Shown: positions 1-64,000 of the stretch, piece after piece
How the letters are laid out: each line of letters begins with the position of its first letter
Position numbering within the stretch: position 1 is the stretch's first letter
NCBI GenBank assembly: GCA_028279655.1
Contig: JANQNH010000001.1
Span: 17,484 to 81,483 of the forward strand
DNA length: 64,000 nucleotides
Direction of reading: 5' to 3'
Source: Candidatus Nanoarchaeia archaeon
GTDB taxonomy: Archaea; Nanobdellota; Nanobdellia; Woesearchaeales; JACPBV01
Translations under genes and position numbers: made by a program
Notes under the pieces: generated by a model
The model's input: the letters and a program-made list of their open reading frames with translations, nothing else
Databases searched by the model: none
What the model was told of the DNA's origin: nothing

Positions 1-1428
1 CCTGCAGATCCCATCGACTGTTCTGCTAATGATTTTGCATTGGTGGATACATGCGATAATGATCCTGATAATAATATATTTACATATGATTACGGGGCAG
101 AGTTCGTCTCTGTTTGTGTAGAGGCTACCCAATCATGTACAGTGGGAAGCCAGACTTTGACCCATGAATGTGATATAGTGAACTGTGGGGCTGAGTGTGA
201 AATAGATGATGATTGTGATGATCATGCTAATGGAGTTTGCCTGGGCAGTTGCGTATGTGAGTATACCTATTGCGGAGACGGGGAGATCAACCAGCAAAGC
301 GAGGAGTGTGATGATGGAAACAAGGTTGATGGTGACGGATGCTCTGCAGTATGTGAAACTGAGATAACTGAGGACCTTCAGGTTAACTATGTTAGGGGAA
401 GGATCACCATAGACGGTGTTGTTGCTCCAGCTGGTACTTCTTATAGTGTTGAGGTATTGTCTGGGGATAATACCGGAAGATCACATAGCGGCACAATAGA
501 TGATGATAATGTTCCTACACATCTTCATGGAGAAGGGTATCTTGATACTAACGAGCAGATAATATTCAATACAGGAGACTCTTTCAGGATAAGTTCATCT
601 GAATGTGTGGGTGTTGTAGATGGGGTCTTTGCTAATGGTGGTAATGGGGATTTCCTTGTTGGTGTTCTGGAGCTGGACTGCAGGATCCCTCCTGTTATAA
701 GCCAGATAGGCCATAATCCTCAAAATCCAACTGAGATAGAAGAGATCAATGTTTCAGCTAATGTTACTGATAATGATGGGGTAAATGAGGTATTCCTGAA
801 CTATACTATAAATGGAACCTATGAACATCTGGTTCCTATGACTTTAGATGATGTTTATTTAGTTGAACTTGGAGTATTTGCTCTGGGTACTACTATTGAC
901 TATAATATAAGGGCAAGCGATAACTATGGCAATGTTGTGGTCTCTGATGATCATTCAATCATTGTAGGACCTTCAGATCTGGATGGGGATGGGATTAGAG
1001 ATGCAGATGATAACTGTCCAGGCCTGGAAAATCCTCTGCAGGAGGATACTGATCTTGACGGCCTTGGGGATGTCTGCGATGATGACGATGATGACGATAC
1101 CGTACTTGATGGAGATGATAACTGTCCTCTGGCATCTAACGTTGGCCAGGAGGATAATGATGGAGATGGCCTTGGGGATGTCTGCGATGATGACGATGAC
1201 AATGACGGGAAGCTGGATATTGAAGATGATTATCCATTTGACCCTGACCAATGGCTTTTTGGGGATCTAAACGGAGATGATGAGGTCAATATCCTTGACC
1301 TGATAACAGCAAGAAATGCAATGGGCACCTACCCTGGGGATGAGTACTGGAACGAGGAAGCAGATGTCAATAATGATGGTACGGTCAATATTTTGGATCT
1401 TATTTTAATAAGAAATAATCTGGCCTGA
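1..1428 (+). CDS. Secreted cell-surface protein, 5'-partial (frame open to window edge). Cys-rich CxDG..EECDDGN..GDGC repeat, thrombospondin type-3-like Ca-binding repeats, C-terminal type-I dockerin.
   Basis: Frame 1 has no stop from position 1. Motif [29 protein letters not shown]. Repeated DxDxDGxxDxxDNCP...GDVCDDDDD (TSP3-like). C-terminal duplicated [13 protein letters not shown] / [13 protein letters not shown] dockerin segments. Confidence 0.75.
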
Positions 1429-1435
1429 AACTAAG

Positions 1436-1457
1436 GCCAAAACACGGGGGTTTTTTT
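1436..1457 (+). terminator. GGGGG followed by a T7 run between the two surface-protein genes. Possible terminator or SD region.
   Basis: cacgggggtttttttc immediately upstream of the ATG at 1459. Confidence 0.25.
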
Positions 1458-1458
1458 C

Positions 1459-4400
1459 ATGAAAAATAAAATTTTGGTTTATATATTAACTGTTTTTTTA
1501 GTGACAGCCATGGTTTCTTCTTTGGTTATTGCCACTACAGACCTGGATGTTGCTCCAACAAGCAGCCTTGTCTCCAATAATGATGAGTTTCTCATCAATG
1601 TGGATATAGATACTGACGATTCTGTAAGCGGGGGACAGTTTGTTGTTAATTTTGATCCTGCTGTCCTACAGGCTTTGTCTCAGGTAGATGGGGGTTTTCT
1701 CAGCCAGGATGGTGTTGCGGTTTTTGATGGCGGAAGCAGCATAGATAATACCAACGGAAAGGTTACCTTTAACATGATGGCAGGGACGCCTAACAAGGGA
1801 TTCAATGGAACAGGACATCTGGTGAACATAACCTTTGAAGCTGTAAAGAAGAACGATAATTCAGATATTACTATTGATAATATAATCCTTGGGGACTTTT
1901 CAGGATCTGCAGTATCTGTGTCTTCTATAGATAATGGAACTGTTGCTGTTGCTACAGTTGAAAAGATGCTTATCAATGAGTTTTTGGCAGATCCTACAAC
2001 AGGAAACGACTGGGTCGAGCTCTATAATAATGATACAAAATCTATCAACCTTAGCAACTGGCAGGTAAACGATACTGCAGGGAACAAGGAGATCATAGCT
2101 GATGTTGTGTTAGCTCCTGGGGAAAGAACATTGGTAGATATGGGGAGCAGCCTGAACAAGGGAGGAGATACAATATACCTGATAAATGATGAGGGACTTA
2201 TCATTGCGCAGGAGACCTATGCAACTGAGATAGGAGAAGACAAGTCCTATGGAAGGATGCATGATGGGATGGGAACATGGGTAACCTTTGATGAACCTAC
2301 ACCAGATGCAGCTAACAACAGGCTTTCTGTTGATTCTATAGCTGATAAAAATATTAATGAAGAGCACAGTAGATATTTTGATGTATCCCTTGATATATCT
2401 GATCCTGATGGAGACCCTTTGGTCTTTACAGTAGTTGATGAGGATGCAACTAAAGTGGATTGTAGTATACTGAATGATACTAACGTGACTTTGGTGCCTG
2501 TTGTTGACTGGTATGGAACAACCAACTGTACAATAAGGGTGAATGATACTTATGGGACTGTCGATAAGTTATTCAATATTGTTGTGGCAAATGTAAATGA
2601 TGCACCTACAATAGCAGGGGTGCCTGACATAAACCCTACAGAGGATGTTGATTATGAGCTTAATATCACACCTTACATAGGGGATATTGATAATGATGTT
2701 TCTGCTTTGGTGATCACTGAAAACAGTACACATGCAACTGTAAACGGCCAGATCATTACATTCAACTACCCAAATGGTATCTTGGGAGAGGAGGTTATGA
2801 TAATAGTGTCAGACGGAAGTCTGACTGATGAGCAGGCCATATCTGTTGCGGTTGGTGCGGTCAATGATGCACCTACAATAGCAGGAGTACCTGATATAAG
2901 CCCTACAGAGGATGTTGATTTTGAGCTTGACGTAAGCCCATATATAGGTGATGTTGATAATGATGTCTCTACTTTGATCATTACAGAGAACAGCTCTTAT
3001 GCAACTGTGGATGGACAGATCATTACATTCAACTACCCAAATGGTATCTTGGGAGAGGAGGTTATGATAACAGTGTCAGACGGAAGCTTAAGCAGCGACC
3101 AGACCATTACAGTCTCTGTTATCCCTGTTAATGACGCTCCTGTCATAGATCCATCGATAGCTTCGCTTAGCTTTTTGGAGGGGCAATACCTTGTATTGAA
3201 CCTAAGCGATTATGTCTCTGATGTGGATAATGCTGATGAGGACATCACTTGGAGTGCAGCTCCAACTGTAAATCTTGACGTAGATATAGATAATGAGCTG
3301 ATGAATATCTCTACAGTCTCCCCTACATTATACGGGAGGGAGGTATTTACCATGACTGCTGACGATGGTGGCGCTACTGATGATATCGAGGTTACAGTAG
3401 ATATCCAGAGCATACTGGATTTCAGCAACCTGGTTGTAACGATAGATGGAACAGAACATAATGCAGGCAACGGGGATACTGTTGGACCGGCTTCACCTGG
3501 ATCCACATTAAGCTTTAGCATAGACCTAACCAATAATTATCCTTTGGTTGAGGAGTGGGTCGAAGGGATAGTTTTAAGGGGAAAGATTGACAGTACTATT
3601 GATGATGAGACAACAATCAGCCCTTCTTTTACCTTGGATGGTACTAAGACTGCTACTAAGGAACTTGTATTCAATGACCTTCCTCTAACAGTAGAAGAGG
3701 GCAGCTATAATCTTACCATAGATGCATGGGGTATGGATCATATGGGGATGCCCAGAGGAGTCAGTTGGCTCGTCTATATAGATTATGTTACCTTAAGCAG
3801 GGAGATAAGGATTACTGAAGCAGCTTTCAGCGATGATGAGCTAGGCTGCTTTAGGGAAACAGAGCTAGACATAACATTGAAGAACACCGGAGAGACATTC
3901 CAGAACGTTAATCTGGAAGTAGAGAACCTTGATCTGGGAATTATGGAGACAAGGGATTTTCCAATGAATGCTAAGGAGACGATAAACAAGACCTTTAATG
4001 ATTCACTTAAATGGCCTTTAGGAGTTACTTTGGGAACATATCCTTTTGATATCAGAGTTAAATATGATGATGGACAGGGAGGATATCTGACACAGAGCAC
4101 CAGTGTGGACCTAACCTTTGTTGACTGCTTTGATATAGAGGACCAATCGATTGAGGAGGATTCAACAACTCCTTTGGTCCTGGACCTAGGCGATTATGTG
4201 GATGACCCTGTAAAGGCAGACTCAGATTTTACTTATGCTATAGAGGATGAGACAGATACTGCTTTGATTGACTGCGAGTTGGTTGCTATGACCTTAACAT
4301 GCGCAAATCCAACTCCAGACCAGAGCGGGTATTCGGATATACAGGTTAGTGTAAGCAGCGGAGCGCATGTAAACTATGATACGTTCAGGCTTACTGTTGA

Positions 4401-6600
4401 AGAGGACAATGACGGACCTGTTATAATCCCTACAATACCTAATGTGTTCTTTGATGAAGGACAGACTGACAGCACTATCGATCTAGACGATTATGTAGAG
4501 GACATGGATAATGCAGACGATGAACTTACATGGACATACTATGGAAACGTTAATATCACAGTTGATATTAACTCCTTGCACATTGTCACTTTTGGAACAC
4601 TCGATGAGGATTATTATGGTATTGAGACAATAACATTTAATGTAAGTGACGGAGAATATCATTATGCACAGGATGTTGTTGTTACTGTTAACCAGCTCCA
4701 GGATGACTGGCCTGAGATAACCAATCCAACCCTATTGACTGCAGGGACCGTTTATGGGGATGGAGAGGATGTTCTTTTAGAGATTGAGGTTCTTAATCCT
4801 GATTCAATGGTTTATACTGCAGAATGGTATGTTGACGGAACTAATGTTGGAAGCGGGCTTACCTATACTTTCAATGAGGCAGTGAGCGGCAATTATGATG
4901 TCGAGGTTATACTAGAGGATATCGGAGGCACGCAAGAATATGATAGTGCAGATTGGGAGATTGAGGTTAGTTCAGTTCCTGTTACCAGCTATAGTGGGAC
5001 GATAAATGATGTTGATGATACAAATGTAGGCGGATTTAGCGGACTTACTATATCCAACGGTAATGTGATGATTGATTTCGGCAATGCAGTCATCAACCTT
5101 GAAGATGTTGTTGACCTGGACAGTTTTGTAACCCTGGATGAGGGTGTTGTAGCTGTTGATACTGACGAACCAGGATATGATGTCTTTAAGATACCTGCAA
5201 CCATAACCATGTATGGGCTGGAACACGAATCGACACCACCAATCTACTATGATAATGGATTTACAGCAACAGGAACTACGGAATGTACTTCTACTACAGA
5301 CCCTTCATGCACCAATATAGTCTATAATGCAACTACAGGGACTCTTAGTTTTGATGTATCACATTTTACAGTGTTCTTCCTTCCGATTCCAAACAAGTCT
5401 CCTAGGATTACCTCTTCACCAAGCACTACGGCGGTGATCGATGAAGGTTATTCTTATGCTATAACAGCAACTGATGAGGATGGTGATTCTTTGGATTACT
5501 CTTTGCTGAGCGGACCTTCAGGGATGTCTATAAGCTCAAATATCTTGACTTGGACCCCTACTACCAACCTGACTAACGAGAGCGTCACTATCAGCGTTAC
5601 AGATAATGTCAATGCTCCTGTCACACAATCCTGGACAATAGATGTTGTTGAAGGCGCTAAGCTGATAATCAGCGATCTGGACATCAAGGTCGGCAGCGAT
5701 AAGGACAAAGACCTGAATGATGGAGACAGGATAGGGGAAGAGGCAAAGCCAGGAGATAAGGTAGAGTTTGATATTGAGCTTGAGAACCTTTACTCCAGAT
5801 CTTCAGATATAAAGATAGAGGACATCGAGGTAACTGTAACCATAAAGGATATTGATGACGGGGATGACATTGAGGATGATGTTACTCTGGATGACATAGA
5901 CGCAGGCAAGGATGATTCAGTCAAGCTGGACTTCTGGGTGCCTACCCTTGTTGACGAGGGCGATTATGATGTTATCATAGAGGTTGATGCAGAGGACGAA
6001 GACGGAAATGACCAGGACATAAGATGGGAACTAATCCTTGAGGTAAACAAGGACAGCCACGAGCTCCTTTTGGACAGGGTTGATCTAACCCCTTCTCTTG
6101 TACGATGCAACAGGAACCCTTCTGTTGATGTAAGGGTAGTTAATATCGGAAGCAAGGATGAGGATGATGTCAGCATAGAGATCCGAAGCGATCTGCTCGA
6201 CATAGAAATGAATGATCAAGGGATTGAGCTGGAGGAAGGGGATACTGACGATTCAGAGTATGACAGTATCTATAGGTTAAGAATAAGTGAAGATACAAAG
6301 ACAGGAGTCTATCCAATATCTGTCAAGGCCTATTATGATGGCAGGCTCGGGGACCAAAAGACTGTTGACCTGACTGTAGAGGACTGTGCAGATCTAGTTG
6401 TGCCTGTTAAACAGGAACCTGTCGAGGTCATTACAACAAGCGAACCTACCAAGATAAGGCCAGTCCAGACACCAGTAACAGAGATAACATTCAGAAACAC
6501 CTCGGAATACATAACCCTCTTGGTTGTACTGTTTATAATATTGCTAGGAGCGGTGATATTCCTGTTCATGGCAATGGCTATGATGCTTGGTGGAAAGTGA
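1459..6600 (+). CDS. Giant surface protein (1713 aa). N-terminal signal anchor, cohesin-like domain, lamin-tail domain, tandem Ig/cadherin-like repeats, acidic Ca-binding-like segments, C-terminal TM anchor.
   Basis: N-terminus ILVYILTVFLVTAMVSSLVIA. Cohesin-like segment VNFDPAVLQAL...GHLVNITFEAVKK. Lamin-tail-domain-like INEFLADPTTGNDWVELYNN...GDTIYLINDEG. Repeated NDAPTIAGVPDI modules. C-terminal ITLLVVLFIILLGAVIFLFMAMAMML. Confidence 0.8.
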   Translation: MKNKILVYILTVFLVTAMVSSLVIATTDLDVAPTSSLVSNNDEFLINVDIDTDDSVSGGQFVVNFDPAVLQALSQVDGGFLSQDGVAVFDGGSSIDNTNGKVTFNMMAGTPNKGFNGTGHLVNITFEAVKKNDNSDITIDNIILGDFSGSAVSVSSIDNGTVAVATVEKMLINEFLADPTTGNDWVELYNNDTKSINLSNWQVNDTAGNKEIIADVVLAPGERTLVDMGSSLNKGGDTIYLINDEGLIIAQETYATEIGEDKSYGRMHDGMGTWVTFDEPTPDAANNRLSVDSIADKNINEEHSRYFDVSLDISDPDGDPLVFTVVDEDATKVDCSILNDTNVTLVPVVDWYGTTNCTIRVNDTYGTVDKLFNIVVANVNDAPTIAGVPDINPTEDVDYELNITPYIGDIDNDVSALVITENSTHATVNGQIITFNYPNGILGEEVMIIVSDGSLTDEQAISVAVGAVNDAPTIAGVPDISPTEDVDFELDVSPYIGDVDNDVSTLIITENSSYATVDGQIITFNYPNGILGEEVMITVSDGSLSSDQTITVSVIPVNDAPVIDPSIASLSFLEGQYLVLNLSDYVSDVDNADEDITWSAAPTVNLDVDIDNELMNISTVSPTLYGREVFTMTADDGGATDDIEVTVDIQSILDFSNLVVTIDGTEHNAGNGDTVGPASPGSTLSFSIDLTNNYPLVEEWVEGIVLRGKIDSTIDDETTISPSFTLDGTKTATKELVFNDLPLTVEEGSYNLTIDAWGMDHMGMPRGVSWLVYIDYVTLSREIRITEAAFSDDELGCFRETELDITLKNTGETFQNVNLEVENLDLGIMETRDFPMNAKETINKTFNDSLKWPLGVTLGTYPFDIRVKYDDGQGGYLTQSTSVDLTFVDCFDIEDQSIEEDSTTPLVLDLGDYVDDPVKADSDFTYAIEDETDTALIDCELVAMTLTCANPTPDQSGYSDIQVSVSSGAHVNYDTFRLTVEEDNDGPVIIPTIPNVFFDEGQTDSTIDLDDYVEDMDNADDELTWTYYGNVNITVDINSLHIVTFGTLDEDYYGIETITFNVSDGEYHYAQDVVVTVNQLQDDWPEITNPTLLTAGTVYGDGEDVLLEIEVLNPDSMVYTAEWYVDGTNVGSGLTYTFNEAVSGNYDVEVILEDIGGTQEYDSADWEIEVSSVPVTSYSGTINDVDDTNVGGFSGLTISNGNVMIDFGNAVINLEDVVDLDSFVTLDEGVVAVDTDEPGYDVFKIPATITMYGLEHESTPPIYYDNGFTATGTTECTSTTDPSCTNIVYNATTGTLSFDVSHFTVFFLPIPNKSPRITSSPSTTAVIDEGYSYAITATDEDGDSLDYSLLSGPSGMSISSNILTWTPTTNLTNESVTISVTDNVNAPVTQSWTIDVVEGAKLIISDLDIKVGSDKDKDLNDGDRIGEEAKPGDKVEFDIELENLYSRSSDIKIEDIEVTVTIKDIDDGDDIEDDVTLDDIDAGKDDSVKLDFWVPTLVDEGDYDVIIEVDAEDEDGNDQDIRWELILEVNKDSHELLLDRVDLTPSLVRCNRNPSVDVRVVNIGSKDEDDVSIEIRSDLLDIEMNDQGIELEEGDTDDSEYDSIYRLRISEDTKTGVYPISVKAYYDGRLGDQKTVDLTVEDCADLVVPVKQEPVEVITTSEPTKIRPVQTPVTEITFRNTSEYITLLVVLFIILLGAVIFLFMAMAMMLGGK
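2596..3129 (+). repeat. Near-identical tandem duplication (2 x 267 bp, 89 aa each) inside the giant surface-protein gene. A third, diverged copy follows.
   Basis: Units 2596-2862 and 2863-3129 both read aatgatgcacctacaatagcagg...; protein NDAPTIAGVPDI...GILGEEVMI(I/T)VSDGSL. Confidence 0.85.
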
Positions 6601-6618
6601 TTTATAATTTAGAAAAAT

Positions 6619-7248
6619 CTATGATTTTTCTAACCCCTTAAAAGCACTGTTATCTCTGCTTTTAGGGATTTTTTTGTTTTTTGATTCGAATACTATTTTT
6701 AGCTCATGGTATATTCCATTAATCTTCTCTTGGTTTCTTCCCAACTTCTTGTTTGCCTCTGCAACTATTGTTTTTAGATAGCCTTCTTCTATCAGCATAT
6801 TGCCTTCTCTTGCAATTATAGTCTCCATAGCTTCTGTACCTATGATCTCCAGCATTATCCTCTTGTTAATGTTTATTATTCCTGCTCTTTTTATCCCTAT
6901 GTCTCTTACTGTTTTCAGCAGTTTTTCTGCAGCTTCTAAATGCCTGCAACAAACATGGATTATTATTGATTCCTGCCTGAGCCATATATCATTATTAGGG
7001 ATATGTTCTAGGCTTTGCCTTATAGCTTCAAACTCGGCTTTATTATGCTCTGCAAACTTAAACCTTGCGTCTTGTTTATTTTCTGTCTTCTTTTCTATCA
7101 ACAGGATCCTTCCAGAACAGGAGGAGGTCGTGTAATAGTCTTTGTGAGAATTGATAAGTTCGATCAAAGGCCTTATATCTTCATCAATGGACTGTTTATT
7201 GGACTTGTCAATCTTTGCGAGGCAGTTTTTCTTCTCGTTGTCGAACAT
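6619..7248 (-). CDS. taw3: tRNA wybutosine-derivative biosynthesis protein Taw3/TYW3-like methyltransferase
   Basis: TTSSCSGRI motif characteristic of the TYW3 family. About 200 aa. Confidence 0.5.
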   Translation of the reverse strand: MFDNEKKNCLAKIDKSNKQSIDEDIRPLIELINSHKDYYTTSSCSGRILLIEKKTENKQDARFKFAEHNKAEFEAIRQSLEHIPNNDIWLRQESIIIHVCCRHLEAAEKLLKTVRDIGIKRAGIININKRIMLEIIGTEAMETIIAREGNMLIEEGYLKTIVAEANKKLGRNQEKINGIYHELKIVFESKNKKIPKSRDNSAFKGLEKS

Positions 7249-7315
7249 GATGTAGGGAATTTTACAATGTATTTAATTTTTACTATAGAATTGTGTCCAT
7301 AATTGGGAAAAAAGG

Positions 7316-7945
7316 TTAAGCAGCAACGTACATGGTTTTTGGAAAATACTCCTTAAGCTTTATTATTGGATTATTATGCAATTGAGGTAATCTTTCTTTT
7401 ATGTATCTGTTTAGAACTTTTCCCATATCAAAGGCGTATAGTTGATTAGGCATGTCTTTTATGGATACAATAGTCTTTGAGCCTGCATCGTGAGTCAGGT
7501 CGCTCTTCTTTATTGTGTTCCACTCTGCATGATTTTTGATCACAGCTTCATATATGAATACAGATCCTTTCTTGAAAATAGTACCAGGTATTTTTTTATA
7601 AAAAACTGCATTTCTGGTGATTATCTCTGCAGCTTCTTTGTCAGTCATCTCTTCTTCAAGCTCCCTTGCAAGGCCTTCAAGAGGGCTTTCTCCTTTTTTG
7701 ATCATGCCTCCCACCAGCTTTATCTTTCCTGCATGCTCTTTTGCGAAGTAATCTTCTGGCGTAATCTCCATATAGAATTCTGTCTCTTCTCCATTATCAT
7801 TCCTTATTATGACAATAGCTGCGTCTAACGTATCATCCGGATCCTTAGCGTCTGCTATCTCTTCTAATGAGAGTTCTGATTCTCCACTATGACATGCTTC
7901 TGCTTCAGCAGAATCACACGTATCTTCGCTCGCTTCTTCACCCAT
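7316..7945 (-). CDS. Nudix hydrolase with acidic N-terminal extension
   Basis: Nudix box GGMIKKGESPLEGLARELEEEMT (Gx5Ex7REUxEExGU). Confidence 0.7.
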   Translation of the reverse strand: MGEEASEDTCDSAEAEACHSGESELSLEEIADAKDPDDTLDAAIVIIRNDNGEETEFYMEITPEDYFAKEHAGKIKLVGGMIKKGESPLEGLARELEEEMTDKEAAEIITRNAVFYKKIPGTIFKKGSVFIYEAVIKNHAEWNTIKKSDLTHDAGSKTIVSIKDMPNQLYAFDMGKVLNRYIKERLPQLHNNPIIKLKEYFPKTMYVAA

Positions 7946-8001
7946 AATATACTAGAAAAATGTTATATTTTATATAAATTTTACTATTATTGAGTCATAA
8001 C

Positions 8002-8805
8002 TTATTTCCAACCAATAAACCTTCTCATCCTGTCTACAAACTCTTCTGCATCTTTGTAGTACCTGTCAAATTCCTGTCCTTTTATCTCCTTGATCTCATT
8101 GTGGGTTATCATCTTGCTTAGCCTGTAGAAATTTCTCATCATGGTGACATATTTTTTTTCCAGGAGCCTGTGCTTAACAAGCTTTTCCTGAAGAAGGTCA
8201 GATATGTGGTCTGGGGATGGGGGAACAGCACCATGCTTCATCAGAGCTGCATGCGCAGAATCAATCACAGCCCAATATAGGTCTATAGTCCCCTGCAATA
8301 TGTGCCATTTTGCATTGTGCAGGGTATTTGGGGCCCTTATATAGTAGTTCCAGATGCTCTCTTCTGTAGGCCTGATCCTTCCTCTTCTCAGCAATGCCTG
8401 TAACGGTTCAAAGAATCCGGTATCTATCAGTGCAACTCCATCCCTAAGGATGTTTATTGCAATCGGGTCTCCGTTTCTTATATACTCCCAGAAAGAGCTG
8501 AACCTTAAGGAGGTGATGTGCAGTCTCGTAGAGTTCTTTGCAATCATCCTCTGGACTATCACCCTATATGCCTCTACAAGTTCTTGGGAGAAATTTATTG
8601 CCAGGTCGTCCACAACTATCATGATGTCAAGATCTGATCCTGGTTTTCTCTTTTTCTTAGCTGAGGAACCAAATAGAACTACAGCTTTCAGGAAGGTCCC
8701 CAATTCCTTATGCATATCCTTGGTAAACTTATAGGCTATGTCAAGATCTTGTTTCCTGTAGAGCTCAAGATTTGGATTTACTTTTTTATCTATCTCAACT
8801 TTCAT
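8002..8805 (-). CDS. Pol-beta-superfamily nucleotidyltransferase fused to a HEPN-like C-terminal domain
   Basis: LFGSSAKKKRKPGSDLDIMIVVDD (GS...D.D nucleotidyltransferase motif). C-terminal RLSKMITH fits HEPN Rx4-6H. Confidence 0.55.
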   Translation of the reverse strand: MKVEIDKKVNPNLELYRKQDLDIAYKFTKDMHKELGTFLKAVVLFGSSAKKKRKPGSDLDIMIVVDDLAINFSQELVEAYRVIVQRMIAKNSTRLHITSLRFSSFWEYIRNGDPIAINILRDGVALIDTGFFEPLQALLRRGRIRPTEESIWNYYIRAPNTLHNAKWHILQGTIDLYWAVIDSAHAALMKHGAVPPSPDHISDLLQEKLVKHRLLEKKYVTMMRNFYRLSKMITHNEIKEIKGQEFDRYYKDAEEFVDRMRRFIGWK

Positions 8806-8904
8806 AATATCCCCTTGAGGTAATATCTATACGATAGTTATTTAAACCTTATTGACTATTTTACAATGGTATATTTTATATAGTGGACGAGGTTAGATGT
8901 TCTT

Positions 8905-9741
8905 ATGCTGCATAGTCTAAGAAAGATATTTGGCTCAAACATAAAGGCCCTTGAGATCCTGTATATCCTGGAAGGCGTAAAGCCAGCTGGGAGGATAATG
9001 GTGAAGGAAGACGATAAGGAAGGGATATTTTCATTCCTTGAGGATAAGGGGCTTAGTTTTTCTGTGTCTGACTTTAAGGTTATAAAGCAGGATAAGGAAA
9101 AGCCATATTCAGATAAGGCCATAAAGGTTCCTATAGATTCTGATAAGAAGGGGTATTTTTTTGTCTATATATCCAAGGATAAAGAGAAAACAACAGAGGC
9201 GAAGAGGCTTGAGGGAGAGGGGAAACATGAGGAATTAGGGGTATTGCTCGGCTATCCCAGGTGTTGCTCTGTCTTCTTTTCAGATCATTTTGAGGAAGAA
9301 AGCAGGAAGGACAATGATTATACATTGAGGGCATTAGGAAAATCTGAGGGCTTTGAGTTTCCTTTTTTCTCTAATATTGCAGCAAGGCATTTTGATCTGT
9401 CTTTGTTGAGCCATTTCCCCTGCAGTTTCAACTGTGAAAAGTCTGTTGAGATTGCAGAGAACCATCTAGAGGTAGTTGAGAGGTATGATAAAGAGATTGC
9501 AGAGATAATAAGGGGCATGTTGAAGGGGGCTGTGGTTTATACAGAGAACGAAGGGGTTTTTTTGCTGAGACAATGTAAGCTTGAGCATAACAGGCTATAC
9601 TATAAGGGGGTGATGGGTACTGGGAGCAGCCAATTGGCTGAGATGCTGAAGAATGCCGAGTATATAGATATAATGAATAAGAACCGGATAAGATTAGATG
9701 GATTAGAGATGAAGAATGTTGGTTTTATGCTGTTTTCTTAG
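8905..9741 (+). CDS. Conserved hypothetical protein with LGYPRCC motif
   Basis: Long ORF with plausible codon usage. GYPRCCSVFF and CSFNCEK cysteine motifs. Confidence 0.45.
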   Translation: MLHSLRKIFGSNIKALEILYILEGVKPAGRIMVKEDDKEGIFSFLEDKGLSFSVSDFKVIKQDKEKPYSDKAIKVPIDSDKKGYFFVYISKDKEKTTEAKRLEGEGKHEELGVLLGYPRCCSVFFSDHFEEESRKDNDYTLRALGKSEGFEFPFFSNIAARHFDLSLLSHFPCSFNCEKSVEIAENHLEVVERYDKEIAEIIRGMLKGAVVYTENEGVFLLRQCKLEHNRLYYKGVMGTGSSQLAEMLKNAEYIDIMNKNRIRLDGLEMKNVGFMLFS

Positions 9742-9785
9742 ATAATAATCTTAAATGTGATTTATCTTTATAATTAACCTGCAAA

Positions 9786-10319
9786 TCATCTGGAGTATAA
9801 TGATATCAATGTATTTTCGACATTGAAACTAGTCTCTTTCTTGAGATGCATTGGGTGGAAATGATTGCTATGCACTATCAGCTTGCCGTTCAACTCTTTT
9901 AGAAGCTTCTCTTCAGTACCTCTTTCCATCGGCTTGTCTGGATTGATGAAAATTATGTCATAGTCCTTAATTGAATGGTGGGTAAAGTCATTATGATGGA
10001 AATCTGCATTTTTTATGTTTAGTTTTCTCTTGTATTCAATGGCCTTCTCATGAAGCTCATCATCTATCTCGATACCTTCTGCCTGTTTGCAGAACAAGGA
10101 GGCAATCAAGGTTATCTTTCCATCCCCACTTCCAAGGTCCATAAAATTCTTGTATTTTTGCAGGTTGAGCTTCTTGAATGCAGCGTATACCTCATCACTT
10201 ATTGCTGCATTCCAGAAACCCAGTTCTGTCGATCTTAATGGAAGCTTTCCCTGTTTTAAGAGAGATCTATAATAAGTGTCATACTCCTGCTTTATCTCTT
10301 TGAATTTCCTCGGTTTCAT
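9786..10319 (-). CDS. Small class-I SAM-dependent methyltransferase
   Basis: Motif I MDLGSGDGKITLIA. Acidic motif II IEIDDEL. Confidence 0.6.
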   Translation of the reverse strand: MKPRKFKEIKQEYDTYYRSLLKQGKLPLRSTELGFWNAAISDEVYAAFKKLNLQKYKNFMDLGSGDGKITLIASLFCKQAEGIEIDDELHEKAIEYKRKLNIKNADFHHNDFTHHSIKDYDIIFINPDKPMERGTEEKLLKELNGKLIVHSNHFHPMHLKKETSFNVENTLISLYSR

Positions 10320-10792
10320 TGCATCTGGTATTTCTTAATCTTGTGTATAAGTGATTTTGTTGCGACGACAAGATTTGCTATCTCATCGCTGGTTCCATGG
10401 TATTTGATCTTCTCTACCCTTTCTCCTAGCTGGTCAATCCACCCCATCTGGTCTTCGCTTGGGGACTCTCCTCCATAAGCGATGCCTTTTGCTGCTTCAT
10501 AGTCCTGTGCTAGCTCGTAAAGCGGGCCCTGGTCCTCTTCTGTAGCTTCTTTTTTTACAGTGGCCTCCAGATTCTGCTCTTCGGCAAAGAGGCTGCTGAT
10601 ATCTATCGGTTTTGTCTCAGGGACCTTTACTGATTCTGCAATCCCATCTCTTTCTATCTGGGACTCTGTCTCATGGATCAGCTTTTCTGCTTCTTCTATC
10701 TCCTTTTTATTCTCTTCTTCAAGGGATTTTAGTCTCTTGATCCTCTCGGCAGCGGACAGCTTTCCAAGCTCTTCTTTGTTTATCTTTGCCAT
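10316..10792 (-). CDS. Acidic coiled-coil protein, unknown function. Its ATG lies in an ATGA overlap with the stop of the 9786-10319 gene, so it is upstream of and translationally coupled to the methyltransferase.
   Basis: E/K-rich coiled coil. 4-nt overlap with the 9786..10319 gene. Confidence 0.45.
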   Translation of the reverse strand: MAKINKEELGKLSAAERIKRLKSLEEENKKEIEEAEKLIHETESQIERDGIAESVKVPETKPIDISSLFAEEQNLEATVKKEATEEDQGPLYELAQDYEAAKGIAYGGESPSEDQMGWIDQLGERVEKIKYHGTSDEIANLVVATKSLIHKIKKYQMQ

Positions 10793-10855
10793 ATTTATCT
10801 GGTAATGCTATCGGGTTAATAAATCTATCTTGGATTTCATCAGGTAGTGTGGTAA

Positions 10856-13054
10856 TTATTCCATTGGTACCTGGGACCATAGGGTCCAGTCATTGCTTGG
10901 AGCATAGGATCCAAATACAAAATAAGGGGGTTGGTTCTGACCGAAGTAGGAGTATTGTACCTGGCCCCATGTCTGAGGCACTCTGGCTCCACCTCCTCCA
11001 ACGCCATATATCGGGGAGCCCATGTAACGCCAGGTTTTCATCAATCCATGGAAATCCGACAGGTCAGTGGAGGCGTCTGCTCCTGGCTCAACTGTTAAAG
11101 CTTTATCATATCCATACTTGGACAATATGTTCATAACCTCTTTTAGGGGGGCATTCCCCTGTCCTGGGGCAAGATGGTCATCCTGAAAGCCGAAGTTGTC
11201 TGACATGTGCACATTTCCAATGTAACCTCCCTTTGCAAGCTTATCGAATTCCTGAACATACCATTTTTTAAAGTCCTTATCTGCTTCTTCTATGGTCTGG
11301 CCTGGCTTAACCTGCCAGAATTTTCTCCAAACGTTTGCATGTCCTGTGTCAAAGGTAGCCTTTATGTGCTTCTCTGCCAATTTCTCAGCCTGTTCCTTGG
11401 ACATCCCTTTTTGATAGTATAGGTTATCTGTAGGGCCCCAGTCCTTTATCTTTGTTCCTTCTTGCCAAGCTCCATGTGTTATCTTTTTTTCAGTGAGGAA
11501 TCTGACCATCTGCTTTCTTGCCTGGTCTATAACAAACTTCAGTTCCTGAGGATGGCCACCAAAGCGTTCTGGGAATATGTTTTCTATTGCAAGGAAGACA
11601 GGATTGTTGTCATCCTTGGATCTTTGCCAGGTCCTGATCCCTGCTTCGGCATATAGCCTTGCGATGTGCCTTTTGAATCTTTTCACAGGGGTAACGATAT
11701 GTTTTTTTGTTTCTAAGGTGTCTTCTGCCTGCTGCTCCTGGGAGGCAGATGATTGCCGTGAATAATCGATTCTTGCCCTCATCTCTTCTATTTTACCATC
11801 TATTATTTCAAGGGGGTTTTTTGTATCCGGAGTAAGGATCTCCTGGGCGTGCCTCCATAAAGATGTATCCTGCTTCATTATCTTCCATTTCTCTTCTGGT
11901 GGAACGTCTTTGTCGAGTTTTTCATAGAACTTTCTTACTTCCTTAAGTTTTTCAAGTACTTCGATCTCTTCCTTTGCAGTTTGACCAAACTGACCTGCCC
12001 ACCCTCTAGAATGTCCTTCGTTGGTCTCTAAAGTAGCATGTATGAAAGCTTCGTCTGGATGGACCTCTCCTTCGTAATAGAACTCAGGATCGTCATACCA
12101 CTCCTTTCCTGTAAGGGCTTTCCAATGTTGTTTGTTCCATTCTGTATGCTCTACTGCTTCCTCTCTGAAATAGTCAAAATCATGATACTCAACCTTAAAT
12201 CTTTGTGCTTCAGGATCATATTGAGGGACTCTTCCATATTTTGCGTCATAGGGATTAATAATCTTATTCCCCTCATAATCTATATAATCTCCTTTTTTTA
12301 TCTTTGTTGGCTTTCCTTTCAGATGTTCAAATTCCGGGTCACTCTTCCCCTGGTATTCACCATCATAATCATGGTCTGCTCTCCTCCATTTAGGTACTGA
12401 TACGAAGCGATCTTTCTGGACTGTCTCCATCTTCTGAGAGGTCCTGTCGTCTAGAAGAACGAAGTTTGCATCTGCCTCCTGTGAGTGCCTTTCCTTGAAC
12501 ATCAACCTTCCATTCTCATCATAAGCAAGGTTCTTTTTCATCAATGGATCATCTAAGGTCATGTCTGTCATAGGCCTTTCCCACTCTCCTGTGTGTACAA
12601 CGACAGATCCTCCGCCGGCAGTGTCTGCTGCAAAGTCAACTGCCCTTCTTATCTCCTGTAGGTTCTGGCTTGCATTGTTGACAGAGAAGTTCCCTCTCTG
12701 GTCAGAGCCCATCATGCCCATTGTGAATGCCGAGTGTGTCGTGAGCTTGATCTCGTTGATGTTGGCCATCTCTCTTATGGCCTGCCTTTGGTCTTCACCA
12801 TAGACTCCCGGGGTTTGTGCGTTTCTCTGGGAGCCCCCTGCCTGTGGGAACTGTATCTCTATAGAGCCAACCCCCATCCTTATCTTAGAGTATAATCCTG
12901 CTACATTCTGCGCTGCTATCCCCATAGGGACACTCAGTCCTATGTCTTTTATGCTAAAACCAGGAGAATCTGTTTTTTCCTGGCCATACATCTCAGGATC
13001 CATGGAATTAGCATAATCTACCATTGGATGGTGGGTGTAGTATCTGAATTCCAT
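10856..13054 (-). CDS. Xylose-isomerase-like (AP endonuclease 2 family) TIM-barrel protein with a highly charged insertion of about 330 aa and a Gly-rich C-terminal tail
   Basis: ATFDTGHANVW and NVHMSDNFGFQDDHLAPGQGNAPLKEVMNILSKYGYDKALTVEPG resemble the HxHDN...PGxG..D metal-site blocks of sugar-phosphate isomerase/epimerase TIM barrels. The long D/E/K-rich middle is not part of the canonical fold. Confidence 0.5.
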   Translation of the reverse strand: MEFRYYTHHPMVDYANSMDPEMYGQEKTDSPGFSIKDIGLSVPMGIAAQNVAGLYSKIRMGVGSIEIQFPQAGGSQRNAQTPGVYGEDQRQAIREMANINEIKLTTHSAFTMGMMGSDQRGNFSVNNASQNLQEIRRAVDFAADTAGGGSVVVHTGEWERPMTDMTLDDPLMKKNLAYDENGRLMFKERHSQEADANFVLLDDRTSQKMETVQKDRFVSVPKWRRADHDYDGEYQGKSDPEFEHLKGKPTKIKKGDYIDYEGNKIINPYDAKYGRVPQYDPEAQRFKVEYHDFDYFREEAVEHTEWNKQHWKALTGKEWYDDPEFYYEGEVHPDEAFIHATLETNEGHSRGWAGQFGQTAKEEIEVLEKLKEVRKFYEKLDKDVPPEEKWKIMKQDTSLWRHAQEILTPDTKNPLEIIDGKIEEMRARIDYSRQSSASQEQQAEDTLETKKHIVTPVKRFKRHIARLYAEAGIRTWQRSKDDNNPVFLAIENIFPERFGGHPQELKFVIDQARKQMVRFLTEKKITHGAWQEGTKIKDWGPTDNLYYQKGMSKEQAEKLAEKHIKATFDTGHANVWRKFWQVKPGQTIEEADKDFKKWYVQEFDKLAKGGYIGNVHMSDNFGFQDDHLAPGQGNAPLKEVMNILSKYGYDKALTVEPGADASTDLSDFHGLMKTWRYMGSPIYGVGGGGARVPQTWGQVQYSYFGQNQPPYFVFGSYAPSNDWTLWSQVPME

Positions 13055-13085
13055 TTTAATTTTTTCCTTATTTTTATATTAAGAG

Positions 13086-13209
13086 GATTTCAACAACATT
13101 GGAATCAAACACGGATTTTACTTCGTAAAATCCTACACCAAAAGGAAATTCCCACACTTCGTATGGGAATTCCCTCTTCAGGCGTGTTTTCATCCATGTT
13201 GTTGAAATC
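13086..13209. repeat. Nested inverted-repeat element. About 29-nt imperfect terminal inverted arms enclose two internal stem-loops. Candidate MITE or structured RNA.
   Basis: Left arm gatttcaacaacattggaatcaaacacgg. Right arm revcomp gatttcaacaacatggatgaaaacacgcc. Inner hairpins ggatttta-cttcg-taaaatcc (13113-13133) and ggaaattccca...tgggaattcc (13144-13174). Confidence 0.4.
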
Positions 13210-13236
13210 TCTTTTATTTTTTATTATCCTCTTTAA

Positions 13237-14715
13237 TTACCAGTTTAACATACCGTGATGTTTCTTGAAGTGGTGGTAGATCCCCCACATTGACTTTGAA
13301 CAGTCAGATCCTGCTTTACTTTTAGTGGTCTTTATCTTGTATAGTTCTGCCTTTGAAGGCTTCTTTATCCTGCTAGAGATCTCTTTTGCTCCTTTATACG
13401 AGGTAAACATATCCTTGAATCCTTTGTACATTCCAGCTAAGGGGTTTGCACTCGGTGGCTTTTTCTCTTCCTTTTCTTCCTTCTTATCTGGGATCTGCTC
13501 TCCTGCTTCGTCCAGGTATCTCATCAGTTCGTCTCCCAAGGCCTCCATAGCAGCCTTTACAGACCCGTCTATAAGACCTAAAAGCTGGAAGTCCTCCTGC
13601 TCCCTCATCTTCTTATAGAGTAGGATCTCGTCGTCCGTCCAGGCATATGACCTGAAGGTCATCTGTACTCTTCCAACGTGCAGTGGTCCTTTCTGGTATC
13701 CTTCCTGTACATAGCTCATCTCTGGGCGGGTTCTGAACCAGAAGTGCATTAGTATTACCTGCCATATCTGCTGATCCTTTCCGGCAATCTTCATTGGTTT
13801 TCCCTGCGGTTTTTTTGCCAATATCTCAACCTCTATCATGGATGTCTCGAATGCAGCAAGTATATCAGGGGATTCGGCCTTACTTTGGTCCATCATAAGC
13901 CTCTGGATATTCTTAAGGTAGGGCTTGACCCAGGCCATGTACATCCGAATTATCTCGTAATGCTGTCTTAGGTACTTTAGTGTGAATATCCTCCTGTTCT
14001 TGAGCTCTTCAAAGGTAGCTTCTTTCCAGGCAAGGAAGCTTCTTAGCTTTCTTTTCAGGACCTCCCTTACTTTCCTGTTGAACTCTCCTCTTTCTGATTC
14101 TACTACAAGATCTACATCCTCCTGCTTAAGAGGGTGGGTGCTGAAGAAAAGATCAGGGAGGGTTGTGAACTGAACTTCTCGAGCCATACCATATACAGAG
14201 GCAGGGTTCTTTGCGCCTTGTTCAACCATGTCTACCCAGATGCCCTTTAGGGTTATCTCTGCGCTTTCCCTGCTGTGGCTTGCTTCCTGATAGGAATCCT
14301 GATAGTATCCCATCCTTTCATCCAGTACTCTCAGTTCCCTAACTAACTGAAATAATTCCTTTACCATCTTTCCGATAGTTGCCAGGAACTGGGATACCTT
14401 ATCCTGCTGCAGGCCTAACCTTTGCTGGGCTGACCCAAAGAAGGCAGAGTTTTCAGCAGCTGAGAATATGTCTGTTATCTTGTCTATCCTATTGAAGGCA
14501 TGGAACCACCTCATATAATGGAGTATCCAGAAATAAGGCTCTTCAATGGAGATGTTGTATCCCTCTACAAAAAGCCTTAATCTCCTAAGGGGTTTAGGGT
14601 AACCAGTAGGTAACTTGTCTTTCTCATCTCTGGTTACTTCCACATCTTCTTTTCCATCTTTTCCAAGGACTTTTATTATATCTTTTGGGTCTTTCATCTT
14701 AATCAACATGGTCAT
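13237..14715 (-). CDS. Hypothetical protein (492 aa), overlaps upstream kef by 17 nt in an operon arrangement
   Basis: Long ORF with no recognisable motifs. Coupled to the Kef gene. Confidence 0.5.
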   Translation of the reverse strand: MTMLIKMKDPKDIIKVLGKDGKEDVEVTRDEKDKLPTGYPKPLRRLRLFVEGYNISIEEPYFWILHYMRWFHAFNRIDKITDIFSAAENSAFFGSAQQRLGLQQDKVSQFLATIGKMVKELFQLVRELRVLDERMGYYQDSYQEASHSRESAEITLKGIWVDMVEQGAKNPASVYGMAREVQFTTLPDLFFSTHPLKQEDVDLVVESERGEFNRKVREVLKRKLRSFLAWKEATFEELKNRRIFTLKYLRQHYEIIRMYMAWVKPYLKNIQRLMMDQSKAESPDILAAFETSMIEVEILAKKPQGKPMKIAGKDQQIWQVILMHFWFRTRPEMSYVQEGYQKGPLHVGRVQMTFRSYAWTDDEILLYKKMREQEDFQLLGLIDGSVKAAMEALGDELMRYLDEAGEQIPDKKEEKEEKKPPSANPLAGMYKGFKDMFTSYKGAKEISSRIKKPSKAELYKIKTTKSKAGSDCSKSMWGIYHHFKKHHGMLNW

Positions 14716-16465
14716 GGTGTTTTGGGTGGTCGTGGCCTATCCTCTGCCTGTGTTTCAGTTCTTTTATATGTTTCAGCCTGTGCTCTATGATCTTCCCTAC
14801 GTTTTCGCTGAATTCTTCAATCATTAGGGAGACATGCTCTCCTCCAAGGAAATGTGGGAGGATGACGTAATCAGCTCCTGCATCATAAAGCTTTAGGGCT
14901 TTTTCAACCTCTGATGCAGTAACGTATATTGCTGCATCTTTGTTTACTTCCTTGATCTTCTCTATCAGAAGCTTATTCACCCTGCTGCTAGGGATTGTTG
15001 AGATTATCATCTCAGCTTCATCGAATGGCAGCCTTTCCAGGACCTCTACGTCACCTGCGTCACCATATATGCAGGATATCTTTTTTCTGATCAGCATCTT
15101 TATTATCTCCGGATTATAATCTACGACAAGCATCTTTTTATGCAGTTTCGTTATTGTCCTGGATATTGAATATCCTATCCTGTTATGTCCACACATGATA
15201 ACGTTGATCTTTTTCTTTGGCATATATTCCAGATCCTCATAACCATGGTTGAACCTTTCGAATACCTTTAATGATTTCTTGAACCTGTTGTATAGCTTGT
15301 CCTCAAACTTTATGAAATAGGATGTGATCATCATGGTGATTATAGCAACCAATATAGTAAGGGTGAATATCCCCCTTGATACATGACCCAACATCAGGCC
15401 CTGGCTGACTATTATAAGGCCGAATTCTGATACCTGTGCCAGGGATATAGAGGTTATGAAGCTTATCCTTCTCTTATAACCGAAGAAGGAACACAGGAAC
15501 ATGGTTATGAACGGCTTTACCAATACTGCAAGAACAAGGAGTATGATCATAGGTGCGATTATAGGGATGATCTCGTCTACAACTAATTCCATCCCCAGTG
15601 AAACAAAGAATATCGTTGCAAAGAAATCCCTTAGTGATTTTACTCTGCCGATTATGGCGAAGTTATATGGGAGGGAGGCAAGGCTTAGTCCAGCCAGGAA
15701 GGCACCTATAGCTATGGATAAATTCAGATAGAAGGCTGCTATTGACAACAGGAAGCAGACAGATATTGAGGCAAGGAACAAAAGCTCCTGGGATTTTGCT
15801 GCTGTCTTGAAGATTTTTGGAAGTACAGACTTTGTCAGGGCCATTATGGCAAGCAGCAACAAGATACCTTTTACGAGGGCAAGGATTACAGCCAAGAAGG
15901 AGTTACCTTCAAGGGATACAAGTATGGATAAGGCAAGTATAGCTAGGATGTCTTCCATCAATAATATGCCTACGACAATCCTTCCATGAAGGGTGTCAAG
16001 CTCTCTCTTGTCAGATATCAGCTTTATTACAACCATGGTTGAGCTGAATGCTATTATTATCCCTATGTATATCGCTTCTCTTGTAACGAATCCAAGTATC
16101 AATGCGATCAGGAAACCTAGTGTAAACATCGTGAGGCTTCTTATCGTGCCTCCTAGGCCAGAGACCAGGGCAACCTCTTTTATCTTCTTTATGTTCATCT
16201 CAAGGCCTACTATGAACAAGAGGAATGCAATGCCTATCTCAGACATATTTATTATCAGTTCTTTGTTGTCAATAAGTCCAAGAACAGGTCCAATCAGCAG
16301 CCCTGTTACTATATATGCTGGGATAAGGGGCTGTTTTAATTTCCTTGATATGAATGCTAGCACTGTTGCGATTATTATTACAGCTCCAATCTGGAAAAAT
16401 GCTTCATTAACATGGGTATTTGTGAAGAACTGTTCCAACTTTGGTGCTAATTCTATCAGGTTCAT
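14699..16465 (-). CDS. kef: CPA2-family Kef-type monovalent cation:proton antiporter with C-terminal RCK/TrkA-N domain and His-rich tail
   Basis: About 12 TM N-terminal Na+/H+ exchanger-like domain (GLLIGPVLGLID). RCK Rossmann NVIMCGHNRIGYSISRTI...VVDYNPE. C-terminal HDHPKHHDH. Confidence 0.8.
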   Translation of the reverse strand: MNLIELAPKLEQFFTNTHVNEAFFQIGAVIIIATVLAFISRKLKQPLIPAYIVTGLLIGPVLGLIDNKELIINMSEIGIAFLLFIVGLEMNIKKIKEVALVSGLGGTIRSLTMFTLGFLIALILGFVTREAIYIGIIIAFSSTMVVIKLISDKRELDTLHGRIVVGILLMEDILAILALSILVSLEGNSFLAVILALVKGILLLLAIMALTKSVLPKIFKTAAKSQELLFLASISVCFLLSIAAFYLNLSIAIGAFLAGLSLASLPYNFAIIGRVKSLRDFFATIFFVSLGMELVVDEIIPIIAPMIILLVLAVLVKPFITMFLCSFFGYKRRISFITSISLAQVSEFGLIIVSQGLMLGHVSRGIFTLTILVAIITMMITSYFIKFEDKLYNRFKKSLKVFERFNHGYEDLEYMPKKKINVIMCGHNRIGYSISRTITKLHKKMLVVDYNPEIIKMLIRKKISCIYGDAGDVEVLERLPFDEAEMIISTIPSSRVNKLLIEKIKEVNKDAAIYVTASEVEKALKLYDAGADYVILPHFLGGEHVSLMIEEFSENVGKIIEHRLKHIKELKHRQRIGHDHPKHHDHVD

Positions 16466-16605
16466 TTTTTAATCTCTAAGATAAATCCCCCTTTATGTTT
16501 TTTAAAGTCCAGGTTCATCCCTTTTTCAAGGCCTTCGTATTCTGCTATCCTCTTAGGTATAGTAATCACGAGCTGACCTGAATATAGTTTTTGGATCTTT
16601 ACCAT
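16462..16605 (-). CDS. AbrB/MazE/SpoVT-type swapped-hairpin DNA-binding protein (47 aa). Its stop overlaps the kef ATG (ATGA).
   Basis: MVKIQKLYSGQLVITIPKRIAEYEGLEKGMNLDFKKHKGGFILEIKK, the classic G(Q)xxITIPKxIxxxxGLxxGxxL pattern. Below the 60-aa cutoff of the ORF track. Confidence 0.55.
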   Translation of the reverse strand: MVKIQKLYSGQLVITIPKRIAEYEGLEKGMNLDFKKHKGGFILEIKK

Positions 16606-16660
16606 GTTGCTTATCTATGTATTGAGTCCTGTTTGTTTCTTTGTTTTATTTGGGATATTT

Positions 16661-16742
16661 GATAATACTAGTATTTTTGATAGTTTTTTTACTCTATTTT
16701 ATGATATCTAGTATACTATTTTATATACTAGTATTTAAATAT
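16661..16742. promoter_or_regulatory. Two perfect copies of the 10-bp palindrome ATACTAGTAT plus an AGTATACT palindrome in an AT-rich promoter region. Candidate operator.
   Basis: atactagtat at 16665-16674 and 16725-16734. agtatact at 16710-16717. Upstream of the AbrB-like/kef operon start (16605). Confidence 0.35.
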
Positions 16743-16797
16743 TGTGTTTTTCTTGATAATACCAAATATTAAATAAACCTGGATATTCCCAATTATA

Positions 16798-17115
16798 ATG
16801 GCAGAAAGTTATGAAATACCTTTTAATGAGACAGTAGCTATTCCAGTTATGGGGGACAAAAAAGTTAGATTTACCTACACCAATCAACCCCCTTTTGAAG
16901 TTGTCTATGCTTTGTCTTACTCGAGTCCTTTTGGAGGGGGCGGGGGTTGTAAATCGGTCTATCATTCGGAAACCGAGAAACCGATACGTGGTAAATTTAG
17001 TATCGGTGGAAGAAATTTTGGCTGGGTTGACTTTAGGGTAACTGATGCGTCTCCTGAAAATGTCTGGTTGGATTATATTGGTTTCAGACCCAGACCCCCT
17101 GGTAGATCAGTTTAG
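16798..17115 (+). CDS. Hypothetical small protein with Gly5 tract
   Basis: ORF only. FGGGGGCKS motif. Confidence 0.3.
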   Translation: MAESYEIPFNETVAIPVMGDKKVRFTYTNQPPFEVVYALSYSSPFGGGGGCKSVYHSETEKPIRGKFSIGGRNFGWVDFRVTDASPENVWLDYIGFRPRPPGRSV

Positions 17116-17130
17116 ACCTCTTTCCATAAT

Positions 17131-17925
17131 TTACTTTAGAATTCTTTTTATCTCTTCTACGAGATCAGAAGCAAGATAGGTAAATCCTTTTTTCTTTTTT
17201 AGCAATATGTCTCCTGCTAATCCGTTATAGTAAGCTGCGTTGATTGAAGATTGCAGAAGGGACAGGCCTTGGCCTAGGAAACCAACACAAAGGCCAGCTA
17301 ATACGTCTCCTGTTCCTGCTTTGGTCATACCTGGGTTTCCGGTTTTGTTGATGTATGTTTTTGATTTTGTTATTATCCTGTCTGTTTGGCCTTTTAGCAG
17401 GATGATGTTGTCTCTTATGTGTTTTTTTAGGATTCTTTCGTCCAGTTTTGAGTTTTTTAATAGGGTCTTGAACTCTCTTTTGTGAGGAGTTAGGATGGCG
17501 TTGTTGATGTCCTGTAATCTGATGTGTTTTATGGCGTCTGCGTCTATAACTAATGGTTTTTTTGTTTCCTTTATGTACTTTTTAACAAAAGAGCTGCAGT
17601 GCATCCCTATTCCATTTCCTATAAGCACTGCGTCAAAGTCTTTCTCCAGCTTTAGAATATCTTTAGCTCTTGATGAGCGGAAATCATCTCCCTTGAACTT
17701 CTTAACAATCAGGTCAGGGCTTATAGCATTGATTGCATATCCAACCTTTTCTGGGGCTGCTATTGTGACCCAATCAACACCTGACCTTAATGCAGCCAGG
17801 CCTGCAAGTGCAACTGCACCAACATATTCCTTAGAGCCACCTATAATAAGGACCTTGCCATTATCTCCCTTATGGGAGTTAGAACTCCTTTTTGGAAGTT
17901 TTATATGCCTTTTTGTTATGTTCAT
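17131..17925 (-). CDS. nnrD: ADP-dependent NAD(P)H-hydrate dehydratase (YjeF C-terminal / carbohydrate-kinase-like domain)
   Basis: GTGDVLAGLCVGFLGQG and IGGSKEYVGA motifs. Confidence 0.75.
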   Translation of the reverse strand: MNITKRHIKLPKRSSNSHKGDNGKVLIIGGSKEYVGAVALAGLAALRSGVDWVTIAAPEKVGYAINAISPDLIVKKFKGDDFRSSRAKDILKLEKDFDAVLIGNGIGMHCSSFVKKYIKETKKPLVIDADAIKHIRLQDINNAILTPHKREFKTLLKNSKLDERILKKHIRDNIILLKGQTDRIITKSKTYINKTGNPGMTKAGTGDVLAGLCVGFLGQGLSLLQSSINAAYYNGLAGDILLKKKKGFTYLASDLVEEIKRILK

Positions 17926-18128
17926 CTAAACATCTTATAGAGTACCCTAACTGATAACAGTACGACCAATACTATAAATACCCATAGGTATTGTACTACG
18001 AAATCAGCTATGTATGCTCCTATAATAACCCCCAATAACAAGGAAGCCCACTTGATGCATCCAATGTCCCAGACATTAAGGTTCTTTAATTTTCCATCTG
18101 CCCAACTGATCAATCCCATGTTAATCAC
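17922..18128 (-). CDS. Small membrane protein
   Basis: Two hydrophobic helices. 4-nt overlap with the downstream gene. Confidence 0.3.
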   Translation of the reverse strand: MINMGLISWADGKLKNLNVWDIGCIKWASLLLGVIIGAYIADFVVQYLWVFIVLVVLLSVRVLYKMFR

Positions 18129-18138
18129 CTTTTATGTA

Positions 18139-18363
18139 TTATTTTTTCTTCTTCTTTTTACCAACACATGTACATTTATCAGGAATCTTTGGATTCATTA
18201 TCGGGCATGTAACCATTGCCACTGACATCAATACCGTAAGAAACAACCCATTTATCCCCGGGTTTACCACTCCCAGCAGGTCCAGCACCAAAGCAAAGAA
18301 TGCCCATGTTGCCAATCCTGATATCACACATTTTCCAGCACAACTCTTACACATATCAATCAC
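18139..18363 (-). CDS. Small Cys-rich membrane protein ending in a K6 tail
   Basis: CKSCAGKC, CTCVGKKKKKK and two TM helices. Confidence 0.3.
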   Translation of the reverse strand: MIDMCKSCAGKCVISGLATWAFFALVLDLLGVVNPGINGLFLTVLMSVAMVTCPIMNPKIPDKCTCVGKKKKKK

Positions 18364-18375
18364 CTCTTTTTTGAA

Positions 18376-18969
18376 TCAGTTCTTTATTCCGATATCCACT
18401 ATCTTAGTCTTATCCTTGTCAAGTCCTTTCTTGATATCATGGAATGTTATAATCAGGTCAGGGTTTAAGGCTTTGTTTGCATGTTCTCCTGTGTCAGGGT
18501 TTATCCCTGTTGGTATATCTATAGATATCTTGAATGCAGTTGATTTGTTGATCAGTTCTATTATGGAACTTATCGGTTCCTGCAGATCACCTTCAACCCC
18601 TGTCCCAAGCACGGCGTCAATTATTATATCATAATCATCCAGGTCTGTCTGCTCTGGACTTATCAATAGCTGTATCTTGTTGTTCTCTTCAATCCTCTTG
18701 AAGTTTGTCCTTCCTTCTTCCTTGAACTTTGATTCATCACCAATGAACAGGACGTCGGTTTCTGCCTCTTCACACAGGTGGCGAGCTGCAACAAATCCGT
18801 CTCCTCCGTTATTCCCATGGTAGGAGATTATAAGAATTCTCTTATTTTTTATATCAGGGAATCTCTCCTTTATTGTCTCATATACGCCCCTGCCTGCATT
18901 CTCCATCAAGGTAATCTTAGGTATGCCGCAGGTATCTTCCAGCTTTTTCATATCGGTTGTGGTTATCAT
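18376..18969 (-). CDS. nnrE: NAD(P)H-hydrate epimerase (YjeF N-terminal domain)
   Basis: MENAGRGVYE...ILIISYHGNNGGDGFVAARHL. Confidence 0.75.
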   Translation of the reverse strand: MITTTDMKKLEDTCGIPKITLMENAGRGVYETIKERFPDIKNKRILIISYHGNNGGDGFVAARHLCEEAETDVLFIGDESKFKEEGRTNFKRIEENNKIQLLISPEQTDLDDYDIIIDAVLGTGVEGDLQEPISSIIELINKSTAFKISIDIPTGINPDTGEHANKALNPDLIITFHDIKKGLDKDKTKIVDIGIKN

Positions 18970-19748
18970 GCTAAAAATCCTTCCAGTTTCTCTTTAGCGT
19001 CTATATTGTTGTCGAATCTCTTTATTAATCTTTCTATCTCGTCGGTGCTTTTTATGCCTTTTTCCTTCAGGAAATCCATGAGGTCAACCTTCTCTGAATT
19101 GTTTATTCTCTTAAGCAGGAAGTTATAGGGATAGTTCATGGCTGGTTTTATCTCCTTGCTTTTCATCAGGGTGATTATCAATCGATTTATCCATTCTGTA
19201 AGATAGTCATATTCTATAATGTCCAGGAAATCCTCACCAAACGCATCATGCAGCTGTGTTACCAATTCTTTCTTGTTATTGTCCTTAAGCTTGGGTATTA
19301 TATCCTTCATCGAAGGGCAGGAACCGAACATCTCTTCTTTCTTTAGATTCTCTCCTGTGTTCAGGAAAGGGCCTTTGTTGAAAGGGAATAGCCTGCAGAT
19401 AAATGCCCTCTTTTTGTCATATATCAGGCACTTGTTGTTCTTAAGAAATGGGCAACTGTCATAATCCATATAGTAGGTTACGATGATTGATTTGTTTGAG
19501 TTCAGGTCCAGAATGACCCTTGAAGGAAGTATCTTTGCGTCTATGTCTACCTCTTTTTGCCATTCTTTGAATCTCTTGGCTTCGAAGTCAAACAATGGAA
19601 AGGACATCCTTTCAATAGGGAATAGCTGTACCAAAGGCAGTTTTCCATAGGCATTCTCCTTTAGAAATTCCTTCTCCTCTTCAGATATCATTCCCCTTAT
19701 ATGGGAACAACACTGACCGCATTGAATGCACTGGAATTTAGGTATCAT
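18966..19748 (-). CDS. YkgJ-family CxxCxxCC putative Zn/Fe-binding protein
   Basis: FQCIQCGQCCSH at N-terminus. Confidence 0.55.
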   Translation of the reverse strand: MIPKFQCIQCGQCCSHIRGMISEEEKEFLKENAYGKLPLVQLFPIERMSFPLFDFEAKRFKEWQKEVDIDAKILPSRVILDLNSNKSIIVTYYMDYDSCPFLKNNKCLIYDKKRAFICRLFPFNKGPFLNTGENLKKEEMFGSCPSMKDIIPKLKDNNKKELVTQLHDAFGEDFLDIIEYDYLTEWINRLIITLMKSKEIKPAMNYPYNFLLKRINNSEKVDLMDFLKEKGIKSTDEIERLIKRFDNNIDAKEKLEGFLA

Positions 19749-19749
19749 A

Positions 19750-20133
19750 TTAAATTGTTTTTATCCTTATTTTTTCAATATTCTTATAGTGTTTTATGTT
19801 TCTTGTTATCAATGTCAACCCATATGTTAAAGCAAATGCCCCATTTAGGATATCAAAGTCTCCTACTAAGGTCCCTTTTTTCTTAAGTTTTGATTTTATC
19901 ATCCCAAAATTATTTGCTACAGAGAATCTCGATTCTAATATGGATATGTCCTGGAGGAAAAGAACTAGATTCTTTTTATGTTTATCTAGATTTTTTGAGT
20001 TGTAGATCCCATAGAACAATTCTGCAAGGCTTATTATGGAGATGTGGAGGTCTTTTAGTCTTTTTATCTCATTGACAACTTTCTCTTCATTTCTCATGAA
20101 TTCGATGCATATGTCTGTGTCTAGGAGATACAT
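19750..20133 (-). CDS. vapC: PIN-domain ribonuclease toxin VapC
   Basis: MYLLDTDICIEF...LITRNIKHY. Conserved acidic residues of the PIN fold. Confidence 0.75.
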   Translation of the reverse strand: MYLLDTDICIEFMRNEEKVVNEIKRLKDLHISIISLAELFYGIYNSKNLDKHKKNLVLFLQDISILESRFSVANNFGMIKSKLKKKGTLVGDFDILNGAFALTYGLTLITRNIKHYKNIEKIRIKTI

Positions 20134-20134
20134 C

Positions 20135-20419
20135 TTAATCCAGGTTTATGTCCCTCCCCATACCTATTTTTCTGCTATCATATATGTCTTTTATCAGCTT
20201 TTTTCCATCGATGTCTGCCCAGCCACCTGCAGATGATAAGAACTTCTTTCTCCTTTCTAGGTTTTCCAATGCACTTTTTATTGCATATCCTACGGCTGTT
20301 GATAGTTTTACATTGTATAATCCATCTATGACTTCTTCTTTTTCTAACTCTTTTTTTAATTTTTTTGCATCCTTATATGCCTTTTCAGGTATTTTTATAG
20401 TCTTTAACATTTCTACCAC
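20135..20419 (-). CDS. vapB: VapB-type antitoxin, adjacent upstream of vapC
   Basis: Small (94 aa). One-nucleotide gap to vapC start. Confidence 0.45.
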   Translation of the reverse strand: MVEMLKTIKIPEKAYKDAKKLKKELEKEEVIDGLYNVKLSTAVGYAIKSALENLERRKKFLSSAGGWADIDGKKLIKDIYDSRKIGMGRDINLD

Positions 20420-20470
20420 CTTTTTACTACTTTTAATACACTAGAAGTGGAAATTATTATATAAATTTTT

Positions 20471-21244
20471 CTATTTCTTAACTCTACAGCCGCCACTGGG
20501 CAAGGCCCGGATTATATCATCGATATTGCCTCCGACTTTCTTCTGGATGAATTTTGCAATCTTGCTTGCTTTCTCTCTTCCCTGTTCTATCTGGACAAAC
20601 GCTTTACAGTTCTTCTTGATTGCAGCCAAGGGGCCCGCCATTATGCTGTCTTTGTATAATCCTATTGCGCAGCTTATCTTGTTTTCGATGTAATTCAATT
20701 TTCCTTTTGTTATGAATCCTCCCCTTGGCACATATTCTCCAGAAGGGGCCTCTTTTGTCAACTGTTCTGGACTGCAGTAGAATACCGAGGAAGAGGGCAT
20801 GCCTAGTTTCCAGGCTCTTGAGAATGTAACGGTTGCATCTGCGGTTTCGTGGAGTGTTTTAGGAGGAATATCTTTATTGTTTGCCTTTATCACAAAAAAA
20901 GGAGAGCCTATCATGTCTGTATGGAACACAAGGTCTCCTTTATCGGTGTGTTTTTTCACTATAATCTCATTGGTTGTTGCATCTCTCCCTCCTATTACCA
21001 ATAGGCCATCTGAGGAGAAGAACCATCTGAACTTGTCGTACCATTCTTTTTTTGTCTTTGCTGCCTTAACCTCTTGCTTCTCTTCTTTCTGTTTCTCCTT
21101 CTCTAGTTTCTTTAGCTTGGCTTTTGTTATCTCTAATGCTTCTTTAGCTCCTTCTATCTTCTTCTTGATTTTCTTTGCCTTATCATAATATATAGCTGCG
21201 TTTTGCTCTAATGTCTTGTCCAGGTTAAGGGTAATCTTTGCCAT
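20471..21244 (-). CDS. DUF814 / NFACT-R RNA-binding domain protein (homologue of the C-terminal part of Rqc2/FbpA) with N-terminal coiled coil
   Basis: EWYDKFRWFFSSDGLLVIGGRDATTNEIIVKKHTDKGDLVFHTDMIGSPFFVIK matches the DUF814 core. Confidence 0.6.
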   Translation of the reverse strand: MAKITLNLDKTLEQNAAIYYDKAKKIKKKIEGAKEALEITKAKLKKLEKEKQKEEKQEVKAAKTKKEWYDKFRWFFSSDGLLVIGGRDATTNEIIVKKHTDKGDLVFHTDMIGSPFFVIKANNKDIPPKTLHETADATVTFSRAWKLGMPSSSVFYCSPEQLTKEAPSGEYVPRGGFITKGKLNYIENKISCAIGLYKDSIMAGPLAAIKKNCKAFVQIEQGREKASKIAKFIQKKVGGNIDDIIRALPSGGCRVKK

Positions 21245-21295
21245 TTGAGAGATTAAGAAGGCTTATTTTAAATATTTAATGGAAATAAAGCCAAG

Positions 21296-22801
21296 CTAGC
21301 TAAAATCCTCGGCAGTCAGGAAATGCCTTTTGAAAAGCTCATATATGAAGAACAGGTATCCTCCTACATAGAAAAGGATCGTTATCATGGCGAATATTAT
21401 GAAATAGAAGGTAATGAAGTATTCTGAGGATTTAAGCAGGAACATTATTGTGCTGATGTAGTACTGGTAGAGGCTTATGAAGTAGAACCATATGTAGAAT
21501 GCAAAAAAGACCATTCCTATAAGGACAGCGATTATGAATGCGTCTTTCTCTATGGTCTGGCTGTATTCAAGAATCCATGTTACCAATCCTAAGAGCAGAC
21601 ATATGGATGCTACTACTATTATTGCTGTGGTTCTGTTCTGGATTATTGCGTCTATTATTGAGGAGGAGTTAAGGATACTTTTTGTGGATATATCAACACC
21701 TGCTAACCCTGCCTGGCTGATCTTTTTTATGAAGAAAGCAGGGGTGAGTGCAAAACACAATAGGGATGAGAATACAAAGGCCAATGATGTTCTAGGAACG
21801 TGCAAGGGCCTTCCAATAAAGAACCTGTAAAAGACGAATGCCGGCAGAACCAACAGGAATATCATAGCTACTGCATTCAGGAAATATATTACAAATAAGC
21901 TTAAGTCTCCTATGAGATATGTTGCTGCAATATCTGCCCTAAAGAGGTGGAACAATGGAGTATGGCCTTCTCCCAGCTGTCCGAAGTAGAGGATATCCTT
22001 TAATCCTATTATATAAGGGAGGATGAAGTGGCCCACTTCAGACAAAAGGTGGAGAGCAAGAAGACCCATGATGCCCAGGAAGATGGTCTGAGGGTAATGG
22101 AACATCTGCATGAACCTTTCGTAGAAGGTCTCTCCGAAGTGACCTATCTTGTAGATGAAGTTTGTCGGGTTTAACTGGTCATGGTGCCTTATTATCAAGA
22201 ATAGGTATATGAAGATTCCAATTACTGCTAAAGGTGCGTCAAGAGCTATAGCAAGCCATTCAGTGGCCAGGTTGAATATTGTTATGAAGAATGTTACTAA
22301 GACAAGGAGGAAGCTTAATGACCTGATAAAAAGCTGAGTCCAGTTTTGTGCCGGAGGCCCTATCTCATGGAGGACTGCCATGAAGCTTGGCTGCCTTATC
22401 TCAAACCTTAGGGCCATGTATAATGAGATGAATATTAACAATAATCCTCCGAGGTAGAAGGAGTATTTCTCTATGAGTACTGCGTTGGTTATGAGATATG
22501 TGTATAGCTTCTCAAACATGTGTGCTTCTTCTATGGCAACGCTGACATATCCTATGAGGTTTTTTGTGATAAACAGGAAGAAGGTTAATACAATAGCTAT
22601 ATCGAACCTGTGTCTCCTGTAGCCTATTAGGATTGTGCTTAAGCTTGCTTTGACGAATAGGTAGCCAAGGGCTGCCCAGGATATGAGCTTTTTGATGAAA
22701 TCCAGGTCTCCAGGAAGAACTTCCAAGAAGTCTGTTACGTGCAGAATAATTATCAGTGTAAGCAATGTTAATTCAATCTTCTGCTGGAGTTTTGGGTCCA
22801 T
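21296..22801 (-). CDS. Polytopic integral membrane protein (about 12 or more TM), unknown function
   Basis: Continuous hydrophobic helices throughout 501 aa. Confidence 0.5.
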   Translation of the reverse strand: MDPKLQQKIELTLLTLIIILHVTDFLEVLPGDLDFIKKLISWAALGYLFVKASLSTILIGYRRHRFDIAIVLTFFLFITKNLIGYVSVAIEEAHMFEKLYTYLITNAVLIEKYSFYLGGLLLIFISLYMALRFEIRQPSFMAVLHEIGPPAQNWTQLFIRSLSFLLVLVTFFITIFNLATEWLAIALDAPLAVIGIFIYLFLIIRHHDQLNPTNFIYKIGHFGETFYERFMQMFHYPQTIFLGIMGLLALHLLSEVGHFILPYIIGLKDILYFGQLGEGHTPLFHLFRADIAATYLIGDLSLFVIYFLNAVAMIFLLVLPAFVFYRFFIGRPLHVPRTSLAFVFSSLLCFALTPAFFIKKISQAGLAGVDISTKSILNSSSIIDAIIQNRTTAIIVVASICLLLGLVTWILEYSQTIEKDAFIIAVLIGMVFFAFYIWFYFISLYQYYISTIMFLLKSSEYFITFYFIIFAMITILFYVGGYLFFIYELFKRHFLTAEDFS

Positions 22802-22929
22802 AATGTGGTTTTTGGTTTATTTTATATTTAATTGTTTGCATATATTATTAGTTAAGGGGTATTCTCTTGAGATATATTACAAAGATTGAGCGTTATGATG
22901 TGTTAAAAGATTAAATGGAAATAGGTACT

Positions 22930-23193
22930 TTAAGCAATAAGTCTTGTATCTAATGTGTGTTTTCTAGGCTCATCTAAAATAACCTTTTTAGATAAGTCAA
23001 TGAAATCTACTCCAGTATGTATTCCTGATCTGTAATGGACTGATGCAAATTTAGGTTTAGAATCCTTAAATGCTATCTCGACCATAGTTACATCCCTTCC
23101 TGCAAATTGAGTTTCATAACTTACTTGCATCAGGGTCCAAGAATTCATAAACCTATAAGCCTCGCTTGGATCTTTATATTGTCGAATGTACAT
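22930..23193 (-). CDS. Hypothetical small protein
   Basis: ORF only. Confidence 0.3.
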   Translation of the reverse strand: MYIRQYKDPSEAYRFMNSWTLMQVSYETQFAGRDVTMVEIAFKDSKPKFASVHYRSGIHTGVDFIDLSKKVILDEPRKHTLDTRLIA

Positions 23194-23239
23194 GCTTGGG
23201 GGGGTTTATCTAGGAATTATAAATTTTTTGATTTCAGAA

Positions 23240-23980
23240 TCAGTGGGTCGCACTTTTCCATAATAATTCAAACCACTTTCTGTAAGAATCAGCGATATCT
23301 TTATTAATGATCATAAAACAAGTAGGAATGTTACTTTTCCACAAAACATTTACAACTCTATCTGCATAAATGTTAATGACAGCAGGACTTGAGTATTCTT
23401 TAGGTAGGAATTTAGTTTCCATTAGTGGAAGCTTTGTAATCTTTTTTCCCCTAGTTTCAGCATCATAAAGAATCTTCCATTTTATTCTTGCTTTAACTCT
23501 AAGCTTGTCAAAACCTGGAAAGAAATATTTTAGATTCTTATCTTCTTTTCCTACTGCTCCAATTAGATATAGGTCTTGTTTTTGTTTTAAGACATCTTTT
23601 CTTATAGTCTTAAATCCTTCTTTTCCCGGGAAGACATGAGCTTCTGCATGAGGCAATGATGAGGGAGTTTGTTTTTTAAGCTCAGGGATTATTCTTTTAA
23701 TATTTGATTCTTTTTCATTAAGCTTTTCTTTTTGTCCTTCAATATAATCTAATAATCTGTCAGGATCAGTTGCCTCAAAAAACTTTATGTTATTTTTTAT
23801 AACATAAGAAACAAGACCTTTTTCAGTTAATCTGTTTATTGCTTCATAGATTCTGCTTCTATGGAGATTTAGTTTTTTCATTAATTCTCCAACTTTGATC
23901 GATCCTGATTTAAGTAAATTTAAGTATACATTGATCTCTGATTTGGTTAATCCAATTTCTTGGAGCAGTCTTTCGTCCAT
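23240..23980 (-). CDS. trmB: TrmB-family transcriptional regulator
   Basis: N-terminal wHTH LTKSEINVYLNLLKSGSIKVGELMKKLNLHRSRIYEAINRLTEKGLV. Confidence 0.7.
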   Translation of the reverse strand: MDERLLQEIGLTKSEINVYLNLLKSGSIKVGELMKKLNLHRSRIYEAINRLTEKGLVSYVIKNNIKFFEATDPDRLLDYIEGQKEKLNEKESNIKRIIPELKKQTPSSLPHAEAHVFPGKEGFKTIRKDVLKQKQDLYLIGAVGKEDKNLKYFFPGFDKLRVKARIKWKILYDAETRGKKITKLPLMETKFLPKEYSSPAVINIYADRVVNVLWKSNIPTCFMIINKDIADSYRKWFELLWKSATH

Positions 23981-24073
23981 ACTAAGAAGATACCTTATTC
24001 ATATATAAATTTTATGTTGTAGTCTTTTAAAAGGAGGACAAATATTATTATAATAGCCTGTATTTTCTGTGAA

Positions 24074-25186
24074 GTGATTATTATGGCTGAGAAACCTGAT
24101 AACCTTGCATTTAGATGTATGGAAAATCCTTTTGTAATAGGTAGAGACAACGCAATATTCTCACCTCATGATGGATTGGGTTTTATTGTGAACAATGGAG
24201 GTTTTGTGGGTAGGGATAGGTTTATTAGCAGAAGCTCTGCTATTGAAGAGCTTAAAGAAGGCACTGGTCCAGTAATAATTAATATGGGGGATTCCTCAAC
24301 ATCTGGCTGGCATAGCGATATGCTATCCAGAGATAGAGATAACAAGCCAACCGATCCATATTTTCATTACAAAACTTATTCTGATTTAATGCGAGAAGTA
24401 TTTGGGAGAGTAATAAATGCAGGAGTTTCAAAATACACTACTTTACAAGGGAAGAAATATCTAGCGCTTATTTTAAGAGATTTTGCAAAGCATAATATCT
24501 ATCCAGATTATGTTACTTTATACTTTGGAAACAACGACTCAGTATTTAGTCGTATTGAGGATAAAACCGCAATTGATGGCATGTTACCGACCAGAAACAA
24601 TACCTACAAAAGGGTATTACTTGCTGATTATAAGCGTAATCTGGAAGAGATGATTAGACTTATCAGATGCTATGGTGCGATACCAATAATCATTATTCCG
24701 CCTAGAAGATATGACTGGCCACCAGCTCTACGCTCACTAAAATATAAGGAAGAACGTAAAGTAGGTATAGAAGAACTTGAACCAGTTGAATTAAGGACAG
24801 AATTAGAAAAAGCAAGCCAATTATTTTGGGAAGATAGATTAGAAGAAGCTTATGAAAAAGACGTTTTCTTACCTAGGATCAAGAAGATATATGTTGAAAT
24901 GCTAATAAAAACTGCTAAAAGACAGAATGTGGACATTATTGATGTCCAAAAAGATGTGCCTTTCCATAAAAGTGGGGAATTTTTTTGTGATTATTGCCAT
25001 CCATTAGAACCTACAAATGAATTAATTTTAAGGGAATTTCTGAGAATAAAAGAAGCATACAAAATCCCATTAAGGTATAGAATACTTGAAGGTACAATAA
25101 ATTTTTTGGGACATTTCATCAGACCAGGAAGAAGCGGTAGAAGTGACAAACATCAACCCCCCACCGATATTTACCCCTTACATTAA
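24074..25186 (+). CDS. SGNH/GDSL-family hydrolase
   Basis: Block I INMGDSSTSG, block III LYFGNNDS, block V DYCHP. Confidence 0.6.
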   Translation: MIIMAEKPDNLAFRCMENPFVIGRDNAIFSPHDGLGFIVNNGGFVGRDRFISRSSAIEELKEGTGPVIINMGDSSTSGWHSDMLSRDRDNKPTDPYFHYKTYSDLMREVFGRVINAGVSKYTTLQGKKYLALILRDFAKHNIYPDYVTLYFGNNDSVFSRIEDKTAIDGMLPTRNNTYKRVLLADYKRNLEEMIRLIRCYGAIPIIIIPPRRYDWPPALRSLKYKEERKVGIEELEPVELRTELEKASQLFWEDRLEEAYEKDVFLPRIKKIYVEMLIKTAKRQNVDIIDVQKDVPFHKSGEFFCDYCHPLEPTNELILREFLRIKEAYKIPLRYRILEGTINFLGHFIRPGRSGRSDKHQPPTDIYPLH

Positions 25187-25239
25187 ATGGCTTAGCATAA
25201 ATCCCCCTCACTTTTGATTGTGGAGCATCAATTAGAATA

Positions 25240-25539
25240 ATGGGTTGGCAAAAAATAGAAACATTTATATATCAGATGGTATCTATTGGTATCATGAATA
25301 CGCAAATTAATCTAAGAATGCCACAAAAATTGCTTAGTTCAGTTAAATCTTACAGTGATGAGCATGGATATGGTTCAGTACAAGATTTTATTAAGGAAAC
25401 AGTTAGGGAGAAACTATTTGATGAGCCTGAGATAAGTAAAGAAGAATTGGCACTTGTAAAAAAACTTGCAGAAGTTACTGAAAAGAAGAAACTATATGGA
25501 ACTGAGAAACAATTATTTGAGAAACTTAGGAGAAGATAG
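25240..25539 (+). CDS. Ribbon-helix-helix (CopG-like) antitoxin. True start may be the internal Met at 25294.
   Basis: MNTQINLRMPQKLLSSVKSY...FIKETVREKL, with an RHH beta-strand followed by helices. Confidence 0.55.
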   Translation: MGWQKIETFIYQMVSIGIMNTQINLRMPQKLLSSVKSYSDEHGYGSVQDFIKETVREKLFDEPEISKEELALVKKLAEVTEKKKLYGTEKQLFEKLRRR

Positions 25540-25541
25540 TA

Positions 25542-25838
25542 ATGGAATATGAAATTATTCCATCTCAGTTTTTTCTGGAGCAGATTGATGAACTCAGTGA
25601 TGAAGCTGCAAAGTTAATTGAAGATAAGTTACGTTTAGCAAAAATAAATCCCTTTAGATTTAAACGTATTGAAGGATACAACCTATTCCTTTTTAGAATT
25701 AGATTTGAAGATGAAAGAAAGGAAAAACGTGTAGTATATCTTGTTGATAAACCAAAGGTGAAAGTTCTCTGTATTCTGGATAGAAGTAGCGAATATAAAA
25801 AACTTAGAAAGTTCTTAAAAAGACATGGATATCTATGA
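25542..25838 (+). CDS. RelE/ParE-family toxin
   Basis: YEIIPSQFFLEQIDELSDEAAKLIEDKLRLAKINPFRFKRIEGYNLFLFRIRFEDERKEKRVVYLVD...KVLCILDR. 2-nt gap after the RHH gene. Confidence 0.7.
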   Translation: MEYEIIPSQFFLEQIDELSDEAAKLIEDKLRLAKINPFRFKRIEGYNLFLFRIRFEDERKEKRVVYLVDKPKVKVLCILDRSSEYKKLRKFLKRHGYL

Positions 25839-25969
25839 TTTTTTTTCAATCCCATATAGCGCTAATTCCTGATTGAATATCACCTCAATATGCTAACTTT
25901 TTTTATCATCTGAAATACAATTCCTGATTTAGAGAAAACTTTAAATACTACTGTTATCAGGTTACAGGT

Positions 25970-26248
25970 ATGGTAAACTTAACCAGGAAGCCAAACATCT
26001 TTGAGTCAATACTTTTGATAATAGGTGTGGTGTTGATAGTTCTGGGATATGTTGTTATATACAGGATGTATGCTGTTGAGGGGTTTCTTTCCTGGGCTTT
26101 GTTGCAGACCTTGTTCCTGTGGATACTGATGATCCTGCTGGTTATATTGGCTGCTGTCAATGAGAACATGAAAGAGGAACTGAAGATAATGATAAGCAAC
26201 CAGGCTGAAGAGCTAAAGTTACTAAGGAAGGATCTTAAGAGGAAGTAA
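25970..26248 (+). CDS. Small membrane protein with C-terminal coiled coil
   Basis: Two TM helices. Confidence 0.35.
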   Translation: MVNLTRKPNIFESILLIIGVVLIVLGYVVIYRMYAVEGFLSWALLQTLFLWILMILLVILAAVNENMKEELKIMISNQAEELKLLRKDLKRK

Positions 26249-26451
26249 GTTTGTTCTTAACTATTCTAATCAATCCGTACATATTGCTTAAGGAACAGTA
26301 TACTCTAGACTAGAAATGTTTATATAAATATGTAAGTTATTCCATATTAAAGGCATAGAATATTGTTGTAAAAAAATAAATACAATATCCGACCATTAAT
26401 TAGTGATAAAATAACTTTAAATATATAATTCCTCAGCCGGAGTGTATTGAG

Positions 26452-26682
26452 TTGGCGAATATGGACAGTTCAAAAATTGCAAAGGAAGACCTAAATGAGG
26501 TAGCTTTTTCTAAATTAGACTTAAAAAAACATGCTGGGGAGTGTATTGCTATGGTAAATGGTAAGGTAGTCATTACAGAGAAAGATGCTACAAAAGCTAT
26601 GAAGAAGGTTGTTGCACTGAGTGAAAAAAACCAAGTAGCATTGATATGTATACCAAGTTCAAAGACTACTATGTGTATCTAA
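26452..26682 (+). CDS. DUF5678-like small protein (partner of the downstream aspartic protease)
   Basis: HAGECIAMVNGKVVITEKDATKAMKKV. Confidence 0.35.
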   Translation: MANMDSSKIAKEDLNEVAFSKLDLKKHAGECIAMVNGKVVITEKDATKAMKKVVALSEKNQVALICIPSSKTTMCI

Positions 26683-26684
26683 AA

Positions 26685-27134
26685 ATGTTAGATTATTCTA
26701 AGAAAGAACCAATTGTCTTCCCTTACAAGCTTTGTGAGATTACTACAAAAAATGGAAAGGAAAAAGTTCTTAGACCAATCGCCTTAATAAAGATTGGTAA
26801 GAAAAAAATTCAAATGGCTGGCCTTATAGATTCTGGATCAGATAAAACTGTCTCCTATGCTTATCCTTTTGGAAAATTGCTTGGTGTTTTGGATGATATT
26901 GAAGGTGAACCTGAGTCAATTGGTGGTTTATTCAGTAAGGGATCAGCTTGGCCTTGCCATACGGATTTGTGGATAGGGCAGTATAGATTGAATGTTCCAG
27001 TTTACTGGCTTACTACACCCTATGATCCTAAGGAATGCAACTATAATCTAATACTCGGTAGGAAGATAATATTCAATAATTTTGATGTAGTGTTTTGTGA
27101 GAGTGAAGGAAAGGTCTACTTCTATAAAAAATAG
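26685..27134 (+). CDS. Retropepsin-like (clan AA) aspartic peptidase
   Basis: Catalytic AGLIDSGSD (hydrophobic-D-S-G-S) and C-terminal LILGRKII (ILGR). Start taken at the Met directly after the upstream stop. Confidence 0.55.
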   Translation: MLDYSKKEPIVFPYKLCEITTKNGKEKVLRPIALIKIGKKKIQMAGLIDSGSDKTVSYAYPFGKLLGVLDDIEGEPESIGGLFSKGSAWPCHTDLWIGQYRLNVPVYWLTTPYDPKECNYNLILGRKIIFNNFDVVFCESEGKVYFYKK

Positions 27135-27144
27135 AATCTGTATG

Positions 27145-27179
27145 CTTAATATGTTTATTGAATCTACATATTAAGTTTT
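27145..27179 (+). terminator. Hairpin plus T-tract after the protease gene
   Basis: cttaatatg...catattaag 9-bp stem followed by ttttc. Confidence 0.3.
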
Positions 27180-27231
27180 CTTGTGCTGTTAAGTTAGCGT
27201 CACCTAGTCATCCTACTCTGAGCTTTAAGGT

Positions 27232-28224
27232 TTGTTGAATACAATCTTAAACGAGGTGAAAGAAATGGAAAGATATTTATATATAAAAACAATCTATGAG
27301 GATTATATGGAAAAAACTCGTTTCTATTTCCACGATTTACAGATAAAAGATATTAATAATGATAAAATAATTGAATTATTTGGGGAAATAGCCAAAGAAA
27401 CTGGTGAAGAAGATAAGCCAAGAACTTATATTGAGATAGATTCATCAAAATTACATATTCAAATTGTTAAAAAAGAACATGTGGATAAAGAGATATTTTT
27501 TTATGGAAAACTTATTCAATCTCACAAAACAGCAGATTTTAAGGAGGAAAAACAGGGAGAATTAATAGAGATTGACCTTGATGAAGATTCGGGAATATGC
27601 CAACCTCAACGAGGGATTATTTATTTTGTATTGTACCTAAATGAAGAAAAAAATGAAAGAATACTAATTTTAGAAGATGTCCCATTTGCATTAAATATTG
27701 GGGGTTTTATAAAATATCTGGTAAATAAATTGGGTATTGGTCAAGAGGACATAACAACAAAACAAAAATTGGGCAGGGATATAATTTCAATCATCAATGC
27801 AACTGGAGAAAGCCAGATGATTTTGGCTAAATTAAGATTTAAGAAAAACATTAGTATTGATGATGTAAAGAGAATCGGTATAGTTGAAGAAGCAATGGAG
27901 AAATTAAAAGAAAAGGATTTGGATTGTGAACTAATAATTAGATGGTCAAAAAAGAAAACAGAGAAATTAAAAGATTTTGTAAATAAATTCTTTAAAATAG
28001 GTAACATATCGGAACTTTCAACAGTAGACTATGGTAGTTTCTTAAGAACATTACAGTTTAAGATTGATAATGTGGCTCATGATAAGATAAATATGAAGGA
28101 TGATATAATAAAATATGCTCCACCAGAAAACAAAGAATATTATTTTGAACACGAAGATGAACTATATAATTCAGTTAAAGCTGATTTTGTACAAAAATAT
28201 GCTGATGGAAAATTAAATGGATAA
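27232..28224 (+). CDS. Hypothetical cytosolic protein (330 aa). First gene of a two-gene cassette.
   Basis: ORF with K/E-rich composition, no recognisable motif. Confidence 0.5.
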   Translation: MLNTILNEVKEMERYLYIKTIYEDYMEKTRFYFHDLQIKDINNDKIIELFGEIAKETGEEDKPRTYIEIDSSKLHIQIVKKEHVDKEIFFYGKLIQSHKTADFKEEKQGELIEIDLDEDSGICQPQRGIIYFVLYLNEEKNERILILEDVPFALNIGGFIKYLVNKLGIGQEDITTKQKLGRDIISIINATGESQMILAKLRFKKNISIDDVKRIGIVEEAMEKLKEKDLDCELIIRWSKKKTEKLKDFVNKFFKIGNISELSTVDYGSFLRTLQFKIDNVAHDKINMKDDIIKYAPPENKEYYFEHEDELYNSVKADFVQKYADGKLNG

Positions 28225-28708
28225 TCAAATGAACATTAAAAAAAATTCTTTATTGTGGGATACTATTGCGGTTTTTGTCATATTTTTGCCCATTACTTTT
28301 GTCTTACTTTTCAATTTTCCTAAATTTGTTATGAATCTAGATAATTTCACAGAAATTTTAGTTGGTTTATTTGGGACTTTATTGGGATTTATACTAACAG
28401 CAGTCACTATCCTTTTTATGTTTGATATAGACAAAAGCGAGATACTAAAGAAAATAAAAGATGCAGGATTATATAGCCAAATATTTGAAAGGTTTATTAG
28501 CACAATTGTAATTACTTTTATTTCATTGATTGCGGTATTATTTTATTATTTCTTATCAAAACTAACAGGGAATATTAGGATTGTAGATATTTTAATTTTT
28601 TATCTTTGCACATTAGTTCTAGTTAGAGTGTATCGGGTATTGAGAATTTTGTATTTAATCTATGGTATTATTAAACCTAATCCAACTCCACCAACCCAAC
28701 ATGGCTAA
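28217..28708 (+). CDS. Small four-TM membrane protein. 8-nt overlap with the upstream gene.
   Basis: VIFLPITFVLLF, LVGLFGTLLGFILTAVTILFMF and two more helices. Confidence 0.5.
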   Translation: MDNQMNIKKNSLLWDTIAVFVIFLPITFVLLFNFPKFVMNLDNFTEILVGLFGTLLGFILTAVTILFMFDIDKSEILKKIKDAGLYSQIFERFISTIVITFISLIAVLFYYFLSKLTGNIRIVDILIFYLCTLVLVRVYRVLRILYLIYGIIKPNPTPPTQHG

Positions 28709-29780
28709 CAGTAAGTAAAAAATATATGCCTGATTTCTCAACAAAAGAATATAAAATGAATTAATTAGAAGCTAACTTAATCAACCCCAACCACCTATTA
28801 ACTCCTGTCTCTAACTTTAATCCTGCTAACTCACAAGGCACCACTCCTGTTGTAGTGTGTGCCTCAATAAAGTTATGCTGTAAGATAATCCCTGCCATAA
28901 GAATAGGAGCAGACCAAAGAGCCTTTAAGCCACGAAAATCATCTACCCTATCTTTTATCTTTGAGAAAACAGTTTCAATCCTAACGTTATGCTTCCCTGT
29001 CTTTTGAACATTGTTTATCCTATGTTCTACAAGCATTCGTTTACTTCCGCTTATGTTTCGTTTTCCCTTACAACGGACAGAGGCAAAGACCTTTTTCATA
29101 GCTTTTGGATAGAATTGTGCGGCGTCAGTTTGGATATATTTAGGAAGTCCGTTTTTTGCTGTTTTCCTTAGAAAATCCACAGCGTCTTTTGTGTTTTGTG
29201 ATTTTGGGCTGTATAGTGTTGCATTAATATATCTTGTGTCCCAATCAACAGAACACCAGAATATATCTCCACCTTTCCTTGTTGGTGTACATCCTCTAGG
29301 AATATCTGTCTCGTCTGCATAGACCTTACCTGATAAGTTTAAGGGCAGAGTATCGACATACTTTTGAACCTTTAAAACATATTTTCTACACCAATCAAGA
29401 ACAGAAACGTGAGAGGCGTTATGCTCCCAATGTCTCCTAAAATGGTTTCTTACCTTTCTACTTGAAAGGTTAGAGAAATATAAGTCAATAGCAGAGGTTA
29501 TCTTTTTTTCATTATTTCTCATTCGGTAAAAGCCATCATCATTAGTAAAATATTTATTACAAGCATTGCATTTATACTTTTGTATTCTTCCCCTGTTCTC
29601 TGTCTTACGAAAGCCCTTCTTTATATAATCGCTTTCTCCACAATGAACGCATTTTATTTTTTTCATAGTAATATAGTAGGTACCGAAAGTATATAAATAC
29701 TTCGGTACCGAAATAATACTGTCATAATGTATATAATGGGGTACCGAAAAGCTTATAAAGGAGTAGGTACCTATTATTCC
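28709..29780. mobile_element. Putative IS element. Boundaries uncertain. The left flank carries three GGTACCGAA(A) repeats and an imperfect palindrome.
   Basis: ggtaccgaa at 29679, 29704 and 29740. Hairpin aggtaccgaaagtatataaatacttcggtacc at 29678-29709. Terminal inverted repeats at the other end not found by eye. Confidence 0.35.
28761..29666 (-). CDS. tnp: DDE transposase with N-terminal zinc ribbon (IS1595- or IS6-like)
   Basis: CVHCGESDY...YKCNACNKYF zinc ribbon. Acidic residues YADETD and IQTDAAQFY. Size about 300 aa. Confidence 0.65.
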   Translation of the reverse strand: MKKIKCVHCGESDYIKKGFRKTENRGRIQKYKCNACNKYFTNDDGFYRMRNNEKKITSAIDLYFSNLSSRKVRNHFRRHWEHNASHVSVLDWCRKYVLKVQKYVDTLPLNLSGKVYADETDIPRGCTPTRKGGDIFWCSVDWDTRYINATLYSPKSQNTKDAVDFLRKTAKNGLPKYIQTDAAQFYPKAMKKVFASVRCKGKRNISGSKRMLVEHRINNVQKTGKHNVRIETVFSKIKDRVDDFRGLKALWSAPILMAGIILQHNFIEAHTTTGVVPCELAGLKLETGVNRWLGLIKLASN

Positions 29781-29782
29781 CT

Positions 29783-29944
29783 ATGTATCTACAAAAACAA
29801 CTTTCTAAGAAGATTGGTGATAAGGAGTATGCTAAATATGTTATAGTAGTGCCACCTAAACTTATTGATAAACTAAAGTGGAAAGGTGGTGAGGAATTGG
29901 AAGCTGAGGTTAAAGGGGATAAACTTGTCATCGAGAAAGATTAA
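29783..29944 (+). CDS. AbrB/SpoVT-like swapped-hairpin small protein (53 aa)
   Basis: MYLQKQLSKKIGDKEYAKYVIVVPPKLIDKLKWKGGEELEAEVKGDKLVIEKD. Confidence 0.5.
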   Translation: MYLQKQLSKKIGDKEYAKYVIVVPPKLIDKLKWKGGEELEAEVKGDKLVIEKD

Positions 29945-29967
29945 TACTATAAATATAAAAAGAAAAG

Positions 29968-30152
29968 CAATGCCAGAGAATTGCGTAAATAAATTGATAA
30001 AAGAGATTCCAAATTTAACAGATAGGGAACTTTTAGAAGTTATATTTACTAACTCCATAAAAGGAGATTATGTAAAAGCTAAGTATCAAGGAGAGGAATA
30101 TTTTAACGATTTATTCTCCTATTTTGAAGAACTAAAGAAACGAAGAAAATAA
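29968..30152 (+). CDS. Small hypothetical protein (61 aa), downstream partner of the AbrB-like gene
   Basis: MPENCVNKLIKEIPNLTDRELLEVIFTNSIKGDYVKAKYQGEEYFNDLFSYFEELKKRRK. The 88-aa ORF-track start at 29886 overlaps the AbrB-like gene and was rejected. Confidence 0.35.
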
Positions 30153-30169
30153 TTTTTTTATTCTATTAG

Positions 30170-33100
30170 GTGACGTTTACTTTACAGCTCAAGTTTTCTA
30201 AAGATTTATATATTCTAGAGTATTCCTCTATAGTAGTTAAAATGTATTGGGGGGCTTGGAAGGTTGTTTTGTATGTATTCTTATGGATAGTCCTATGTGG
30301 TTTTGTATCTGCTGTGAATGTTGAGATATATGATTGTGATGATTTGCAGAATATGAACCAGAACCTAAGCGGAAGCTACGAACTAGCTAATGATATAGAT
30401 TGCTCAGCAACAAGAACATGGGGTGAGGGGAAAGGCTTTAATCCTATCGGTAATCTTTCAGAAAGGTTTACTGGTTATTTTGATGGAAAAAATCATCTAA
30501 TCACCGGGTTATATATGAATAGAAGCGAAAGTTATATTGGGTTATTTGGATATGTCCAACATGCAACAATAAAGAATGTTGGTTTTATTGATGTTGCGAT
30601 CTATGCAGACCCGAGTTCGGGTGATGATATCGGGGCATTGATCGGTCGTGCTGAATGGGTAAATGTTACTAACTCCTATTCTTCTGGTCTTGTAAAAGGA
30701 AGAAGCAATGTAGGAGGTTTGATTGGTTCCCTGTATGATTATGAAGTAAGAAATTCTCACTCTAATGCAACTGTTATTGGGTCATATATGTATGTTGGTG
30801 GGTTGGTAGGTTCATTTACAGGAAGCATCATTGATTCTTATGCTATAGGAACCGTAGATTCACCATATTATGCTGCTGGTCTGATCGGAAAGGCAGGAAA
30901 AGGAAATTCTGGAAATAATCTAGTGTATAATTGCTCTGCTGCAGGTGATGTATCTAGAAGATACTATAATTGCAGCCATCATTGTGGTGGTTTGATAGGA
31001 ACTAGCGAAGAGATCATGGTTGAGAAATCCTATGCAACAGGGGATGTGAATGCTAAGCCTGATCAGGCCTATATGGGCGGTCTAATCGCTCTTGCATCTA
31101 AGACCAACATATCTCAGTCCTATGCAATAGGTGATGTTATTGGTGACTCTTTCGTTGGAGGTTTGGTTGGAAGCCTCCAAGGGAGTTATGCTAATGAAAC
31201 CCTTAAGGATTCTTATGCAACCGGTAATATATATACTACTGGAGGAAACGGCCTTGTAGGCGGCCTTGTGGGGCAACTCCATAACACTAATGTGATCAAT
31301 TCTTATGCCACTGGAACAGTAAATGCTAGAAGTGGGGGTGTAGGCGGCCTCATCGGTACTATCAGCAACTATTCAGTGCAACCTGTGTTGATAAACTCGT
31401 ATTCTACTGGATATGTTGGCGGTGATGATGTTGGAGGGTTGATAGGAAGGGTTGACAGCAATTTCAGCAGAATTACTAACGTTTATTATTATGGTAATGT
31501 AAGTGATTGCTGCGGTCTAGGGTCATGTATTGATTGTACTAGGGAAGTATCATCTGATGTTTTTTACGGTAATGAACATGATGTTTATGTTTTATCACCT
31601 TTATGGGATTTTATTCATATATGGCAGAACCATTCAGATGATTACCCTACGTTGAGGTTGGAAAAGCCATTGGATGTTGACTCTTTATTAGAGAAATATG
31701 CTCCTGTTCTTTATCTCCATCCAGACGAAGAGTTTTTCCCTAAGAGTATTTATAGTATGCTGAATGAGAGCGATCTTATGCTTGGTAATAGGTCCATTGA
31801 TGTTAGCAGGCCTGTTTCTCAAGATAATCTGGATGGAAAAGAAAACGGTTCCTATCTGGATATGCAGGATGCCAGTCCTGGCTTTTTCCCATCAGTTCCA
31901 AACTCAAGCAGGTTTGATAGGTATGAGAATACTGTATATGGCAGAGTGTTTGAGCCTGATGATGAGCACATCGTATTGCAGTATTGGTTCTTTTATCCTT
32001 ATAATCATTTTAGGGGAGGTCATGAAGGGGACTGGGAGATGATACAGATAATATTAAACAAAACCGATGAAAAACCATTAACATCTACTTATTCCTATCA
32101 TTATGATGGAAGAACATATAATTGGAGTGATATAAATAAGGTTGATTCTACACATCCAAAGGTTTTTGTCGCAGAGGGTGGGCATGCGAGTTATAAAGAT
32201 CCAGTAGTTATCTGGCTTCCAGGATACCTTTTACTTGAGTCAGTTAGTGAAGAGAACAATAGTATAGTGTATTATTGCAATAATACAGATACATCCCAGT
32301 TTGTTAATAATCGTTCAACACAATATAGATTAAATTCTATTCTGAATGCTACCGAATGGGCGCATTTTAATGGTAGGTGGGGAGAATCAAAAAATAAATC
32401 TTCTATATATAATGGTCCAAGCAGCCCTGCAAATCTTAGATACGGAAATCAAGCATTTAGATGGAACGATCCAATCGGCTTTGCAAATAATCCCTCCCCA
32501 GATTCAACCAGTGCAGCAACGGGAAGCCCTGTAAATCTTCATGCTTATGATTCACAAGGTAGGCATGTAGGTTTAAGTAGTTCAGGTGATATTGAAGCAG
32601 AGATTCCTGGCGTTTATATGTATATTCCTTCTGATGATGAAAAAGAGGTTATCGTTATATTAGATTCAGAAGACCTAACCTTTGAGATAGAAGCAACAGA
32701 CCAAGGAGAGTTTGATTTTTCATTGAATACTCAGAATGATGGTAACTATATCAATCTACAGTATGAAGATGTACAGATTAATAAGAATACTAGAGCAACA
32801 ATGCAATTTACCAATACCAATCCAAATTTTATTATGGGAATAGATGTCAATGGAGATGGTATAACAGATACTACCTTAAGTCCAAATAATGTAGAGATAT
32901 CTGGAAATTATTCAAATAATGAAACAGATTTTGATAATGACAGTATTGCAGACTCTATTGATAATTGTATAAACACATCTAATCCAGATCAAAGAGATTG
33001 GGATAATGATAGTGTAGGAGATGTTTGTGATGTTGAATCAATTAATATAACTTTAGTTCCGGGTTGGAATCTAATATCTATACCTTTAATTGCGAATAAT

Positions 33101-33514
33101 AATTCTATTCCTTCTTTAATTCCTGGTTATTTAAAAGCATTTACTTATTTACAAGGATCCTTGATCGAATTAAATGATGGATCACATGTCAATACAACAT
33201 GGGGAATGTGGGTTGAGATGTTGAATAATAACACAATAACAATAAATGGGACATTACCAAGAAATCCTTTGTTTATGATGAAACAAGGATGGAATTTAAT
33301 TGGTTATCCTAGCTTGATTCAAAAAGAAGTTAATAAGACTTTTAATGTAAGTCAAATAGAATCTGTTTTTATGTATAATGCTTCTAATACTTTGTGGAAA
33401 TCATACAATCCTTTGAATCCTCTCAATACTTTAGAAAGTATGAAATATGGCTATGGCTATTTAGTTAAAGTTAACGATACTATGAATTGGACTTTTAATG
33501 GAGAGTTTAAATGA
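30170..33514 (+). CDS. Giant surface protein with GLUG-motif repeats, Vps62/DUF946-like domain, TSP3-like repeat and two C-terminal GWNLI modules. True start possibly the Met at 30242.
   Basis: Signal anchor VVLYVFLWIVLCGFVSA. Repeated GGLIG/GGLVG. YAPVLYLHPDEEFFP...GGHEGDWEMIQI...VFVAEGGHASY. DNDSIADSIDNCINTSNPDQRDWDNDSVGDVCD. Confidence 0.7.
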   Translation: MTFTLQLKFSKDLYILEYSSIVVKMYWGAWKVVLYVFLWIVLCGFVSAVNVEIYDCDDLQNMNQNLSGSYELANDIDCSATRTWGEGKGFNPIGNLSERFTGYFDGKNHLITGLYMNRSESYIGLFGYVQHATIKNVGFIDVAIYADPSSGDDIGALIGRAEWVNVTNSYSSGLVKGRSNVGGLIGSLYDYEVRNSHSNATVIGSYMYVGGLVGSFTGSIIDSYAIGTVDSPYYAAGLIGKAGKGNSGNNLVYNCSAAGDVSRRYYNCSHHCGGLIGTSEEIMVEKSYATGDVNAKPDQAYMGGLIALASKTNISQSYAIGDVIGDSFVGGLVGSLQGSYANETLKDSYATGNIYTTGGNGLVGGLVGQLHNTNVINSYATGTVNARSGGVGGLIGTISNYSVQPVLINSYSTGYVGGDDVGGLIGRVDSNFSRITNVYYYGNVSDCCGLGSCIDCTREVSSDVFYGNEHDVYVLSPLWDFIHIWQNHSDDYPTLRLEKPLDVDSLLEKYAPVLYLHPDEEFFPKSIYSMLNESDLMLGNRSIDVSRPVSQDNLDGKENGSYLDMQDASPGFFPSVPNSSRFDRYENTVYGRVFEPDDEHIVLQYWFFYPYNHFRGGHEGDWEMIQIILNKTDEKPLTSTYSYHYDGRTYNWSDINKVDSTHPKVFVAEGGHASYKDPVVIWLPGYLLLESVSEENNSIVYYCNNTDTSQFVNNRSTQYRLNSILNATEWAHFNGRWGESKNKSSIYNGPSSPANLRYGNQAFRWNDPIGFANNPSPDSTSAATGSPVNLHAYDSQGRHVGLSSSGDIEAEIPGVYMYIPSDDEKEVIVILDSEDLTFEIEATDQGEFDFSLNTQNDGNYINLQYEDVQINKNTRATMQFTNTNPNFIMGIDVNGDGITDTTLSPNNVEISGNYSNNETDFDNDSIADSIDNCINTSNPDQRDWDNDSVGDVCDVESINITLVPGWNLISIPLIANNNSIPSLIPGYLKAFTYLQGSLIELNDGSHVNTTWGMWVEMLNNNTITINGTLPRNPLFMMKQGWNLIGYPSLIQKEVNKTFNVSQIESVFMYNASNTLWKSYNPLNPLNTLESMKYGYGYLVKVNDTMNWTFNGEFK

Positions 33515-33552
33515 AAAATATTAAATATGAGTGATTTTATTTATATGGTAAG

Positions 33553-33939
33553 GTGTTTATTGTGGGAAAGATAAAAGATTTATGGGATAAGTTGAAATAT
33601 TGGCATAGGGGGGCAATAATCATGTTTATTCCTGCTCTTATTATTTTTGTTCTTTATACAATTAATTCAATCAGGGTAGGTTTGAACTTAGGTTATACTT
33701 TTTTGGATATAATAAAAAAGGCAAATTTGTTTGCTTTATTGTTGCCAATTATAATTATTCCATTAATATATGGGTCTATTATGGGTATTGTTTACTCTTT
33801 TTTACTATCGAAAAAGAAAGATGACCCTCGGAAAAGAGTTTTAAGTATTTTGGCTTTTATAATAATATTACTGATTTCGTTATTTTTATTATTTTTTCTT
33901 ATCCTGTATGTTATAATAGGTATAGTCAAACCATTTTAA
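33553..33939 (+). CDS. Small multi-TM membrane protein
   Basis: Three or four hydrophobic helices. Confidence 0.4.
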   Translation: MFIVGKIKDLWDKLKYWHRGAIIMFIPALIIFVLYTINSIRVGLNLGYTFLDIIKKANLFALLLPIIIIPLIYGSIMGIVYSFLLSKKKDDPRKRVLSILAFIIILLISLFLLFFLILYVIIGIVKPF

Positions 33940-33961
33940 TTTTATTATACTAATCCCCTAC

Positions 33962-35089
33962 CTATCTCATGATTGCCTTATAGTGGTTCATAACATACAC
34001 AACACTTATCTTCTGTTCCCTTTTGGCAAGCTTGCCGAGCACATCGGTTGGATCATTTTTGAGATACTTCTTATTATCTTCAAGATCCCTTCCAATAGCC
34101 TCGCAGAACAAGGGGTGGGGTATTTCAATGCCTATAGTGCCACCATATCCAACTCTTCGCAGCATACCAAATAACTCCTTCATGTCCTTACCAACAGGGG
34201 TGTTTTCATTAATAACTCCCCTATTACCAGGACTATTCCATGGGCCCCATTCGCTAATATGCAGATGGGCAACAGTATTAGCTTTAATCGCTTCCTCAAG
34301 AATATTGAGATACTTATCGCCATAGAGTGCCCTTAAGTGAGCAGTATCGAGATGCATCTTAAAATACGGGCTTCCTGTTCTCTGGACATACTCCATATAC
34401 CTTCTAACATCCGAAAGCGCCCTTGATTCATCTGTTCTCAGAGCCTCTGGAGCACATACTACACCCATCTCTTTTGCCTTAGGAAGGATAATAGTACCTA
34501 GGCTCTCATTCCATCGCTCATACAGTCCACTCACATCCGGGTTAAAGTGCTCATCCACCATGCCAGGACCAACTACTGTTTTAACCTTGGCAGCACCTCC
34601 AAGCTCCAAGAAGTTATGTGCCCACTGCAGCCCCTTATTGCTCTCAGGATGCCTGCTTGATGCATAGTTTGCAGATAACATTCCTTCTTTAGCAGGACCT
34701 ACAAACGTTAGCAGTATTGGTTCCAGACCAAACCCCCTAACTATATCCCCTGCCTGCTCATACCATCTAACCTGTGCCTTATCAAAATTATCAAAATTAA
34801 GCCCCGAATTACCAGGCACAGTTGCTATCTCATACGAGCCTCCTTTTTCAACTCCAGATTCTAATGCAAGCTCAAGGTTTCTTTTTAATCCATCGTGATT
34901 TTTATCTGCCGGACCATTACCTAACCAAGTATTGATATCTACTATGCCAGGTGGAATTGGCGGTGTTCCTTTATGGTATATCACAGGACCTTGTCCATGT
35001 GCAGCTTCAGCACTAAAAAATTCTATTAATGCTGGCAAAGAAATAGTACCAGCTGCTAAACCTTTTATAACTTGCCTACGATTAATCAT
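33962..35089 (-). CDS. Xylose-isomerase-like TIM-barrel sugar-phosphate isomerase/epimerase with twin-arginine-like signal peptide. Locally GC-rich.
   Basis: N-terminus MINRRQVIKGLAAGTISLPA...AEAAHG. VAHLHISEW...PGNRGVINENTPVGKDMKELFGMLRRVGYGGTIGIEI. Confidence 0.6.
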   Translation of the reverse strand: MINRRQVIKGLAAGTISLPALIEFFSAEAAHGQGPVIYHKGTPPIPPGIVDINTWLGNGPADKNHDGLKRNLELALESGVEKGGSYEIATVPGNSGLNFDNFDKAQVRWYEQAGDIVRGFGLEPILLTFVGPAKEGMLSANYASSRHPESNKGLQWAHNFLELGGAAKVKTVVGPGMVDEHFNPDVSGLYERWNESLGTIILPKAKEMGVVCAPEALRTDESRALSDVRRYMEYVQRTGSPYFKMHLDTAHLRALYGDKYLNILEEAIKANTVAHLHISEWGPWNSPGNRGVINENTPVGKDMKELFGMLRRVGYGGTIGIEIPHPLFCEAIGRDLEDNKKYLKNDPTDVLGKLAKREQKISVVYVMNHYKAIMR

Positions 35090-35209
35090 AGTAATCCCCC
35101 CTAAAAAGCTTTATTTATAGTTACATGCGTCCTATCTATATAAATCTTTCCTCGGATTTTTTTAACAGCTTAATGACGACAAATTATATCTTTTTTATTA
35201 TTTGTTAAG

Positions 35210-35605
35210 TTAATTTTCCAGAAAACTTTTTAGACCTTCCATGCTAGCTGGCTTGTATAATAAGGTTATCCCTATCTGTTCGCATCTACTTTCCATAGCT
35301 ATGTCCTTTTCTAATCCAAGTTTGGTATGTAAAGCTATCCTTGCAGTTGGATATTGGTCTTTTACTTCTTGGGCTACCTTAATTCCTGTGTCTCGGTAAG
35401 GTACTCCTCCTGGGTAAAGTGGACAATTGTTGTCTAATATAATTGCATAAAAATCGGTATCATCTAGTCTTTGCAGGAAGGTTTTTTTATCTTCAGAACT
35501 AACTATATTATATCCTAACTTTTTTAAATCATCTTCTAAGTCCATTAGTTCAAGTACATCATCTTCCAGAACCAAAACTGTTTTGCAGTGTTCATCTAAG
35601 GCCAT
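35210..35605 (-). CDS. Stand-alone CheY-like receiver domain protein
   Basis: TVLVLEDD acidic pocket, ILDNNCP, conserved K in HTK. Confidence 0.55.
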   Translation of the reverse strand: MALDEHCKTVLVLEDDVLELMDLEDDLKKLGYNIVSSEDKKTFLQRLDDTDFYAIILDNNCPLYPGGVPYRDTGIKVAQEVKDQYPTARIALHTKLGLEKDIAMESRCEQIGITLLYKPASMEGLKSFLEN

Positions 35606-35698
35606 ATAACCTAGAAGAAGGAAATATACTTTATAAACCTATACTTCCATCTCATTCCAACCCAATAACTTAATAAACAAGCAAATTTTCTAAATATT

Positions 35699-37612
35699 AT
35701 GAAGTATAAGAACCTTTTATTGGATAAGTTCCAGGAAGATGCTATTGCGGCTATTGAAAAAAACCATTCGGTCGTTGTTTCTGCGCCAACAGGGTCAGGG
35801 AAGACGTTGATAGCAGACTATATCATAAACAAAGATGTCAGGAAAGGCATCAGGGTTATATACACTGCACCTATCAAGGCGTTGAGCAACCAGAAGTATA
35901 AGGATTTCTGTGAGGAGTATGGAGAAGATAAGATAGGGCTTCTTACTGGAGATATTGTCAGGAACCATGATGCTCCCATACTGATAATGACTACTGAGAT
36001 CTACAGGAACATGGCCCTTACAAATGACCCTTTGATGGATAACATATCTTATGTTGTTTTTGATGAGATACATTATATCAATGATGTTGAGAGGGGATAT
36101 GTCTGGGAAGAGTCAATTATATTTTCAAATCCAAAGATACGGTTTCTTTGCCTATCAGCTACCATCCCTAATGCTAAGCAGTTTGCTTCTTGGATAGAGG
36201 CTGTAAAGAAACACAAGGTAGATGTGATCAAGCATAACCGAAGGGAAGTTCCTTTGGCAAAGAAGTTCTATGATTCTGAGCTTGGAATCACTACATTGGA
36301 GCAGATAAGGGACGTTGCCCATATACCAGACTACAGATACATAAGGGGCAGGAAAAGATTTAGAAGACCAAGGATCAAGGCACCATCCCATATCGAGCTT
36401 ATCAAGGAGATCAAGGATAAGCTTCCATGCCTGTTCTTTAATTTTTCCAGAAAGAAATGCCAGGATAATGCCAATGAGCTGATGAACGCTAAGATCTTTG
36501 ATAACAACCCCAAGATAACCTCCTTTGTACGTAAAAAACTAGAAGGAGCGCCAAAAGAGATCAGGGAGCTTGAGTCTTCGCAACTGCTCTTTAGGACCCT
36601 GTCTTTTGGTATAGCTTTCCATCATGCCGGGCTTATACCTCTGATTAAGGAGATCGTAGAGGAACTTTTCAGTCAGGGCCTGATCAGGGTCTTATACACT
36701 ACTGAGACATTTGCAGTTGGAATCAATATGCCTGCTAAGTCTGTCTGCTTTGAAAGCCTAAGGAAGTATGATGGGATCAATTTTCGTTTCCTGAACTCCA
36801 AGGAGTATTTTCAGATTGCCGGTCGGGCAGGCAGGAGGGGGATAGATAAGGAAGGGTTTTCTTATGCTATGATAGACAGGAGGGATTTTGACTATGGGGT
36901 GATAAGGGGCATTACTGATCTAGATAAGGACCCTATCAAATCCCAGTTTCGATTATCTGTCAATACTGTTCTTAATCTTGTAAAGAATCATACTCCTGGT
37001 GAGATTGATGTTATTCTGAAAAATAACTTCTTTACATACCAGAAATTCGGCAAGAATTTTGCGAAGATACGAAGAAATGTTTTTTCATATAGCTTTGAGA
37101 AGACAAAGAAGAAGCTGATCAGGATGGGTTACATAAAAAACGGGAAGCTTACCTCCAAGGGAGAATTTTCTTCTAAGATATACTCAGACGAAATATTGAT
37201 AGGGGAGATCTTTGCAACTGATTTTTACTTTGATCTTAATGAGTATCAGATCCTCATGATACTTGCCTGTCTGGCCTACGAGCCCAGGGCAAAGACAGAG
37301 TTCTATAAGGACTATCCTTCTAAGTTTGTCTCTGACCTTAAAGGTGCATTGAGGAGAAGAGATCTCTTAAGGAATTTCAAGAGCCTTGATAAGCTGACTG
37401 CGCTGATCCATCCATGTTACAATAACAGAAGCGTATTTGAGATCCTTCCTAATACAAACCTGCTGGAAGGGGATCTGATCCGGTTCTTTAGGCAGATACT
37501 GGATAAGATAGGGCAGATAAAGAAGGCTACTGGAGATGAGAGGCTTAGGCAGATGCTCGGCAGCTGCCAGACATTAATATTAACATGCCTGAAGGATGTT
37601 GATGTTGTCTAA
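35699..37612 (+). CDS. Ski2-like DExH-box SF2 helicase (Hel308-related)
   Basis: Walker A SAPTGSGKTL, motif II VVFDEIHYIND, motif III LCLSATIPN, motif VI QIAGRAGRRG. Confidence 0.75.
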   Translation: MKYKNLLLDKFQEDAIAAIEKNHSVVVSAPTGSGKTLIADYIINKDVRKGIRVIYTAPIKALSNQKYKDFCEEYGEDKIGLLTGDIVRNHDAPILIMTTEIYRNMALTNDPLMDNISYVVFDEIHYINDVERGYVWEESIIFSNPKIRFLCLSATIPNAKQFASWIEAVKKHKVDVIKHNRREVPLAKKFYDSELGITTLEQIRDVAHIPDYRYIRGRKRFRRPRIKAPSHIELIKEIKDKLPCLFFNFSRKKCQDNANELMNAKIFDNNPKITSFVRKKLEGAPKEIRELESSQLLFRTLSFGIAFHHAGLIPLIKEIVEELFSQGLIRVLYTTETFAVGINMPAKSVCFESLRKYDGINFRFLNSKEYFQIAGRAGRRGIDKEGFSYAMIDRRDFDYGVIRGITDLDKDPIKSQFRLSVNTVLNLVKNHTPGEIDVILKNNFFTYQKFGKNFAKIRRNVFSYSFEKTKKKLIRMGYIKNGKLTSKGEFSSKIYSDEILIGEIFATDFYFDLNEYQILMILACLAYEPRAKTEFYKDYPSKFVSDLKGALRRRDLLRNFKSLDKLTALIHPCYNNRSVFEILPNTNLLEGDLIRFFRQILDKIGQIKKATGDERLRQMLGSCQTLILTCLKDVDVV

Positions 37613-38031
37613 TCAAAATAATCCTCGTAACAGAAATTCTTCCTTCCCTCGAACGTGCAGCTGCTTTTTTCTTCTATGATATTCCCATCCAGGAATTCCC
37701 TGTACTGGTTAATCAGGGAATTGCAGTCAGTGCATCTCCTGAAGTCAGTCCCTATCTCAATCTCAAATTTTTTTTCATCGATCTTCCTTATCTTACTTGG
37801 GACTGCTGCTCTTCCTTTGAAATATCTGTAGATATTCTCTATGAACCTATTGTCATTTATTCTTTCGGATAGGGTTATGTGGAGTGAACACTTTTTTGGA
37901 GGAGAGAAGCTTACTACATCCCTTCTTATTTTTATGCATCTCTGGTGTTTTAGCTTTTCTTTGTTCTCCTCTTTTTTTCTTGCAAATTGTGTAGGGAGCT
38001 TGATGCTCCCATCCGGATTGAATTCTACCAT
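37609..38031 (-). CDS. Hypothetical protein with C-terminal Cys cluster (Zn-ribbon-like)
   Basis: CTDCNSL...CTFEGRKNFC. Confidence 0.4.
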   Translation of the reverse strand: MVEFNPDGSIKLPTQFARKKEENKEKLKHQRCIKIRRDVVSFSPPKKCSLHITLSERINDNRFIENIYRYFKGRAAVPSKIRKIDEKKFEIEIGTDFRRCTDCNSLINQYREFLDGNIIEEKSSCTFEGRKNFCYEDYFD

Positions 38032-38121
38032 AAAATCACAACATCATGGTTGTTTAAATTGTTTTTGGTATTCTCTTTTTTACCCACTACCTTTAAATAT
38101 CCAAATACTTTTTCTTAGGTT

Positions 38122-38832
38122 ATGGAAAGAATCCAAAAGATCATGGCACACTCCGGGGTTGCTTCCAGGAGGAAGTGTGAGGATATGATAGAGAAGGGAT
38201 TAGTCAAGTTGAATGGTAAGACTGTTAAGCTTGGTGACAAGGCTGATAAGGGTGATAGAATCACGGTTAATGGGAAGCTTTTGAAACTAGAGAAGAAGAC
38301 TTATGTTATCATGAATAAGCCAAAGGGCATTATCTGCTCGGTTGGTGACTTTAGGGGCAGGAAGTCAGTAGTTGACCTTGTCAAATGTAAGGAAAGGGTA
38401 TTTCCGGTTGGTAGACTGGATATGGACAGCGAAGGACTGATAATACTTACTAATGATGGGGATTTTGCAAATGATGTTATCCATCCAAGGAATAATGTTA
38501 AGAAGGCCTATTCTGTATTGCTTGATAAGGTCCTTGATAAGGAGGATTTCCTAAGGATCAAATCTGGAGTTGAAATAGATGGGAAAAAGGTAACTGTTTT
38601 TGATTTCAGAAGTGATAGGAATGCAGTGGAGCTGAGCATCCATGAGGGGAGGAAGCATATAATCAAGAGACTCTTTGGTGTGCTGGGGTATAAGGTAAAT
38701 GAACTAAAAAGGATAGCTATTGGTGGATTGAAGCTAAATCTGGATATTGGCGAATACAGATTTGTGAGTGGAGAATGGTTAAGGAAAAATATCTTTCTGA
38801 GAGGCAAAAACCAAAAGTTATTTAAAGAATAA
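38122..38832 (+). CDS. rsuA: RsuA/RluB-family pseudouridine synthase with N-terminal S4 domain
   Basis: S4 domain IMAHSGVASRRKCEDMIEKGLVKLNG. Catalytic VGRLDMDSEGLIILTNDG. Confidence 0.75.
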   Translation: MERIQKIMAHSGVASRRKCEDMIEKGLVKLNGKTVKLGDKADKGDRITVNGKLLKLEKKTYVIMNKPKGIICSVGDFRGRKSVVDLVKCKERVFPVGRLDMDSEGLIILTNDGDFANDVIHPRNNVKKAYSVLLDKVLDKEDFLRIKSGVEIDGKKVTVFDFRSDRNAVELSIHEGRKHIIKRLFGVLGYKVNELKRIAIGGLKLNLDIGEYRFVSGEWLRKNIFLRGKNQKLFKE

Positions 38833-38874
38833 TCTTCATCTTTAGGGATTAAGGGGATTTATCCTGAATAAATA

Positions 38875-39282
38875 ATGGACAGAGGTGAGAAAATGAAACT
38901 AGGATATATTGTTGCACTATTGATGATCGTTCTAATGGTAGGATGTGCAACAAAAGAGGCACCACCAGCAGCACCAGAGCCAACACCACCAGCAGCACCA
39001 GAGACACCACCAGCAGCTCCTGAAGCAGCACCAGAGGCACCTGCCGAGGAAGCTCCAGCTGAGGAAGCACCTGCAGAAGAGGTTGTTGAAGAGGAGCCTG
39101 AACTGACTGAAGCAGATATGTCGCAGATTGAAAGATTGAAAACTGCATGTGAAAGAGGAAATGCAGGATTGTGCGCTGCACTTAAGAACAGATACGACAT
39201 CGATTGGCCTCCAGAAGAGCCTGTTGAGGAACCTGTTGCAGAAGAACCTGCAGAGGTTGAAGTTGCTGGAGAAGAGATATAA
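38875..39282 (+). CDS. Lipoprotein-like secreted protein with Pro/Ala/Glu-rich PAPE repeats. Probable start is the Met at 38893.
   Basis: MKLGYIVALLMIVLMVGC lipobox. Repeated APEPTPPAAPE at protein and DNA level. Confidence 0.5.
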   Translation: MDRGEKMKLGYIVALLMIVLMVGCATKEAPPAAPEPTPPAAPETPPAAPEAAPEAPAEEAPAEEAPAEEVVEEEPELTEADMSQIERLKTACERGNAGLCAALKNRYDIDWPPEEPVEEPVAEEPAEVEVAGEEI

Positions 39283-39336
39283 TTAATCTTTTTCTTTTTT
39301 TCTTTTTAATAAAATAAAAAATAAAAAAACAGAAAT
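39283..39336. terminator. T/A-rich bidirectional terminator region between convergent genes
   Basis: taattaatctttttctttttttctttttaataaaataaaaaataaaaaaac. Confidence 0.35.
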
Positions 39337-39672
39337 CTATGCTCTCATCTTGTTAGGCTCTATAACCCTTTCCTCACAACCAATGTAAGGGTGCAGTTCA
39401 GGAACCAAAGACCTGAAATCATCGTCTTCTAACAAGAAGTTATAGCAGTCATCCTTTGTCTCACACTCTATCCCTGTGGAAAAAAGCCTGTCAACCATAA
39501 GGAAATATCCATCTTCCTCTTCAGAGACAGTAAGTGTACAATATCCCTTTGCTTCACCATCAACAGTCAATGTGACTACTTCACCAACTGAGGTCTTTTC
39601 TGCTTCTTCTGTCTGGCAACCTACAGTTGCAAACAAAATACCAATTATCAACAATGTTTTTATCAATTTCAT
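39337..39672 (-). CDS. Small lipoprotein-like secreted protein
   Basis: MKLIKTLLIIGILFATVGC lipobox. Confidence 0.5.
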   Translation of the reverse strand: MKLIKTLLIIGILFATVGCQTEEAEKTSVGEVVTLTVDGEAKGYCTLTVSEEEDGYFLMVDRLFSTGIECETKDDCYNFLLEDDDFRSLVPELHPYIGCEERVIEPNKMRA

Positions 39673-39798
39673 TCTATCATACCCCCATACTGTTAGGGTT
39701 GGTATTGCTATATATAAATTTTTCTACTCTTCAATAGTTACTTTATCCAGCTTGTACAAATCCAAAGATATTTATATATGTGAATCAAGGTTAATAGT

Positions 39799-40419
39799 AT
39801 GAAGTCTAAAGTAAGGCATAAACACCTTATTGTCCTTCTGGTAGTTCTGATTGCTATACTCATTGTGCTTTTCAGTTTTTCAGTACGTAATGGTGAAGGG
39901 GAACAGGTTACAACAGATTATACTGCGGAAGAGGTCATAGAGACAGAATCGGACATACCTGGTGATGATGAGATACCTACTATAGAGGCAGAGGAGCCTT
40001 TGGAAGCAGAGGGGACTATAGAGGCAGAGGAGGAGGTTATCATCAACATCAAGAGCCTGAGGTTTGAGCCTGATACGGTCATAATATCTCCAGGAACTAC
40101 AGTAGTATGGGTAAATAAGGATTCTGTTTCGCATAAGGTGGTAGCTTATGATAGGTTATTCTATGGTTCCAGGATGGAGACAGATGATAGGTATTCGTTC
40201 ACTTTTACCAAGGAAGGGACTCATCGGTATTTTGATGCAGTTTTCCCTAAGATAGGCAGGGGCACCATCATAGTGAAGGAAGAGCCCTTGCCCATAACAG
40301 GAGCTGCTGTTGTAGGACTTGATAGTGAGGAGGCAAATGGTAAGCTAGCAATGATCATATTCCTCTTTGTTGTTATGATATTCTCCTTAAGCAGAGGGGT
40401 GCATAATTATTATTCTTAG
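39799..40419 (+). CDS. Membrane-anchored cupredoxin-like domain protein lacking Cu ligands (N- and C-terminal TM, acidic linker)
   Basis: INIKSLRFEPDTVIISPGTTVVWVNKDSVSHKVVA...FTFTKEGTHRYFDAVFPKIGRGTIIV. No Cys or Met at the ligand positions. Confidence 0.5.
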   Translation: MKSKVRHKHLIVLLVVLIAILIVLFSFSVRNGEGEQVTTDYTAEEVIETESDIPGDDEIPTIEAEEPLEAEGTIEAEEEVIINIKSLRFEPDTVIISPGTTVVWVNKDSVSHKVVAYDRLFYGSRMETDDRYSFTFTKEGTHRYFDAVFPKIGRGTIIVKEEPLPITGAAVVGLDSEEANGKLAMIIFLFVVMIFSLSRGVHNYYS

Positions 40420-40496
40420 AAATCAGGGATTTTGAGTGTGTTAAAGAACTATCTGTTTTTTTATTGATCTTTTGATAAAAATAAAAAAAAAAGAAT

Positions 40497-40727
40497 TTAT
40501 CTTCCTCTTGCCATCTTTGCACAGGAGATATCTCCTTTCTTATCGATGAAGTATAGATAGCCTTTTTCCTTCTTGATGCCTACTTTAGCGACAACCTGTA
40601 TCTTGGCTTTTCCTTTCTTCTTCTTGCCTCTTGCCATCTTTGCACAGGCTACATTTCCTTTTTTATCAACAAAGTATAGAAAGCCTGCTTTTTTCTTAAC
40701 ACCCACTTTTGCTACTTTTTTTGCCAT
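40497..40727 (-). CDS. Small basic protein made of two tandem modules of about 34 aa (candidate nucleic-acid-binding protein)
   Basis: VAKVGVKKKAGFLYFVDKKGNVACAKMARG / VAKVGIKKEKGYLYFIDKKGDISCAKMARG. The 114-nt units are also repeated at DNA level. Good SD aggaggt upstream. Confidence 0.55.
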   Translation of the reverse strand: MAKKVAKVGVKKKAGFLYFVDKKGNVACAKMARGKKKKGKAKIQVVAKVGIKKEKGYLYFIDKKGDISCAKMARGR

Positions 40728-41027
40728 TTTTTATTCTACCTCCTATTTTTTAAAATGTCAGGAATTTTCTGTCAGTTTAAAACTGGTGGATAAGAGTCAA
40801 TCCTCATTTGGATTGTGGAAAATTCCTGAGCATGCTCAAGAACCACTGCCCCTTCAAATTCGAGATGAAGCCTTCGCTTCATTCCACCGGTTTCTGACAG
40901 GTGGTTCTTGACAATACGGTTCCCCCGTCATAAAATCTGTGTTTTATAGACGAGAATTAAAGACAGCTTATATATAAATGTTTCGTTTTGTCGACGGAAA
41001 AAAGGGTAATCAGTTGGTGGTGAAAAA

Positions 41028-41945
41028 TCACTTAAACCTTACTTTAGTAACCCTGTAGCCTCTTTCTTGGAGTTCAGCTTCAAATAAGAACCCTGATTTA
41101 TCTGTCAATCTTGTAATGTTAGTTCCTTGTAGGACAGACTTGTGCAGGAAGGCCCTGACCTTCTTTCCTTTTCCCCAAACATACCCATAACTCCTGTCTT
41201 GGGGCCAGTCCATATACATAACTTCATATTCTCTATGGGGTATATATCTTCTTTGGGTGTCATTTCTTAAGTCTCTTCTATACAGCTCTAGACTAGCACC
41301 GCCTATGCCTCTTCTAATATCATCGGTACTTATAATACCTGTGGGGTTTCCAAACTCCCATGCCATGTGATCTATGATTGTATCCGGATTGTCTGCATTC
41401 TGATAGACCTTTCTTTGCACCTGGCCAATCTGTGATTCATATCTTCTTCTCAACATCTCATCCCTCTTTTTTATCTTTTCATATGGTCCATGATTTTTTT
41501 TGTGTTTAGCTGCATACAACTGCATTACCTCTTTTACACCTCTTTGATTTAATCCTATGGAACCAGCATTACTTCTGCATCTTTTCATCCATTTTGTAAT
41601 ATCATCTATGGTTCTGGTGGTGTATATCTCCACAGAAGGGATGGCTGGGAGCCTAACATCCTGTTGGTCAATAGCGTTTGCACACTGCAGATATGGTATC
41701 TGCCATACGTTAACCAGCTGGAGGATGACTGATCTTTTTTCAGCCTCTTCAGCCATCTCCAGGAGTGTTACAAGTCCATCAGGACTTATGTGTCCTGTGC
41801 TACTAAGGTCTATGGTGAATAACGGAAACTGGGAATATCTTCTTGGTTCTTTAAGAAAGCTATTAAACACCCGTTTTTGTGATACAAGACGTTTTTTGCT
41901 TAATGTTGATCTTGCTTTCAATGTGTATTCGATTGTTCCTGGCAT
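41028..41945 (-). CDS. Hypothetical protein (305 aa)
   Basis: ORF only. Possible STAS-like N-terminal segment FTIDLSSTGHISPDGLVTLLEM (weak). Confidence 0.45.
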   Translation of the reverse strand: MPGTIEYTLKARSTLSKKRLVSQKRVFNSFLKEPRRYSQFPLFTIDLSSTGHISPDGLVTLLEMAEEAEKRSVILQLVNVWQIPYLQCANAIDQQDVRLPAIPSVEIYTTRTIDDITKWMKRCRSNAGSIGLNQRGVKEVMQLYAAKHKKNHGPYEKIKKRDEMLRRRYESQIGQVQRKVYQNADNPDTIIDHMAWEFGNPTGIISTDDIRRGIGGASLELYRRDLRNDTQRRYIPHREYEVMYMDWPQDRSYGYVWGKGKKVRAFLHKSVLQGTNITRLTDKSGFLFEAELQERGYRVTKVRFK

Positions 41946-42010
41946 TTTCCTACCTACTTATCTGAGAATCTTTTTCGAACCTATATTGGGATGCTGTTTA
42001 AAAACCTTTC

Positions 42011-43306
42011 TTAGAATTCATCCAATCCTTTCTGTTCGAACTTTGGCTTGTGGGTTTCAAAAGAATCTGGAGATTCTTCCTGAATAGTATCTTTTTCCAG
42101 CTTGCCTGCCTTTGGGAATAATGGCTTTCCGTATTCACCATCAAATCCTGGTTGTATTGTAATCTTTCCCTCCCTGTTCTTGATGATTGCGTCTGCTATC
42201 TGAGCACCTGCTATCTTTGTCAGTTCTTCTTTCTCTGCATCCAACATTATGTTAAATTCATCCTTGAATTTTTCCAAAAGGTCGTTGTATATCTTCCATG
42301 TCTTCTTGGAGGCGATTGGAGATCCTATCAATGTCGATATGATCTCTGATAAGGGGATTAATGAGGTGAATGGTTTTGCCTCTTTTGGCCTGAAACCAAC
42401 TTCACGGTCTGCCAGTTCTTCCACCCTATGCAATACTCCTATGGTAAGGTTTCTTCCACACTTGGGACATATGTTCTTGACCCTTATAGAGTCCTTTGGG
42501 TTCATACATATCTTACAATTCCTGTGTCCATCAAAGTGATATTTCCCATAGTTTGGATCTACTTCAATTGTACCTTCTAATCCTTCCTTGGTTCTTATGG
42601 CCTTGATTATGTTCTTGTATGTCAATTGGCTTAGGTCGAATATGGTTGCCTCTCTTCCTATCCTCCATGGCCAGAAGGAATGCAGATCTGAGGATGAGAC
42701 TAAAGAATACCTGTCAAGCTGGGATAATCGCCAGTTCATGGCTGGATCTGAGGACAGCCCAGTCTCTAGTGCATAGATATTCTTTGTCTGGTCCTTGAAG
42801 CACTCTTCAACGGAGTTGAATCCTGAGTTTGAGCCGAACAACGAGAACCATGGGGTCCATATGTGGGCAGGTATCACCTCAATATCCTGGTCAATCTTTT
42901 TCATGGATTCAGTAAACTCATCACAGGGTATCTTGAAGATAGGCCGGCCATCGTAATCTATCCTTCCTTTGGACTTTAGGTACTCTGTTATATGCTCTGC
43001 AATGTCAAAGCTTTTTGCCATGAGGACTATATGGACCCTTCGGCCTTTGTTGTCCTGTGAATATATCAAAGAAACCTCTGTCTGCAGTATGAAAGGAAAA
43101 TTATCCTTGGTCTTTGGAATCCCTGTTTCGTCTTCTGTCAATTGTTGTTTTAGTTCCTTTACCCATTCTGGATGGGTGAAATCTCCGGTGCCTAGCAGAC
43201 CGACGCCTTTTATCTTAGCATATTTTTCCAGGTTTTCAATGTTTAACTGTTTTGAGGTTGCTCTTGAGAACCGTGAGTGTATATGTAGATCAGATATCAG
43301 TTTCAT
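42011..43306 (-). CDS. PHP-domain metal-dependent phosphoesterase with C-terminal zinc ribbon
   Basis: N-terminal ISDLHIHSRFSRATS. CMNPKDSIRVKNICPKCGRN. Confidence 0.55.
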   Translation of the reverse strand: MKLISDLHIHSRFSRATSKQLNIENLEKYAKIKGVGLLGTGDFTHPEWVKELKQQLTEDETGIPKTKDNFPFILQTEVSLIYSQDNKGRRVHIVLMAKSFDIAEHITEYLKSKGRIDYDGRPIFKIPCDEFTESMKKIDQDIEVIPAHIWTPWFSLFGSNSGFNSVEECFKDQTKNIYALETGLSSDPAMNWRLSQLDRYSLVSSSDLHSFWPWRIGREATIFDLSQLTYKNIIKAIRTKEGLEGTIEVDPNYGKYHFDGHRNCKICMNPKDSIRVKNICPKCGRNLTIGVLHRVEELADREVGFRPKEAKPFTSLIPLSEIISTLIGSPIASKKTWKIYNDLLEKFKDEFNIMLDAEKEELTKIAGAQIADAIIKNREGKITIQPGFDGEYGKPLFPKAGKLEKDTIQEESPDSFETHKPKFEQKGLDEF

Positions 43307-43426
43307 GCCTAAAAGTGTTGAAAGTACATTTATAAAAACTTTGTTTTGTTATTTGGATTGTTTAATAACTATCTAGTAGTCATAATAGAAAAATTTATAT
43401 AGTCTGGTATATTTGTAGACTATAGT

Positions 43427-43954
43427 ATGGGGGTTAAAACTTTAGTTTTTTTAGTAGGTTTTATGATTCTGATTAGTGCCTGTTCTATGGATAAGACAAA
43501 GCCTATAATCTCTGAGCCTGGAGAGGAGGTTGTTGATTCCGGGGTAACTGATATCACAGGCAAGGCTGTTGATGATTTAACAGATGCTGAGGTTGAAGAA
43601 GATGCTGAGACTGATGAAATAGATATGGATGAACCTGACATAGATGAACCAGACCTAAATGAAAGTGAGGATGTTACCGGCGTACATACTGTGATAATAA
43701 AGGACCTTAAGTTAAACCCTAAGGAGCTGACTATCAAAAAGGGGGATACTGTGGTATGGGAGCACGAGGATACCTGGGAGGATGAAGGGTCCACAAGGCA
43801 TTATATCGCAGCACATACCAACGAATTCCGAAGTTCAATCCTGTTCTATGGAGATACCTTTGAGCATACTTTTGAAAATGAAGGCACTTTTACATATATC
43901 GATGTTCTGTATAAAGAGAGGAATGCTTTAAGGGGAAAGATAGTTGTTGAGTAA
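43427..43954 (+). CDS. Secreted acidic protein with C-terminal cupredoxin-like domain lacking Cu ligands (paralogue of 39799-40419)
   Basis: Signal LVFLVGFMILISAC. HTVIIKDLKLNPKELTIKKGDTVVWEHED...FEHTFENEGTFTYIDVLYKERNALRGKIVV. Confidence 0.5.
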   Translation: MGVKTLVFLVGFMILISACSMDKTKPIISEPGEEVVDSGVTDITGKAVDDLTDAEVEEDAETDEIDMDEPDIDEPDLNESEDVTGVHTVIIKDLKLNPKELTIKKGDTVVWEHEDTWEDEGSTRHYIAAHTNEFRSSILFYGDTFEHTFENEGTFTYIDVLYKERNALRGKIVVE

Positions 43955-43994
43955 TCACAAGTTTTAAATATCCTATCTTTCTAATGGTGGGCAG

Positions 43995-44633
43995 ATGGCA
44001 GCAGACATAACAGGAGAGCTGAATTCTAGAGACCTTAAGGAATTTGGGAAGGACTTCGGAGAGGTAATGAGGGTATACTCTGGGATAAATAAAGAGTATG
44101 CTATGCCTGGGAAGGAGACTGACAGATATATCGATAGGTTTAGAGACGGGCTTAAAAAGTTTAACAAGAAGTATAAGAACCTGGTTATTAATCTTAGGGC
44201 AACAACAGAGAAGCTGAACCTGAGTATTTTTATAAAAGATGGGGGCGTTAAGGAGGTCTTTGCTAATGTTGCTTCTAAGCTAAACGGCCTTAAGGCTGTT
44301 GGGCTGAAGGACTTTGGAGAGGTTAAGGTTGAGGAACCAGAGTTCTCTGACGTTATCGAAAAAGTTAAGGATAGATTATTCATCTCCTATGTTGAGCAGT
44401 CAGAATCTTCGGTTTATCTGGAGCAGCGGAAGGATATGGTAGAGCTGCATGCTGATGAAGATATTGGGAATCCTAGTTCTCCTGGGTTTAAGATCCTTGG
44501 TTATTATGCAGTTAAGGATATGGGGAAATGTGACGTATATAGTATTTTGTCTGGGATAGGATTTATGGAGAGGCCTATCTTGGATAAGGTTAGAAGTATG
44601 CTGAAGAAGTTCAATCCGAGGATTGGAGAATGA
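43995..44633 (+). CDS. Hypothetical protein, ATGA-coupled to the downstream antiporter
   Basis: ORF only. Confidence 0.45.
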   Translation: MAADITGELNSRDLKEFGKDFGEVMRVYSGINKEYAMPGKETDRYIDRFRDGLKKFNKKYKNLVINLRATTEKLNLSIFIKDGGVKEVFANVASKLNGLKAVGLKDFGEVKVEEPEFSDVIEKVKDRLFISYVEQSESSVYLEQRKDMVELHADEDIGNPSSPGFKILGYYAVKDMGKCDVYSILSGIGFMERPILDKVRSMLKKFNPRIGE

Positions 44634-45652
44634 TCCCTTTATTTTTTGTTCTTATCGGAATAGCAGGACTTTATTTTGGGGCAGATTATGTTGTTGAGAG
44701 CGCGAAGAACATCGCTGAGAAGCTTAAAATCTCCCATACTCTTGTTGGGCTTACTATAATCTCCATAGGAACATCCATCCCTGAGATAATGACTAACTTA
44801 GTTAGTGGGCTTAAGATTAGGCAGGGGATAGATGCTTCTGGTATCGCTGTTGGGACTAATATCGGTTCTGACGTTACGCAGATCACTTTTATCCTAGGAC
44901 TTACTGCCTTGTTTGGCACGATGTATGCTTCAAAGAAGCTGTTTAGGAGGGATGGTCCCATGGTTTTGTTTTCCATAATAGCTGTCTTTATTGCAGGGAT
45001 TACAGGCTTTGTAGTTGGGTTTTGGGAGGGCCTGGTAATGTTGCTCATATATTTTGCATATCTTTATTTTACCAGCGAGCACGAAAGGGTGATTGGAAAG
45101 ATTTATGATAAATTGACTGACTGGAGCAAGATTGATAAGCGAAGATACATAAGGAGTGTTCTGGAAAGGGCCTTCAAAAGGGGGTATATTGCCGATGCTG
45201 TACTTATGACTTTGGGGATGATCATATTGGTTTTTGCTTCTGACCTGGTGGTTGGGAGTGCCCTGGAGCTTACAGAGGTCTGGGGAGTTGCACAGAGTTT
45301 TGTTGGGGTGATGGTGGTTGGTGTTGGCACTGGATTGCCTGAGCTTTCAACTGCTATCAGGGCAGCATTCAAGAATGCAGGCGGTATCTCTCTAGGAACT
45401 CTGATCGGAAGCAATATCACAGATCCCATGTTCGCTCTTCCTGTAGGGGCTATGGCTGCAGGAGTTGGACTGAACTTTGACAGGAATCTTCTTTTGTTTG
45501 ATCTCCCCTTTTGGTTTATTGTAACGATCATAGCTCTGACATTCTTTGCAGTTAATAAGAAAGTAGGAAAGGAGAATAAGGTTCATGGTTCGGTGTTGAT
45601 CATGCTATATATACTATTTGTGTTCCTTAAGATCAGATTCTTCCTGCATTAA
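44630..45652 (+). CDS. CaCA-family Na+/Ca2+ exchanger (YrbG-like)
   Basis: Two alpha-repeats: IGTSIPEIMTNL and VGVGTGLPELSTAI. Confidence 0.8.
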   Translation: MIPLFFVLIGIAGLYFGADYVVESAKNIAEKLKISHTLVGLTIISIGTSIPEIMTNLVSGLKIRQGIDASGIAVGTNIGSDVTQITFILGLTALFGTMYASKKLFRRDGPMVLFSIIAVFIAGITGFVVGFWEGLVMLLIYFAYLYFTSEHERVIGKIYDKLTDWSKIDKRRYIRSVLERAFKRGYIADAVLMTLGMIILVFASDLVVGSALELTEVWGVAQSFVGVMVVGVGTGLPELSTAIRAAFKNAGGISLGTLIGSNITDPMFALPVGAMAAGVGLNFDRNLLLFDLPFWFIVTIIALTFFAVNKKVGKENKVHGSVLIMLYILFVFLKIRFFLH

Positions 45653-45771
45653 TTTGTTAATTCTCTTGAAAAAAGCAGTAACTTTATAAATAACCTGTAG
45701 TTTTACTAGTATAAAAAAGACAATCTCACATTTTTTCTCATAGATATCAATGTGGGTTTAAAGTATATAAA

Positions 45772-46845
45772 ATGAACATCGGAATACCAAAAGAAACAAA
45801 GATGGGAGAGTTTAGGGTATCTCTGATACCAGATCATGTTAGATTATTGACTAAGGCTGGTCATATGGTTTTTGTTGAGAAGGATGCTGGTAAGAGGTGC
45901 AAGTTCTCCAACAGGGATTATGAGAAAGCAGGTGCTGTAATCGTTGATGATGTTTATGATTGTGAGATGATTGTCAGGGTAAAGGAGCCTCCACTGGCTA
46001 CAATAAAGAAGAACCAGGTAATAATGGGTTATCTGCATATAGAGAAAGGTCAAAACCTGGTATTATTGAACAAATTCCTTGATCAGAACTCTACAACTTA
46101 TGCTTATGAAGAGATAAGGGACGATAAGAGCAATAGATTGGTAAATCTTGGAGTAGAAGCAGGCATAGTTGGCATGTATGAAGGATTACGTTTGTATGGA
46201 AAAACCCTTGAGAAGAATGGGGGGATGAACAGGTTTAAGAAACTGAAGCCTATAAAGACCTATTTCTGTATCGAGGATGTCTATAAGGCGCTTAAGGAAG
46301 CCCATGTCCATAATAATGTCAATGTATATATATTTGGGAAAGGAAGGGTAAGTACTGGAGCACAGAAGGTCCTTTCTTATACAGATATCAAACCGCAGGT
46401 CCTATATAGAGACAGGACATCTTATGCAGAGGAATTTTTGCCAAAGGCAGACATCATACTTAACGCTGTTGACTGGTATCCTGATGAGCCCAGGATAATA
46501 ACAAAGAATATGCTTAAGCTGATGAAGAGATCTGCAGTGATTGTTGATATATCCTGCGATGAGAACGGTTCTATAGAAAGCTGCATACCAACAACATGGC
46601 AGAAGCCCATCTATGTTTTTAACGGAATCACCCATTTCTGTGTTGATAACCTTCCTTCTGCTGTCCCTAGAGATTCTTCAATCCATCTGAGTTCTATGAT
46701 AATACCTCATGTCCTTAAGGTTGCTAATGGCGAAGAGCTTGCTACCGGCCTTATGACAAAGAACGGTATCTTTGAGTATGCTAAGAATAATGAGCATTCA
46801 GAGATCTTTGAGGAGATCCTGGCTCCTGTCCAGGATAGCGCTTGA
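45772..46845 (+). CDS. AlaDH/PNT-N-domain family NAD(P)-dependent dehydrogenase (saccharopine dehydrogenase / carboxyethyl-ornithine synthase-like)
   Basis: N-terminus MNIGIPKETKMGEFRVSLIPDHVRLLTKAGHMVFVEKDAG. Dinucleotide-binding VYIFGKGRVSTGAQ. Confidence 0.6.
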   Translation: MNIGIPKETKMGEFRVSLIPDHVRLLTKAGHMVFVEKDAGKRCKFSNRDYEKAGAVIVDDVYDCEMIVRVKEPPLATIKKNQVIMGYLHIEKGQNLVLLNKFLDQNSTTYAYEEIRDDKSNRLVNLGVEAGIVGMYEGLRLYGKTLEKNGGMNRFKKLKPIKTYFCIEDVYKALKEAHVHNNVNVYIFGKGRVSTGAQKVLSYTDIKPQVLYRDRTSYAEEFLPKADIILNAVDWYPDEPRIITKNMLKLMKRSAVIVDISCDENGSIESCIPTTWQKPIYVFNGITHFCVDNLPSAVPRDSSIHLSSMIIPHVLKVANGEELATGLMTKNGIFEYAKNNEHSEIFEEILAPVQDSA

Positions 46846-46946
46846 TTTTTTTACAATAGTTTTTAAGAATTGGAAATTCTTAAACCTTTATTATTTCGCT
46901 TCTCTTAATAAGAAAGTTTATATATTTCTGGTGTTTATTTTGATTT

Positions 46947-47687
46947 ATGGCTAAAGGAAATGCTAAAGAAAAAGCAGCACCCCATTTAGTAAATGCTGAG
47001 GAAGAGGTAGGCTCTACTCCAGTAAATGCTAAGGGGGAAGGAGCACGTATTCTAATTGTAGATAATGAAAGTAAATATATGGCGGACTTGAAGACGACTG
47101 TTGAAGCTCATGCTGAAGCAAATGCTAATGGAAAAGTCAAGGTTGATAAAGTTCATGTTAAGGATGCTATAGGTAAACTAAAAGATGAGGCGCCTTATGA
47201 TGCGGTTATATTATCTGGAAGTTTTAAAAGAAGATATGATAATGAAGATGTCCAGAATGTTATTAAATTTGTTGATGATTACAATAAAGGCAAGAATGCT
47301 CCTGACAAAAAAATTCCTGATCAAAAGATAGATCTATATGGTGCTTGTCTGGGGCATCAGGCTTTGATCCATTATCATGGTAAGGGACAAGCTGAATTTG
47401 TTGAACTAGGGAAATATATCAAAGGGGATAAGGACATAACCCTTAAAGATAAGAGTATGGTAAAATCCCATAAACATCATAAGCACGCTTTTAAAAGTGC
47501 CCCTAATCTAGAGATAATAGCAACTAGTTCAGTAGAGGATTCTGGAGGTACATCTCATGATATAGTTGAAGCTGTAGAACATAAAGATATGCCATACTCT
47601 TCTTCTCAGGGTCATGCCTCAAGACCCGGACATGCTCAAGATATGCTGTATAAGATGTTGCTTAAGGTTTACCAGAAAGCAGCTTAA
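46947..47687 (+). CDS. Class-I glutamine amidotransferase-like (GATase1 / peptidase C26) protein
   Basis: Nucleophile elbow LYGACLGHQAL (G-x-C-x-G-x-Q). His/Glu near C-terminus. Confidence 0.55.
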   Translation: MAKGNAKEKAAPHLVNAEEEVGSTPVNAKGEGARILIVDNESKYMADLKTTVEAHAEANANGKVKVDKVHVKDAIGKLKDEAPYDAVILSGSFKRRYDNEDVQNVIKFVDDYNKGKNAPDKKIPDQKIDLYGACLGHQALIHYHGKGQAEFVELGKYIKGDKDITLKDKSMVKSHKHHKHAFKSAPNLEIIATSSVEDSGGTSHDIVEAVEHKDMPYSSSQGHASRPGHAQDMLYKMLLKVYQKAA

Positions 47688-49318
47688 ACCTCTTTTACCA
47701 TCTTAACTGTAAAATGCCTGAATCCCATCTTGTCGTATAGTTTTATTGCAGCTTTGTTGTCCATGTGTATCTCTAATGATACATGAGGCACCTTATTTGA
47801 CTTAAGCCATTCTAATGCGCTCTTTACAAGATTCTCTGCTACTCCTTTTTTCCTGTGTTCCTTGTCAACAAATAGGTTGCTGATGTGGCCTTTTCCTTCT
47901 TTGTGATACCTTGAGATCCTCAGAGGGGTAAAGAATTTTGCAAGGATAGCCCCCACTATCTTGTTTCTATCTTCTGCTACAAACAGGATCCTGTCTGGTT
48001 TTGTAAGATCAAACTGAAGGTATTCCCTGTAGTAATGTTTGCTTTTGGTAATCGGTTTAAGGGTATTTGAGTATTTCAGCTCCTCTTTTTTTGACATAAG
48101 CCTTAGCTTGAAGAGCTCGTCAAAGTCATCTATTGTCGCTTTCCTTATGGCTATGTTATCTCCATAGTTATCTATAATGTCTTTTATGAAGTATCTGCTT
48201 AGGTTGTATCTTCTCACTCTTGGGAATCCTGGAAATGCATTGATCTCTATGAACTCTGCCTTCTTCTTGTCAGCACAGAGCATCATGTCAACCCCTCCAA
48301 AGTTCAGGCCTAATGCTTTTATCGCCTTAATGGCGCTTTGTTTGGCAAATTCCAGCTGTTTTTTTGGAAGGGTTTTTTCAAAGCTTAGTTTCTCTCCTAT
48401 GGCGCCCTGGGATATGTTTGTTGTAACTGCTTTTTCGTCATTACTCCTTCCATAGGTGTAAAGGACTTTGTCCTTAAAGACATACATCCTAAGGTCAAAC
48501 TTTCTTCCTTTTATCAGCAACGGGTCAATGGCATCTTCTATTATGATGTCCTTCTTTAGGATCTCACTCAGGAATCTGGTCTTGTTTGTTATGTTAATAA
48601 AGGTCCAGCCATAGTCTGATTTTCTGCTTAGGATCTTTCCATTTCTGAACCTGAAATTCGTCATCCACCTGCCTTTCTCAAGATAGGTTATGCCTTTTCC
48701 CATGGAACCATATCTGACCTTAATGAAAAGTTTGCGTCCATTTTCCAGCAGCTTTAAGATATCCTTTACCTTTCTTGTATTGTATGTTTTTGGAATCAGG
48801 ACCCCTGCTTTTGCAACCTTCTTCTTGGTCATCTCCTTATCCCTGTCGGTTGCCAGATTCTTTGGGTGATTGATATAGGTTATCTTATTGTTTTTGTAAA
48901 AATTCTTCAGCTTACTATCTATCTCCTTCCAGAACTTAATGAATTTGGTGTAGAAGCTCTTGTTTCCATAGATGCCCTTGTATTTCTTTGGTTCAATATA
49001 TTTATCCCAATACTCAAAAGGGAAGCACAGGAATATTATGATCTCTTTTGTCTTTATCTCTGGGAGTTTTTGGTCTATTACAGACCAGTAATTTGTGGCT
49101 TTTACCTGGATGTTGCTTCCTCTGAAGAACTTTCTCTGCTTGTAGACCTTCTTGAAGGTGTCGAAGTCCTTCCAGTCTCCTATTGCCAATAGTGTTTTCA
49201 TATTTTTCTCAAAATTATTGATACTTATAAAGTTTACTGTGTTAGTCCTTCTGATTGATATGTAAAAAGAAAAACCACCACCAATGGGCTCAAATACGGT
49301 CGTGCTTCGCACGCCCAA
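47684..49318 (-). CDS. YheC/YheD(TTL)-type ATP-grasp ligase fused to a C-terminal GNAT acetyltransferase. Real start may be the internal Met (MKTLLAIGDW).
   Basis: LFIKVRYGSMGKGITYL and RKFDLRMYVFKDKVLYTYGRSNDEKAVTTNISQGAIGE (YheCD signature). GNAT motif A FVDKEHRKKGVAENLV. Confidence 0.6.
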   Translation of the reverse strand: MGVRSTTVFEPIGGGFSFYISIRRTNTVNFISINNFEKNMKTLLAIGDWKDFDTFKKVYKQRKFFRGSNIQVKATNYWSVIDQKLPEIKTKEIIIFLCFPFEYWDKYIEPKKYKGIYGNKSFYTKFIKFWKEIDSKLKNFYKNNKITYINHPKNLATDRDKEMTKKKVAKAGVLIPKTYNTRKVKDILKLLENGRKLFIKVRYGSMGKGITYLEKGRWMTNFRFRNGKILSRKSDYGWTFINITNKTRFLSEILKKDIIIEDAIDPLLIKGRKFDLRMYVFKDKVLYTYGRSNDEKAVTTNISQGAIGEKLSFEKTLPKKQLEFAKQSAIKAIKALGLNFGGVDMMLCADKKKAEFIEINAFPGFPRVRRYNLSRYFIKDIIDNYGDNIAIRKATIDDFDELFKLRLMSKKEELKYSNTLKPITKSKHYYREYLQFDLTKPDRILFVAEDRNKIVGAILAKFFTPLRISRYHKEGKGHISNLFVDKEHRKKGVAENLVKSALEWLKSNKVPHVSLEIHMDNKAAIKLYDKMGFRHFTVKMVKEV

Positions 49319-49456
49319 CCCACAAAGGAAAAAACCATACGTTGTATGCTTTTTCCCTCTACACTCGTGTTTTCACCTATGGTTGTTTTTATGAAATATA
49401 TTTTTTATACTACAAAGTTTTAAATAATAGTGATTTTTGATTGTTAATGGGAGAAA

Positions 49457-50473
49457 ATGAGAATAGCAATAACTTGCAGCATAAAACCTGAAAATGTTCG
49501 TGAAGAGGAGAAGGAGAAGTATGCTGAATTTGATTCTAAGGAAACCATTGATGATCTTTCAGAAGCTATCAAATCAAATGCGCATGAAGTTGAGATTATC
49601 GATGTAAGAGAAGATATAAAGGATGTCCTGATGTCTAAGAAGGACAATATTGATCTTGTTTTTAATGTTGCAGAGGGAATTGAAGGGGAGGAGAGAGAAG
49701 CACTGGTTCCCGGAGTATGCGAGGAATTAGGCATTCCTTTTTCCGGCGCTGGTTTCAAGACCTCTGTGATTGTGCTAAATAAGGCAAAGGCAAAGGATGT
49801 CCTGATGAAGAATGATATCAAAACTCCCAGATATAAGGTTTTTGAGACTGGAAATGAAGCATTTGATCTGAGATTTCCCATACTCATCAAGCCTTTGATC
49901 GAAGGAAGCTCTAGGGGTGTATTTAATGAGAACCTAGTTAGTAATGTTGAGGACCTTAGGAGAATTGTAAGAAAAATTATCGAGGAATATAAACAGCCAG
50001 CCATAGGGGAGGAATTTCTTAGCGGCAGGGAATTTACTGTTTCTGTTATTGGCTATAAGAACCCAATAGTGCTTCCGATTGTTGAGATAAAGTTTGATCA
50101 TCTTCCACCTGATATCAACCCCATGGATAGTTATGAAGCAAAGTGGATATATGACAGTCCTGAATATAATGAGAAGCATAATGTTGATCCTGTCCAATGT
50201 CCTGCTATTCTTGATGATAGGCTGAGACAGGAGATAGAGGATATAGTTTTGCAGACCTATAAGGTATTAGATTGCAAGGATTGGGCAAGGATTGATGTTA
50301 GACTGGATAAGGAAGGAGTTCCAAATATCTTGGAGGTTAATACCCCTCCTGGTTTTATGAAGGATCCTAAAGAAAATTCAAGGTTGCCAAAGGCTGCCTA
50401 TGCTAATGGATGGAGTTATGAGAAGCTTATCGGAGAGGTTTTGAAGAGCGCTATTGGGAGGTGGAATCTGTGA
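49457..50473 (+). CDS. D-alanine-D-alanine-ligase-like ATP-grasp enzyme, paralogue 1
   Basis: Ddl N-domain and ATP-grasp. AEGIEGEEREALVPGVCEELGIPFSGAG. ILIKPLIEGSSRGV. EVNTPPG. Confidence 0.7.
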   Translation: MRIAITCSIKPENVREEEKEKYAEFDSKETIDDLSEAIKSNAHEVEIIDVREDIKDVLMSKKDNIDLVFNVAEGIEGEEREALVPGVCEELGIPFSGAGFKTSVIVLNKAKAKDVLMKNDIKTPRYKVFETGNEAFDLRFPILIKPLIEGSSRGVFNENLVSNVEDLRRIVRKIIEEYKQPAIGEEFLSGREFTVSVIGYKNPIVLPIVEIKFDHLPPDINPMDSYEAKWIYDSPEYNEKHNVDPVQCPAILDDRLRQEIEDIVLQTYKVLDCKDWARIDVRLDKEGVPNILEVNTPPGFMKDPKENSRLPKAAYANGWSYEKLIGEVLKSAIGRWNL

Positions 50474-51468
50474 AAATTGCTGTGATATATACCAAGAGAG
50501 AAGAGATGGCAGAATCATACCATGAGGATTGGGAAGGCAGGGATACTAATGATGATGCTGAGTCTGTTATGAAGGCTTTAAAGGAACTAGGGCATGAGGT
50601 TAAGGTATATTATGTTGATCTTGACCTGTTCGAGAGCCTTAAGAGGGATAAGAAAGACATAGATATGGTTTTTAACATGTGTGATGACGGTTTTTATTCT
50701 GATCCTGAGTTAGAGCCACACGTGCCTGCCATGCTGGATATTCTGGAGATACCCTATACCGGGGGAGATTATCTAACATTGGCTTTGACCTTAAGGAAGG
50801 CTATGGTAAAGAAGATACTTATCTATCATGATCTTCCTACGCCAAGGTTTAAACTCTTTGAGACCGGAGATGAATCTTTTGATATGGGCTTTCCATTGAT
50901 TGTTAAGCCTGCTCTGGAGGACGCTTCTATCGGGATTAAAGATGAGTCTGTTGTATATGATGAAGAGAAATTGAGAGAAAGGGTCAAGTACGTTATCAAG
51001 GAGTATGAGCAGCCTGCGCTTGTTGAGGAGTTTATCGATGGAAGGGAGTTTAATGTTGGAGTGATAGGTGATAATGAGATACTTCCACTTTCTGAGATAA
51101 CCTTTGATGGTCTGCCTGCCGATAAGCCCAAGATTGTGAATTATGATGCTAAGTGGAAGGAGGATTCTATCGATTATAAGGAAACCAGAAGGAGCTGTCC
51201 TGCAAAGGTTGATGAGATATTAGGAAATAAGCTTAGGGAACTTGCCTTGAAAGCGGGTTCTTTGTTTGGATGCAGGGATTACTTTAGGGTAGATTTTAGG
51301 GTTAGGGGGGATGAACCTTTTATCCTTGAGGTTAATCAGAGCCCGGATATCTCAGAGGATGCAGGTCTTTTTGCTATGGCCCAGGCAAAAGGTTATAGCT
51401 ATAAGGATCTGATCGACAAGATTATCACCAATGTTATGAAAAGAGAAAAGGATGATAGTCCAGAATAA
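50461..51468 (+). CDS. D-alanine-D-alanine-ligase-like ATP-grasp enzyme, paralogue 2
   Basis: Same architecture as paralogue 1. LIVKPALEDASIGI. LEVNQSPD. 13-nt overlap with paralogue 1. Confidence 0.7.
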   Translation: MESVKIAVIYTKREEMAESYHEDWEGRDTNDDAESVMKALKELGHEVKVYYVDLDLFESLKRDKKDIDMVFNMCDDGFYSDPELEPHVPAMLDILEIPYTGGDYLTLALTLRKAMVKKILIYHDLPTPRFKLFETGDESFDMGFPLIVKPALEDASIGIKDESVVYDEEKLRERVKYVIKEYEQPALVEEFIDGREFNVGVIGDNEILPLSEITFDGLPADKPKIVNYDAKWKEDSIDYKETRRSCPAKVDEILGNKLRELALKAGSLFGCRDYFRVDFRVRGDEPFILEVNQSPDISEDAGLFAMAQAKGYSYKDLIDKIITNVMKREKDDSPE

Positions 51469-52786
51469 GCTTGAGAAAAGAGGTTTTTCTGTAAATCTAT
51501 TTAAAGATGCAAGTATAGAATACCAGGAGGATGTCTGGGAGAATATTTCTGAGGATTATAAGAAGGCGATTATGGATAACTTAGTCTATCTGAAGCTATC
51601 CCCTTATTCTATGTTCCAGGAAATGCATTTTGATTTCCCTAAGCCTTTTCTTTCTGAATTGGGGGACAAGGGGGTTATCGGGGATATTCCAAGAATCGCA
51701 TATGAAGATAAGGTTTCTGCTAAAGAGATGATTGAGAGGTTTAGGAATAAACATGTTGATTTTTGTGAAGGTAGCTCTGCATCCATGAGTGGTATAGAGA
51801 CTGAAGATACCCCCTTGATCGGGATTTCTTTTGGGAAGGATAGTCTTTTGTCTTATGCAGTTGCTAAGGAATTAGGACTAGATCCTGAGCTTGTTATGGT
51901 ACAGGATTTCTGGGATAAGGAGGCGGACTTTAAGTTTGACATAATAGACAGATTTGAGGATGAGTTTGATGAGGAGATATACATAGTTTATGATTACATG
52001 GATGATGTATCAGCCTATAAGCGGATAAATAAGCTTGGTTCAGAGGGGGTTGTTGGTGCTAATGCGATAAATTCCTATATTGCCATGCTTCTTCCATTGG
52101 CAGTGAGGCATAGGGCAGATACGCTTGTCTTTGGGAATGAACAAAATTTTAATGATTACTTTTTAAATGAAGAGGGATTTAAGGTTTATCCTTCCTATGA
52201 ACAGTCGAGCGACTGGATGGAGGAACAGAACAAGGCCTTGGATGAGTTTACAGGAGGAAATGTTAAGGTCACTAGTTTTGTTGAGCCCCTGTATAATATT
52301 GCTGAGGTGAAGGTATTGTTCAGCAGGTATCAGTCTATAGCAAGATATCAGATGTCCTGTGATCTTTCATACTCTAAAGGGGGGAGAGGGATGTGGTGCT
52401 ATAACTGTCCTATGTGCGGCAAGGCCTTCCTATACCTAAAGGCCATAGGTGTTGATCCCAAGGTCATTGGTTTCAATAAAAACTTTTTTGACAAGGAATT
52501 TGAAAGACACTATCCTTTGTTCACCCCGCCTACCCGCATCTATGAGAAGCCTGCTGCTGTAAGGGATGAGCAGCTTTTTGGTTTTTACCTTGCTTTTAAG
52601 TCGGATTGCAAGGGTTATCTTATTGACCAGTTTGCGGATAGGTTTTTGGATGAAGCTAAAGAACGCGAGGATGAGTTATTCAATAAATTCTTCAAGGTGC
52701 ATGATTCTGTGTCTATGGATGGGAGGATCAAGGCAGGGATCAATTCTATCTATAGAGAGGAGCTGGATAAGGAGAGCTTAGGATGA
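51452..52786 (+). CDS. PP-loop (adenine-nucleotide alpha-hydrolase superfamily) ATP-pyrophosphatase-like protein with CxxC...CxxC zinc ribbon. Candidate amidoligase.
   Basis: LIGISFGKDSLLSYAVAKELG (variant of SGGxDS). MWCYNCPMCG. 17-nt overlap with the upstream gene. Confidence 0.5.
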   Translation: MIVQNKLEKRGFSVNLFKDASIEYQEDVWENISEDYKKAIMDNLVYLKLSPYSMFQEMHFDFPKPFLSELGDKGVIGDIPRIAYEDKVSAKEMIERFRNKHVDFCEGSSASMSGIETEDTPLIGISFGKDSLLSYAVAKELGLDPELVMVQDFWDKEADFKFDIIDRFEDEFDEEIYIVYDYMDDVSAYKRINKLGSEGVVGANAINSYIAMLLPLAVRHRADTLVFGNEQNFNDYFLNEEGFKVYPSYEQSSDWMEEQNKALDEFTGGNVKVTSFVEPLYNIAEVKVLFSRYQSIARYQMSCDLSYSKGGRGMWCYNCPMCGKAFLYLKAIGVDPKVIGFNKNFFDKEFERHYPLFTPPTRIYEKPAAVRDEQLFGFYLAFKSDCKGYLIDQFADRFLDEAKEREDELFNKFFKVHDSVSMDGRIKAGINSIYREELDKESLG

Positions 52787-54153
52787 GATGGGAAGATGCT
52801 ATCGGTCCATTAAAGGAAGGATGGAATGAAGATATTGATGAGGATGACGGGAATTACTATGAAGATATAGTCAACAGCGTCTTAAAAAAGAAGGATTTGT
52901 TGCTTGAGAGCGCTTCTAGATTTGGCACCCCCCAATATATCCTTGATGAGGATGTCCTTAGGGAGAAGGCGTCTGGTTTTATGCAGAACTTCAGGAATTT
53001 TATACCTAACTCCAGGTTTTTCTATGCTTTCAAGTCTAACGATCTTCCTTACATATGTGGTTTTTTGAGGGATCTTGGGTTTAATGCTGATGTTGCTGGT
53101 TTGTTTGAGCTGCAACTGGCTTTGAAACTGAATTTTAAGCGTATAATCTTTACAGGGCCTGCGAAGAGTACGGAAGAGCTTTTGTTAGCTATCGAAAATA
53201 GAAACAGGGTGGTAATAAATGTGGACAACAAGGATGAGCTTGATAGGGTGATAGGTTTGGTGGATGATGGCAGAGTTAGGATCAGCGTTAGAGTCAATCC
53301 GGATAGTTCGGTGATGAAGACCTGGAGCAAGTTTGGGGTTGACTTCGATGAATTGAAGGAGGTTATCTCAAGGGCCAGGACTAGCAGTAAGGTCTCACTG
53401 GTCGGTCTACATTTTCATTCTTCATGGAACGATACTCCAGAACGTTACTGTAAGAATATTAAACTGATCGGAGAATTCCTGAAGGAAGACCTATCTCAGT
53501 TTGAGTTCCTTGATATCGGTGGAGGGATATATCCAGAGGACCAGGCAACCCTGACAAAGTTCAGCCATAACTATGTCTTAAGAGAGGTTGTTTCAGAGGT
53601 ACAGGAAGAGCATCTTGATTTTGACTTAAGTGAGTTTGTTGTTGATGATGTCGATTCTCTGGAGGTGTTTGGGAAAGAGATTTCGAGTGCGTTAGAGAAA
53701 TATATATTTCCCTTCAATAAAGATATGGATATCTATCTTGAGCCTGGAAGGTATGTCTCTAACAATTCAACCCATATTCTGCTGAAGGTACTCTGTGAAA
53801 AAGGAGAGAACGTGATTGTTGATGGCGGCATGAACCTTATAGGAAGCCTGGATTTTTCACAATATCTTTTTGCACCTATTGTCAACCTTTCTAATCCTTC
53901 CTTGGAATTAAGAAAGAAAACAATCTATGGGAGTCTATGTAAAGCGGATGACCTTTGGGGTTATTCATTTTTTGGAGAGGGTTGCAAGAAAGATGATGTT
54001 GTGATCGTATTGATGCAGGGAAGCTATACATTCTCAAGGGCGTGGAGATTCATTAAAGAGACTGCCCCATACGTTGTTATATCCAACGGTAAATTGAGAT
54101 TAGCAAAAGAGAAAGAAAAATTTTCTGATAGGTATTCTGGCTGCAAGTTCTGA
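52783..54153 (+). CDS. Fold-III PLP-dependent decarboxylase (Orn/DAP/Arg decarboxylase family)
   Basis: FGTPQYILDED. PLP-Lys FYAFKSN. LDIGGGI. YLEPGRY. C-terminal YGSLCKADD. Confidence 0.75.
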   Translation: MRWEDAIGPLKEGWNEDIDEDDGNYYEDIVNSVLKKKDLLLESASRFGTPQYILDEDVLREKASGFMQNFRNFIPNSRFFYAFKSNDLPYICGFLRDLGFNADVAGLFELQLALKLNFKRIIFTGPAKSTEELLLAIENRNRVVINVDNKDELDRVIGLVDDGRVRISVRVNPDSSVMKTWSKFGVDFDELKEVISRARTSSKVSLVGLHFHSSWNDTPERYCKNIKLIGEFLKEDLSQFEFLDIGGGIYPEDQATLTKFSHNYVLREVVSEVQEEHLDFDLSEFVVDDVDSLEVFGKEISSALEKYIFPFNKDMDIYLEPGRYVSNNSTHILLKVLCEKGENVIVDGGMNLIGSLDFSQYLFAPIVNLSNPSLELRKKTIYGSLCKADDLWGYSFFGEGCKKDDVVIVLMQGSYTFSRAWRFIKETAPYVVISNGKLRLAKEKEKFSDRYSGCKF

Positions 54154-54508
54154 AAAAGATTTTTTCTGAGAATTAAAGAATAATTTCTAGATTATAAAAT
54201 TGTAATTATTTTTCTTAAAAAAATAAAAATTTTGTAAAATATTAAAAAACTTTTCTCGTTTTTTTCGACGAGAAATTAAAAAAATAAAAACTTTTTTTAA
54301 AAAAATAAAAAAAAATAAATTTTTTTTTATCCATTTTGTCGACGGTAAATTCAAAAAAGAATAAGCTTTAAATACTACTAATTTCAGTAAAAAATATTAA
54401 AAAAATTAATTTTTTCCAAAAAAAGCTGGTGAAATAAGAGATGATTACCAAAAATTCATTGTTTCTTCTCCATTTTATCCATGATTATAAACTGAGAGAA
54501 GAATTTTT
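54154..54508. promoter_or_regulatory. About 355-bp spacer of more than 85% A+T, low complexity, with AAAAATAAAAA iterations and two GTCGAC-containing motifs, upstream of the aminomutase
   Basis: tttttcgacgag at 54262. ttttgtcgacggtaaa at 54334-54349. Confidence 0.35.
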
Positions 54509-55630
54509 TTGAGGTCAACAATGCCAGGACAACAAGAAGAAACATTGATAAAGAAGAAATATGCGAAAGAGATTGAACAGGTTGAATTATGGGAAGAATT
54601 GTTGAGAAAAAGCATTGTTGATGAAGGGCAGCTTGATGCAATCTGCAAAGGAAATATCGATAAAGAGAAGCTGAAGGCTGTAATCAAGAAATACCCGATG
54701 AGGATAAACCCCTATTATCTAAGTCTTGTGAAAAAGAAGGATGATGCAATCTGGAAGCAATGCATCCCTGATGTCCGTGAGCTTGATGATCCTAAGGGTT
54801 TTGAGGACCCCCTTTGCGAAGAAAGGGACAGTCCGGTCCCTGGCTTGACACATAGATATCCAGACAGGGTCCTTCTGCTGGTATGTAACCAATGTGCAAT
54901 GTATTGCAGGTTCTGTACAAGGAAAAGAAAGGTAGGTGATCCTTTCAAACGGATTACAAGGGCCCAAATATTAAGGGGTATCGAATATATAAAAGGACAT
55001 CCTGAGGTAAGGGACGTGCTTTTGTCAGGAGGAGACCCTTTCCTGCTTTCTGATTCTTATCTTGAATGGATACTGAAGGAACTAAGAAGCATACCTCACG
55101 TTGAGATTATTCGTATTGGAACACGAGTACCATGTGCTCTTCCGCATAGGGTAACTCCTGAGTTGTGCAACATGTTAAAGAAGTACCATCCTTTATATGT
55201 AAATATCCATTTTGCTCATCCGGATGAGATAACTGAACTAAGCGAGAGTGCATGCAATATGCTGTCTGATGCAGGTATCCTGTTGAGTAGCCAGACTGTG
55301 TTGCTTAGGGGTGTTAATGATGATCCTAAGGTCATGAAGGACCTTATGCAGAAGCTCCTGAAGATAAGGGTGCGACCATATTATATCTATCAGGCAGATA
55401 TGACTATGGGGATTAACCATTTCAGAACAAAGGTTGAGAAAGGTATAGAGATCATTGAGAAGATCCAGGGATGGACCTCTGGATTGTGCGTCCCTCATTT
55501 TGTTATCGACAGTCCCGGCGGAGGAGGGAAGATACCAATCCTGCCTAATTTTATTGTTTCCAGAGATGATAAGAAGATAGTCCTAAGGAATTATTCCGGG
55601 AAGACATATACTTATGAAGAGCATTGTTGA
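54509..55630 (+). CDS. kamA: KamA-family radical-SAM aminomutase (lysine 2,3-aminomutase-like)
   Basis: CNQCAMYCRFCTRKRK (CxxxCxxC in the KamA context). LLSGGDPF. PLP-Lys region. C-terminal Cys cluster. Confidence 0.8.
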   Translation: MRSTMPGQQEETLIKKKYAKEIEQVELWEELLRKSIVDEGQLDAICKGNIDKEKLKAVIKKYPMRINPYYLSLVKKKDDAIWKQCIPDVRELDDPKGFEDPLCEERDSPVPGLTHRYPDRVLLLVCNQCAMYCRFCTRKRKVGDPFKRITRAQILRGIEYIKGHPEVRDVLLSGGDPFLLSDSYLEWILKELRSIPHVEIIRIGTRVPCALPHRVTPELCNMLKKYHPLYVNIHFAHPDEITELSESACNMLSDAGILLSSQTVLLRGVNDDPKVMKDLMQKLLKIRVRPYYIYQADMTMGINHFRTKVEKGIEIIEKIQGWTSGLCVPHFVIDSPGGGGKIPILPNFIVSRDDKKIVLRNYSGKTYTYEEHC

Positions 55631-55665
55631 GATAAATAGGAAGAATTCTTTTGATTTTATTTTAA

Positions 55666-55953
55666 TTGTTCTTGATGCAAAGGTTTATATGCTTTTCGCT
55701 AGCTCCAATTTTTATGAGAGCATGTATTGATTGCGATATAACCTTCAAGGTCCAGTATTGTTGTGGATCAGATCCAGATACAAAGAAATCAGTAGATCTT
55801 GTACTAGCGGATGGTCTAGTTGTAAGTGCGTGTCCTAGTTTGAACAGGGACGGTGGCTGCAATCAATACGGCTCAAGACCAGATCCTTGCAAAGAATATA
55901 TAGATTGTCCGAATCTTGAAGGAGTGGATCTTTTTGATATACTATATGCGTAA
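55666..55953 (+). CDS. Small Cys-rich protein (8 Cys) with hydrophobic N-terminus
   Basis: CIDCD...CCGSDPD...CPSLNRDGGCNQ...CKEYIDCPN. Confidence 0.35.
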   Translation: MFLMQRFICFSLAPIFMRACIDCDITFKVQYCCGSDPDTKKSVDLVLADGLVVSACPSLNRDGGCNQYGSRPDPCKEYIDCPNLEGVDLFDILYA

Positions 55954-55973
55954 TATATGCATAAGAAATAGTC

Positions 55974-57329
55974 TTACCTGCCCATTCCTTTTGGCATCTT
56001 GCCTTGGAACTTCTTCATCAACTTATTGATGTCTCCCTTTCCTTTCATCATCTTCATCATCTTTTTGCTCTGCCGATACTGTTTGATCAGTTCCCGTACT
56101 GTACCTGTTGTTACTCCTGAGCCTTTTGCAATTCTCTCAATTCTTTTGGAGTCCAAAACTTCATCTGGTTTTTCAAGCTCTTCTTGGGTCATTCCCTGCA
56201 TAGCATACTTCCATTTCTTGAGCTTGCCTTCCTGCACCTTTAACATCTCCTTGGGCATCTTCAACTGTCCAAAGCCAGGGATCATCTCTGTTATCTTAGA
56301 AAGAGGACCCATCTTTGACATGGCTTCCATCTGTTCGTATAGATCTATAAGTGTGAAGTCTCCTTTGAGCAACCTTTTACCCAGGTCTTCTGCTTCCTCT
56401 TCTGATATGGCTTCCTTGGCCTTTTCCAGAAGGGCTTCAAGGTCTCCCATACCGAGCAACCTTCCTACAAATCCAGGAGGATTGAACTGCTCTAGGTCAT
56501 CTATCTTCTCTCCTACCCCTATGAATTTAATTGGTGCTTTGGTAACTGCACATGCAGATAAGGCGCCTCCTGCTTTTGCGGTTCCATCCATCTTTGTGGC
56601 TATTACTCCTGTTATATGGCAGGAATCGTGGAACTGCTGGGCCTGCTTCTGGGCTGCCTGACCAATATCTGCGGATATAACCAGAAGATTCTCATTTGTC
56701 TTTATCTCCTTGTTGACCGCCTCTATCTCTTTTATCAGGTCTTTGCTTAAAGCATCTCTTCCTGCAGTATCTATTATAAGAATATCATACTTCTTGTATT
56801 CATCCTTGTACTGGTTCCATATCTTTATAGGATCTTTCTCTACCTTGTTGATGTAGACAGGGACATTGACCTGCTTTGCGATCTGTTCTATCTGGTCCAT
56901 GGCTGCAGGTCGATGGATATCAAGGCCCACTAATGCTACCTTATATCCTCTTTTTGTGAAGAACCTGGCAAGCTTTCCAGTAGTTGTAGTCTTGCCGGAT
57001 CCGAACAGACCTACGAGCATCATCTTGAATGGTTTTTCCTTGATCTCTATCTTGTAGGCTTCTTTGCCTAAGAAATTTACGAGTTCTTCATAGACAATAT
57101 TGATAAGCTGCTCTCTTTTTGTAAGGCCCTTTGCTGGATCTTCCTTTTTTATCCTTTCCTTGATGCTGTTTGTCAGGTCAAAGACCAGCTTTACATTGAC
57201 ATCTGCCTGAAGCAAGGCTCTCTGGATGTCCTTAATCAGTTCGTTGATCAGTTTTTCATCTACGAACATGGACTTTGCTATCTTGCTCAAGGTATCTTTT
57301 AGGCTAGAGCCTAGTTTTTCTAGTACCAT
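55974..57329 (-). CDS. srp54: Signal recognition particle protein SRP54
   Basis: N and G domains LVGLFGSGKTTTTGKLA, DTAGR. Met-rich M domain KKMMKMMKGKG. Confidence 0.9.
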   Translation of the reverse strand: MVLEKLGSSLKDTLSKIAKSMFVDEKLINELIKDIQRALLQADVNVKLVFDLTNSIKERIKKEDPAKGLTKREQLINIVYEELVNFLGKEAYKIEIKEKPFKMMLVGLFGSGKTTTTGKLARFFTKRGYKVALVGLDIHRPAAMDQIEQIAKQVNVPVYINKVEKDPIKIWNQYKDEYKKYDILIIDTAGRDALSKDLIKEIEAVNKEIKTNENLLVISADIGQAAQKQAQQFHDSCHITGVIATKMDGTAKAGGALSACAVTKAPIKFIGVGEKIDDLEQFNPPGFVGRLLGMGDLEALLEKAKEAISEEEAEDLGKRLLKGDFTLIDLYEQMEAMSKMGPLSKITEMIPGFGQLKMPKEMLKVQEGKLKKWKYAMQGMTQEELEKPDEVLDSKRIERIAKGSGVTTGTVRELIKQYRQSKKMMKMMKGKGDINKLMKKFQGKMPKGMGR

Positions 57330-57382
57330 ATTACATACAGAAGAAGACTTTTATTTATAAACTTAATTAAAAAAGAAAGGAT

Positions 57383-58591
57383 TTAGGATGCTTTTGGCTT
57401 TTTTGTTATTACAGCCAATCCTGCAGCAACCAAGCATAGTATGCCAGATGGAATGAAGGCATACATGTAGGAGCCTGTCAAGTCGAATATCTTTCCGCCA
57501 AGTATTGGGCCGAAGATACCGGCTACACCATAGGAGGTGAAAACCCATCCATAGTTGATGCCGATGTTTTTTGTGCCGAAGAAATCAGCTGTTGCTGAAG
57601 GGAACAATGCAAAGTTTCCACCAAAGTTGAATCCTACCCATGCAGAGGCGATCCCTAATGTCAATCCTGATGCACCCATCCTTATCAAGGCAAGCATCAT
57701 TATGCCCTGTAGAATGAACATCAAGGTCATTGCTTTGGTCCTTCCCATCTTATCCGATGCGAAGCCCCAGATTATCCTTCCTGCTCCGTTGAATAAGGCT
57801 AAGATACCTACAGCAGAGCCTGCTACTGCAGCTGGCAATCCGGAATATATCCCAAAAGGCTTTAGGTTTCCTATCACCATAAGTCCTGCTGCTGCACCAA
57901 AGGTGAACATGATCCAAAGGAACCAGAACTGTTTAGTCTTTAGCATGTCATTCCATGCCAGGTCATCTGTCTTTGATGTTTTTGAGGCCTTAACCTCTGC
58001 CTTGAATCCTTTTGGTGTCCAACCTTCTGGTGGGTTAATCATAAGAAATGAACTTGGTATTACTGCCAGTAGGAATATCAGTCCTAGGCTCATGAATGTT
58101 GCTGGAAGGCCTATTGATTCTATCAAAGAGGATGCGAGTTGTGCAAAAATCCATGCTCCTGCTCCAAAGCCAGCTACTGCTAACCCTGTAATAAGTCCCC
58201 TCTTGTCAGGAAACCATTTAACGCAGGCAGCTATAGGGCATACATAGCCAAAGCCTATCCCTGCTCCTCCTATTATCCCTATTGTGAGGATGAGTCCTGG
58301 AAACGAGGATCCGACGAATCTTGCTGCAATATATCCTAGTCCAAGGAGGATGCCTCCTGTGATAGCCACTTTCTTTGGACCTATCTTGTCCTGCAGCCTT
58401 CCTGCAAGGACCATGACGATGGCGAATGTTGCCAATGCGACTGAGAAAATTATCTGAGTCTGTGTTGTAGTATATAGATATGAATCTTTTAATGGTTTTA
58501 CAAATACGCTCCAAGAGTATATGGCTCCCAAGCATAACTGGATTATCAATGCTGCTATTACGACAATCCATCTAAATGTTTCTTTCTTCAT
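57383..58591 (-). CDS. MFS transporter, oxalate/formate-antiporter-like family
   Basis: 12 TM. GAIYSWSVF motif. Confidence 0.7.
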   Translation of the reverse strand: MKKETFRWIVVIAALIIQLCLGAIYSWSVFVKPLKDSYLYTTTQTQIIFSVALATFAIVMVLAGRLQDKIGPKKVAITGGILLGLGYIAARFVGSSFPGLILTIGIIGGAGIGFGYVCPIAACVKWFPDKRGLITGLAVAGFGAGAWIFAQLASSLIESIGLPATFMSLGLIFLLAVIPSSFLMINPPEGWTPKGFKAEVKASKTSKTDDLAWNDMLKTKQFWFLWIMFTFGAAAGLMVIGNLKPFGIYSGLPAAVAGSAVGILALFNGAGRIIWGFASDKMGRTKAMTLMFILQGIMMLALIRMGASGLTLGIASAWVGFNFGGNFALFPSATADFFGTKNIGINYGWVFTSYGVAGIFGPILGGKIFDLTGSYMYAFIPSGILCLVAAGLAVITKKPKAS

Positions 58592-58645
58592 TTTTTATTC
58601 CCCCTATAAGTATATATCCTGAAGATTGAGAGGTTATATATAAAG

Positions 58646-59332
58646 TTAACCAGTAGGCGGCTTAAAGATCATGGAGTATTTTGAGGCTCGTTGGGCAACC
58701 ATATTTGGATTTTCTCCCTCGTATCCTATCTTATTCCGGAAAGCATCGGTTGTGATATCCATCGTATCGATTACACTGCCTGGATTGCAATCCTCGTACA
58801 AAAATCCTCCTGCTCTTGTAAGTGATTGGTCTCTCCTCCATACTAGCATGTTGCCTTTCCGTTCAGCAATTAGAAGTTCTATCTTTGGATTAGGTATTAA
58901 TTGTCCTTCTGTTCCTTTAACAAAATTCTTTAATTCGATTATTAACCTTTCGTACCTTCCTATCCCCATATCATCTGTAAAGTTATTTGTGAATTTTCCT
59001 CTTTCAATATAACAGTGGGCTGCTACATATTCTCTTCTATTAGCGGGCAGCCCTCCTGCTGTGTTTCCGTAAGTGAATGTTGTTCCAGTGTAATGATCAT
59101 CATGGGCAGATGCGTCGCTTGCTAAAGGGGATAATTGGGATTCAAGCTTGTACTTTTTTCTCCTATATTTCTCCTTATGGAGAACAGCTTTCATAGTAGT
59201 TTTTGTAGGCATATCTTGTTTGTCTAAGGGAGATTCTTTGCTGCCTTCCTGGATAATAATTTTCTCTAGACTTTTTTTTATCTTTGAGATATCAAACCAT
59301 TGCTCTTCTTTTTCTTCTCTTTTTGCGTGCAT
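58646..59332 (-). CDS. Hypothetical protein
   Basis: ORF only. Confidence 0.4.
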   Translation of the reverse strand: MHAKREEKEEQWFDISKIKKSLEKIIIQEGSKESPLDKQDMPTKTTMKAVLHKEKYRRKKYKLESQLSPLASDASAHDDHYTGTTFTYGNTAGGLPANRREYVAAHCYIERGKFTNNFTDDMGIGRYERLIIELKNFVKGTEGQLIPNPKIELLIAERKGNMLVWRRDQSLTRAGGFLYEDCNPGSVIDTMDITTDAFRNKIGYEGENPNMVAQRASKYSMIFKPPTG

Positions 59333-59404
59333 ATCTGTTCACCTTACCTATGTAGGAGACTTATAAATCTAGAGAAATTATATATTATTTATAAATTTAA
59401 CCTC

Positions 59405-59959
59405 TTAAGTTGGGCGTGGTATATAAACTCCTGGTTTGTATCCTGTTAATCTTATCAGGTGTTCTTCACATCTAACTCTAAATATGTTTAGTTTTTCCTC
59501 TTTGTCTGGATCAAGTTCTACCCTAAGACAAGCCATAATTGCATCTGCCTCGTATTGGGAAAACCCATCTTTTACAACATCTACAAGATTGTGCATAAGC
59601 CCATCTGCGTCCTTACTGGTCATCCTATAATCGGGATGGTAAAAGATATTCTCTGGGAGAACCCGATTGTTTCTTGCATTCCATGCTTTCATGGCATCAT
59701 GGTTTAGGTCTCCAACCATGTTTTCAAGAGCCAAGCAGATACCTTCTGTTGCTCCGTTTAACAAATATAGTTTTCCATACTCCCTGAATATTGCTCTTTG
59801 GTTGTCTGTTATCCTTTCAGTTCTGTAAGGATCTTCAAGACTGCGGTTTATTCTTAGGGTTACATATGCAGCATGAGCTATCTCTTTGGTCCCTTCCTTA
59901 GGGCCTAACTTATTAGTTACAGCAAGCAACCTGCCGGTTGTTGTTCCTTCAAAAACCAT
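59405..59959 (-). CDS. Hypothetical protein
   Basis: ORF only. Confidence 0.4.
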   Translation of the reverse strand: MVFEGTTTGRLLAVTNKLGPKEGTKEIAHAAYVTLRINRSLEDPYRTERITDNQRAIFREYGKLYLLNGATEGICLALENMVGDLNHDAMKAWNARNNRVLPENIFYHPDYRMTSKDADGLMHNLVDVVKDGFSQYEADAIMACLRVELDPDKEEKLNIFRVRCEEHLIRLTGYKPGVYIPRPT

Positions 59960-60076
59960 TTTAATATCCTTAGAATGATTCTAATATATTATAATACTGG
60001 GTTGCTTTTCTGTTTAAAAAGCTTATCTTTTTTACTGACTATCTATGATTGGTTCATGAAATATCCTTGCTAGGTG

Positions 60077-60439
60077 TTAGACATATCTCTCTGTTACACT
60101 ATTCTTATCTATTTGAGCTAATGCATCACTAGTTAAGAACCATTCTTTTGGGATAACCTCATCCAATTTATCATTACGGAAAATCATTCTTTTAGATTCA
60201 TCTTTTCTATAGAGTGCAGTTAATCCAGTATTGTAACCATTAAATACAAATAGGCTGACCCTGCATTCATTAACTGTGCCCCTCTGTTTGAAGGTCAAAG
60301 GACCATTAGTCCTTAGAGAGATAAATTCGTAGGTATCGCTTTCTTCTCCAGGTCCGTAATCAATGGAGCCCTTTTCAGCATATATCATACCTAAGGAATA
60401 GTCTTCGTCTCTGCAACATGTAGGAACTCTCTGATTCAA
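60077..60439 (-). CDS. Hypothetical protein, ATGA-coupled to the upstream 71-aa gene
   Basis: ORF only. Confidence 0.35.
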   Translation of the reverse strand: MNQRVPTCCRDEDYSLGMIYAEKGSIDYGPGEESDTYEFISLRTNGPLTFKQRGTVNECRVSLFVFNGYNTGLTALYRKDESKRMIFRNDKLDEVIPKEWFLTSDALAQIDKNSVTERYV

Positions 60440-60651
60440 ATAATAGATCCCTCCCTCTGATTTCTGTAGTTTCCCCCCTCTAAGTTTCTTTTTATTAGTT
60501 TTCTAGCACGAGACTTATTTGGTGCATCACTGTAACTATTTATAGTTATACAACTGTCCATCGCCTTATCAACATGTCTGTCTAGGCTAGTTTCTAGTTT
60601 TCTTGGATCAATGAACTGAAATTCAGGTCCTGTAATGCTTTTTTCCAACAT
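60436..60651 (-). CDS. Hypothetical small protein
   Basis: ORF only. Confidence 0.3.
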   Translation of the reverse strand: MLEKSITGPEFQFIDPRKLETSLDRHVDKAMDSCITINSYSDAPNKSRARKLIKRNLEGGNYRNQREGSII

Positions 60652-60756
60652 TTTCTATTTATCCATAATCTGCTAAACGGTATTTCTAACTTAAAAAAAT
60701 TTAGTTAACCCCCTGATCAATTTTTTACTTTGAGAAATGAGAGAAGGTTTATAAAC

Positions 60757-62640
60757 CTATCCTACAAATATCGGCCTTTTGGAAAGCTGTTTTGGAAGAG
60801 GCAGCGGTTTGTATGGTTTGCCTTGCGTTCCTTTTTTTATCTTATCTATAAGCTCTTTTACTGTTGACTCTCCTTGTTTCTTTGTTTCTCTTATTCTTAC
60901 GTTGATGTTTTTAGCTTTTTCTTCTTTTTCTCCTACCACCACAATGAATGGTGCCCAGTCCATCTCTCCTTCCCTTATCTTTTTTCCTACGTGCAACTGC
61001 CTGTCATCAAGATCAGCCCTTATGTTGTTCTGCCTGATCTCATCTGTTACCTTCTCAGCGTATTTTGACTGCTCTTCGGAAACTGGGATTACTCTTACCT
61101 GAGTTGGGGAGAGCCATAATGGCAGCTTTGGAACCTTTCCTGCTTTCTGGTCAAAAGCAGCCTTCTCAAGAAGGGAATACATGACTCTTTCGATAGCCCC
61201 TGATGGGCTGCAGTGAAGTATCAACGGGTGCTTTTGTTTTCCATCCTTGTCTGTAAATTTGATGTCATACCTCTCTCCGTTTTCAATGTCTATCTGATCT
61301 GTGCTTAGTGCAGATGCTTTATCGAGATTATCCACAAAGTTGAACTCATACTTCAGAACGAAGTAGAAGATCCTTTCATCCCACATCTCCAACAGTATGG
61401 GCTTTCCAAGCTTCTTAACAAGGTTTAGGATGAACTCTTTGTTGTCTTTATAGAATTTCTTTGTTGTTCTTAATGCCATCTCCACATCCTGGTTTTCTAT
61501 GCCTGCTCCGTTTATGGTTTTTAGGGATAGGTTAAATCTTACCTTGAATTCTTCCATAGCCTGCTTCATATCGGCAACCAATGCATGGACGTCTGGCATG
61601 GTGAATGCCCTTAGTCTTCTCAATCCTGTCAACTCTCCAGATTGTTCTCTTCTGAAGGAGTATTTTGTAAGCTCGTAGATCTTTAATGGAAGGTTCTTGT
61701 AGCTGATGGTTGCATCGTGGGCCATCAGAAATCCTCCAAAGCATGCTGCAAAACGCAGGAAGAATTTTCTTTTGTCTGATTCTATCTGATACTGCCGTGC
61801 AGGAAATCTTTGGAGATACTTGCTTAAGGTAGGATGGTTCATGTCATACATTATAGGAGTTTCTACTTCTACTCCGCCATAATCAACTACCTTGTCGGTT
61901 ACGTATTCTTCTATCAGCTTCTTTATCAATCTTCCTTTTGGGTAATACCTTAGGTTTCCTCCGTCGGAGGCTGGCTCGTAATCCACAAGCTCTAATTTTT
62001 TCATAAAAGTAACATGAGGGGGTTCGCTCTTTACTGCCCTTGATTTCTCTTTTTCATAGAATGCAAATTTCTTCAGCTTTTCGTGACCCTTGTAGCTGAA
62101 CTTATCAATATCATGAAGCTTTCCGTCTTCTGAAAGGATATGCCAATAGCTCGTAAGCTTTCTCTCTTTCTTAAGGGACTCTGTCTCTTCCTCTTTTGCT
62201 CCTTCTTGTGCTGGCTTTGCCTCTTCTGGTCCGAACTCTCTTGACAGTTCTGCAAGAGGATGACCTTTGCAGCTTACGGTGAATGATTTGTAGTAGCCGA
62301 AAGGAGACCTGTGTACCTTGAATGTTTTCTTCAACTCCTTTTCAGCTATATCCAGGACCTGCAATGCTGTTTTTGGACTGCTAGGCTGGTTTGTAAGATG
62401 GACATAGGGATACAGAACTATGTTTTTTTCCTTTACCTGGGCAGAGATGTCTATGATGTTTTTGATGAGGTTTTTTGAAGCGCTTTGTGGATCTGCCTCG
62501 TCTCGCTTTTCAACTGAGATAAAGACAACCAGACATTCATCTACTCTTTCTTTTTTATTTTTTAGCTCTTCTGGATCCTTAATAGCTTTCTTTTTAGCTT
62601 CGAATTCTATAAAGTCTGAATGTAAAGTTAGTATTTTCAT
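60757..62640 (-). CDS. thrS: Threonyl-tRNA synthetase, archaeal type with N-terminal D-aminoacyl-tRNA-deacylase-like editing domain
   Basis: N-terminus MKILTLHSDFIEFEAKKKA. Class-II core FRREQSGELTGLRRLRAFTMPDVH. Anticodon-binding C-terminus. Confidence 0.9.
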   Translation of the reverse strand: MKILTLHSDFIEFEAKKKAIKDPEELKNKKERVDECLVVFISVEKRDEADPQSASKNLIKNIIDISAQVKEKNIVLYPYVHLTNQPSSPKTALQVLDIAEKELKKTFKVHRSPFGYYKSFTVSCKGHPLAELSREFGPEEAKPAQEGAKEEETESLKKERKLTSYWHILSEDGKLHDIDKFSYKGHEKLKKFAFYEKEKSRAVKSEPPHVTFMKKLELVDYEPASDGGNLRYYPKGRLIKKLIEEYVTDKVVDYGGVEVETPIMYDMNHPTLSKYLQRFPARQYQIESDKRKFFLRFAACFGGFLMAHDATISYKNLPLKIYELTKYSFRREQSGELTGLRRLRAFTMPDVHALVADMKQAMEEFKVRFNLSLKTINGAGIENQDVEMALRTTKKFYKDNKEFILNLVKKLGKPILLEMWDERIFYFVLKYEFNFVDNLDKASALSTDQIDIENGERYDIKFTDKDGKQKHPLILHCSPSGAIERVMYSLLEKAAFDQKAGKVPKLPLWLSPTQVRVIPVSEEQSKYAEKVTDEIRQNNIRADLDDRQLHVGKKIREGEMDWAPFIVVVGEKEEKAKNINVRIRETKKQGESTVKELIDKIKKGTQGKPYKPLPLPKQLSKRPIFVG

Positions 62641-62766
62641 AATAGGGGGAGGTTTTATTAGGCATATATAAAAACTTCGTTTTTATATCTTAAAAATTCT
62701 TTGAATTTATAATTAAATAAAATTGTTGGTTTTAGTGAGTTCATAAGAAATTAGTGCTTAACTATA

Positions 62767-63426
62767 TTATAAATATTTGACAAGGATGTTTCCTTTATTT
62801 GCCTCATAGAATCTTACCGTGTCTAATAGATGTTCTCTATAAGTGTGTCTTAACTTTATACAAAGATCCATATCTTTTTTATGTGCACGCCTTACACTGT
62901 GTACTTGTCTCAAATCTCCGGTGAGTAATCTAGGTGGTGGAAGTTGTTCATCAGAACCTAAAATTGCCTGAAAGATCTCTAGTAAATAGTAATCACCAAA
63001 CGTGAAGGATGACATTGACGGTCTCCCTAATGAAGCATAAGTTCCAATCCTCTTGCTCACACAAACTTTATTATATAATCCGCTCGGATCATAATCTGCA
63101 ATAACTGTATTTGTTCTATTAGTTGGTGATTTAAAACCCATTTTTAGAATTCTTTGTAAATCTGTATAGGATTCACCTGTTGTTTCATTTCTAACTCCGT
63201 GAAGCATAACAGCCGGTGTGATCCTCCAAATATTCTCATTTTTTTCAATAGTAGCAGGGAAATATTTCCTTTTGTCAGTAGTTTGTAGGAAAATGAGTGC
63301 TTTTCTTGACTTAGCTGATTTCTCTATTAGTTGAGATGCAACTCTAGTTTGTTCTTCAATATTCGGAAATAATTCTTCTTGCTCTGTTAAATCTTCTAGA
63401 TTAACTATGAAAGGTTCTTTTATCAT
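62767..63426 (-). CDS. Hypothetical protein in AT-rich segment
   Basis: ORF only. Confidence 0.4.
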   Translation of the reverse strand: MIKEPFIVNLEDLTEQEELFPNIEEQTRVASQLIEKSAKSRKALIFLQTTDKRKYFPATIEKNENIWRITPAVMLHGVRNETTGESYTDLQRILKMGFKSPTNRTNTVIADYDPSGLYNKVCVSKRIGTYASLGRPSMSSFTFGDYYLLEIFQAILGSDEQLPPPRLLTGDLRQVHSVRRAHKKDMDLCIKLRHTYREHLLDTVRFYEANKGNILVKYL

Positions 63427-63602
63427 ATACTAAAATTGGGTATTATTCTGTTTATAAATATTTCCTTTTTGTAACTACTAATAAGTTGTTATAAAATTAA
63501 TAAGCGGTATAAAACCGAAACATCATAATAGAATGAGGTTTTATTTGGCACATATAACATTGTTGGTTTTCGTAAGGTTTAAATATTATATATTATATTT
63601 CT

Positions 63603-63947
63603 ATGTCTATGAAATTGAGAACCCACTTCATTGTTCAAGTGGTGTTATTTTTTTTGCTGCTTATCCTATTGGGAATTGATGAGGCTTTTATCATAGTTTT
63701 TTTCCATTTTATACCTACTATAGATTATATAATGAAACTTACCGGGCTTCATGCAGAGTTGCATAGTAAATTATTCCATAATGTTTTTGTGATTATCCTT
63801 TCTTCATTAATTGTCTTTTATCTTACTGATCCACTTGTAGCTTCTTTAGCTACGCTTAACCTTGTAATGCATATTGTAATGGATTTAAAGGGAAAGGGCA
63901 TCTACATTTTTTATCCTGTTTCTGATTATAGATTGAAGCTTTGGTGA
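63603..63947 (+). CDS. Small membrane protein
   Basis: Three hydrophobic helices. Confidence 0.35.
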   Translation: MSMKLRTHFIVQVVLFFLLLILLGIDEAFIIVFFHFIPTIDYIMKLTGLHAELHSKLFHNVFVIILSSLIVFYLTDPLVASLATLNLVMHIVMDLKGKGIYIFYPVSDYRLKLW

Positions 63948-64000
63948 TTTCTTGGTTGTTGGTTTTGAATTTCAACTGCAATCCTTATTATTAACCTTTT

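Follow-up and report, generated by a model that had tools for sequence, protein, structure and literature searches.

A predicted two-piece cohesin-dockerin surface complex encoded by adjacent genes of a Woesearchaeota archaeon

Results

Two adjacent genes encode one dockerin and one cohesin

We identified two adjacent, co-directional genes at the start of the window, the whole 64-kb stretch of DNA analysed here (all features described below lie on the + strand). Gene 1 (1..1428) is represented by its 3' part: the open reading frame, in frame 1, runs from base 1 to a TGA at 1426-1428, and the 5' end lies beyond the window. Gene 2 (1459..6600) encodes a predicted type I membrane protein of 1713 aa that would serve as stalk and anchor. 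A preliminary description of this DNA spoke of adjacent giant proteins; the adjacency and the size of gene 2 stand, but only 475 aa of gene 1 are visible and its orthologues are between 296 and 1391 aa long. The 30-nt intergenic spacer (1429..1458) is evident from the sequence, in which the gene 1 TGA is followed by an in-frame TAA, GGGGG, a run of seven T and the gene 2 ATG. The two genes share a reading frame here, and the stop codons between them block read-through. Spacers in orthologous loci are 13-92 nt long and are not multiples of 3, which argues that genes 1 and 2 are two separate genes.

Six-frame searches of the 64 kb with family HMMs recovered exactly one cohesin and one dockerin, those of the adjacent genes. 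The SRP54 of the source organism is 88-94% identical to proteins from Woesearchaeota/Nanoarchaeota MAGs, and the window also encodes an archaeal ThrRS editing domain and TYW3. These sequence affinities identify the source as a Woesearchaeota (DPANN) archaeon, consistent with the DPANN origin first suggested. As also described at the outset, no glycoside hydrolase is present among the window ORFs scanned. The visible cluster encodes no nuclease, hydrolase or transporter.

Gene 1 encodes a predicted secreted protein with a C-terminal dockerin

The gene 1 product is predicted to be secreted, highly acidic and free of transmembrane (TM) helices. Its visible part is Cys-rich and very acidic (D+E 23.6%, K+R 2.3%). 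The orthologues have an N-terminal signal peptide and an N-terminal lamin-tail domain (LTD), and no TM helix was found in them. Their modules are ordered as signal peptide, LTD, fn3 (in some), Cys-rich repeats, TSP3 repeats and dockerin. The best relative, a gene of locus L087, is 54% identical across aa 88-417.

A Cys-rich acidic repeat of the DUF4215/myxo_disulf_rpt kind (253..363) was recognized by TIGR02232 (aa 89-121, 47.1 bits, cut-off 20.8). Pfam DUF4215 matches weakly (17 bits), and the database homologues found with this stretch bear the name 'cysteine-rich repeat proteins'. Further along is a tentative Ig-like domain (685..960), which has weak, sub-threshold similarity to Pfam DUF7743 (E 0.015) and is kept in orthologue tails. 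It lies ahead of thrombospondin type-3 (TSP3) calcium-binding repeats (973..1245), detected as three Pfam TSP_3 matches (35.5 bits, threshold 25) and as an NCBIfam MtsC-like TSP3 region (aa 325-415). Domain scans detected no catalytic domain in gene 1 or in the 8 orthologous dockerin proteins. The payloads consist solely of modules for binding or structure: LTD, fn3, DUF4215, TSP3/MopE and, in L086, a weak CBM_56-like match.

The dockerin occupies the extreme C-terminus of gene 1 (1261..1425). Pfam Dockerin_1 matches aa 421-474 with 38.8 bits (threshold 22.9). The module has two duplicated F-hand segments with calcium loops at 1264-1299 and 1363-1398, both of which contain the calcium-coordinating pattern D-x-N-x-D...D. 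An AF2 model (pLDDT 89.9) has two helices, and the best 30 matches in a Foldseek search of the PDB are all dockerins (best matches TM 0.70-0.76, rmsd 0.7-1.4 A). A dockerin profile likewise matches PDB dockerins (E 3e-19). The TSP3 repeats, the C-terminal dockerin and its duplicated segments thus agree with the preliminary description. Its 'type I' label has no source beyond the name of the Pfam family, and by fold the module is closest to type II dockerins, so we leave the dockerin type unassigned.

Within each protein the two dockerin halves co-vary, a trait also of dockerins with a dual binding mode. At helix and recognition positions, halves of one protein have an identity of 0.63 and halves from different proteins 0.34; for whole segments the values are 0.64 and 0.48 (permutation test p ~5e-5). 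Positions 10/11, for example, compare between halves as IL/IL, TL/TL, II/II and VG/VG. Because recognition positions are near-identical in both halves, the gene 1 sequence suggests a dual binding mode, in which the dockerin may bind in either of two orientations.

Gene 2 encodes a predicted membrane-anchored stalk with a single cohesin

The gene 2 signal peptide (1459..1533; MKNKILVYILTVFLVTAMVSSLVIA) was called from inspection and a hydropathy scan; its hydrophobic character is kept in orthologues. A single cohesin (1531..1959) forms the mature N-terminus, the predicted membrane-distal tip. Pfam Cohesin matches the N-terminal 170 aa alone with 33.2 bits (threshold 24.1, profile positions 12-137 of 139) and is unreported when the whole 1713-aa protein is scanned. 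A local family HMM gives 168 bits. The AF2 model is of high confidence (pLDDT 96.8, pTM 0.90), and its best 50 Foldseek matches in the PDB are all cohesins, led by the Archaeoglobus fulgidus cohesin 2xdh (E 1.5e-12, TM 0.78/0.81). The cohesin family profile also matches PDB cohesins at the sequence level. Neither outcome that the preliminary description named as refuting was seen: the segment did not fail to model as a cohesin-type beta-sandwich, and the gene 1 dockerin did not lack the Ca-coordinating pattern.

The cohesin is followed by an LTD (1960..2328), conserved in the orthologue alignment and matched by Pfam LTD at aa 168-254 (54.7 bits, threshold 34.3). The LTD is the only region recovered by word-indexed homology search. 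An array of Ig-like modules with approximate boundaries (2350..4908) contains four Big_9 stretches (45.9 bits) and weak Cadherin_4, Cadherin_5 and PKD_3 matches. The membrane-proximal region (5560..6345) is putatively archaeal S-layer-protein-like: NCBIfam NF033506 ('putative S-layer protein') matches aa 1368-1629 with 54 bits, under its cut-off of 110, and weak Pfam MG2 and DUF4625 matches point to beta-sandwich folds.

Hydropathy and sequence place a C-terminal TM helix at 6511..6588 (aa 1685-1710), which, like the cohesin and the LTD, had been noted from the letters alone. The motif TSEY comes before the helix, and a short tail comes after it: GGK here, RR/K in the orthologues. These retain the motif, the helix and a basic tail. 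No NCBIfam sorting-signal model matched the C-terminus, and a Pfam scan found no CBM along the stalk. Full-length orthologues of gene 2 have 1623-2076 aa and a common architecture, and a shorter relative of 1126 aa was also recovered.

The modules are retained as a pair and lost together

A dockerin-ending, signal-peptide-bearing, TM-less protein is encoded upstream of the cohesin-LTD stalk in 9/9 distinct loci (8 beyond that of the window). The dockerin gene directly adjoins the stalk gene in 8 of the 9; in L085, a Fic gene and a small ORF are inserted between them. Each paired locus encodes a single cohesin and a single dockerin. The pairing is retained at 35-55% identity and in differing downstream contexts (e.g., UvrB in L003). 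In the syntenic locus L005, the stalk gene adjoins TYW3 and encodes a signal peptide followed directly by the LTD; this stalk lacks a cohesin, and upstream of its gene there is no dockerin gene. Cohesin and dockerin were lost together in L005. The idea of a surface complex, originally raised from the window alone, gains comparative support from these patterns.

Divergence is much faster in the surface genes than in the genes around them. Between the window and its closest relative, L085, these surrounding genes are 78-94% identical, and gene 2 is 55% identical overall and 51% in the cohesin-LTD region. The L085 dockerin protein has an architecture unlike that of gene 1; the dockerin-bearing head is swapped among close relatives. 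Pairwise divergence of the dockerins does not track that of the cohesins (r = 0.08, 9 pairs).

Discussion

A proposed variable head on a conserved stalk

We propose, with a probability of roughly 70%, that genes 1 and 2 encode a two-piece, non-enzymatic Woesearchaeota (DPANN) surface complex assembled by a calcium-dependent cohesin-dockerin interaction. The pair is probably an adhesin. Gene 2 product would be exported by its signal peptide and retained in the membrane by its C-terminal helix. Its ectodomain of ~1650 aa would then extend outward as the S-layer-like region, the Ig-like array, the LTD and the single cohesin at the tip. For the gene 1 product, the C-terminal dockerin would be the sole means of cell retention, plugging into the cohesin at the stalk tip. 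Docking of this kind would display a variable, binding-type head (gene 1) atop a conserved stalk (gene 2), most likely for adhesion or ligand capture. We infer from architecture and conservation that the gene 1 dockerin binds the gene 2 cohesin, and likewise the calcium dependence, the geometry of the complex and its adhesive role. The pair offers a fresh example of an already known, non-cellulosomal docking system.

A more specific possibility, which we put forward tentatively, is that the complex is the DPANN cell's device for host recognition and attachment, with the exchangeable dockerin-borne head setting host specificity. The organism belongs to a lineage that is widely held to be host-dependent. 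Fast surface-gene divergence and head swapping are expected of a host-interaction interface; fast evolution would also fit phage or predator evasion, or diversity of environmental ligands. Neither a host nor a host ligand is identifiable from the sequence, the syntenic relative L005 manages without both modules, and we know of no cultured Woesearchaeota system.

Proteins described elsewhere are in keeping with this reading. The uncultured ANME archaea and their sulfate-reducing partners, which form obligate cell-cell partnerships, carry non-cellulosomal cohesin and dockerin genes that are sometimes adjacent, and adhesion or partner recognition is proposed for their products (PMC10553843). The lineage and architectures differ from those here, the adhesive role is likewise a proposal, and the passages considered describe no conserved stalk-plus-head operon like this one. 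In an epibiotic Saccharibacterium, one dockerin protein is essential (PMC10633639), and a role in host recognition is predicted for DPANN surface proteins that carry Ig, PKD or LamG domains (PMC10266531).

It is rather unlikely that the complex instead belongs to the cell's own envelope or captures nutrients, as an S-layer-associated fibre that binds extracellular DNA or glycans and not another cell. DPANN cells generally rely on scavenged building blocks, which would suit nutrient capture, and the membrane-proximal part of gene 2 resembles an S-layer protein, but this match falls under the family cut-off. LTDs occur in both proteins (in gene 1 as judged from orthologues) and recur in bacterial extracellular nucleases and DNA-foraging systems (PMC8289736), but the ligand specificity of prokaryotic LTDs is not established. 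Carbohydrate binding is hinted at by CBM96 in a neighbouring protein of L085 and by the CBM_56-like match in the L086 head; these matches come from relatives and none from this window. The lack of a nuclease, hydrolase or transporter in the visible cluster also argues against this reading.

Adjacency without partnership, in which the gene 1 dockerin or the gene 2 cohesin pairs with other proteins, appears more doubtful still. In classical cellulosomes the dockerin genes lie dispersed, and a single cohesin type serves many dockerins. A cohesin superfamily search returned thousands of proteins, many of them multi-cohesin or carrying their own dockerin, so promiscuous partners are conceivable; other cohesins or dockerins beyond the 64-kb window, to which our view of the genome is limited, may compete. 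Comparison of the 9 pairs also gave no covariation signal between the paired modules. Against this stand the 9/9 retention of the pair across divergent loci, the one-to-one ratio at each locus and in the whole 64 kb, and the joint loss in L005.

The 'cellulosome-like surface complex' of the preliminary description keeps its docking principle but not its cellulosome. A true machine arranging polysaccharide-degrading enzymes on the cell surface is close to refuted: the cohesin is single, no catalytic domain accompanies the dockerin in gene 1 or its 8 orthologues, the stalk lacks a CBM, and the window ORFs scanned include no glycoside hydrolase. The two modules do define cellulosomes, and a CPR bacterium's cohesin and dockerin genes were so interpreted (PMC9123182). 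In L001 and L087, genes for alpha-amylase and GH57 occur close to the pair, but the amylase, GH57 and phosphorylase genes of relatives lie beyond TYW3 and their Pfam content resembles glycogen metabolism. Cellulosome scaffoldin systems (CipA, ScaA/ScaB and others) share the same two modules, and their duplicated-segment dockerins have the symmetry that suggests a dual binding mode. They differ in having scaffoldins with several cohesins, CBMs and dozens of CAZymes that bear dockerins; no such feature is found here.

Comparison with known docking systems

For the two-piece surface complex that we favour, the closest functional analogues are single-cohesin anchoring proteins and archaeal non-cellulosomal modules. 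The A. fulgidus cohesin, also matched by our family profile, is likewise archaeal and without cellulosome context. The fold is common to both, and calcium-dependent dockerin binding presumably is too, but cohesin sequence identity is only 19%. The A. fulgidus modules belong to much smaller proteins, one bearing both cohesin and dockerin. Here, the cohesin sits at the end of a TM-anchored LTD/Ig stalk of 1713 aa, and the dockerin is encoded by its own conserved gene upstream.

The nearest analogue for how the gene pair would work is the Clostridium thermocellum pair OlpA and OlpC (3ul4, 4dh2), in which one cell-anchored cohesin takes one dockerin protein directly at the surface. Their cohesins are among the best fold matches of the gene 2 cohesin (TM 0.79-0.81). 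OlpA and OlpC are wall-anchored through SLH repeats, not by a TM helix. Both are short bacterial proteins that lack an Ig stalk and an LTD; they dock cellulosomal enzymes and are not known to be encoded beside a dedicated partner. One-to-one, non-cellulosomal pairing of two secreted proteins is likewise known from Clostridium perfringens NagJ-NagH (2ozn), both modules of which were matched by our fold and profile searches. Unlike the proteins described here, NagJ and NagH are bacterial glycoside hydrolase toxins without a membrane stalk or Ig array.

Long, acidic, Sec-exported and membrane-anchored Ig-repeat proteins are also encoded in other reduced genomes, including nanohaloarchaeal SPEARE-type proteins and an Omnitrophota giant ORF with nine dockerins (PMC10266531, PMC10066038). 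Host interaction has been proposed for such giant surface proteins of DPANN and ultra-small symbionts (PMC10266531, PMC10066038). Each of those giants is one polypeptide, reaching 9409 aa at most, and some contain ATPase domains, whereas the function here would be divided between two proteins that dock through cohesin and dockerin.

Adjacent genes encode a dockerin and a cohesin

We identified a dockerin at the C-terminus of gene 1, which encodes a predicted secreted ('head') protein at the left edge of the window. Gene 1 runs in frame 1 of the plus strand from position 1 to a TGA at 1426–1428; 475 amino acids are visible and its 5′ end lies beyond the window. Residues 421–474 match Dockerin_1 (Pfam accession PF00404, 38.8 bits against a threshold of 22.9) over profile positions 2–56 of 57. 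Three Pfam TSP_3 (thrombospondin type-3, TSP3) repeats lie directly ahead of the dockerin, and residues 89–121 form a cysteine-rich acidic repeat (NCBIfam). No X-module was detected with this dockerin.

The gene 1 dockerin comprises two duplicated ~22-residue segments, each with a 12-residue F-hand calcium loop and a helix. Asp or Asn occupies loop positions 1, 3 and 5, Asp occupies position 12, and the sequence LI(T/L)(A/I)RN follows each loop. The Asp positions of the calcium loops are invariant in the dockerin alignment. Across nine dockerins, the Asp/Asn positions are largely kept, with Thr or Ser taking the place of Asn at position 3 in segment 1 of the closest relative (locus L085) and segment 2 of a second relative (locus L001). 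An AF2 model of the dockerin (pLDDT 89.9) has helices at residues 22–30 and 55–62, and a Foldseek search of the PDB with this model returned dockerins at all of ranks 1–30 (for example 2y3n_B, TM 0.76/0.83, rmsd 0.7 Å). The dockerin profile also matches PDB dockerin sequences, down to an E-value of 3e-19.

We identified a cohesin at the N-terminus of gene 2, a plus-strand ORF at 1459–6600 that encodes a 1713-amino acid membrane ('stalk') protein. The Pfam scan of the whole 1713-residue protein did not report the cohesin, but the N-terminal 140–170 residues scanned alone match it (Pfam accession PF00963, 33.2–33.9 bits against 24.1) over profile positions 12–137 of 139. A profile of the relatives of this cohesin matches 26 PDB cohesins. 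The AF2 model of residues 25–169, built on a 40-sequence alignment of relatives, is all-beta (pLDDT 96.8, pTM 0.90), and its best 50 PDB fold matches in Foldseek are all cohesins (TM 0.65–0.80). The top match, and the closest relative by structure, is 2xdh, the non-cellulosomal Archaeoglobus fulgidus cohesin (E-value 1.5e-12, TM 0.78/0.81).

Gene 2 also encodes a lamin-tail domain (LTD; Pfam accession PF00932, 54.7 bits against 34.3), a domain that is found N-terminally in orthologous dockerin proteins as well (50–59 bits). Pfam further detects four Big_9 Ig-like stretches and weaker cadherin-, PKD- and MG2-like matches, and no carbohydrate-binding module (CBM). The membrane-proximal part resembles a putative archaeal S-layer protein in NCBIfam, with a score under the family cut-off. 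Topology signals are present at both ends of the protein: the N-terminus is signal-peptide-like, and a conserved TSEY motif at the C-terminus is followed by a hydrophobic transmembrane helix (residues 1685–1710) and a basic tail. An archaeosortase-type sorting signal (for example PGF-CTERM) was sought in the last 74 residues, which have no NCBIfam match at E ≤ 1; we thus treat the C-terminus as a plain transmembrane anchor.

These results agree with a preliminary description of the sequence, which had placed a dockerin after TSP3 repeats at the end of gene 1, and a cohesin, an LTD and a C-terminal transmembrane anchor in gene 2. That description had named two points on which it could fail, the fold of the cohesin and the calcium-coordinating Asp/Asn pattern of the dockerin; the fold is of the cohesin type and the pattern is present. 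Its 'type-I' label for the dockerin is not established, as the Pfam name is generic and the leading fold matches are type II dockerins (5k39_B, 5m0y_B and 2y3n_B), with type I dockerins ranked after them.

Genes 1 and 2 lie in a common reading frame, which raises the question of a single gene split by an error or joined by read-through. The 30-nt plus-strand spacer (1426–1461 region) presents the stops TGA and TAA, then GGGGG, a T7 run and ATG, and the two in-frame stops prevent read-through. Gene 2 has its own signal peptide, and spacers at orthologous loci (13–92 nt) are out of frame, so the frame common to genes 1 and 2 is a coincidence and the single-gene explanation is rejected. Scanning the locus for promoters and terminators gave counts at shuffle level with bacterial-type models that are inapplicable to archaea, and neither the tRNA scan nor the Rfam scan found anything in the window.

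Organism and protein composition

The assignment to a DPANN archaeon, put forward only as putative in the preliminary description, is supported by several genes. The SRP54 of the window is 88–94% identical to proteins from 'Candidatus Woesearchaeota archaeon' and 'Nanoarchaeota archaeon' MAGs, and the window also encodes an archaea-specific ThrRS editing domain, TYW3 and further archaeal markers.

The gene 1 and gene 2 proteins are extremely acidic (D+E 19–24%, K+R 2–4%). Halophily as the source of this acidity is ruled out by the cytoplasmic proteins of the window (such as SRP54, ThrRS, TYW3 and a Ski2-like helicase), which are Lys/Arg-rich. The acidity is thus specific to the exported surface proteins and fits their many calcium-binding motifs.

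Cohesin and dockerin occur as a pair at related loci

Family HMMs run over all six frames of the 64-kb window detect one cohesin and one dockerin only, and the two are neighbours. An exhaustive HMMER search, with the cohesin as query, retrieved 2418 representative proteins at E ≤ 0.001. Many of these have two to five cohesins and some also have a dockerin. A subset shares the gene 2 layout of a single N-terminal cohesin, an LTD, an Ig array and the TSEY motif with transmembrane helix and basic tail. Among the 150 matches listed, about 12 are orthologue-like. The best-scoring relatives outside the orthologue group, P0012 and P0091, contain more than one cohesin (three stretches in P0012) and a C-terminal dockerin of their own, of the GDVNGDG...MYLAKHLLG type. 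Judged by domain content, putatively self-assembling cohesin and dockerin proteins thus exist in the superfamily neighbourhood of the gene 2 cohesin.

Genomic contexts were compared for the window and eight relatives of gene 2 (nine loci). In all eight relatives, the stalk gene is preceded on the same strand by a gene for a signal-peptide protein that lacks a transmembrane helix and ends in a dockerin. The dockerin gene is directly adjacent to the stalk gene in eight of the nine loci, with a single cohesin and a single dockerin at every locus. The exception to adjacency is L085, where a Fic-domain gene and a small reverse-strand ORF (6236–7790) are inserted between the dockerin and cohesin genes. 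At another related locus, L003, the pairing is kept despite a changed downstream context (UvrB).

A further locus, L005, lacks both modules. It is syntenic with the window (TYW3 adjoins the stalk gene), and in its stalk protein (4370–10804) the signal peptide leads directly into the LTD, with the cohesin absent. The upstream gene encodes a CARDB/MG2 protein and no dockerin gene is present upstream. L005 is a natural variant without either module, and cohesin and dockerin are jointly present or jointly absent. The L005 record is labelled 'uncultured Methanosarcinales', although TYW3 adjoins as in the window, and a Cas6 gene lies near the stalk gene, at 3038–3838. L005 was the only informative result of a genome scan with an LTD motif; most of the other matches were unrelated LTD proteins spread over many phyla (the locus L006 is not orthologous). 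A word-indexed homology search with the cohesin and LTD region retrieved LTD proteins only, a scan of a genome collection with TYW3 found nothing, and an exact look-up in public assemblies gave no record for the gene 2 protein or TYW3.

Within each dockerin, the two halves are more alike than halves taken from different dockerins. Among the nine dockerins, overall identity between halves is 0.64 within a protein and 0.48 between proteins (permutation p ~5e-5), and at helix and recognition positions the values are 0.63 and 0.34. Changes at positions 10/11 are matched across the halves (IL/IL, TL/TL, II/II and VG/VG). At the sequence level, dockerins with a dual binding mode show this kind of symmetry (compare 2vn5/2vn6), and the pattern implies that both faces are under selection for a single partner surface. 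Across nine pairs, a mirror-tree analysis of how dockerins and cohesins diverge gave r = 0.08, equal to the LTD control, and was uninformative.

The observation of a gene pair is correct and non-random. The predicted physical pairing of the gene 1 dockerin with the gene 2 cohesin is well supported by these sequence comparisons.

Head proteins vary and are exchanged between relatives

Head proteins are 296 to 1391 amino acids long and combine LTD, fn3, DUF4215 cysteine-rich repeats and TSP3/MopE repeats in different ways. The head protein of one relative has a weak CBM-like (CBM_56-like) match. We found no catalytic domain in the visible part of gene 1, nor in those orthologous dockerin proteins that were scanned.

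The surface genes diverge fast. Between L085 and the window, five neighbouring genes have 78–94% protein identity, whereas gene 2 has 55% and its cohesin–LTD region 51%. The dockerin-bearing protein of L085 differs in architecture from gene 1, and the best match of gene 1 comes from L087, which is more distant than L085; heads are exchanged between relatives. L087 also encodes a head paralogue (2052–5021; LTD, DUF4215 and TSP3) in which a transmembrane helix replaces the dockerin, directly upstream of the dockerin-bearing copy. This arrangement suggests that such heads can be displayed either by docking or by direct anchoring in the membrane, each being able to replace the other. In L085, a CBM96 and a C-terminal transmembrane helix are encoded by the gene that precedes the dockerin gene.

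In several relatives, the pair ends a co-directional cluster of four genes that partly overlap (overlapping stop and start codons). These clusters encode, in order, a ~220-amino acid protein, a 674-amino acid fn3/Pur_ac_phosph_N protein, the dockerin-bearing head and the cohesin stalk (L001, L002, L086, L087 and L089). The ~220-amino acid protein has a signal peptide and a C-terminal transmembrane helix, and both extra genes (3996–6661 in L001) are conserved and encode exported proteins. They may be further parts of the same surface apparatus. The window starts downstream of the region that holds these two genes.

Comparison with known cohesin–dockerin systems

Gene 2 may be analogous to OlpA and OlpC of C. 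thermocellum, single-cohesin anchoring proteins that are both among the best cohesin fold matches. The preliminary description had called the pair 'cellulosome-like'. This holds for docking through a cohesin and a dockerin, but none of the three defining features of cellulosomes that we tested was found. Cellulosomes have a multi-cohesin scaffoldin, whereas gene 2 and each of its orthologues have one cohesin. Cellulosomes carry dockerin-borne CAZymes, and none was detected in the visible part of gene 1 or the orthologous heads scanned; the window ORFs scanned contain no glycoside hydrolases, as the preliminary description had noted for the vicinity. Finally, cellulosomal scaffoldins have a CBM, whereas gene 2 has none, and CBM96 and a weak CBM_56-like match are confined to relatives, in a neighbouring protein and a head protein. 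The pair is a non-cellulosomal cohesin–dockerin system, with genuine modules, a Woesearchaeota archaeon as the organism and no enzymes found in the cluster.

An adhesion role for non-cellulosomal cohesin and dockerin proteins in uncultured, partner-dependent microbes is an existing idea. It has been proposed for ANME–SRB consortia (PMC10553843) and also exists for Omnitrophota (PMC10066038). A dockerin protein is essential in an epibiotic Saccharibacterium (PMC10633639), and giant Ig-repeat surface proteins are a recognized DPANN theme (PMC10266531). In the literature searched, whose coverage was incomplete, we found no description of cohesins or dockerins in Woesearchaeota or of a stalk-plus-head operon.

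Proposed assembly and function

We propose that the pair forms a cohesin–dockerin-docked, non-enzymatic surface complex, a narrower reading than 'cellulosome-like'. Gene 2 would be a type-I membrane protein with its single cohesin at the mature N-terminus, at the membrane-distal tip of a long Ig-repeat stalk. The gene 1 protein would be secreted and retained on the cell only via its C-terminal dockerin. Plugging of the calcium-loaded dockerin into the tip cohesin would then display a variable, binding-type head. We infer that these modules bind one another in this geometry and in a calcium-dependent manner, and that the complex may be adhesive.

Host attachment, raised as a possibility in the preliminary description, would be a reasonable specialization of this surface-complex reading. 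A bolder and, in our estimate, unlikely version is a modular Woesearchaeota host-attachment fibre with a conserved stalk, exchangeable heads and docking specificity that co-diversifies even among closely related strains, in which head and docking would together set host range. Its co-diversification element draws on the IL/IL pair in the window as against VG/VG in L085 and on the 51% identity of the cohesin as against 78–94% for the neighbouring genes.

Little is known about how DPANN archaea recognize other cells and stay attached to them; this locus offers a concrete, conserved and biochemically simple candidate. To our knowledge, Woesearchaeota have no cultured model. The two modules are small (about 70 and about 145 amino acids) and can be tested for calcium-dependent binding, and the variable head could serve as a ligand probe on environmental samples. 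The stalk–head pair may also serve as an orthogonal protein-docking pair. The locus extends the catalogue of non-cellulosomal cohesin–dockerin systems, the new element being a dedicated, operon-encoded, one-to-one stalk and head. If the pairing proves to be one more structural role for a common module, what is gained is that two large surface proteins labelled 'hypothetical' are now correctly annotated.

Other features of the window

We identified a low-GC stretch at 24000–34000 (31–33% compared with about 40% elsewhere). It encodes a GDSL-lipase-like protein (24074–25186), an IS240-type DDE transposase (28761–29666, minus strand) and a 1114-amino acid GLUG/TSP3 surface protein (30170–33514). 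This stretch may be a horizontally acquired island with another surface protein.

A six-gene cluster at 47684–55630 starts with a GNAT and ATP-grasp fusion (47684–49318, minus strand). The remaining genes encode two tandem Ddl-like ATP-grasp ligases, a 444-amino acid protein, an Orn/Arg/DAP-decarboxylase-like PLP enzyme and a lysine-2,3-aminomutase-like radical SAM protein. Together these genes resemble a pathway for small peptides or beta-amino acids, something not expected of a DPANN archaeon with a reduced genome.

The window also encodes two AP_endonuc_2 (xylose-isomerase-like TIM barrel) proteins, at 10856–13054 and 33962–35089. One of these is unusually long (732 amino acids) and is conserved in L002 and L085.

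Follow-up and report, generated by a model that had tools for sequence, protein, structure and literature searches.

A putative RexAB-type gene pair carried as cargo by an IS6/IS240-like transposon of a DPANN-type archaeon

Introduction

RexAB phage exclusion has been under study since the work of Benzer on rII and its mechanism is not settled; to our knowledge the known RexAB relatives are few, all of them bacterial and prophage-borne. In lambda (reference entries Pfam PF15969 and PF15968, PDB 8TWQ) rexA lies upstream of rexB in the prophage immunity operon beside cI, and the two genes are separated by a gap of 15 nt. RexA, the sensor of this classic two-gene abortive-infection (Abi) system, has a split globular domain into which a dimerisation domain is inserted and is structurally related to RdgC, RexB is a four-transmembrane (four-TM) protein of ∼144 aa, and mis-expression of Rex leads to energetic defects (PMC11077077). 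Other Rex-like systems are those of mycobacteriophage Sbash (gp30/gp31) and Gordonia phage CarolAnn (PMC6426596, PMC6426606). Mutations in Sbash gp31's central cytoplasmic loop abolish defence, and a DUF4747 motif has been stated for both RexA and gp30 (PMC6426596). The P. putida pair PP_5643/PP_5644 was recognised only by remote RexA homology, its four-TM partner being undetectable (PMC12894663). Within the literature searched, Rex is not mentioned in the largest survey of archaeal defence, which reports that restriction-modification (RM) and CRISPR systems are under-represented in DPANN archaea.

The gene pair described here, A and B, lies in a 64,000-nucleotide stretch of an archaeal contig (the window). 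An initial annotation had placed the pair in an AT-rich island rich in toxin-antitoxin genes and insertion sequences (IS) and proposed it as a candidate novel archaeal defence or abortive-infection system. The comparisons presented below make it fairly probable that A and B instead belong to an archaeal mobile element as its two-component module of RexAB type for abortive infection or exclusion, a function assigned by analogy.

Results and Discussion

Organisation of the locus and conservation of the pair

The features of the locus, in coordinates of the window, are as follows.

27173..27181, no strand: left copy of the target-site duplication, 9 bp, AAGTTTTCT, identical to 30191-30199 and directly abutting the inverted-repeat arm
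27182..27206, plus strand: left inverted repeat (IR-L), TGTGCTGTTAAGTTAGCGTCACCTA, pairing with 30167-30190 at 20 of 24 bases
27265..28224, plus strand: gene A, RexA-like soluble protein, 319 aa from the probable start ATG 27265
28217..28708, plus strand: gene B, RexB-like four-TM membrane protein, 163 aa, from ORF, family and model
28761..29666, minus strand: transposase, IS6/IS240-like DDE type with N-terminal zinc ribbon, 301 aa, Pfam DDE_Tnp_IS240
29679..29779, no strand: intergenic region that separates the divergent transposase and MazE-like genes and contains GGTACC palindromes, four in all, of which three occur as GGTACCGAAA
29783..29944, plus strand: MazE/AbrB-type small DNA-binding protein, 53 aa, right-hand cargo, MazE_antitoxin PF04014
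29886..30152, plus strand: ORF of 88 aa (possibly 60 aa from an internal ATG), right-hand cargo, overlapping the MazE-like gene
30167..30190, minus strand: right inverted repeat (IR-R), pairing with IR-L
30191..30199, no strand: right copy of the target-site duplication, AAGTTTTCT, identical to the left copy

The full extent of ORF A is 27232..28224 (plus strand), and its alternative starts are TTG 27232, which gives 330 aa, and ATG 27307, which gives 305 aa and is the start placed in the NCBI record. Alignments of A homologues begin at 'ME.TRFYFHD', and the ∼12 residues upstream of this motif are variable. The overlap of A with B measures 8 nt (ATGGATAA), through which the translation of the two genes is probably coupled. 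That the two overlapping ORFs lack recognised domains, as first described, is borne out by searches of Pfam, NCBIfam, PADLOC and PHROGs, in which A has no match and B returns nothing but sub-threshold noise, and the other members of both families are likewise without a usable match. A tblastn search of 50,697 phage genomes with A and B also returns 0 matches.

A and B are nevertheless real, conserved genes. Among 1.84 billion representatives, A has relatives in 12 close clusters and in 20 clusters at 50% identity, and B in 6 clusters. Many residues are invariant in both families, with four given for the A family (F107, E123, G156 and K276, numbered from ATG 27307). In nine lineages, all of them metagenome contigs of DPANN-type archaeal or viral origin, A is followed by B and the two are always adjacent, confirming the membrane ORF as conserved; the 8-nt overlap is present in seven of the nine, and the remaining two have a gap of 2 or 4 nt. 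The neighbours of the pair include EcoRI-like RM, N6_N4 and N6 methyltransferases, GmrSD/HNH, a ResIII helicase with methyltransferase, Doc/Fic, MazE-like genes, transposases and toxin-antitoxin genes. These contexts are of mobile or defence type, and the housekeeping contexts that were sought among them were not found.

The surroundings in the window are as AT-rich as the initial annotation had indicated, with a GC content of 0.287-0.299 at 27-29 kb versus ∼0.40 over most of the window. With only one transposase nearby (28761..29666, minus strand), this part of the window is not rich in IS. What was taken for an island is a discrete transposon of 3.0 kb, and the RHH/RelE-like and retropepsin-like genes lie outside it. 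Among these outer genes, the RHH ORF matches DUF6290 weakly (E 7e-4) and the putative RelE ORF (25542..25838) has no Pfam match; the retropepsin pair consists of an ORF with a weak RVP match (E 0.044) and a partner assigned to DUF5678.

Predicted fold of A

Structure prediction, suggested in the initial annotation for both proteins, yields for A an AlphaFold model (pLDDT 66, pTM 0.58) for which the top two PDB matches in Foldseek are the lambda RexA chains 8twq_B (E 2.3e-5, probability 1.00) and 8twq_A (E 9.9e-5, probability 0.99), in alignments spanning ∼340 columns. Subsequent PDB matches have E 0.01 or worse, and TM-scores in this search are low. The order of elements in the model (N-terminal sheet with helices, inserted strand-and-helix domain, C-terminal strands, long helix) agrees with the split-domain topology of RexA and thus supports a RexA fold. 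A is thereby predicted to possess this fold, which comprises a globular beta-sheet domain in split form, a dimerisation domain inserted into it and a helix at the C-terminus. In BFVD, a library of viral protein structures, the list is led by five uncharacterised proteins from phages, 277-322 aa in size (E 4e-10 to 4e-7), and RdgC-annotated proteins, some of the weaker structural matches of A, rank next with E 6e-3 and 1.4e-2. RdgC differs from A in having no membrane partner and is not among the top 50 PDB matches of the model.

The resemblance does not extend to detectable sequence similarity. The RexA models Pfam PF15969 and PADLOC PDLC02339, which as a positive control recover lambda RexA at 1e-97 and 9e-110, are matched neither by A nor by any of 17 members of its family with E values up to 10, and DUF4747 is absent from the Pfam matches of all 17 members at the same limit. 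Alignment of the A family with RexA by hhalign gives scores of 13.7 and 14.8, and is at the null level both for a single sequence and for a four-sequence profile. Sequence-profile searches of the PDB with profiles A1, A4 and A2, the last representing the B family, return only noise: ANT(6), OTU domain and signal peptidase subunit 2.

Membrane topology of B

The description of B as a four-helix membrane protein is upheld by four hydrophobic segments, at residues ∼16-34, 47-65, 94-112 and 120-138, and by a model with four long helices (pLDDT 72.5). Members of the family are 147-163 aa in size and have four TM segments. The distribution of K+R residues (2-4 / 0-1 / 5 / 0-1 / 2-3) predicts an N-in/C-in layout, and lambda RexB computed likewise has the same layout with a basic central loop; in B this central loop is the best-conserved portion.

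Comparison of the B and RexB families by hhalign (profiles A2 and A5) gives a score of 31.0 (P 2.2e-4, probability 45%) in an alignment that covers TM1, TM2 and the 'KI[KR]..G' loop, relative to controls of 13.3 and 10.8 for reversed sequences and a maximum of 22.5 in 200 shuffles. The score falls to 22.5 and then to 16.3 once the B alignment is made more diverse, and the apparent sequence similarity of B to RexB is marginal and not robust. Of the specific RexB models, PF15968 matches none of nine B members and PADLOC PDLC02340 has no match for the window B or for family members P0017 and P0018.

PF01618 (MotA_ExbB) has weak sub-threshold matches in seven of the nine B members (best E 0.014). 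A MotA/ExbB-like identity for B or RexB was considered and rejected: the window B scores 12 bits against a gathering threshold of 22.9, and lambda RexB has no PF01618 match. An 'ExbB' annotation is present on some RexB records.

The best BFVD match of B is A0A8S5S8H0 and the sixth-ranked is A0A8S5PEF7; these proteins come from phages ctylc9 and ctgr818, which also encode two of the leading BFVD matches of A, A0A8S5S8L2 and A0A8S5PCY0, respectively. This co-occurrence bears on whether the RexA likeness could be a false positive of a mediocre model, A and B then being an unrelated pair of some other or new function, in defence or elsewhere, with a generic soluble plus four-TM layout. We consider such an origin unlikely. 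The absence of sequence-profile support for A, the low TM-scores, the unstable B-RexB signal and the weak MotA_ExbB matches of most B members are all consistent with it, but both RexA chains lead the PDB list by more than 100-fold in E-value, several full-length phage matches of A reach E 4e-7 or better, the domain order of A agrees with the published RexA topology, and the best A-like and B-like matches occur together in two phage genomes.

Comparison with described systems and proposed function

A-B resembles lambda RexAB in consisting of a soluble protein of ∼280-320 aa followed by a four-TM protein of ∼145-160 aa in the same gene order, in the predicted N-in/C-in topology of the membrane partner with its basic central loop, in being borne by a mobile element, and in that neither has an enzymatic motif. 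It differs in the lack of detectable sequence similarity for A and the marginal similarity for B, in the host (DPANN-type archaeal as opposed to enterobacterial), in the 8-nt overlap where lambda has a gap, and in its setting as transposon cargo near RM genes rather than in an immunity operon; a cI-like neighbour of A-B was not found, and the pair sits in chromosome and virus-like contigs. Similar features unite A-B with the P. putida, Sbash and CarolAnn systems, in all of which the sensor is seen only via remote or structural RexA similarity and the membrane partner is recognised by its four TM helices, not by sequence; moreover, the central loop important in the Sbash partner corresponds to the best-conserved part of B. 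Unlike A-B, those systems are bacterial and prophage-encoded with demonstrated phage exclusion, and Sbash gp30 has the DUF4747 motif that is lacking in the A family. The pair thus appears to be a very divergent RexAB-type pair and not a novel kind of system. The original proposal of a soluble sensor with a membrane effector in Abi or defence is supported in part, the fold of A being nearest to RexA and the function argued by analogy.

In a RexAB-type module, A would act in the cytosol and have a two-domain fold like that of RexA and RdgC; by analogy with RexA it may dimerise and bind DNA or a DNA-protein intermediate of an invading virus or other mobile element. A would then engage the basic central cytoplasmic loop of B, and B, having the size and topology of RexB, would by analogy dissipate the membrane potential, a depolarisation that would halt growth of the infected cell and so have an antiviral effect. 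Coupled translation across the overlap would fix the A:B ratio. If this reading is correct, a membrane-depolarising abortive-infection system exists in DPANN-type archaea. The divergent A-B family narrows what RexAB function must conserve, and the invariant residues of A together with the basic central loop of B are starting points for mutagenesis.

Boundaries of the transposon

The transposon that encloses A and B measures 3.0 kb (27182-30190); its inverted repeats are 24 nt long, its transposase is IS6/IS240-like, and its target site is duplicated over 9 bp. The window inverted repeat, otherwise reported as 27 nt at 85%, has a log-odds score of 28.3, compared with a mean of 17.5 (sd 1.7, maximum 25.0) in 200 shuffles, and the chance of a 9/9 duplication match is ∼8e-5 with small offsets allowed. 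The empty-site junction expected for the window transposon is ...CATATTAAGTTTTCTAAAGATTTA... When IR-L is aligned by hand with TACATTGTTACCTTA..GGTTGGT, the repeat found in related elements, 13 of 25 positions agree.

The transposase matches PF13610 (DDE_Tnp_IS240) with 40.4 bits versus a cut-off of 27; in NCBIfam it scores 25.4 bits for IS1 and only 56.8 for the IS6 equivalog, whose cut-off is 125, and it is therefore regarded as a distant IS240/IS6-type member. The element shares with the IS6/IS26 family a DDE transposase (IS240 above threshold) and terminal inverted repeats. The IS6 target duplication is typically 8 bp, whereas that of the window-type element is 9 bp, and further differences are the inverted repeats of 24-27 bp, the N-terminal zinc ribbon on the transposase, the presence of a small zinc-ribbon ORF and two cargo slots, and the unmet NCBIfam IS6 cut-off. 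A separate IS inserted beside B is ruled out as the source of the transposase because A, B and the transposase all lie between the inverted repeats and because in related loci L004, L010 and L017 the 3' ends of transposase and B overlap by 6-36 nt.

Related elements and variable cargo

A closely similar inverted repeat, with a core matching TACATTGTTACCTTANNGGTTGGT, is found in at least 110 metagenome loci and one viral contig, and homologues of the transposase hold the same position in L004, L010, L017 and ∼60 other inverted-repeat loci. L004 and L013 have inverted repeats of 24-27 nt, flanked on either side by GTTCTTGAT as a perfect 9-bp duplication; the repeats of L016 are perfect over 27 bp, and the left flanks of L016 and L017 differ. 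A small zinc-ribbon ORF is conserved beside the transposase of related elements, each of which has two cargo slots with passenger genes of up to ∼4 kb. Relatives of the window element carry RM systems (frequently), GmrSD or other two-gene cassettes, and A-B is one alternative among many.

A-B is present in only three of the 110 inverted-repeat loci; most elements that have this repeat and transposase do not carry the pair, and one related element is an IS without cargo whose slot measures 49 bp. In L007/L008 no transposase accompanies the pair, and in L016 the pair lies beside a deleted one. These findings rule out A-B as core transposon genes and identify the pair as cargo; in the window element it is an optional passenger of the left slot. 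They also make it very unlikely that A-B is a transposition or recombination accessory, with A a RexA/RdgC-like DNA-binding modulator and B its membrane anchor, even though RdgC-annotated recombination-associated proteins are among the structural matches of A and in most of its loci the pair adjoins a transposase belonging to one of two unrelated families.

The position of the pair is also relevant to its possible role as an addiction or stabilisation module, in which B would be a membrane toxin and A a cytosolic antitoxin or regulator acting in retention of the transposon and not in antiviral defence. Consistent with such a role, A-B lies just inside IR-L in three or more lineages that are divergent from one another (that of the window, L004/L016 and L066), the same slot between IR-L and transposase is occupied elsewhere by many small cassettes of two genes with the size of toxin-antitoxin pairs, the window element also carries a MazE-like gene, and the pair has stayed 100% identical in L016, which has lost the transposase. 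However, a 300-aa protein of RexA fold is atypical as an antitoxin, A is larger than B and lies upstream of it, and no toxin-antitoxin family is matched in Pfam, NCBIfam, PADLOC or PHROGs; we therefore judge addiction improbable as the alternative to a RexAB-type module. The two are not mutually exclusive, since mis-expressed Rex itself causes energetic defects (PMC11077077).

A wider reading of the RexAB-type module, which we advance only tentatively, is that this widespread archaeal IS6/IS240-like transposon family might serve as a two-slot shuttle for defence cassettes, with RexAB-like pairs carried between IR-L and the transposase and RM, GmrSD and MazE-like genes in the other slot; RexAB-type Abi could then be ancient and common to bacterial phages and archaeal mobile elements. 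Were this so, the many unannotated two-gene cassettes in the A-B slot would amount to a store of archaeal defence systems not yet described. Further cassettes carried by this element family are concrete candidates for new archaeal defence genes.

Among the A-B loci of DDE_Tnp_1 type, L001 has no convincing inverted repeat, and L005 has a 25-nt inverted repeat without target duplication; no RNA gene is detected at the L005 insertion site by Rfam or ARAGORN.

Right-hand cargo and intergenic region

The MazE-like protein of the window element matches PF04014 with E 4.1e-7 (30.3 bits versus a cut-off of 24.7). The overlapping 88-aa ORF has no Pfam match and may be the toxin partner of the MazE-like gene. 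The palindromes of the intergenic region upstream are evident in the sequence itself and also register as direct repeats D8 and D20; the region may be regulatory.

Two paired genes in an AT-rich region

The pair consists of a soluble-protein gene (A) and a membrane-protein gene (B) with four transmembrane (TM) segments:

27232..28224, + strand: A, 330 aa from a TTG start
28217..28708, + strand: B, 163 aa

Both reading frames are present as described in the initial annotation, with an 8-nt overlap (ATGGATAA). Translation of A probably begins at ATG 27265 (319 aa, the call in a second sample of the region) or ATG 27307 (305 aa, the NCBI call); alignments of A homologues begin at 'ME.TRFYFHD', and the ∼12 residues upstream are variable. 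The AT-richness reported earlier is borne out by a GC content of 0.29–0.30 at 27–29 kb, against ∼0.40 in most of the window. The lack of recognisable domains likewise holds, as searches of Pfam, NCBIfam, PADLOC and PHROGs gave no match for A and, for B, nothing beyond noise below threshold. B contains four hydrophobic segments, and its predicted model has four long helices.

Close relatives of A form 12 clusters of 53–62% identity among 5.8 billion proteins, and only 20 clusters at 50% identity among 1.84 billion representatives; B forms 6 clusters. The confident A matches are either ∼300-aa proteins with a single domain or shorter fragments, and alignments of both families contain many invariant positions. 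B directly follows A in every readable contig, in nine lineages (window/L023; L001-3/L006; L004/L013; L005; L007-9; L010-12; L014/15; L016-18; L066, where L-numbers denote other loci and L023 the second sample). Across these lineages identity falls to 29% for A and 36% for B, and the junction is an 8-nt overlap in seven and a gap of 2 or 4 nt in two. A and B are real genes and are always paired. They are surrounded by mobile or defence genes, among them EcoRI-like methylase and nuclease, N6_N4 and N6 methyltransferases, GmrSD/HNH, ResIII helicase with methyltransferase, Doc/Fic-like toxin, and transposases of two families. The initial annotation held that a housekeeping context or a non-conserved membrane reading frame would speak against a defence role; neither was found, since B is kept beside A in all nine lineages and the neighbours are of mobile or defence type.

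The window transposon and related elements

A 24-nt inverted repeat (27182–27206 and 30167–30190; 27 nt at 85% in the repeat search) encloses five genes, namely A, B, an 88-aa ORF and the following two:

28761..29666, − strand: IS6/IS240-like transposase
29783..29944: MazE/AbrB-type gene (PF04014, E 4e-7)

The repeat scores 28.3, compared with a mean of 17.5 and a maximum of 25.0 in 200 shuffles, and the 9-mer AAGTTTTCT abuts both arms; the chance of such a 9/9 target-duplication match is ∼8e-5. The intergenic stretch from which the transposase and the MazE-like gene diverge (29679–29779) contains four GGTACC palindromes, three as GGTACCGAAA, which could be operator sites; the matching region of loci L016 and L017 contains repeated TAGGTATATA motifs.

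Between the repeat TACATTGTTACCTTAGAGGTTGGT and its partner, L004 and L013 carry A, B, a transposase, a zinc-ribbon ORF (61 aa) and a restriction-modification (RM) pair of EcoRI-like type, and a perfect 9-bp duplication, GTTCTTGAT, flanks the element. The L004 transposon is inserted in the 3′ end of a 74-aa ORF, replacing its last residues (L004:7452-8011 and 12422-12450); this ORF is preceded by a gene for a Doc/Fic-like toxin (Pfam Fic, E 1.7e-4), and reconstruction of the empty site gives ...SQVLDEQITF*. Both ends of the L016 element have the same repeat as L004 and L013, 27 bp long and perfect; L016 is 100% identical to L017 inward from the exact outer repeat base and unrelated outside, indicating one element at different sites. 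L016 is a deletion derivative (1537-1641 vs L017:1588-2574) in which the loss of 874 bp lying between two 9-bp direct repeats (GAGTTCGTA) has removed most of the transposase; it keeps the last ∼33 transposase codons and an intact A-B pair 100% identical to that of L017.

A different transposase (DDE_Tnp_1 with SWIM finger) adjoins A-B in L001 and L005. In L005 (7442-7868 and 14276-14300), a 6.4-kb block lies between the enolase and ribosomal protein S2 genes; besides A, B and this transposase it contains a 173-aa ORF and an N6 methyltransferase fusion of 855 aa. The arms of a 25-nt inverted repeat (21/25 bases) stand on either side of the block, and no target duplication is visible. The left arm lies where an odd 136-aa 'ORF' ends, which may be non-protein; Rfam and ARAGORN detected no RNA gene there. 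L007 and L008 carry A-B without a transposase and with a type III-like RM neighbour. There (L007:3855-11656), A-B adjoins a papain-like peptidase (Peptidase_C1), past which lie a zinc-ribbon ORF, a 787-aa ResIII helicase, a 270-aa ORF, a 568-aa N6_N4 methylase, a metallo-beta-lactamase-fold protein and an MqsA-like antitoxin; the set resembles a type III-like RM or defence locus. A-B travels in the company of RM-type defence genes.

Scanning for the inverted-repeat core (24 nt, TACATTGTTACCTTANNGGTTGGT) yielded 109 metagenome stretches and one viral contig (L024-L133), in which paired copies bound elements of 0.97 kb to 5.1 kb (for example L029:1934-6553, L049:128-4213, L059:271-5190, L061:4249-9177, L069:8329-13434, L115:2863-6948 and L133:96-4160). 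Most of these loci encode an IS6/IS240-like transposase and a conserved ∼60-aa zinc-ribbon ORF, and the elements have two variable cargo slots. Slot 1, between the left repeat and the transposase 3′ end, ranges from 49 bp (bare IS) to 2 kb and holds many different cassettes, mostly of two unannotated genes and most without a Pfam match; annotated cargo includes an N6_N4 methylase with RAMA and an ATPase_2/DUF234 protein. Of the 110 loci, 31 encode methyltransferase homologues. A-B is present in no more than three, namely L053 (which lies on the contig of L017), L066 and L132, and because so few loci carry it and slot 1 contents vary, A-B is optional cargo, which rules it out as transposition machinery. 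A role as DNA-binding accessory of recombination or transposition is weakened on the same ground and appears very improbable; that A-B is an addiction module stabilising the transposon is somewhat less improbable, but still unlikely. The transposon family, with two slots of mostly unannotated cassettes, may be a more productive lead than A-B itself.

Predicted structures and comparison with RexAB

The AlphaFold2 model of A, built on a 12-sequence alignment, is of moderate confidence (pLDDT 66, pTM 0.58). From the N terminus it has a five-stranded sheet and two helices, then an inserted domain (3–4 strands, 4–5 helices) and finally C-terminal strands with a long helix. Foldseek against the PDB ranks first two chains (8TWQ) of RexA, from the lambda RexA/RexB exclusion (abortive-infection) pair, with E 2.3e-5 and 9.9e-5, probability 1.00 and 0.99, over ∼340 columns; all other matches are at E 0.01 or worse. 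Global TM-scores are low (0.26–0.30), a caveat, though expected for a hinged two-domain protein. Among predicted viral structures the top matches are five uncharacterised phage proteins (277–322 aa, E 4e-10 to 4e-7), followed by one 'exonuclease' and two RdgC-type 'recombination-associated' proteins; RdgC is a known structural relative of RexA (PMC11077077). The best and sixth-ranked viral matches of the B model (pLDDT 72.5) come from phages ctylc9 and ctgr818, also sources of A-model matches, indicating that A-like and B-like proteins co-occur in phage genomes too.

B (147–163 aa in the family) and lambda RexB (144 aa) share a computed layout of four TM segments, predicted N-in/C-in, with a basic central cytoplasmic loop; in B the K+R pattern is 2-4 / 0-1 / 5 / 0-1 / 2-3, from which this orientation is predicted. 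The central loop is the most conserved part of B ('DTDKN.TL.KIKKAGLY.QI.ERF'), and in the Rex-like Sbash system mutation of the central cytoplasmic loop of gp31 abolishes defence (PMC6426596). Support at the level of sequence is weak, which is a material caveat. Pfam and PADLOC RexA/RexB models recognise the lambda proteins but none of the archaeal A/B proteins, and A against RexA by hhalign is at null level. Alignments of B (9 sequences) and RexB (11 sequences) score 31.0 by hhalign (P 2.2e-4, probability 45%), over TM1, TM2 and the 'KI[KR]..G' motif, falling to 22.5 and then 16.3 with more diverse B sequences; reversed profiles score 13.3 and 10.8, and 200 local/global column shuffles have a mean of ∼13–14, sd 2.5 and maximum 22.5. 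A RexAB-type system of P. putida was recognised solely through RexA, its four-TM partner being undetectable (PMC12894663). That the RexA fold match is spurious, and A-B a pair of unknown kind, seems to us rather unlikely.

Slot 1 of another element (L059:331-1685) holds a 290-aa protein (+) beside an opposite-strand 161-aa four-TM protein resembling B (hhalign P 6.3e-5; 'IFGTLFGLLLTSYAILFG'). Although the 290-aa protein does not significantly match either A or RexA, all three contain a short motif (TSFEIIVKKSRKRD in the 290-aa protein, SLEIVIKPKFKRD in RexA and LDCELIIRWSKKK in A).

Proposed function

We favour, with some reserve, the reading of A-B as a RexAB-type abortive-infection or exclusion module. 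By analogy with lambda Rex, A would sense DNA or a DNA-protein intermediate of the invader and then engage the central loop of B, which would collapse the membrane potential, and translational coupling of A and B would set their stoichiometry. Directly shown are the anatomy and conservation of A-B, its resemblances in fold and topology, and its context; an antiviral effect is what lambda Rex would lead one to expect, and the mechanism of lambda Rex itself is still debated (PMC11077077). In the literature searched, RexAB and archaea appear together only in broad surveys and review articles, Rex is absent from the largest survey of archaeal defence, and existing defence-finder models (PADLOC) miss A-B. 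Relative to known RexAB, the putative module would be new in its archaeal host, its carriage by a transposon and its being undetectable by sequence.

Archaeal setting and neighbouring genes

The window encodes ThrRS with an archaea-specific editing domain, SRP54 and a DSHCT helicase, and is therefore archaeal; no above-threshold match to any Rfam family, tRNA and rRNA included, was found within it (1–64000). One relative is located in a Woesearchaeota MAG, and another beside proteasome, exosome, Rpb6, enolase and S2 genes.

Outside the transposon, 25240–27134 contains two more small gene pairs. One joins an RHH-like ORF (weak DUF6290 and CopG matches) to a 98-aa ORF lacking a Pfam match; in the other, a DUF5678 ORF overlaps a 162-aa ORF that weakly matches retropepsin (RVP, E 0.044). 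A 92-aa two-TM ORF separates them, and the arrangement recurs in the second sample. On the other side, a 1114-aa surface-protein ORF is listed from GTG 30170, overlapping the right inverted repeat and the target duplication (30167–30199); its start is probably ATG ∼30242 (MYWGAWKVV..., signal-peptide-like), which would place the transposon in the upstream region of the surface-protein gene.

What the first reader, a model, noticed from the sequence alone, without database searches (positions are those of the whole stretch)
45772..55953. Uncharacterised amide-bond-forming biosynthetic cluster built around a lysine-2,3-aminomutase-type enzyme
Within 10 kb sit eight enzymes: a KamA-family radical-SAM aminomutase (beta-amino-acid forming), a fold-III PLP decarboxylase, an AlaDH/saccharopine-dehydrogenase-family dehydrogenase (opine-type reductive condensation), a GATase1 and four ATP-dependent carboxylate-activating enzymes. 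The activating enzymes are two tandem Ddl-like ATP-grasps, one YheCD-type ATP-grasp fused to a GNAT, and a PP-loop ATPase with a zinc ribbon. The four middle genes overlap each other's stops and starts. The only known archaeal KamA context is ablA-ablB, which makes N-epsilon-acetyl-beta-lysine as an osmolyte. Here the GNAT is fused to a ligase and three extra ligases, a decarboxylase and a dehydrogenase are added, which points to a more elaborate beta-lysine-derived (or related diamino-acid-derived) oligo-amide, opine or polyamine conjugate. I do not know of a described pathway with this gene set.
Basis: partly seen in the sequence, partly recalled or inferred. Interest (0 to 1): 0.85.

Follow-up and report, generated by a model that had tools for sequence, protein, structure and literature searches.

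The report
Conserved beta-lysine peptide-ligase gene cluster
A DPANN archaeon carries a conserved, uncharacterised set of genes that most likely turns lysine into beta-lysine and joins it by ATP-driven ligases into a small modified peptide-like molecule. Its real core is a new QueC/MurL-like enzyme family paired with D-Ala-D-Ala-ligase-like ligases, a pairing also found in many other uncultured archaea and bacteria.

Summary
Eight enzyme genes of the stated families lie in 45772-55630, and the four middle genes overlap.

The region is two separately conserved modules.

- **Module B (49457-55630):** two Ddl-like ATP-grasp ligases, a 444-aa PP-loop/Zn protein, a fold-III PLP decarboxylase and a lysine-type KamA. 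The same gene set recurs in 9 other DPANN loci.
- **Module A (45772-49318):** an AlaDH-like dehydrogenase, a GATase1 and an ATP-grasp-GNAT fusion. It occurs alone in marine Woesearchaeota and is missing from some relatives that have module B.

The conserved centre is not KamA. It is the PP-loop protein paired with a Ddl-like ligase, directly adjacent in 68 of 85 loci from DPANN, Bathyarchaeia, Patescibacteria and others. This protein has a QueC fold, and its only sequence relative is the ATP-dependent peptide epimerase MurL, remotely. KamA is a swappable supplier of an unusual amino acid: Bathyarchaeia carry a ThrC-like PLP enzyme instead, and Patescibacteria carry neither.

KamA is fused to a Ddl-like ligase in more than 100 protein clusters, and the ligase pocket residues co-vary with the partner enzyme.

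None of the enzymes reaches the cut-off of a housekeeping orthogroup, and I found no published pathway.

Best reading: NRPS-independent synthesis of a beta-lysine pseudopeptide that is modified at a carboxylate, decarboxylated and probably acetylated. The product is unknown.

The parts
45772..46845 (+). g1, AlaDH/PNT-family NAD(P) dehydrogenase (357 aa), module A
   Evidence: Pfam AlaDh_PNT_N/C. TIGR00518 scores 153 bits, below the 392 cut-off. Keeps AlaDH Arg15, Lys74 and His95 and the VDxxxD region in alignments to 1PJB and 2EEZ. Co-occurs with the ATP-grasp and GNAT genes in L012, L092, L093 and L088-L090.
46947..47687 (+). g2, GATase class-I-like protein (246 aa), module A, lineage-restricted
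   Evidence: Pfam GATase 34.1 bits against a cut-off of 22.8. GACLGHQ nucleophile motif; the His/Glu part of the triad is unclear. A GATase gene sits at the same place in L092. L093 has an unannotated 257-aa gene there.
47684..49318 (-). g3, YheCD/RimK-type ATP-grasp ligase fused to a C-terminal GNAT acetyltransferase (544 aa), module A
   Evidence: Pfam ATPgrasp_YheCD, RimK and Acetyltransf_1. The two halves scanned separately give MptN/RimK-like and RimI-like best hits, with weak Ngg (TIGR03103) hits for both. Most homologues are stand-alone ~350-aa ligases at 50-78% identity; the one context examined has a separate GNAT gene next door.
49319..49456 (.). Divergent intergenic region between g3 and g4 with A/T-rich TATA-like boxes and a GGGAG ribosome-binding site
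   Evidence: Read directly: TTTTTATA and TTTAAATA lie about 30-50 nt upstream of the ATG at 49457. Its function as a promoter is inferred, not tested.
49457..50473 (+). g4, Ddl-like ATP-grasp ligase, 'Ddl4 type' (338 aa), the type linked to KamA
   Evidence: Dala_Dala_lig_C. ATP/Mg residues K97, K144, E180, E187, K215, R255, D257, E270 and N272 (E. coli DdlB numbering) are kept, Y216 is Trp, and the N-terminal GGxSxE motif is absent. KamA always co-occurs with this type (16 of 16 loci). The one fusion whose ligase domain was typed (L039) is this type; more than 100 such fusions exist.
50461..51468 (+). g5, Ddl-like ATP-grasp ligase, 'Ddl5 type' (335 aa), the type linked to the decarboxylase
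   Evidence: Dala_Dala_lig_C. Ser150 is Ala. 21 of the 25 loci with the decarboxylase also have this type. In Patescibacteria it is the C-terminal half of an ~807-aa LAL-Ddl double ligase.
51452..52786 (+). g6, QueC-fold PP-loop ATPase with a Cys4 zinc site plus extra N- and C-terminal domains (444 aa); a remote MurL relative and the invariant core of the system
52783..54153 (+). g7, fold-III PLP decarboxylase of its own subfamily (456 aa)
   Evidence: Orn_Arg_deC_N. Best solved relatives are DAP decarboxylase, N-citrylornithine decarboxylase FslC, BtrK and D-Orn/D-Lys decarboxylase. K54, H191, GGG, EPGR, C342 and D346 (E. coli LysA numbering) are conserved. The Glu of the DAPDC CESGD motif is not (CKADD here), and there is an insertion of about 35 aa.
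54509..55630 (+). g8, KamA-family radical-SAM/PLP aminomutase of the lysine type (373 aa)
   Evidence: TIGR03820 AblA 501.7 bits (cut-off 525.4); TIGR00238 298 bits (cut-off 199). Alignment to 2A5H shows the CxxxCxxC motif (CAMYCRFC), Asp293, Asp330 and Lys337 conserved. Cys268 is Asp, and the C-terminal Zn-binding Cys region is missing.
55666..55953 (+). g9, 95-codon Cys-rich ORF; doubtful, probably not part of the system
   Evidence: No Pfam or NCBIfam hit. No homologue in the related loci held at that point (tblastn).

Best explanation
Module B (49457-55630) is an NRPS-independent operon that builds a small beta-lysine-containing pseudopeptide.

**Proposed steps**
1. KamA (g8) converts L-lysine to beta-lysine.
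2. The Ddl4-type ATP-grasp ligase (g4) uses beta-lysine directly, through an acyl-phosphate intermediate, to form an amide with a second amino acid.
3. The PP-loop enzyme (g6) adenylates a carboxylate of the ligase product. By analogy with its only detectable sequence relative, MurL, the most likely outcome is L-to-D epimerisation of the C-terminal residue. The main alternative is conversion to a carboxamide or a further amide, as in QueC, Cap9 and AsnB-type enzymes.
4. The Ddl5-type ligase (g5) adds a further residue, probably through a side-chain amine. The fold-III PLP decarboxylase (g7) then removes that residue's free alpha-carboxylate, leaving an amine terminus.
5. In this lineage the adjacent module A (ATP-grasp-GNAT g3, GATase g2, AlaDH-like g1) probably extends and N-acetylates the product or supplies a substrate. 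It is a separable module.

**Shown here:** the enzyme families, intact catalytic residues, gene order and its conservation, the KamA-ligase fusions, and the co-variation of the ligase pocket with the partner enzyme.

**Inferred:** every substrate, the order of steps, the chemistry of g6, and the product and its role. Candidate roles are an osmolyte, a polyamine substitute or an envelope component.
For: **Co-conservation**
- The Ddl, Ddl, g6, decarboxylase and KamA set occurs in 10 DPANN loci including the window, at 37-86% protein identity.
- g4 to g7 overlap one another.

**Core pair**
- g6 has a Ddl-like gene on the same strand within 300 nt in 68 of 85 loci. These span DPANN, Bathyarchaeia, Patescibacteria, Omnitrophota and others.

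**Modular logic**
- KamA occurs with the Ddl4 type in 16 of 16 loci.
- The ThrC-like PLP enzyme occurs with the Ddl4 type in 31 of 32 loci and never with the Ddl5 type.
- The decarboxylase occurs with the Ddl5 type in 21 of 25 loci.

**Fusions**
- More than 100 clusters of KamA-Ddl fusion proteins exist in archaea and bacteria.

**Pocket co-variation (E. coli DdlB numbering)**
- Omega-loop positions 210 and 213 are Asp/Glu in KamA-linked ligases but Leu/Lys in ThrC-like-linked ones.
- Position 282 is Arg in the former and Phe in the latter.

**Catalytic competence**
- KamA has the CxxxCxxC motif, Asp293, Asp330 and Lys337.
- The decarboxylase has the PLP Lys, His, GGG, EPGR and Cys/Asp residues.
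- The ligases keep the ATP/Mg residues.
- g6 has the PP-loop motif, the Cys4 site and the QueC fold.

**Chemistry of g6**
- MurL is the only family matched, by 25 of 31 members.
- MurL is ATP-dependent, forms AMP and acts right after an amino-acid ligase (PMC5808125, PMC8788868).
- In a Bathyarchaeial subclade of about nine loci, the neighbours are an enolase-superfamily racemase/epimerase-like protein, alanine racemase, an Amidohydro_3-family amidohydrolase and a GGCT-like protein. These are mostly families with known roles in D-amino-acid or peptide metabolism.

**Precedent for 'ligate, then decarboxylate'**
- The closest solved relatives of g7 after DAP decarboxylase include FslC (N-citrylornithine decarboxylase) and BtrK (Glu-ACP decarboxylase).

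**Recurrent GNAT partners**
- L033 has g6 followed by a GNAT gene.
- L096 has a KamA-Ddl fusion next to a Ddl-GNAT fusion.
- The window's clade has the ATP-grasp-GNAT fusion.
Against: - No substrate or product is known, so everything chemical is inference.
- The MurL relationship is remote: 41 bits against a family cut-off of 700. More divergent family members do not score closer to MurL.
- By fold, the nearest enzymes are QueC and Cap9, which form C-N bonds rather than epimerise. A GATase1 gene lies in the cluster in this clade, which fits amidation.
- If beta-lysine were the C-terminal residue, epimerisation next to the carboxylate would be impossible, because C2 is a CH2 group.
- KamA-Ddl fusions work without g6 in Deltaproteobacteria, Thermoplasmatota and another bacterium.
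- Patescibacterial systems have g6, ligases and the decarboxylase but no KamA.
- The role of the decarboxylase could instead be to supply lysine from diaminopimelate, or a free diamine.
- Module A is adjacent to module B in only 4 of 16 KamA-containing loci.
Confidence: 0.5

Rival explanations
1. The pathway has the same architecture, but g6 is an ATP-dependent amidating or amide-forming enzyme rather than an epimerase. It adenylates the peptide carboxylate, and ammonia or an amine attacks. The ammonia could come from solution or from the GATase1 g2, and the amine could be made by the decarboxylase. With the GNAT, the product would be an N-acetylated, C-terminally amidated or decarboxylated beta-lysine peptide. 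That would be a neutral or cationic solute analogous to N-acetylglutaminylglutamine amide.
For: - The best structural matches are QueC and Cap9, both of which make C-N bonds from an adenylated carboxylate. NAD synthetase, GMP synthase and Asn-synthetase-like proteins follow.
- A GATase1 gene lies inside the cluster in the window and in L092, and an unannotated gene of similar size sits there in L093.
- The combination of GNAT, ATP-grasp, amidotransferase and PP-loop enzyme mirrors the Ngg/AsnO logic. Both halves of g3 give weak TIGR03103 hits.
- The E-64 pathway is a precedent for ATP-grasp, then an adenylating amide synthetase, with a decarboxylated amine (PMC12568646, abstract seen).
Against: - No QueC, AsnB or NAD-synthetase sequence model is matched; only MurL is.
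- A GATase neighbour was seen only in this small clade: the g2 query matched 1 of the 85 g6 loci, and Pfam finds one more in L092.
- 60 of 85 loci have no decarboxylase that could supply an amine.
Confidence: 0.3
2. KamA plus the GNAT is simply the known archaeal AblA/AblB route to the osmolyte N-epsilon-acetyl-beta-lysine, and the ligases, PP-loop protein and decarboxylase are unrelated neighbours.
For: - KamA scores 501.7 bits on the AblA model, just under its 525.4 cut-off.
- A GNAT domain is present within 7 kb.
- A Na+/Ca2+ exchanger is a recurrent neighbour, in 9 loci.
Against: - The GNAT is on the other strand and fused to an ATP-grasp ligase. No AblB model appears among the 25 best of its 30 NCBIfam hits.
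- It belongs to a module that occurs without KamA nearby and is absent from relatives that keep KamA (L007, L008, L010).
- KamA is physically fused to a Ddl-like ligase in more than 100 clusters. In every KamA-containing locus a Ddl4-type ligase is present.
Confidence: 0.07
3. The genes make a murein- or pseudomurein-like envelope peptide. On this reading Ddl-like, MurL-like and DAP-decarboxylase-like proteins are diverged cell-wall enzymes acquired from bacteria.
For: - Three of the five module B proteins have their closest named relatives in peptidoglycan precursor metabolism: Ddl, MurL and LysA.
- The family is shared between DPANN and Patescibacteria.
Against: - All three score far below the orthologue cut-offs.
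- The archaeal pseudomurein Ddl model scores 48 bits against a cut-off of 500.
- No Mur ligase, MraY, MurG or glycosyltransferase was seen in the loci with gene calls or among the recurrent neighbour families.
- The Ddl N-terminal D-Ala site motif is missing, and Tyr216 is replaced.
Confidence: 0.08

Closest known systems
AblA/AblB (lysine 2,3-aminomutase plus beta-lysine acetyltransferase) of methanogens
   Same: The KamA enzyme is lysine-type and near the AblA cut-off: 502 bits against 525, with Asp293, Asp330 and Lys337 conserved. An acetyltransferase domain lies nearby.
   Different: No AblB-type GNAT is found. KamA is coupled, and in other lineages fused, to Ddl-like ligases. A PP-loop enzyme and a decarboxylase are added.
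[quoted passage not shown]
   Same: An amino-acid ligase gene is paired with a ~445-aa enzyme that is the only sequence-detectable relative of g6. PP-loop enzymes as a class release AMP, which matches the AMP formation reported for MurL.
   Different: The similarity is remote: 41 bits against a cut-off of 700. The partner ligase is an ATP-grasp (Ddl-like) enzyme, not a Mur ligase. There is no UDP-MurNAc context, and the hosts are archaea.
QueC and the CBASS protein Cap9 (PP-loop, Zn-binding, carboxylate-adenylating enzymes)
   Different: g6 is twice the size, with extra N- and C-terminal domains. It matches no QueC sequence model. Its genomic partners are peptide ligases, not deazapurine genes.
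Ngg/AsnO pathway to N-acetylglutaminylglutamine amide (own knowledge; TIGR03103 model)
   Same: It uses the same enzyme classes: GNAT, ATP-grasp ligase, glutamine amidotransferase and PP-loop enzyme. Both halves of g3 give weak hits to the Ngg model.
   Different: The domain order is reversed and the score is 57 against a cut-off of 569. The amidotransferase is class I and separate from the PP-loop protein. KamA, the Ddl-like ligases and the decarboxylase have no counterpart.
'Ligate, then decarboxylate' systems: FslA/FslC (rhizoferrin) and BtrJ/BtrK (butirosin side chain) (molecule names; pathway logic from own knowledge)
   Same: A fold-III PLP decarboxylase is encoded next to ATP-dependent ligases. 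FslC and BtrK are among the closest solved relatives of g7.
   Different: There is no NIS synthetase or acyl carrier protein here. g7 forms its own subfamily with an insertion of about 35 aa and lacks the DAPDC specificity Glu.

Membership tests
KamA family / lysine 2,3-aminomutase | Radical-SAM CxxxCxxC motif and PLP-binding Lys337 | tested here: met
   CAMYCRFC aligns with C125/C129/C132 of 2A5H, and GGGGK aligns with Lys337. TIGR00238 scores 298 bits, above the 199 cut-off.
KamA family / lysine 2,3-aminomutase | Asp293 and Asp330, which bind the lysine epsilon-amino group (Lys/Asn in glutamate 2,3-aminomutase; own knowledge of Ruzicka and Frey) | tested here: met
   Both Asp residues are conserved in the ungapped alignment to 2A5H.
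KamA family / lysine 2,3-aminomutase | AblA equivalog score and the C-terminal Zn-binding Cys cluster | tested here: not met
   TIGR03820 scores 501.7, below 525.4. The protein ends at residue 373, and Cys268 is Asp.
AblA/AblB N-epsilon-acetyl-beta-lysine system | An adjacent AblB-type GNAT on the same operon | tested here: not met
   The only GNAT is the C-terminal domain of an ATP-grasp protein on the opposite strand. Its best hits are RimI-like, and no AblB model appears among the 25 listed of 30 hits.
D-alanine--D-alanine ligase (Ddl) | ATP-grasp catalytic and Mg/ATP residues | tested here: met
   K97, K144, E180, E187, K215, R255, D257, E270 and N272 are conserved.
D-alanine--D-alanine ligase (Ddl) | Family score cut-off and the D-Ala site residues (Glu15 motif, Ser150, Tyr216, Leu282) | tested here: not met
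   Scores are 168.5 and 154.3, below 243. There is no GGxSxE motif. Tyr216 is Trp, Ser150 is Ala in g5, and Leu282 is Arg in KamA-linked ligases.
Diaminopimelate decarboxylase (LysA) | Fold-III PLP catalytic residues | tested here: met
   K54, H191, GGG, EPGR, C342 and D346 are invariant.
Diaminopimelate decarboxylase (LysA) | Equivalog score and the CESGD specificity Glu | tested here: not met
   TIGR01048 scores 152, below 297.9. The motif here is CKADD, the position is variable across the subfamily, and there is an extra insertion of about 35 aa.
[quoted passage not shown] | Family score cut-off | tested here: not met
   NF041275 scores 41.5 bits against a cut-off of 700. It is matched by 25 of 31 members but only weakly. 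More distant members do not score closer.
[quoted passage not shown] | ATP-dependent, AMP-forming, unidirectional L-to-D epimerisation of a peptide C-terminal residue | not testable with these tools
   This needs an enzyme assay. Only the PP-loop adenylating fold is shown here.
QueC-like PP-loop ATPases | PP-loop fold with an SxGxDS motif and a Cys4 zinc site | tested here: met
QueC-like PP-loop ATPases | Match to QueC sequence models and a deazapurine gene context | tested here: not met
   There is no Pfam or NCBIfam QueC hit. The neighbours are ligases.
Alanine dehydrogenase | Equivalog score | tested here: not met
   TIGR00518 scores 152.9, below 391.85, although Arg15, Lys74 and His95 are kept.
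N-acetylglutaminylglutamine synthetase (Ngg) | GNAT plus ATP-grasp in one protein that reaches the TIGR03103 cut-off | tested here: not met
   Both domains are present but in reversed order, and the score is 57.5, below 569.

The most novel reading that the evidence does not exclude
The 444-aa PP-loop family defines a new class of ATP-dependent enzymes that modify peptide C-termini, by MurL-like epimerisation or by amide formation. Together with Ddl-like ligases it forms a widespread route to D-residue- or beta-amino-acid-containing pseudopeptides that needs neither the ribosome nor an NRPS. The route is found in ultra-small, genome-reduced archaea and bacteria (DPANN, Patescibacteria) and in Bathyarchaeia. 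In DPANN the beta-lysine, decarboxylated version would be a physiologically essential small molecule, for example an amide-linked polyamine substitute or a main compatible solute.
Probability: 0.25. Interest if true: 0.8.

Novelty: new variant of a known kind. Interest (0 to 1): 0.62.

Why it matters
DPANN archaea and Patescibacteria have very small genomes with little biosynthesis, yet they keep a five- to eight-gene, ATP-expensive pathway. Its product is therefore likely to be important for their physiology or for their interaction with a host.

The work isolates three testable items:
- An uncharacterised PP-loop family, with 168 clusters at 50% identity and confirmed relatives at 272 stretches of the one-genome-per-species collection. 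It is almost always paired with a Ddl-like ligase.
- A large set of KamA-ligase fusion proteins that point to unknown beta-lysine peptides in many phyla.
- A new subfamily of fold-III decarboxylases.

Working out the chemistry would add a new type of NRPS-independent peptide assembly. It could also give the second known example of a MurL-type ATP-dependent peptide epimerase.

Tried and rejected
- **Exact look-up of g6 on public contigs:** found nothing, even for the 100%-identical P0001.
- **Sequence search of g6 against PDB:** only chance zinc-finger matches.
- **tblastn of g6 against plasmids, to fetch a true MurL for full-length comparison:** no match.
- **Foldseek against AFDB:** not available.
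- **Profile search of 1.8 billion representatives:** did not bring MurL into the top 150. The most divergent hits did not score higher on the MurL model. I therefore rejected calling g6 'a MurL'.
- **Rfam and tRNA scans of the window:** empty, so no riboswitch explains regulation.
- **g9 as a carrier protein or precursor peptide (LysW-like or RiPP-like):** rejected. It has no family hit and no homologue in the related loci held at that point.
- **A microviridin-like RiPP reading of ATP-grasp plus GNAT:** rejected. MvdC/MvdD hits are below 20 bits, and there is no conserved precursor gene.
- **L012's 309-aa gene as a g2 homologue:** neither BLASTP nor Pfam supports this.
- **The Iyer et al. 2009 amidoligase paper:** could not be retrieved.
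- **Literature searches for MurL with PP-loop, KamA with ATP-grasp, and QueC-like with ATP-grasp:** none found a described pathway.

Full report
**1. What is in the sequence**

The genes run in this order.

| Gene | Coordinates | Identity |
|---|---|---|
| g1 | 45772-46845 + | AlaDH/PNT-family dehydrogenase |
| g2 | 46947-47687 + | weak but above-threshold GATase class I, with a GACLGHQ nucleophile motif |
| g3 | 47684-49318, minus strand | YheCD/RimK-type ATP-grasp fused to a GNAT |
| g4 | 49457-50473 + | D-Ala-D-Ala-ligase-like ATP-grasp |
| g5 | 50461-51468 + | D-Ala-D-Ala-ligase-like ATP-grasp |
| g6 | 51452-52786 + | 444-aa protein with no Pfam family |
| g7 | 52783-54153 + | fold-III PLP decarboxylase |
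| g8 | 54509-55630 + | KamA-family radical-SAM aminomutase |
| g9 | 55666-55953 + | 95-codon Cys-rich ORF with no hits |

- Genes g4 to g7 overlap by 13, 17 and 4 nt.
- g8 follows a 355-nt A/T-rich spacer.
- g3 and g4 diverge from a 139-nt spacer with TATA-like boxes.
- The flanking genes are a Na+/Ca2+ exchanger upstream, and SRP54, an MFS transporter and an archaeal-type ThrRS downstream.
- The host is a DPANN archaeon. The closest homologues come from Nanoarchaeota and Woesearchaeota MAGs.

**2. The PP-loop protein g6**

- An alignment of 31 homologues has an invariant SFGKDS motif and four invariant cysteines.
- The AlphaFold2 model is confident, with a mean pLDDT of 93.7.
- Only the central ~180 residues align with these structures. 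g6 has additional N- and C-terminal domains.
- By sequence, the only family matched is NCBIfam MurL (E 6e-11, 41 bits against a cut-off of 700). It is matched by 25 of 31 members and nothing else is.
[quoted passage not shown] It acts directly after the ligase MurD2 (PMC5808125, PMC8788868).
- The relationship is remote. A profile search of 1.84 billion representatives found 168 clusters at E<1e-30 and 1224 at E<1e-3. The most divergent full-length hits do not score better on the MurL model.
- g6 is therefore a family of its own. It is not a MurL.

**3. Comparative genomics**

A scan of one genome per GTDB species confirmed relatives at 272 matched stretches, and the best 80 loci were fetched. 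I called ORFs in all fetched loci and compared them with the window proteins.

*Core pair*
- Of 85 non-redundant loci with g6, 72 contain a Ddl-like gene.
- In 68 of them the Ddl-like gene is on the same strand within 300 nt of g6.
- The lineages are DPANN (Nano-, Woese- and Aenigmatarchaeota), Bathyarchaeia, Thorarchaeota, Patescibacteria, Omnitrophota and others.

*The DPANN set*
- Ten DPANN loci, including the window, have Ddl, Ddl, g6, decarboxylase and KamA together.
- Some also carry an extra ~410-aa ATP-grasp.
- Protein identities to the window are 37-86%.

*Variants in other lineages*
- Patescibacteria have g6 (sometimes two paralogues), an ~807-aa fusion of an L-amino-acid-ligase-like domain and a Ddl-like domain, a ~444-aa ATP-grasp and the same decarboxylase subfamily. 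They have no KamA.
- Bathyarchaeia have a ThrC-like PLP enzyme (PRK06381 type, 350 bits against a cut-off of 266), g6 and one Ddl-like ligase.
- In about nine Bathyarchaeial loci the neighbours also include an enolase-superfamily racemase/epimerase-like protein, alanine racemase, an Amidohydro_3-family amidohydrolase and a GGCT-like protein.

*Modular rules*
- KamA is always with the g4-like ('Ddl4') ligase type (16 of 16 loci).
- The ThrC-like enzyme is with Ddl4 in 31 of 32 loci and never with the g5-like ('Ddl5') type.
- The decarboxylase is with Ddl5 in 21 of 25 loci.

**4. KamA and the ligase are functionally coupled**

- In Woesearchaeota locus L039, KamA and a Ddl4-type ligase are one 694-aa protein.
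- A search with that protein returned more than 100 clusters (at 90% identity) of 660-880-aa proteins carrying Radical_SAM, LAM_C and Dala_Dala_lig_C. They come from Woese- and Nanoarchaeota, Thermoplasmatota, Omnitrophota, Deltaproteobacteria, Spirochaetales and Eubacteriales.

Their contexts vary:
- L095: the fusion plus two more Ddl-like genes.
- L096: the fusion plus a Ddl-like-GNAT fusion.
- L097: a reversed-order fusion plus an AMP-binding-like protein and a cyanophycinase-family peptidase.
- None of the three has g6.

I compared 103 KamA-linked ligase domains with 31 ThrC-like-linked ones (E. coli DdlB numbering):

| Position | KamA-linked | ThrC-like-linked |
|---|---|---|
| 210 (omega loop) | Asp (0.90) | Leu (0.94) |
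| 213 (omega loop) | Glu (0.95) | Lys (0.81) |
| 282 | Arg (0.96) | Phe (0.97) |
| 216 | Trp | Thr |

- In Ddl these positions line the substrate sites (established knowledge of the DdlB structure).
- The pocket therefore changes with the partner enzyme, as expected if the ligase consumes that enzyme's product.
- The acidic residues fit a substrate with an extra amino group.

**5. The individual enzymes are intact, but none is a housekeeping orthologue**

- **KamA:** CxxxCxxC, Asp293, Asp330 and Lys337 are conserved relative to 2A5H. It is therefore lysine-type, not glutamate-type. It lacks the C-terminal Zn region. Scores are AblA 502 < 525 and EpmB 229 < 369.
- **Decarboxylase:** the PLP Lys, His191, GGG, EPGR, Cys342 and Asp346 are invariant. 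The DAPDC specificity Glu (CESGD) is not conserved, and there is an insertion of about 35 aa. LysA scores 152 < 298. The closest solved relatives are DAPDC, FslC, BtrK and D-Orn/D-Lys decarboxylase.
- **Ligases:** the ATP/Mg residues are kept but the Ddl substrate motifs are not. Scores are 168 and 154 < 243.
- **g1:** it keeps the AlaDH catalytic residues but scores 153 < 392.

**6. The 10 kb is two modules**

- The closest relatives L092 and L093 show the same layout: NaCa, AlaDH-like, a GATase-position gene, ATP-grasp-GNAT, Ddl, Ddl, g6, decarboxylase, KamA. A nucleotidyltransferase/HEPN pair is inserted between the two Ddl genes.
- L012, which is more distant, also has the ATP-grasp-GNAT and AlaDH-like genes next to the cluster, rearranged.
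- L007 has the same flanks (NaCa upstream, SRP54 and MFS downstream) but goes straight from NaCa to Ddl.
- The stand-alone ATP-grasp at 50-78% identity is common in marine Woesearchaeota.
- There, the ATP-grasp, a separate GNAT gene and the AlaDH-like gene form their own trio, with no Ddl, g6, decarboxylase or KamA within 6 kb.
- Module A (g1 to g3) is therefore a separable unit that sits beside module B in 4 of 16 KamA-containing loci.
- A functional link is still plausible, because GNATs recur with these systems in independent forms. In Tritonobacter, g6 is followed by a GNAT gene. In Thermoplasmatota, a Ddl-GNAT fusion lies next to the KamA-Ddl fusion.

**7. Most likely mechanism**

*Shown:* the families, the catalytic residues, synteny, the fusions and pocket co-variation.

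*Inferred:* the following pathway.
1. KamA makes beta-lysine.
2. The Ddl4 ligase couples it to a second amino acid.
3. g6 adenylates a carboxylate of the product.
4. The Ddl5 ligase adds a residue, and the decarboxylase trims its free alpha-carboxylate, as FslC and BtrK do on conjugated amino acids.
5. In this clade the GNAT-ligase acetylates and extends the product.

For the g6 step I favour MurL-like epimerisation, for three reasons:
- MurL is the only sequence relative.
- g6 is paired with a ligase, as MurL is.
- The Bathyarchaeial neighbours are mostly families with known roles in D-amino-acid or peptide metabolism.

I rate this only slightly above amidation or amide ligation. That alternative is supported by the QueC and Cap9 fold matches and by the GATase1 gene in the cluster. 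The physiological role is open. It could be an osmolyte, a polyamine substitute or an envelope component.

**8. Comparison with known systems, and novelty**

- The cluster works like known NRPS-independent amide-ligase pathways: Ngg/AsnO, BtrJ/BtrK, FslA/FslC and the E-64 pathway (PMC12568646).
- It borrows the first step of the AblA/AblB pathway.
- It fails the membership tests for each of these, and for Ddl, LysA, MurL and QueC.
- Searches of the paper library found no description of a KamA plus ATP-grasp pathway or of the g6 family.
- I class it as a new variant of a known kind. The enzyme superfamilies and the general logic are familiar. The gene set, the PP-loop family and the product are new.

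**9. Limits**

- No substrate or product can be assigned from sequence.
- The co-occurrence counts come from loci of at most ±10 kb taken from fragmented MAGs. Absences are therefore soft.
- The locus set was seeded mainly on g6, so it cannot say how often KamA-ligase systems lack g6. Three of the three fusion contexts examined lacked it.

Noticed in passing
window 44630-45652 (+): A Na+/Ca2+ exchanger gene directly upstream recurs next to the cluster in 9 DPANN loci (for example L007, L012, L039, L092, L093). This may be plain synteny or a hint of an ion- or osmotic-stress link.
   Followed up: partly
L092 7942-9028 and L093 7936-9022: A nucleotidyltransferase/HEPN pair (toxin-antitoxin-like) is inserted between the two Ddl-like genes in the two closest relatives. 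The two ligase genes therefore do not need translational coupling.
   Followed up: no
L095, L096, L097 (contexts of KamA-Ddl fusion proteins P0489, P0442, P0482): KamA-Ddl fusions occur in bacteria and Thermoplasmatota without the PP-loop protein. Their neighbours are, respectively, two more Ddl-like genes, a Ddl-GNAT fusion, and an AMP-binding-like protein with a cyanophycinase-family peptidase S51. This suggests several unknown beta-lysine peptides or polymers.
   Followed up: partly
L052, L063, L068, L069, L071, L073, L076, L083 (Bathyarchaeia): A ThrC-like PLP enzyme, g6 and a Ddl-like ligase sit beside an enolase-superfamily racemase/epimerase-like gene, alanine racemase, an Amidohydro_3-family amidohydrolase and a GGCT-like gene. 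These are mostly families with known roles in D-amino-acid or peptide metabolism.
   Followed up: partly
L002 11382-12761, L015 3961-5313, L016 1581-2969, L048 8500-9891: Several loci carry a second, divergent paralogue of the PP-loop protein (21-33% identity) next to the first one.
   Followed up: no
window 24000-34000: A stretch of lower G+C (0.31-0.33 against about 0.40 elsewhere) includes a 1114-aa GLUG-motif protein (30170-33514). It may be a foreign or surface-protein island.
   Followed up: no
window 40-6600: Two large predicted surface proteins: a 462-aa protein with dockerin and thrombospondin type-3 repeats, and a 1713-aa protein with lamin-tail and bacterial Ig domains. Such proteins could serve in attachment to other cells, but this was not examined.
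   Followed up: no
window 55666-55953 (+): A Cys-rich 95-codon ORF lies downstream of KamA, with a CxxC...CC pattern, no family hit and no homologue in the related loci held at that point. It is either a lineage-specific small metal-binding protein or not a gene.
   Followed up: partly
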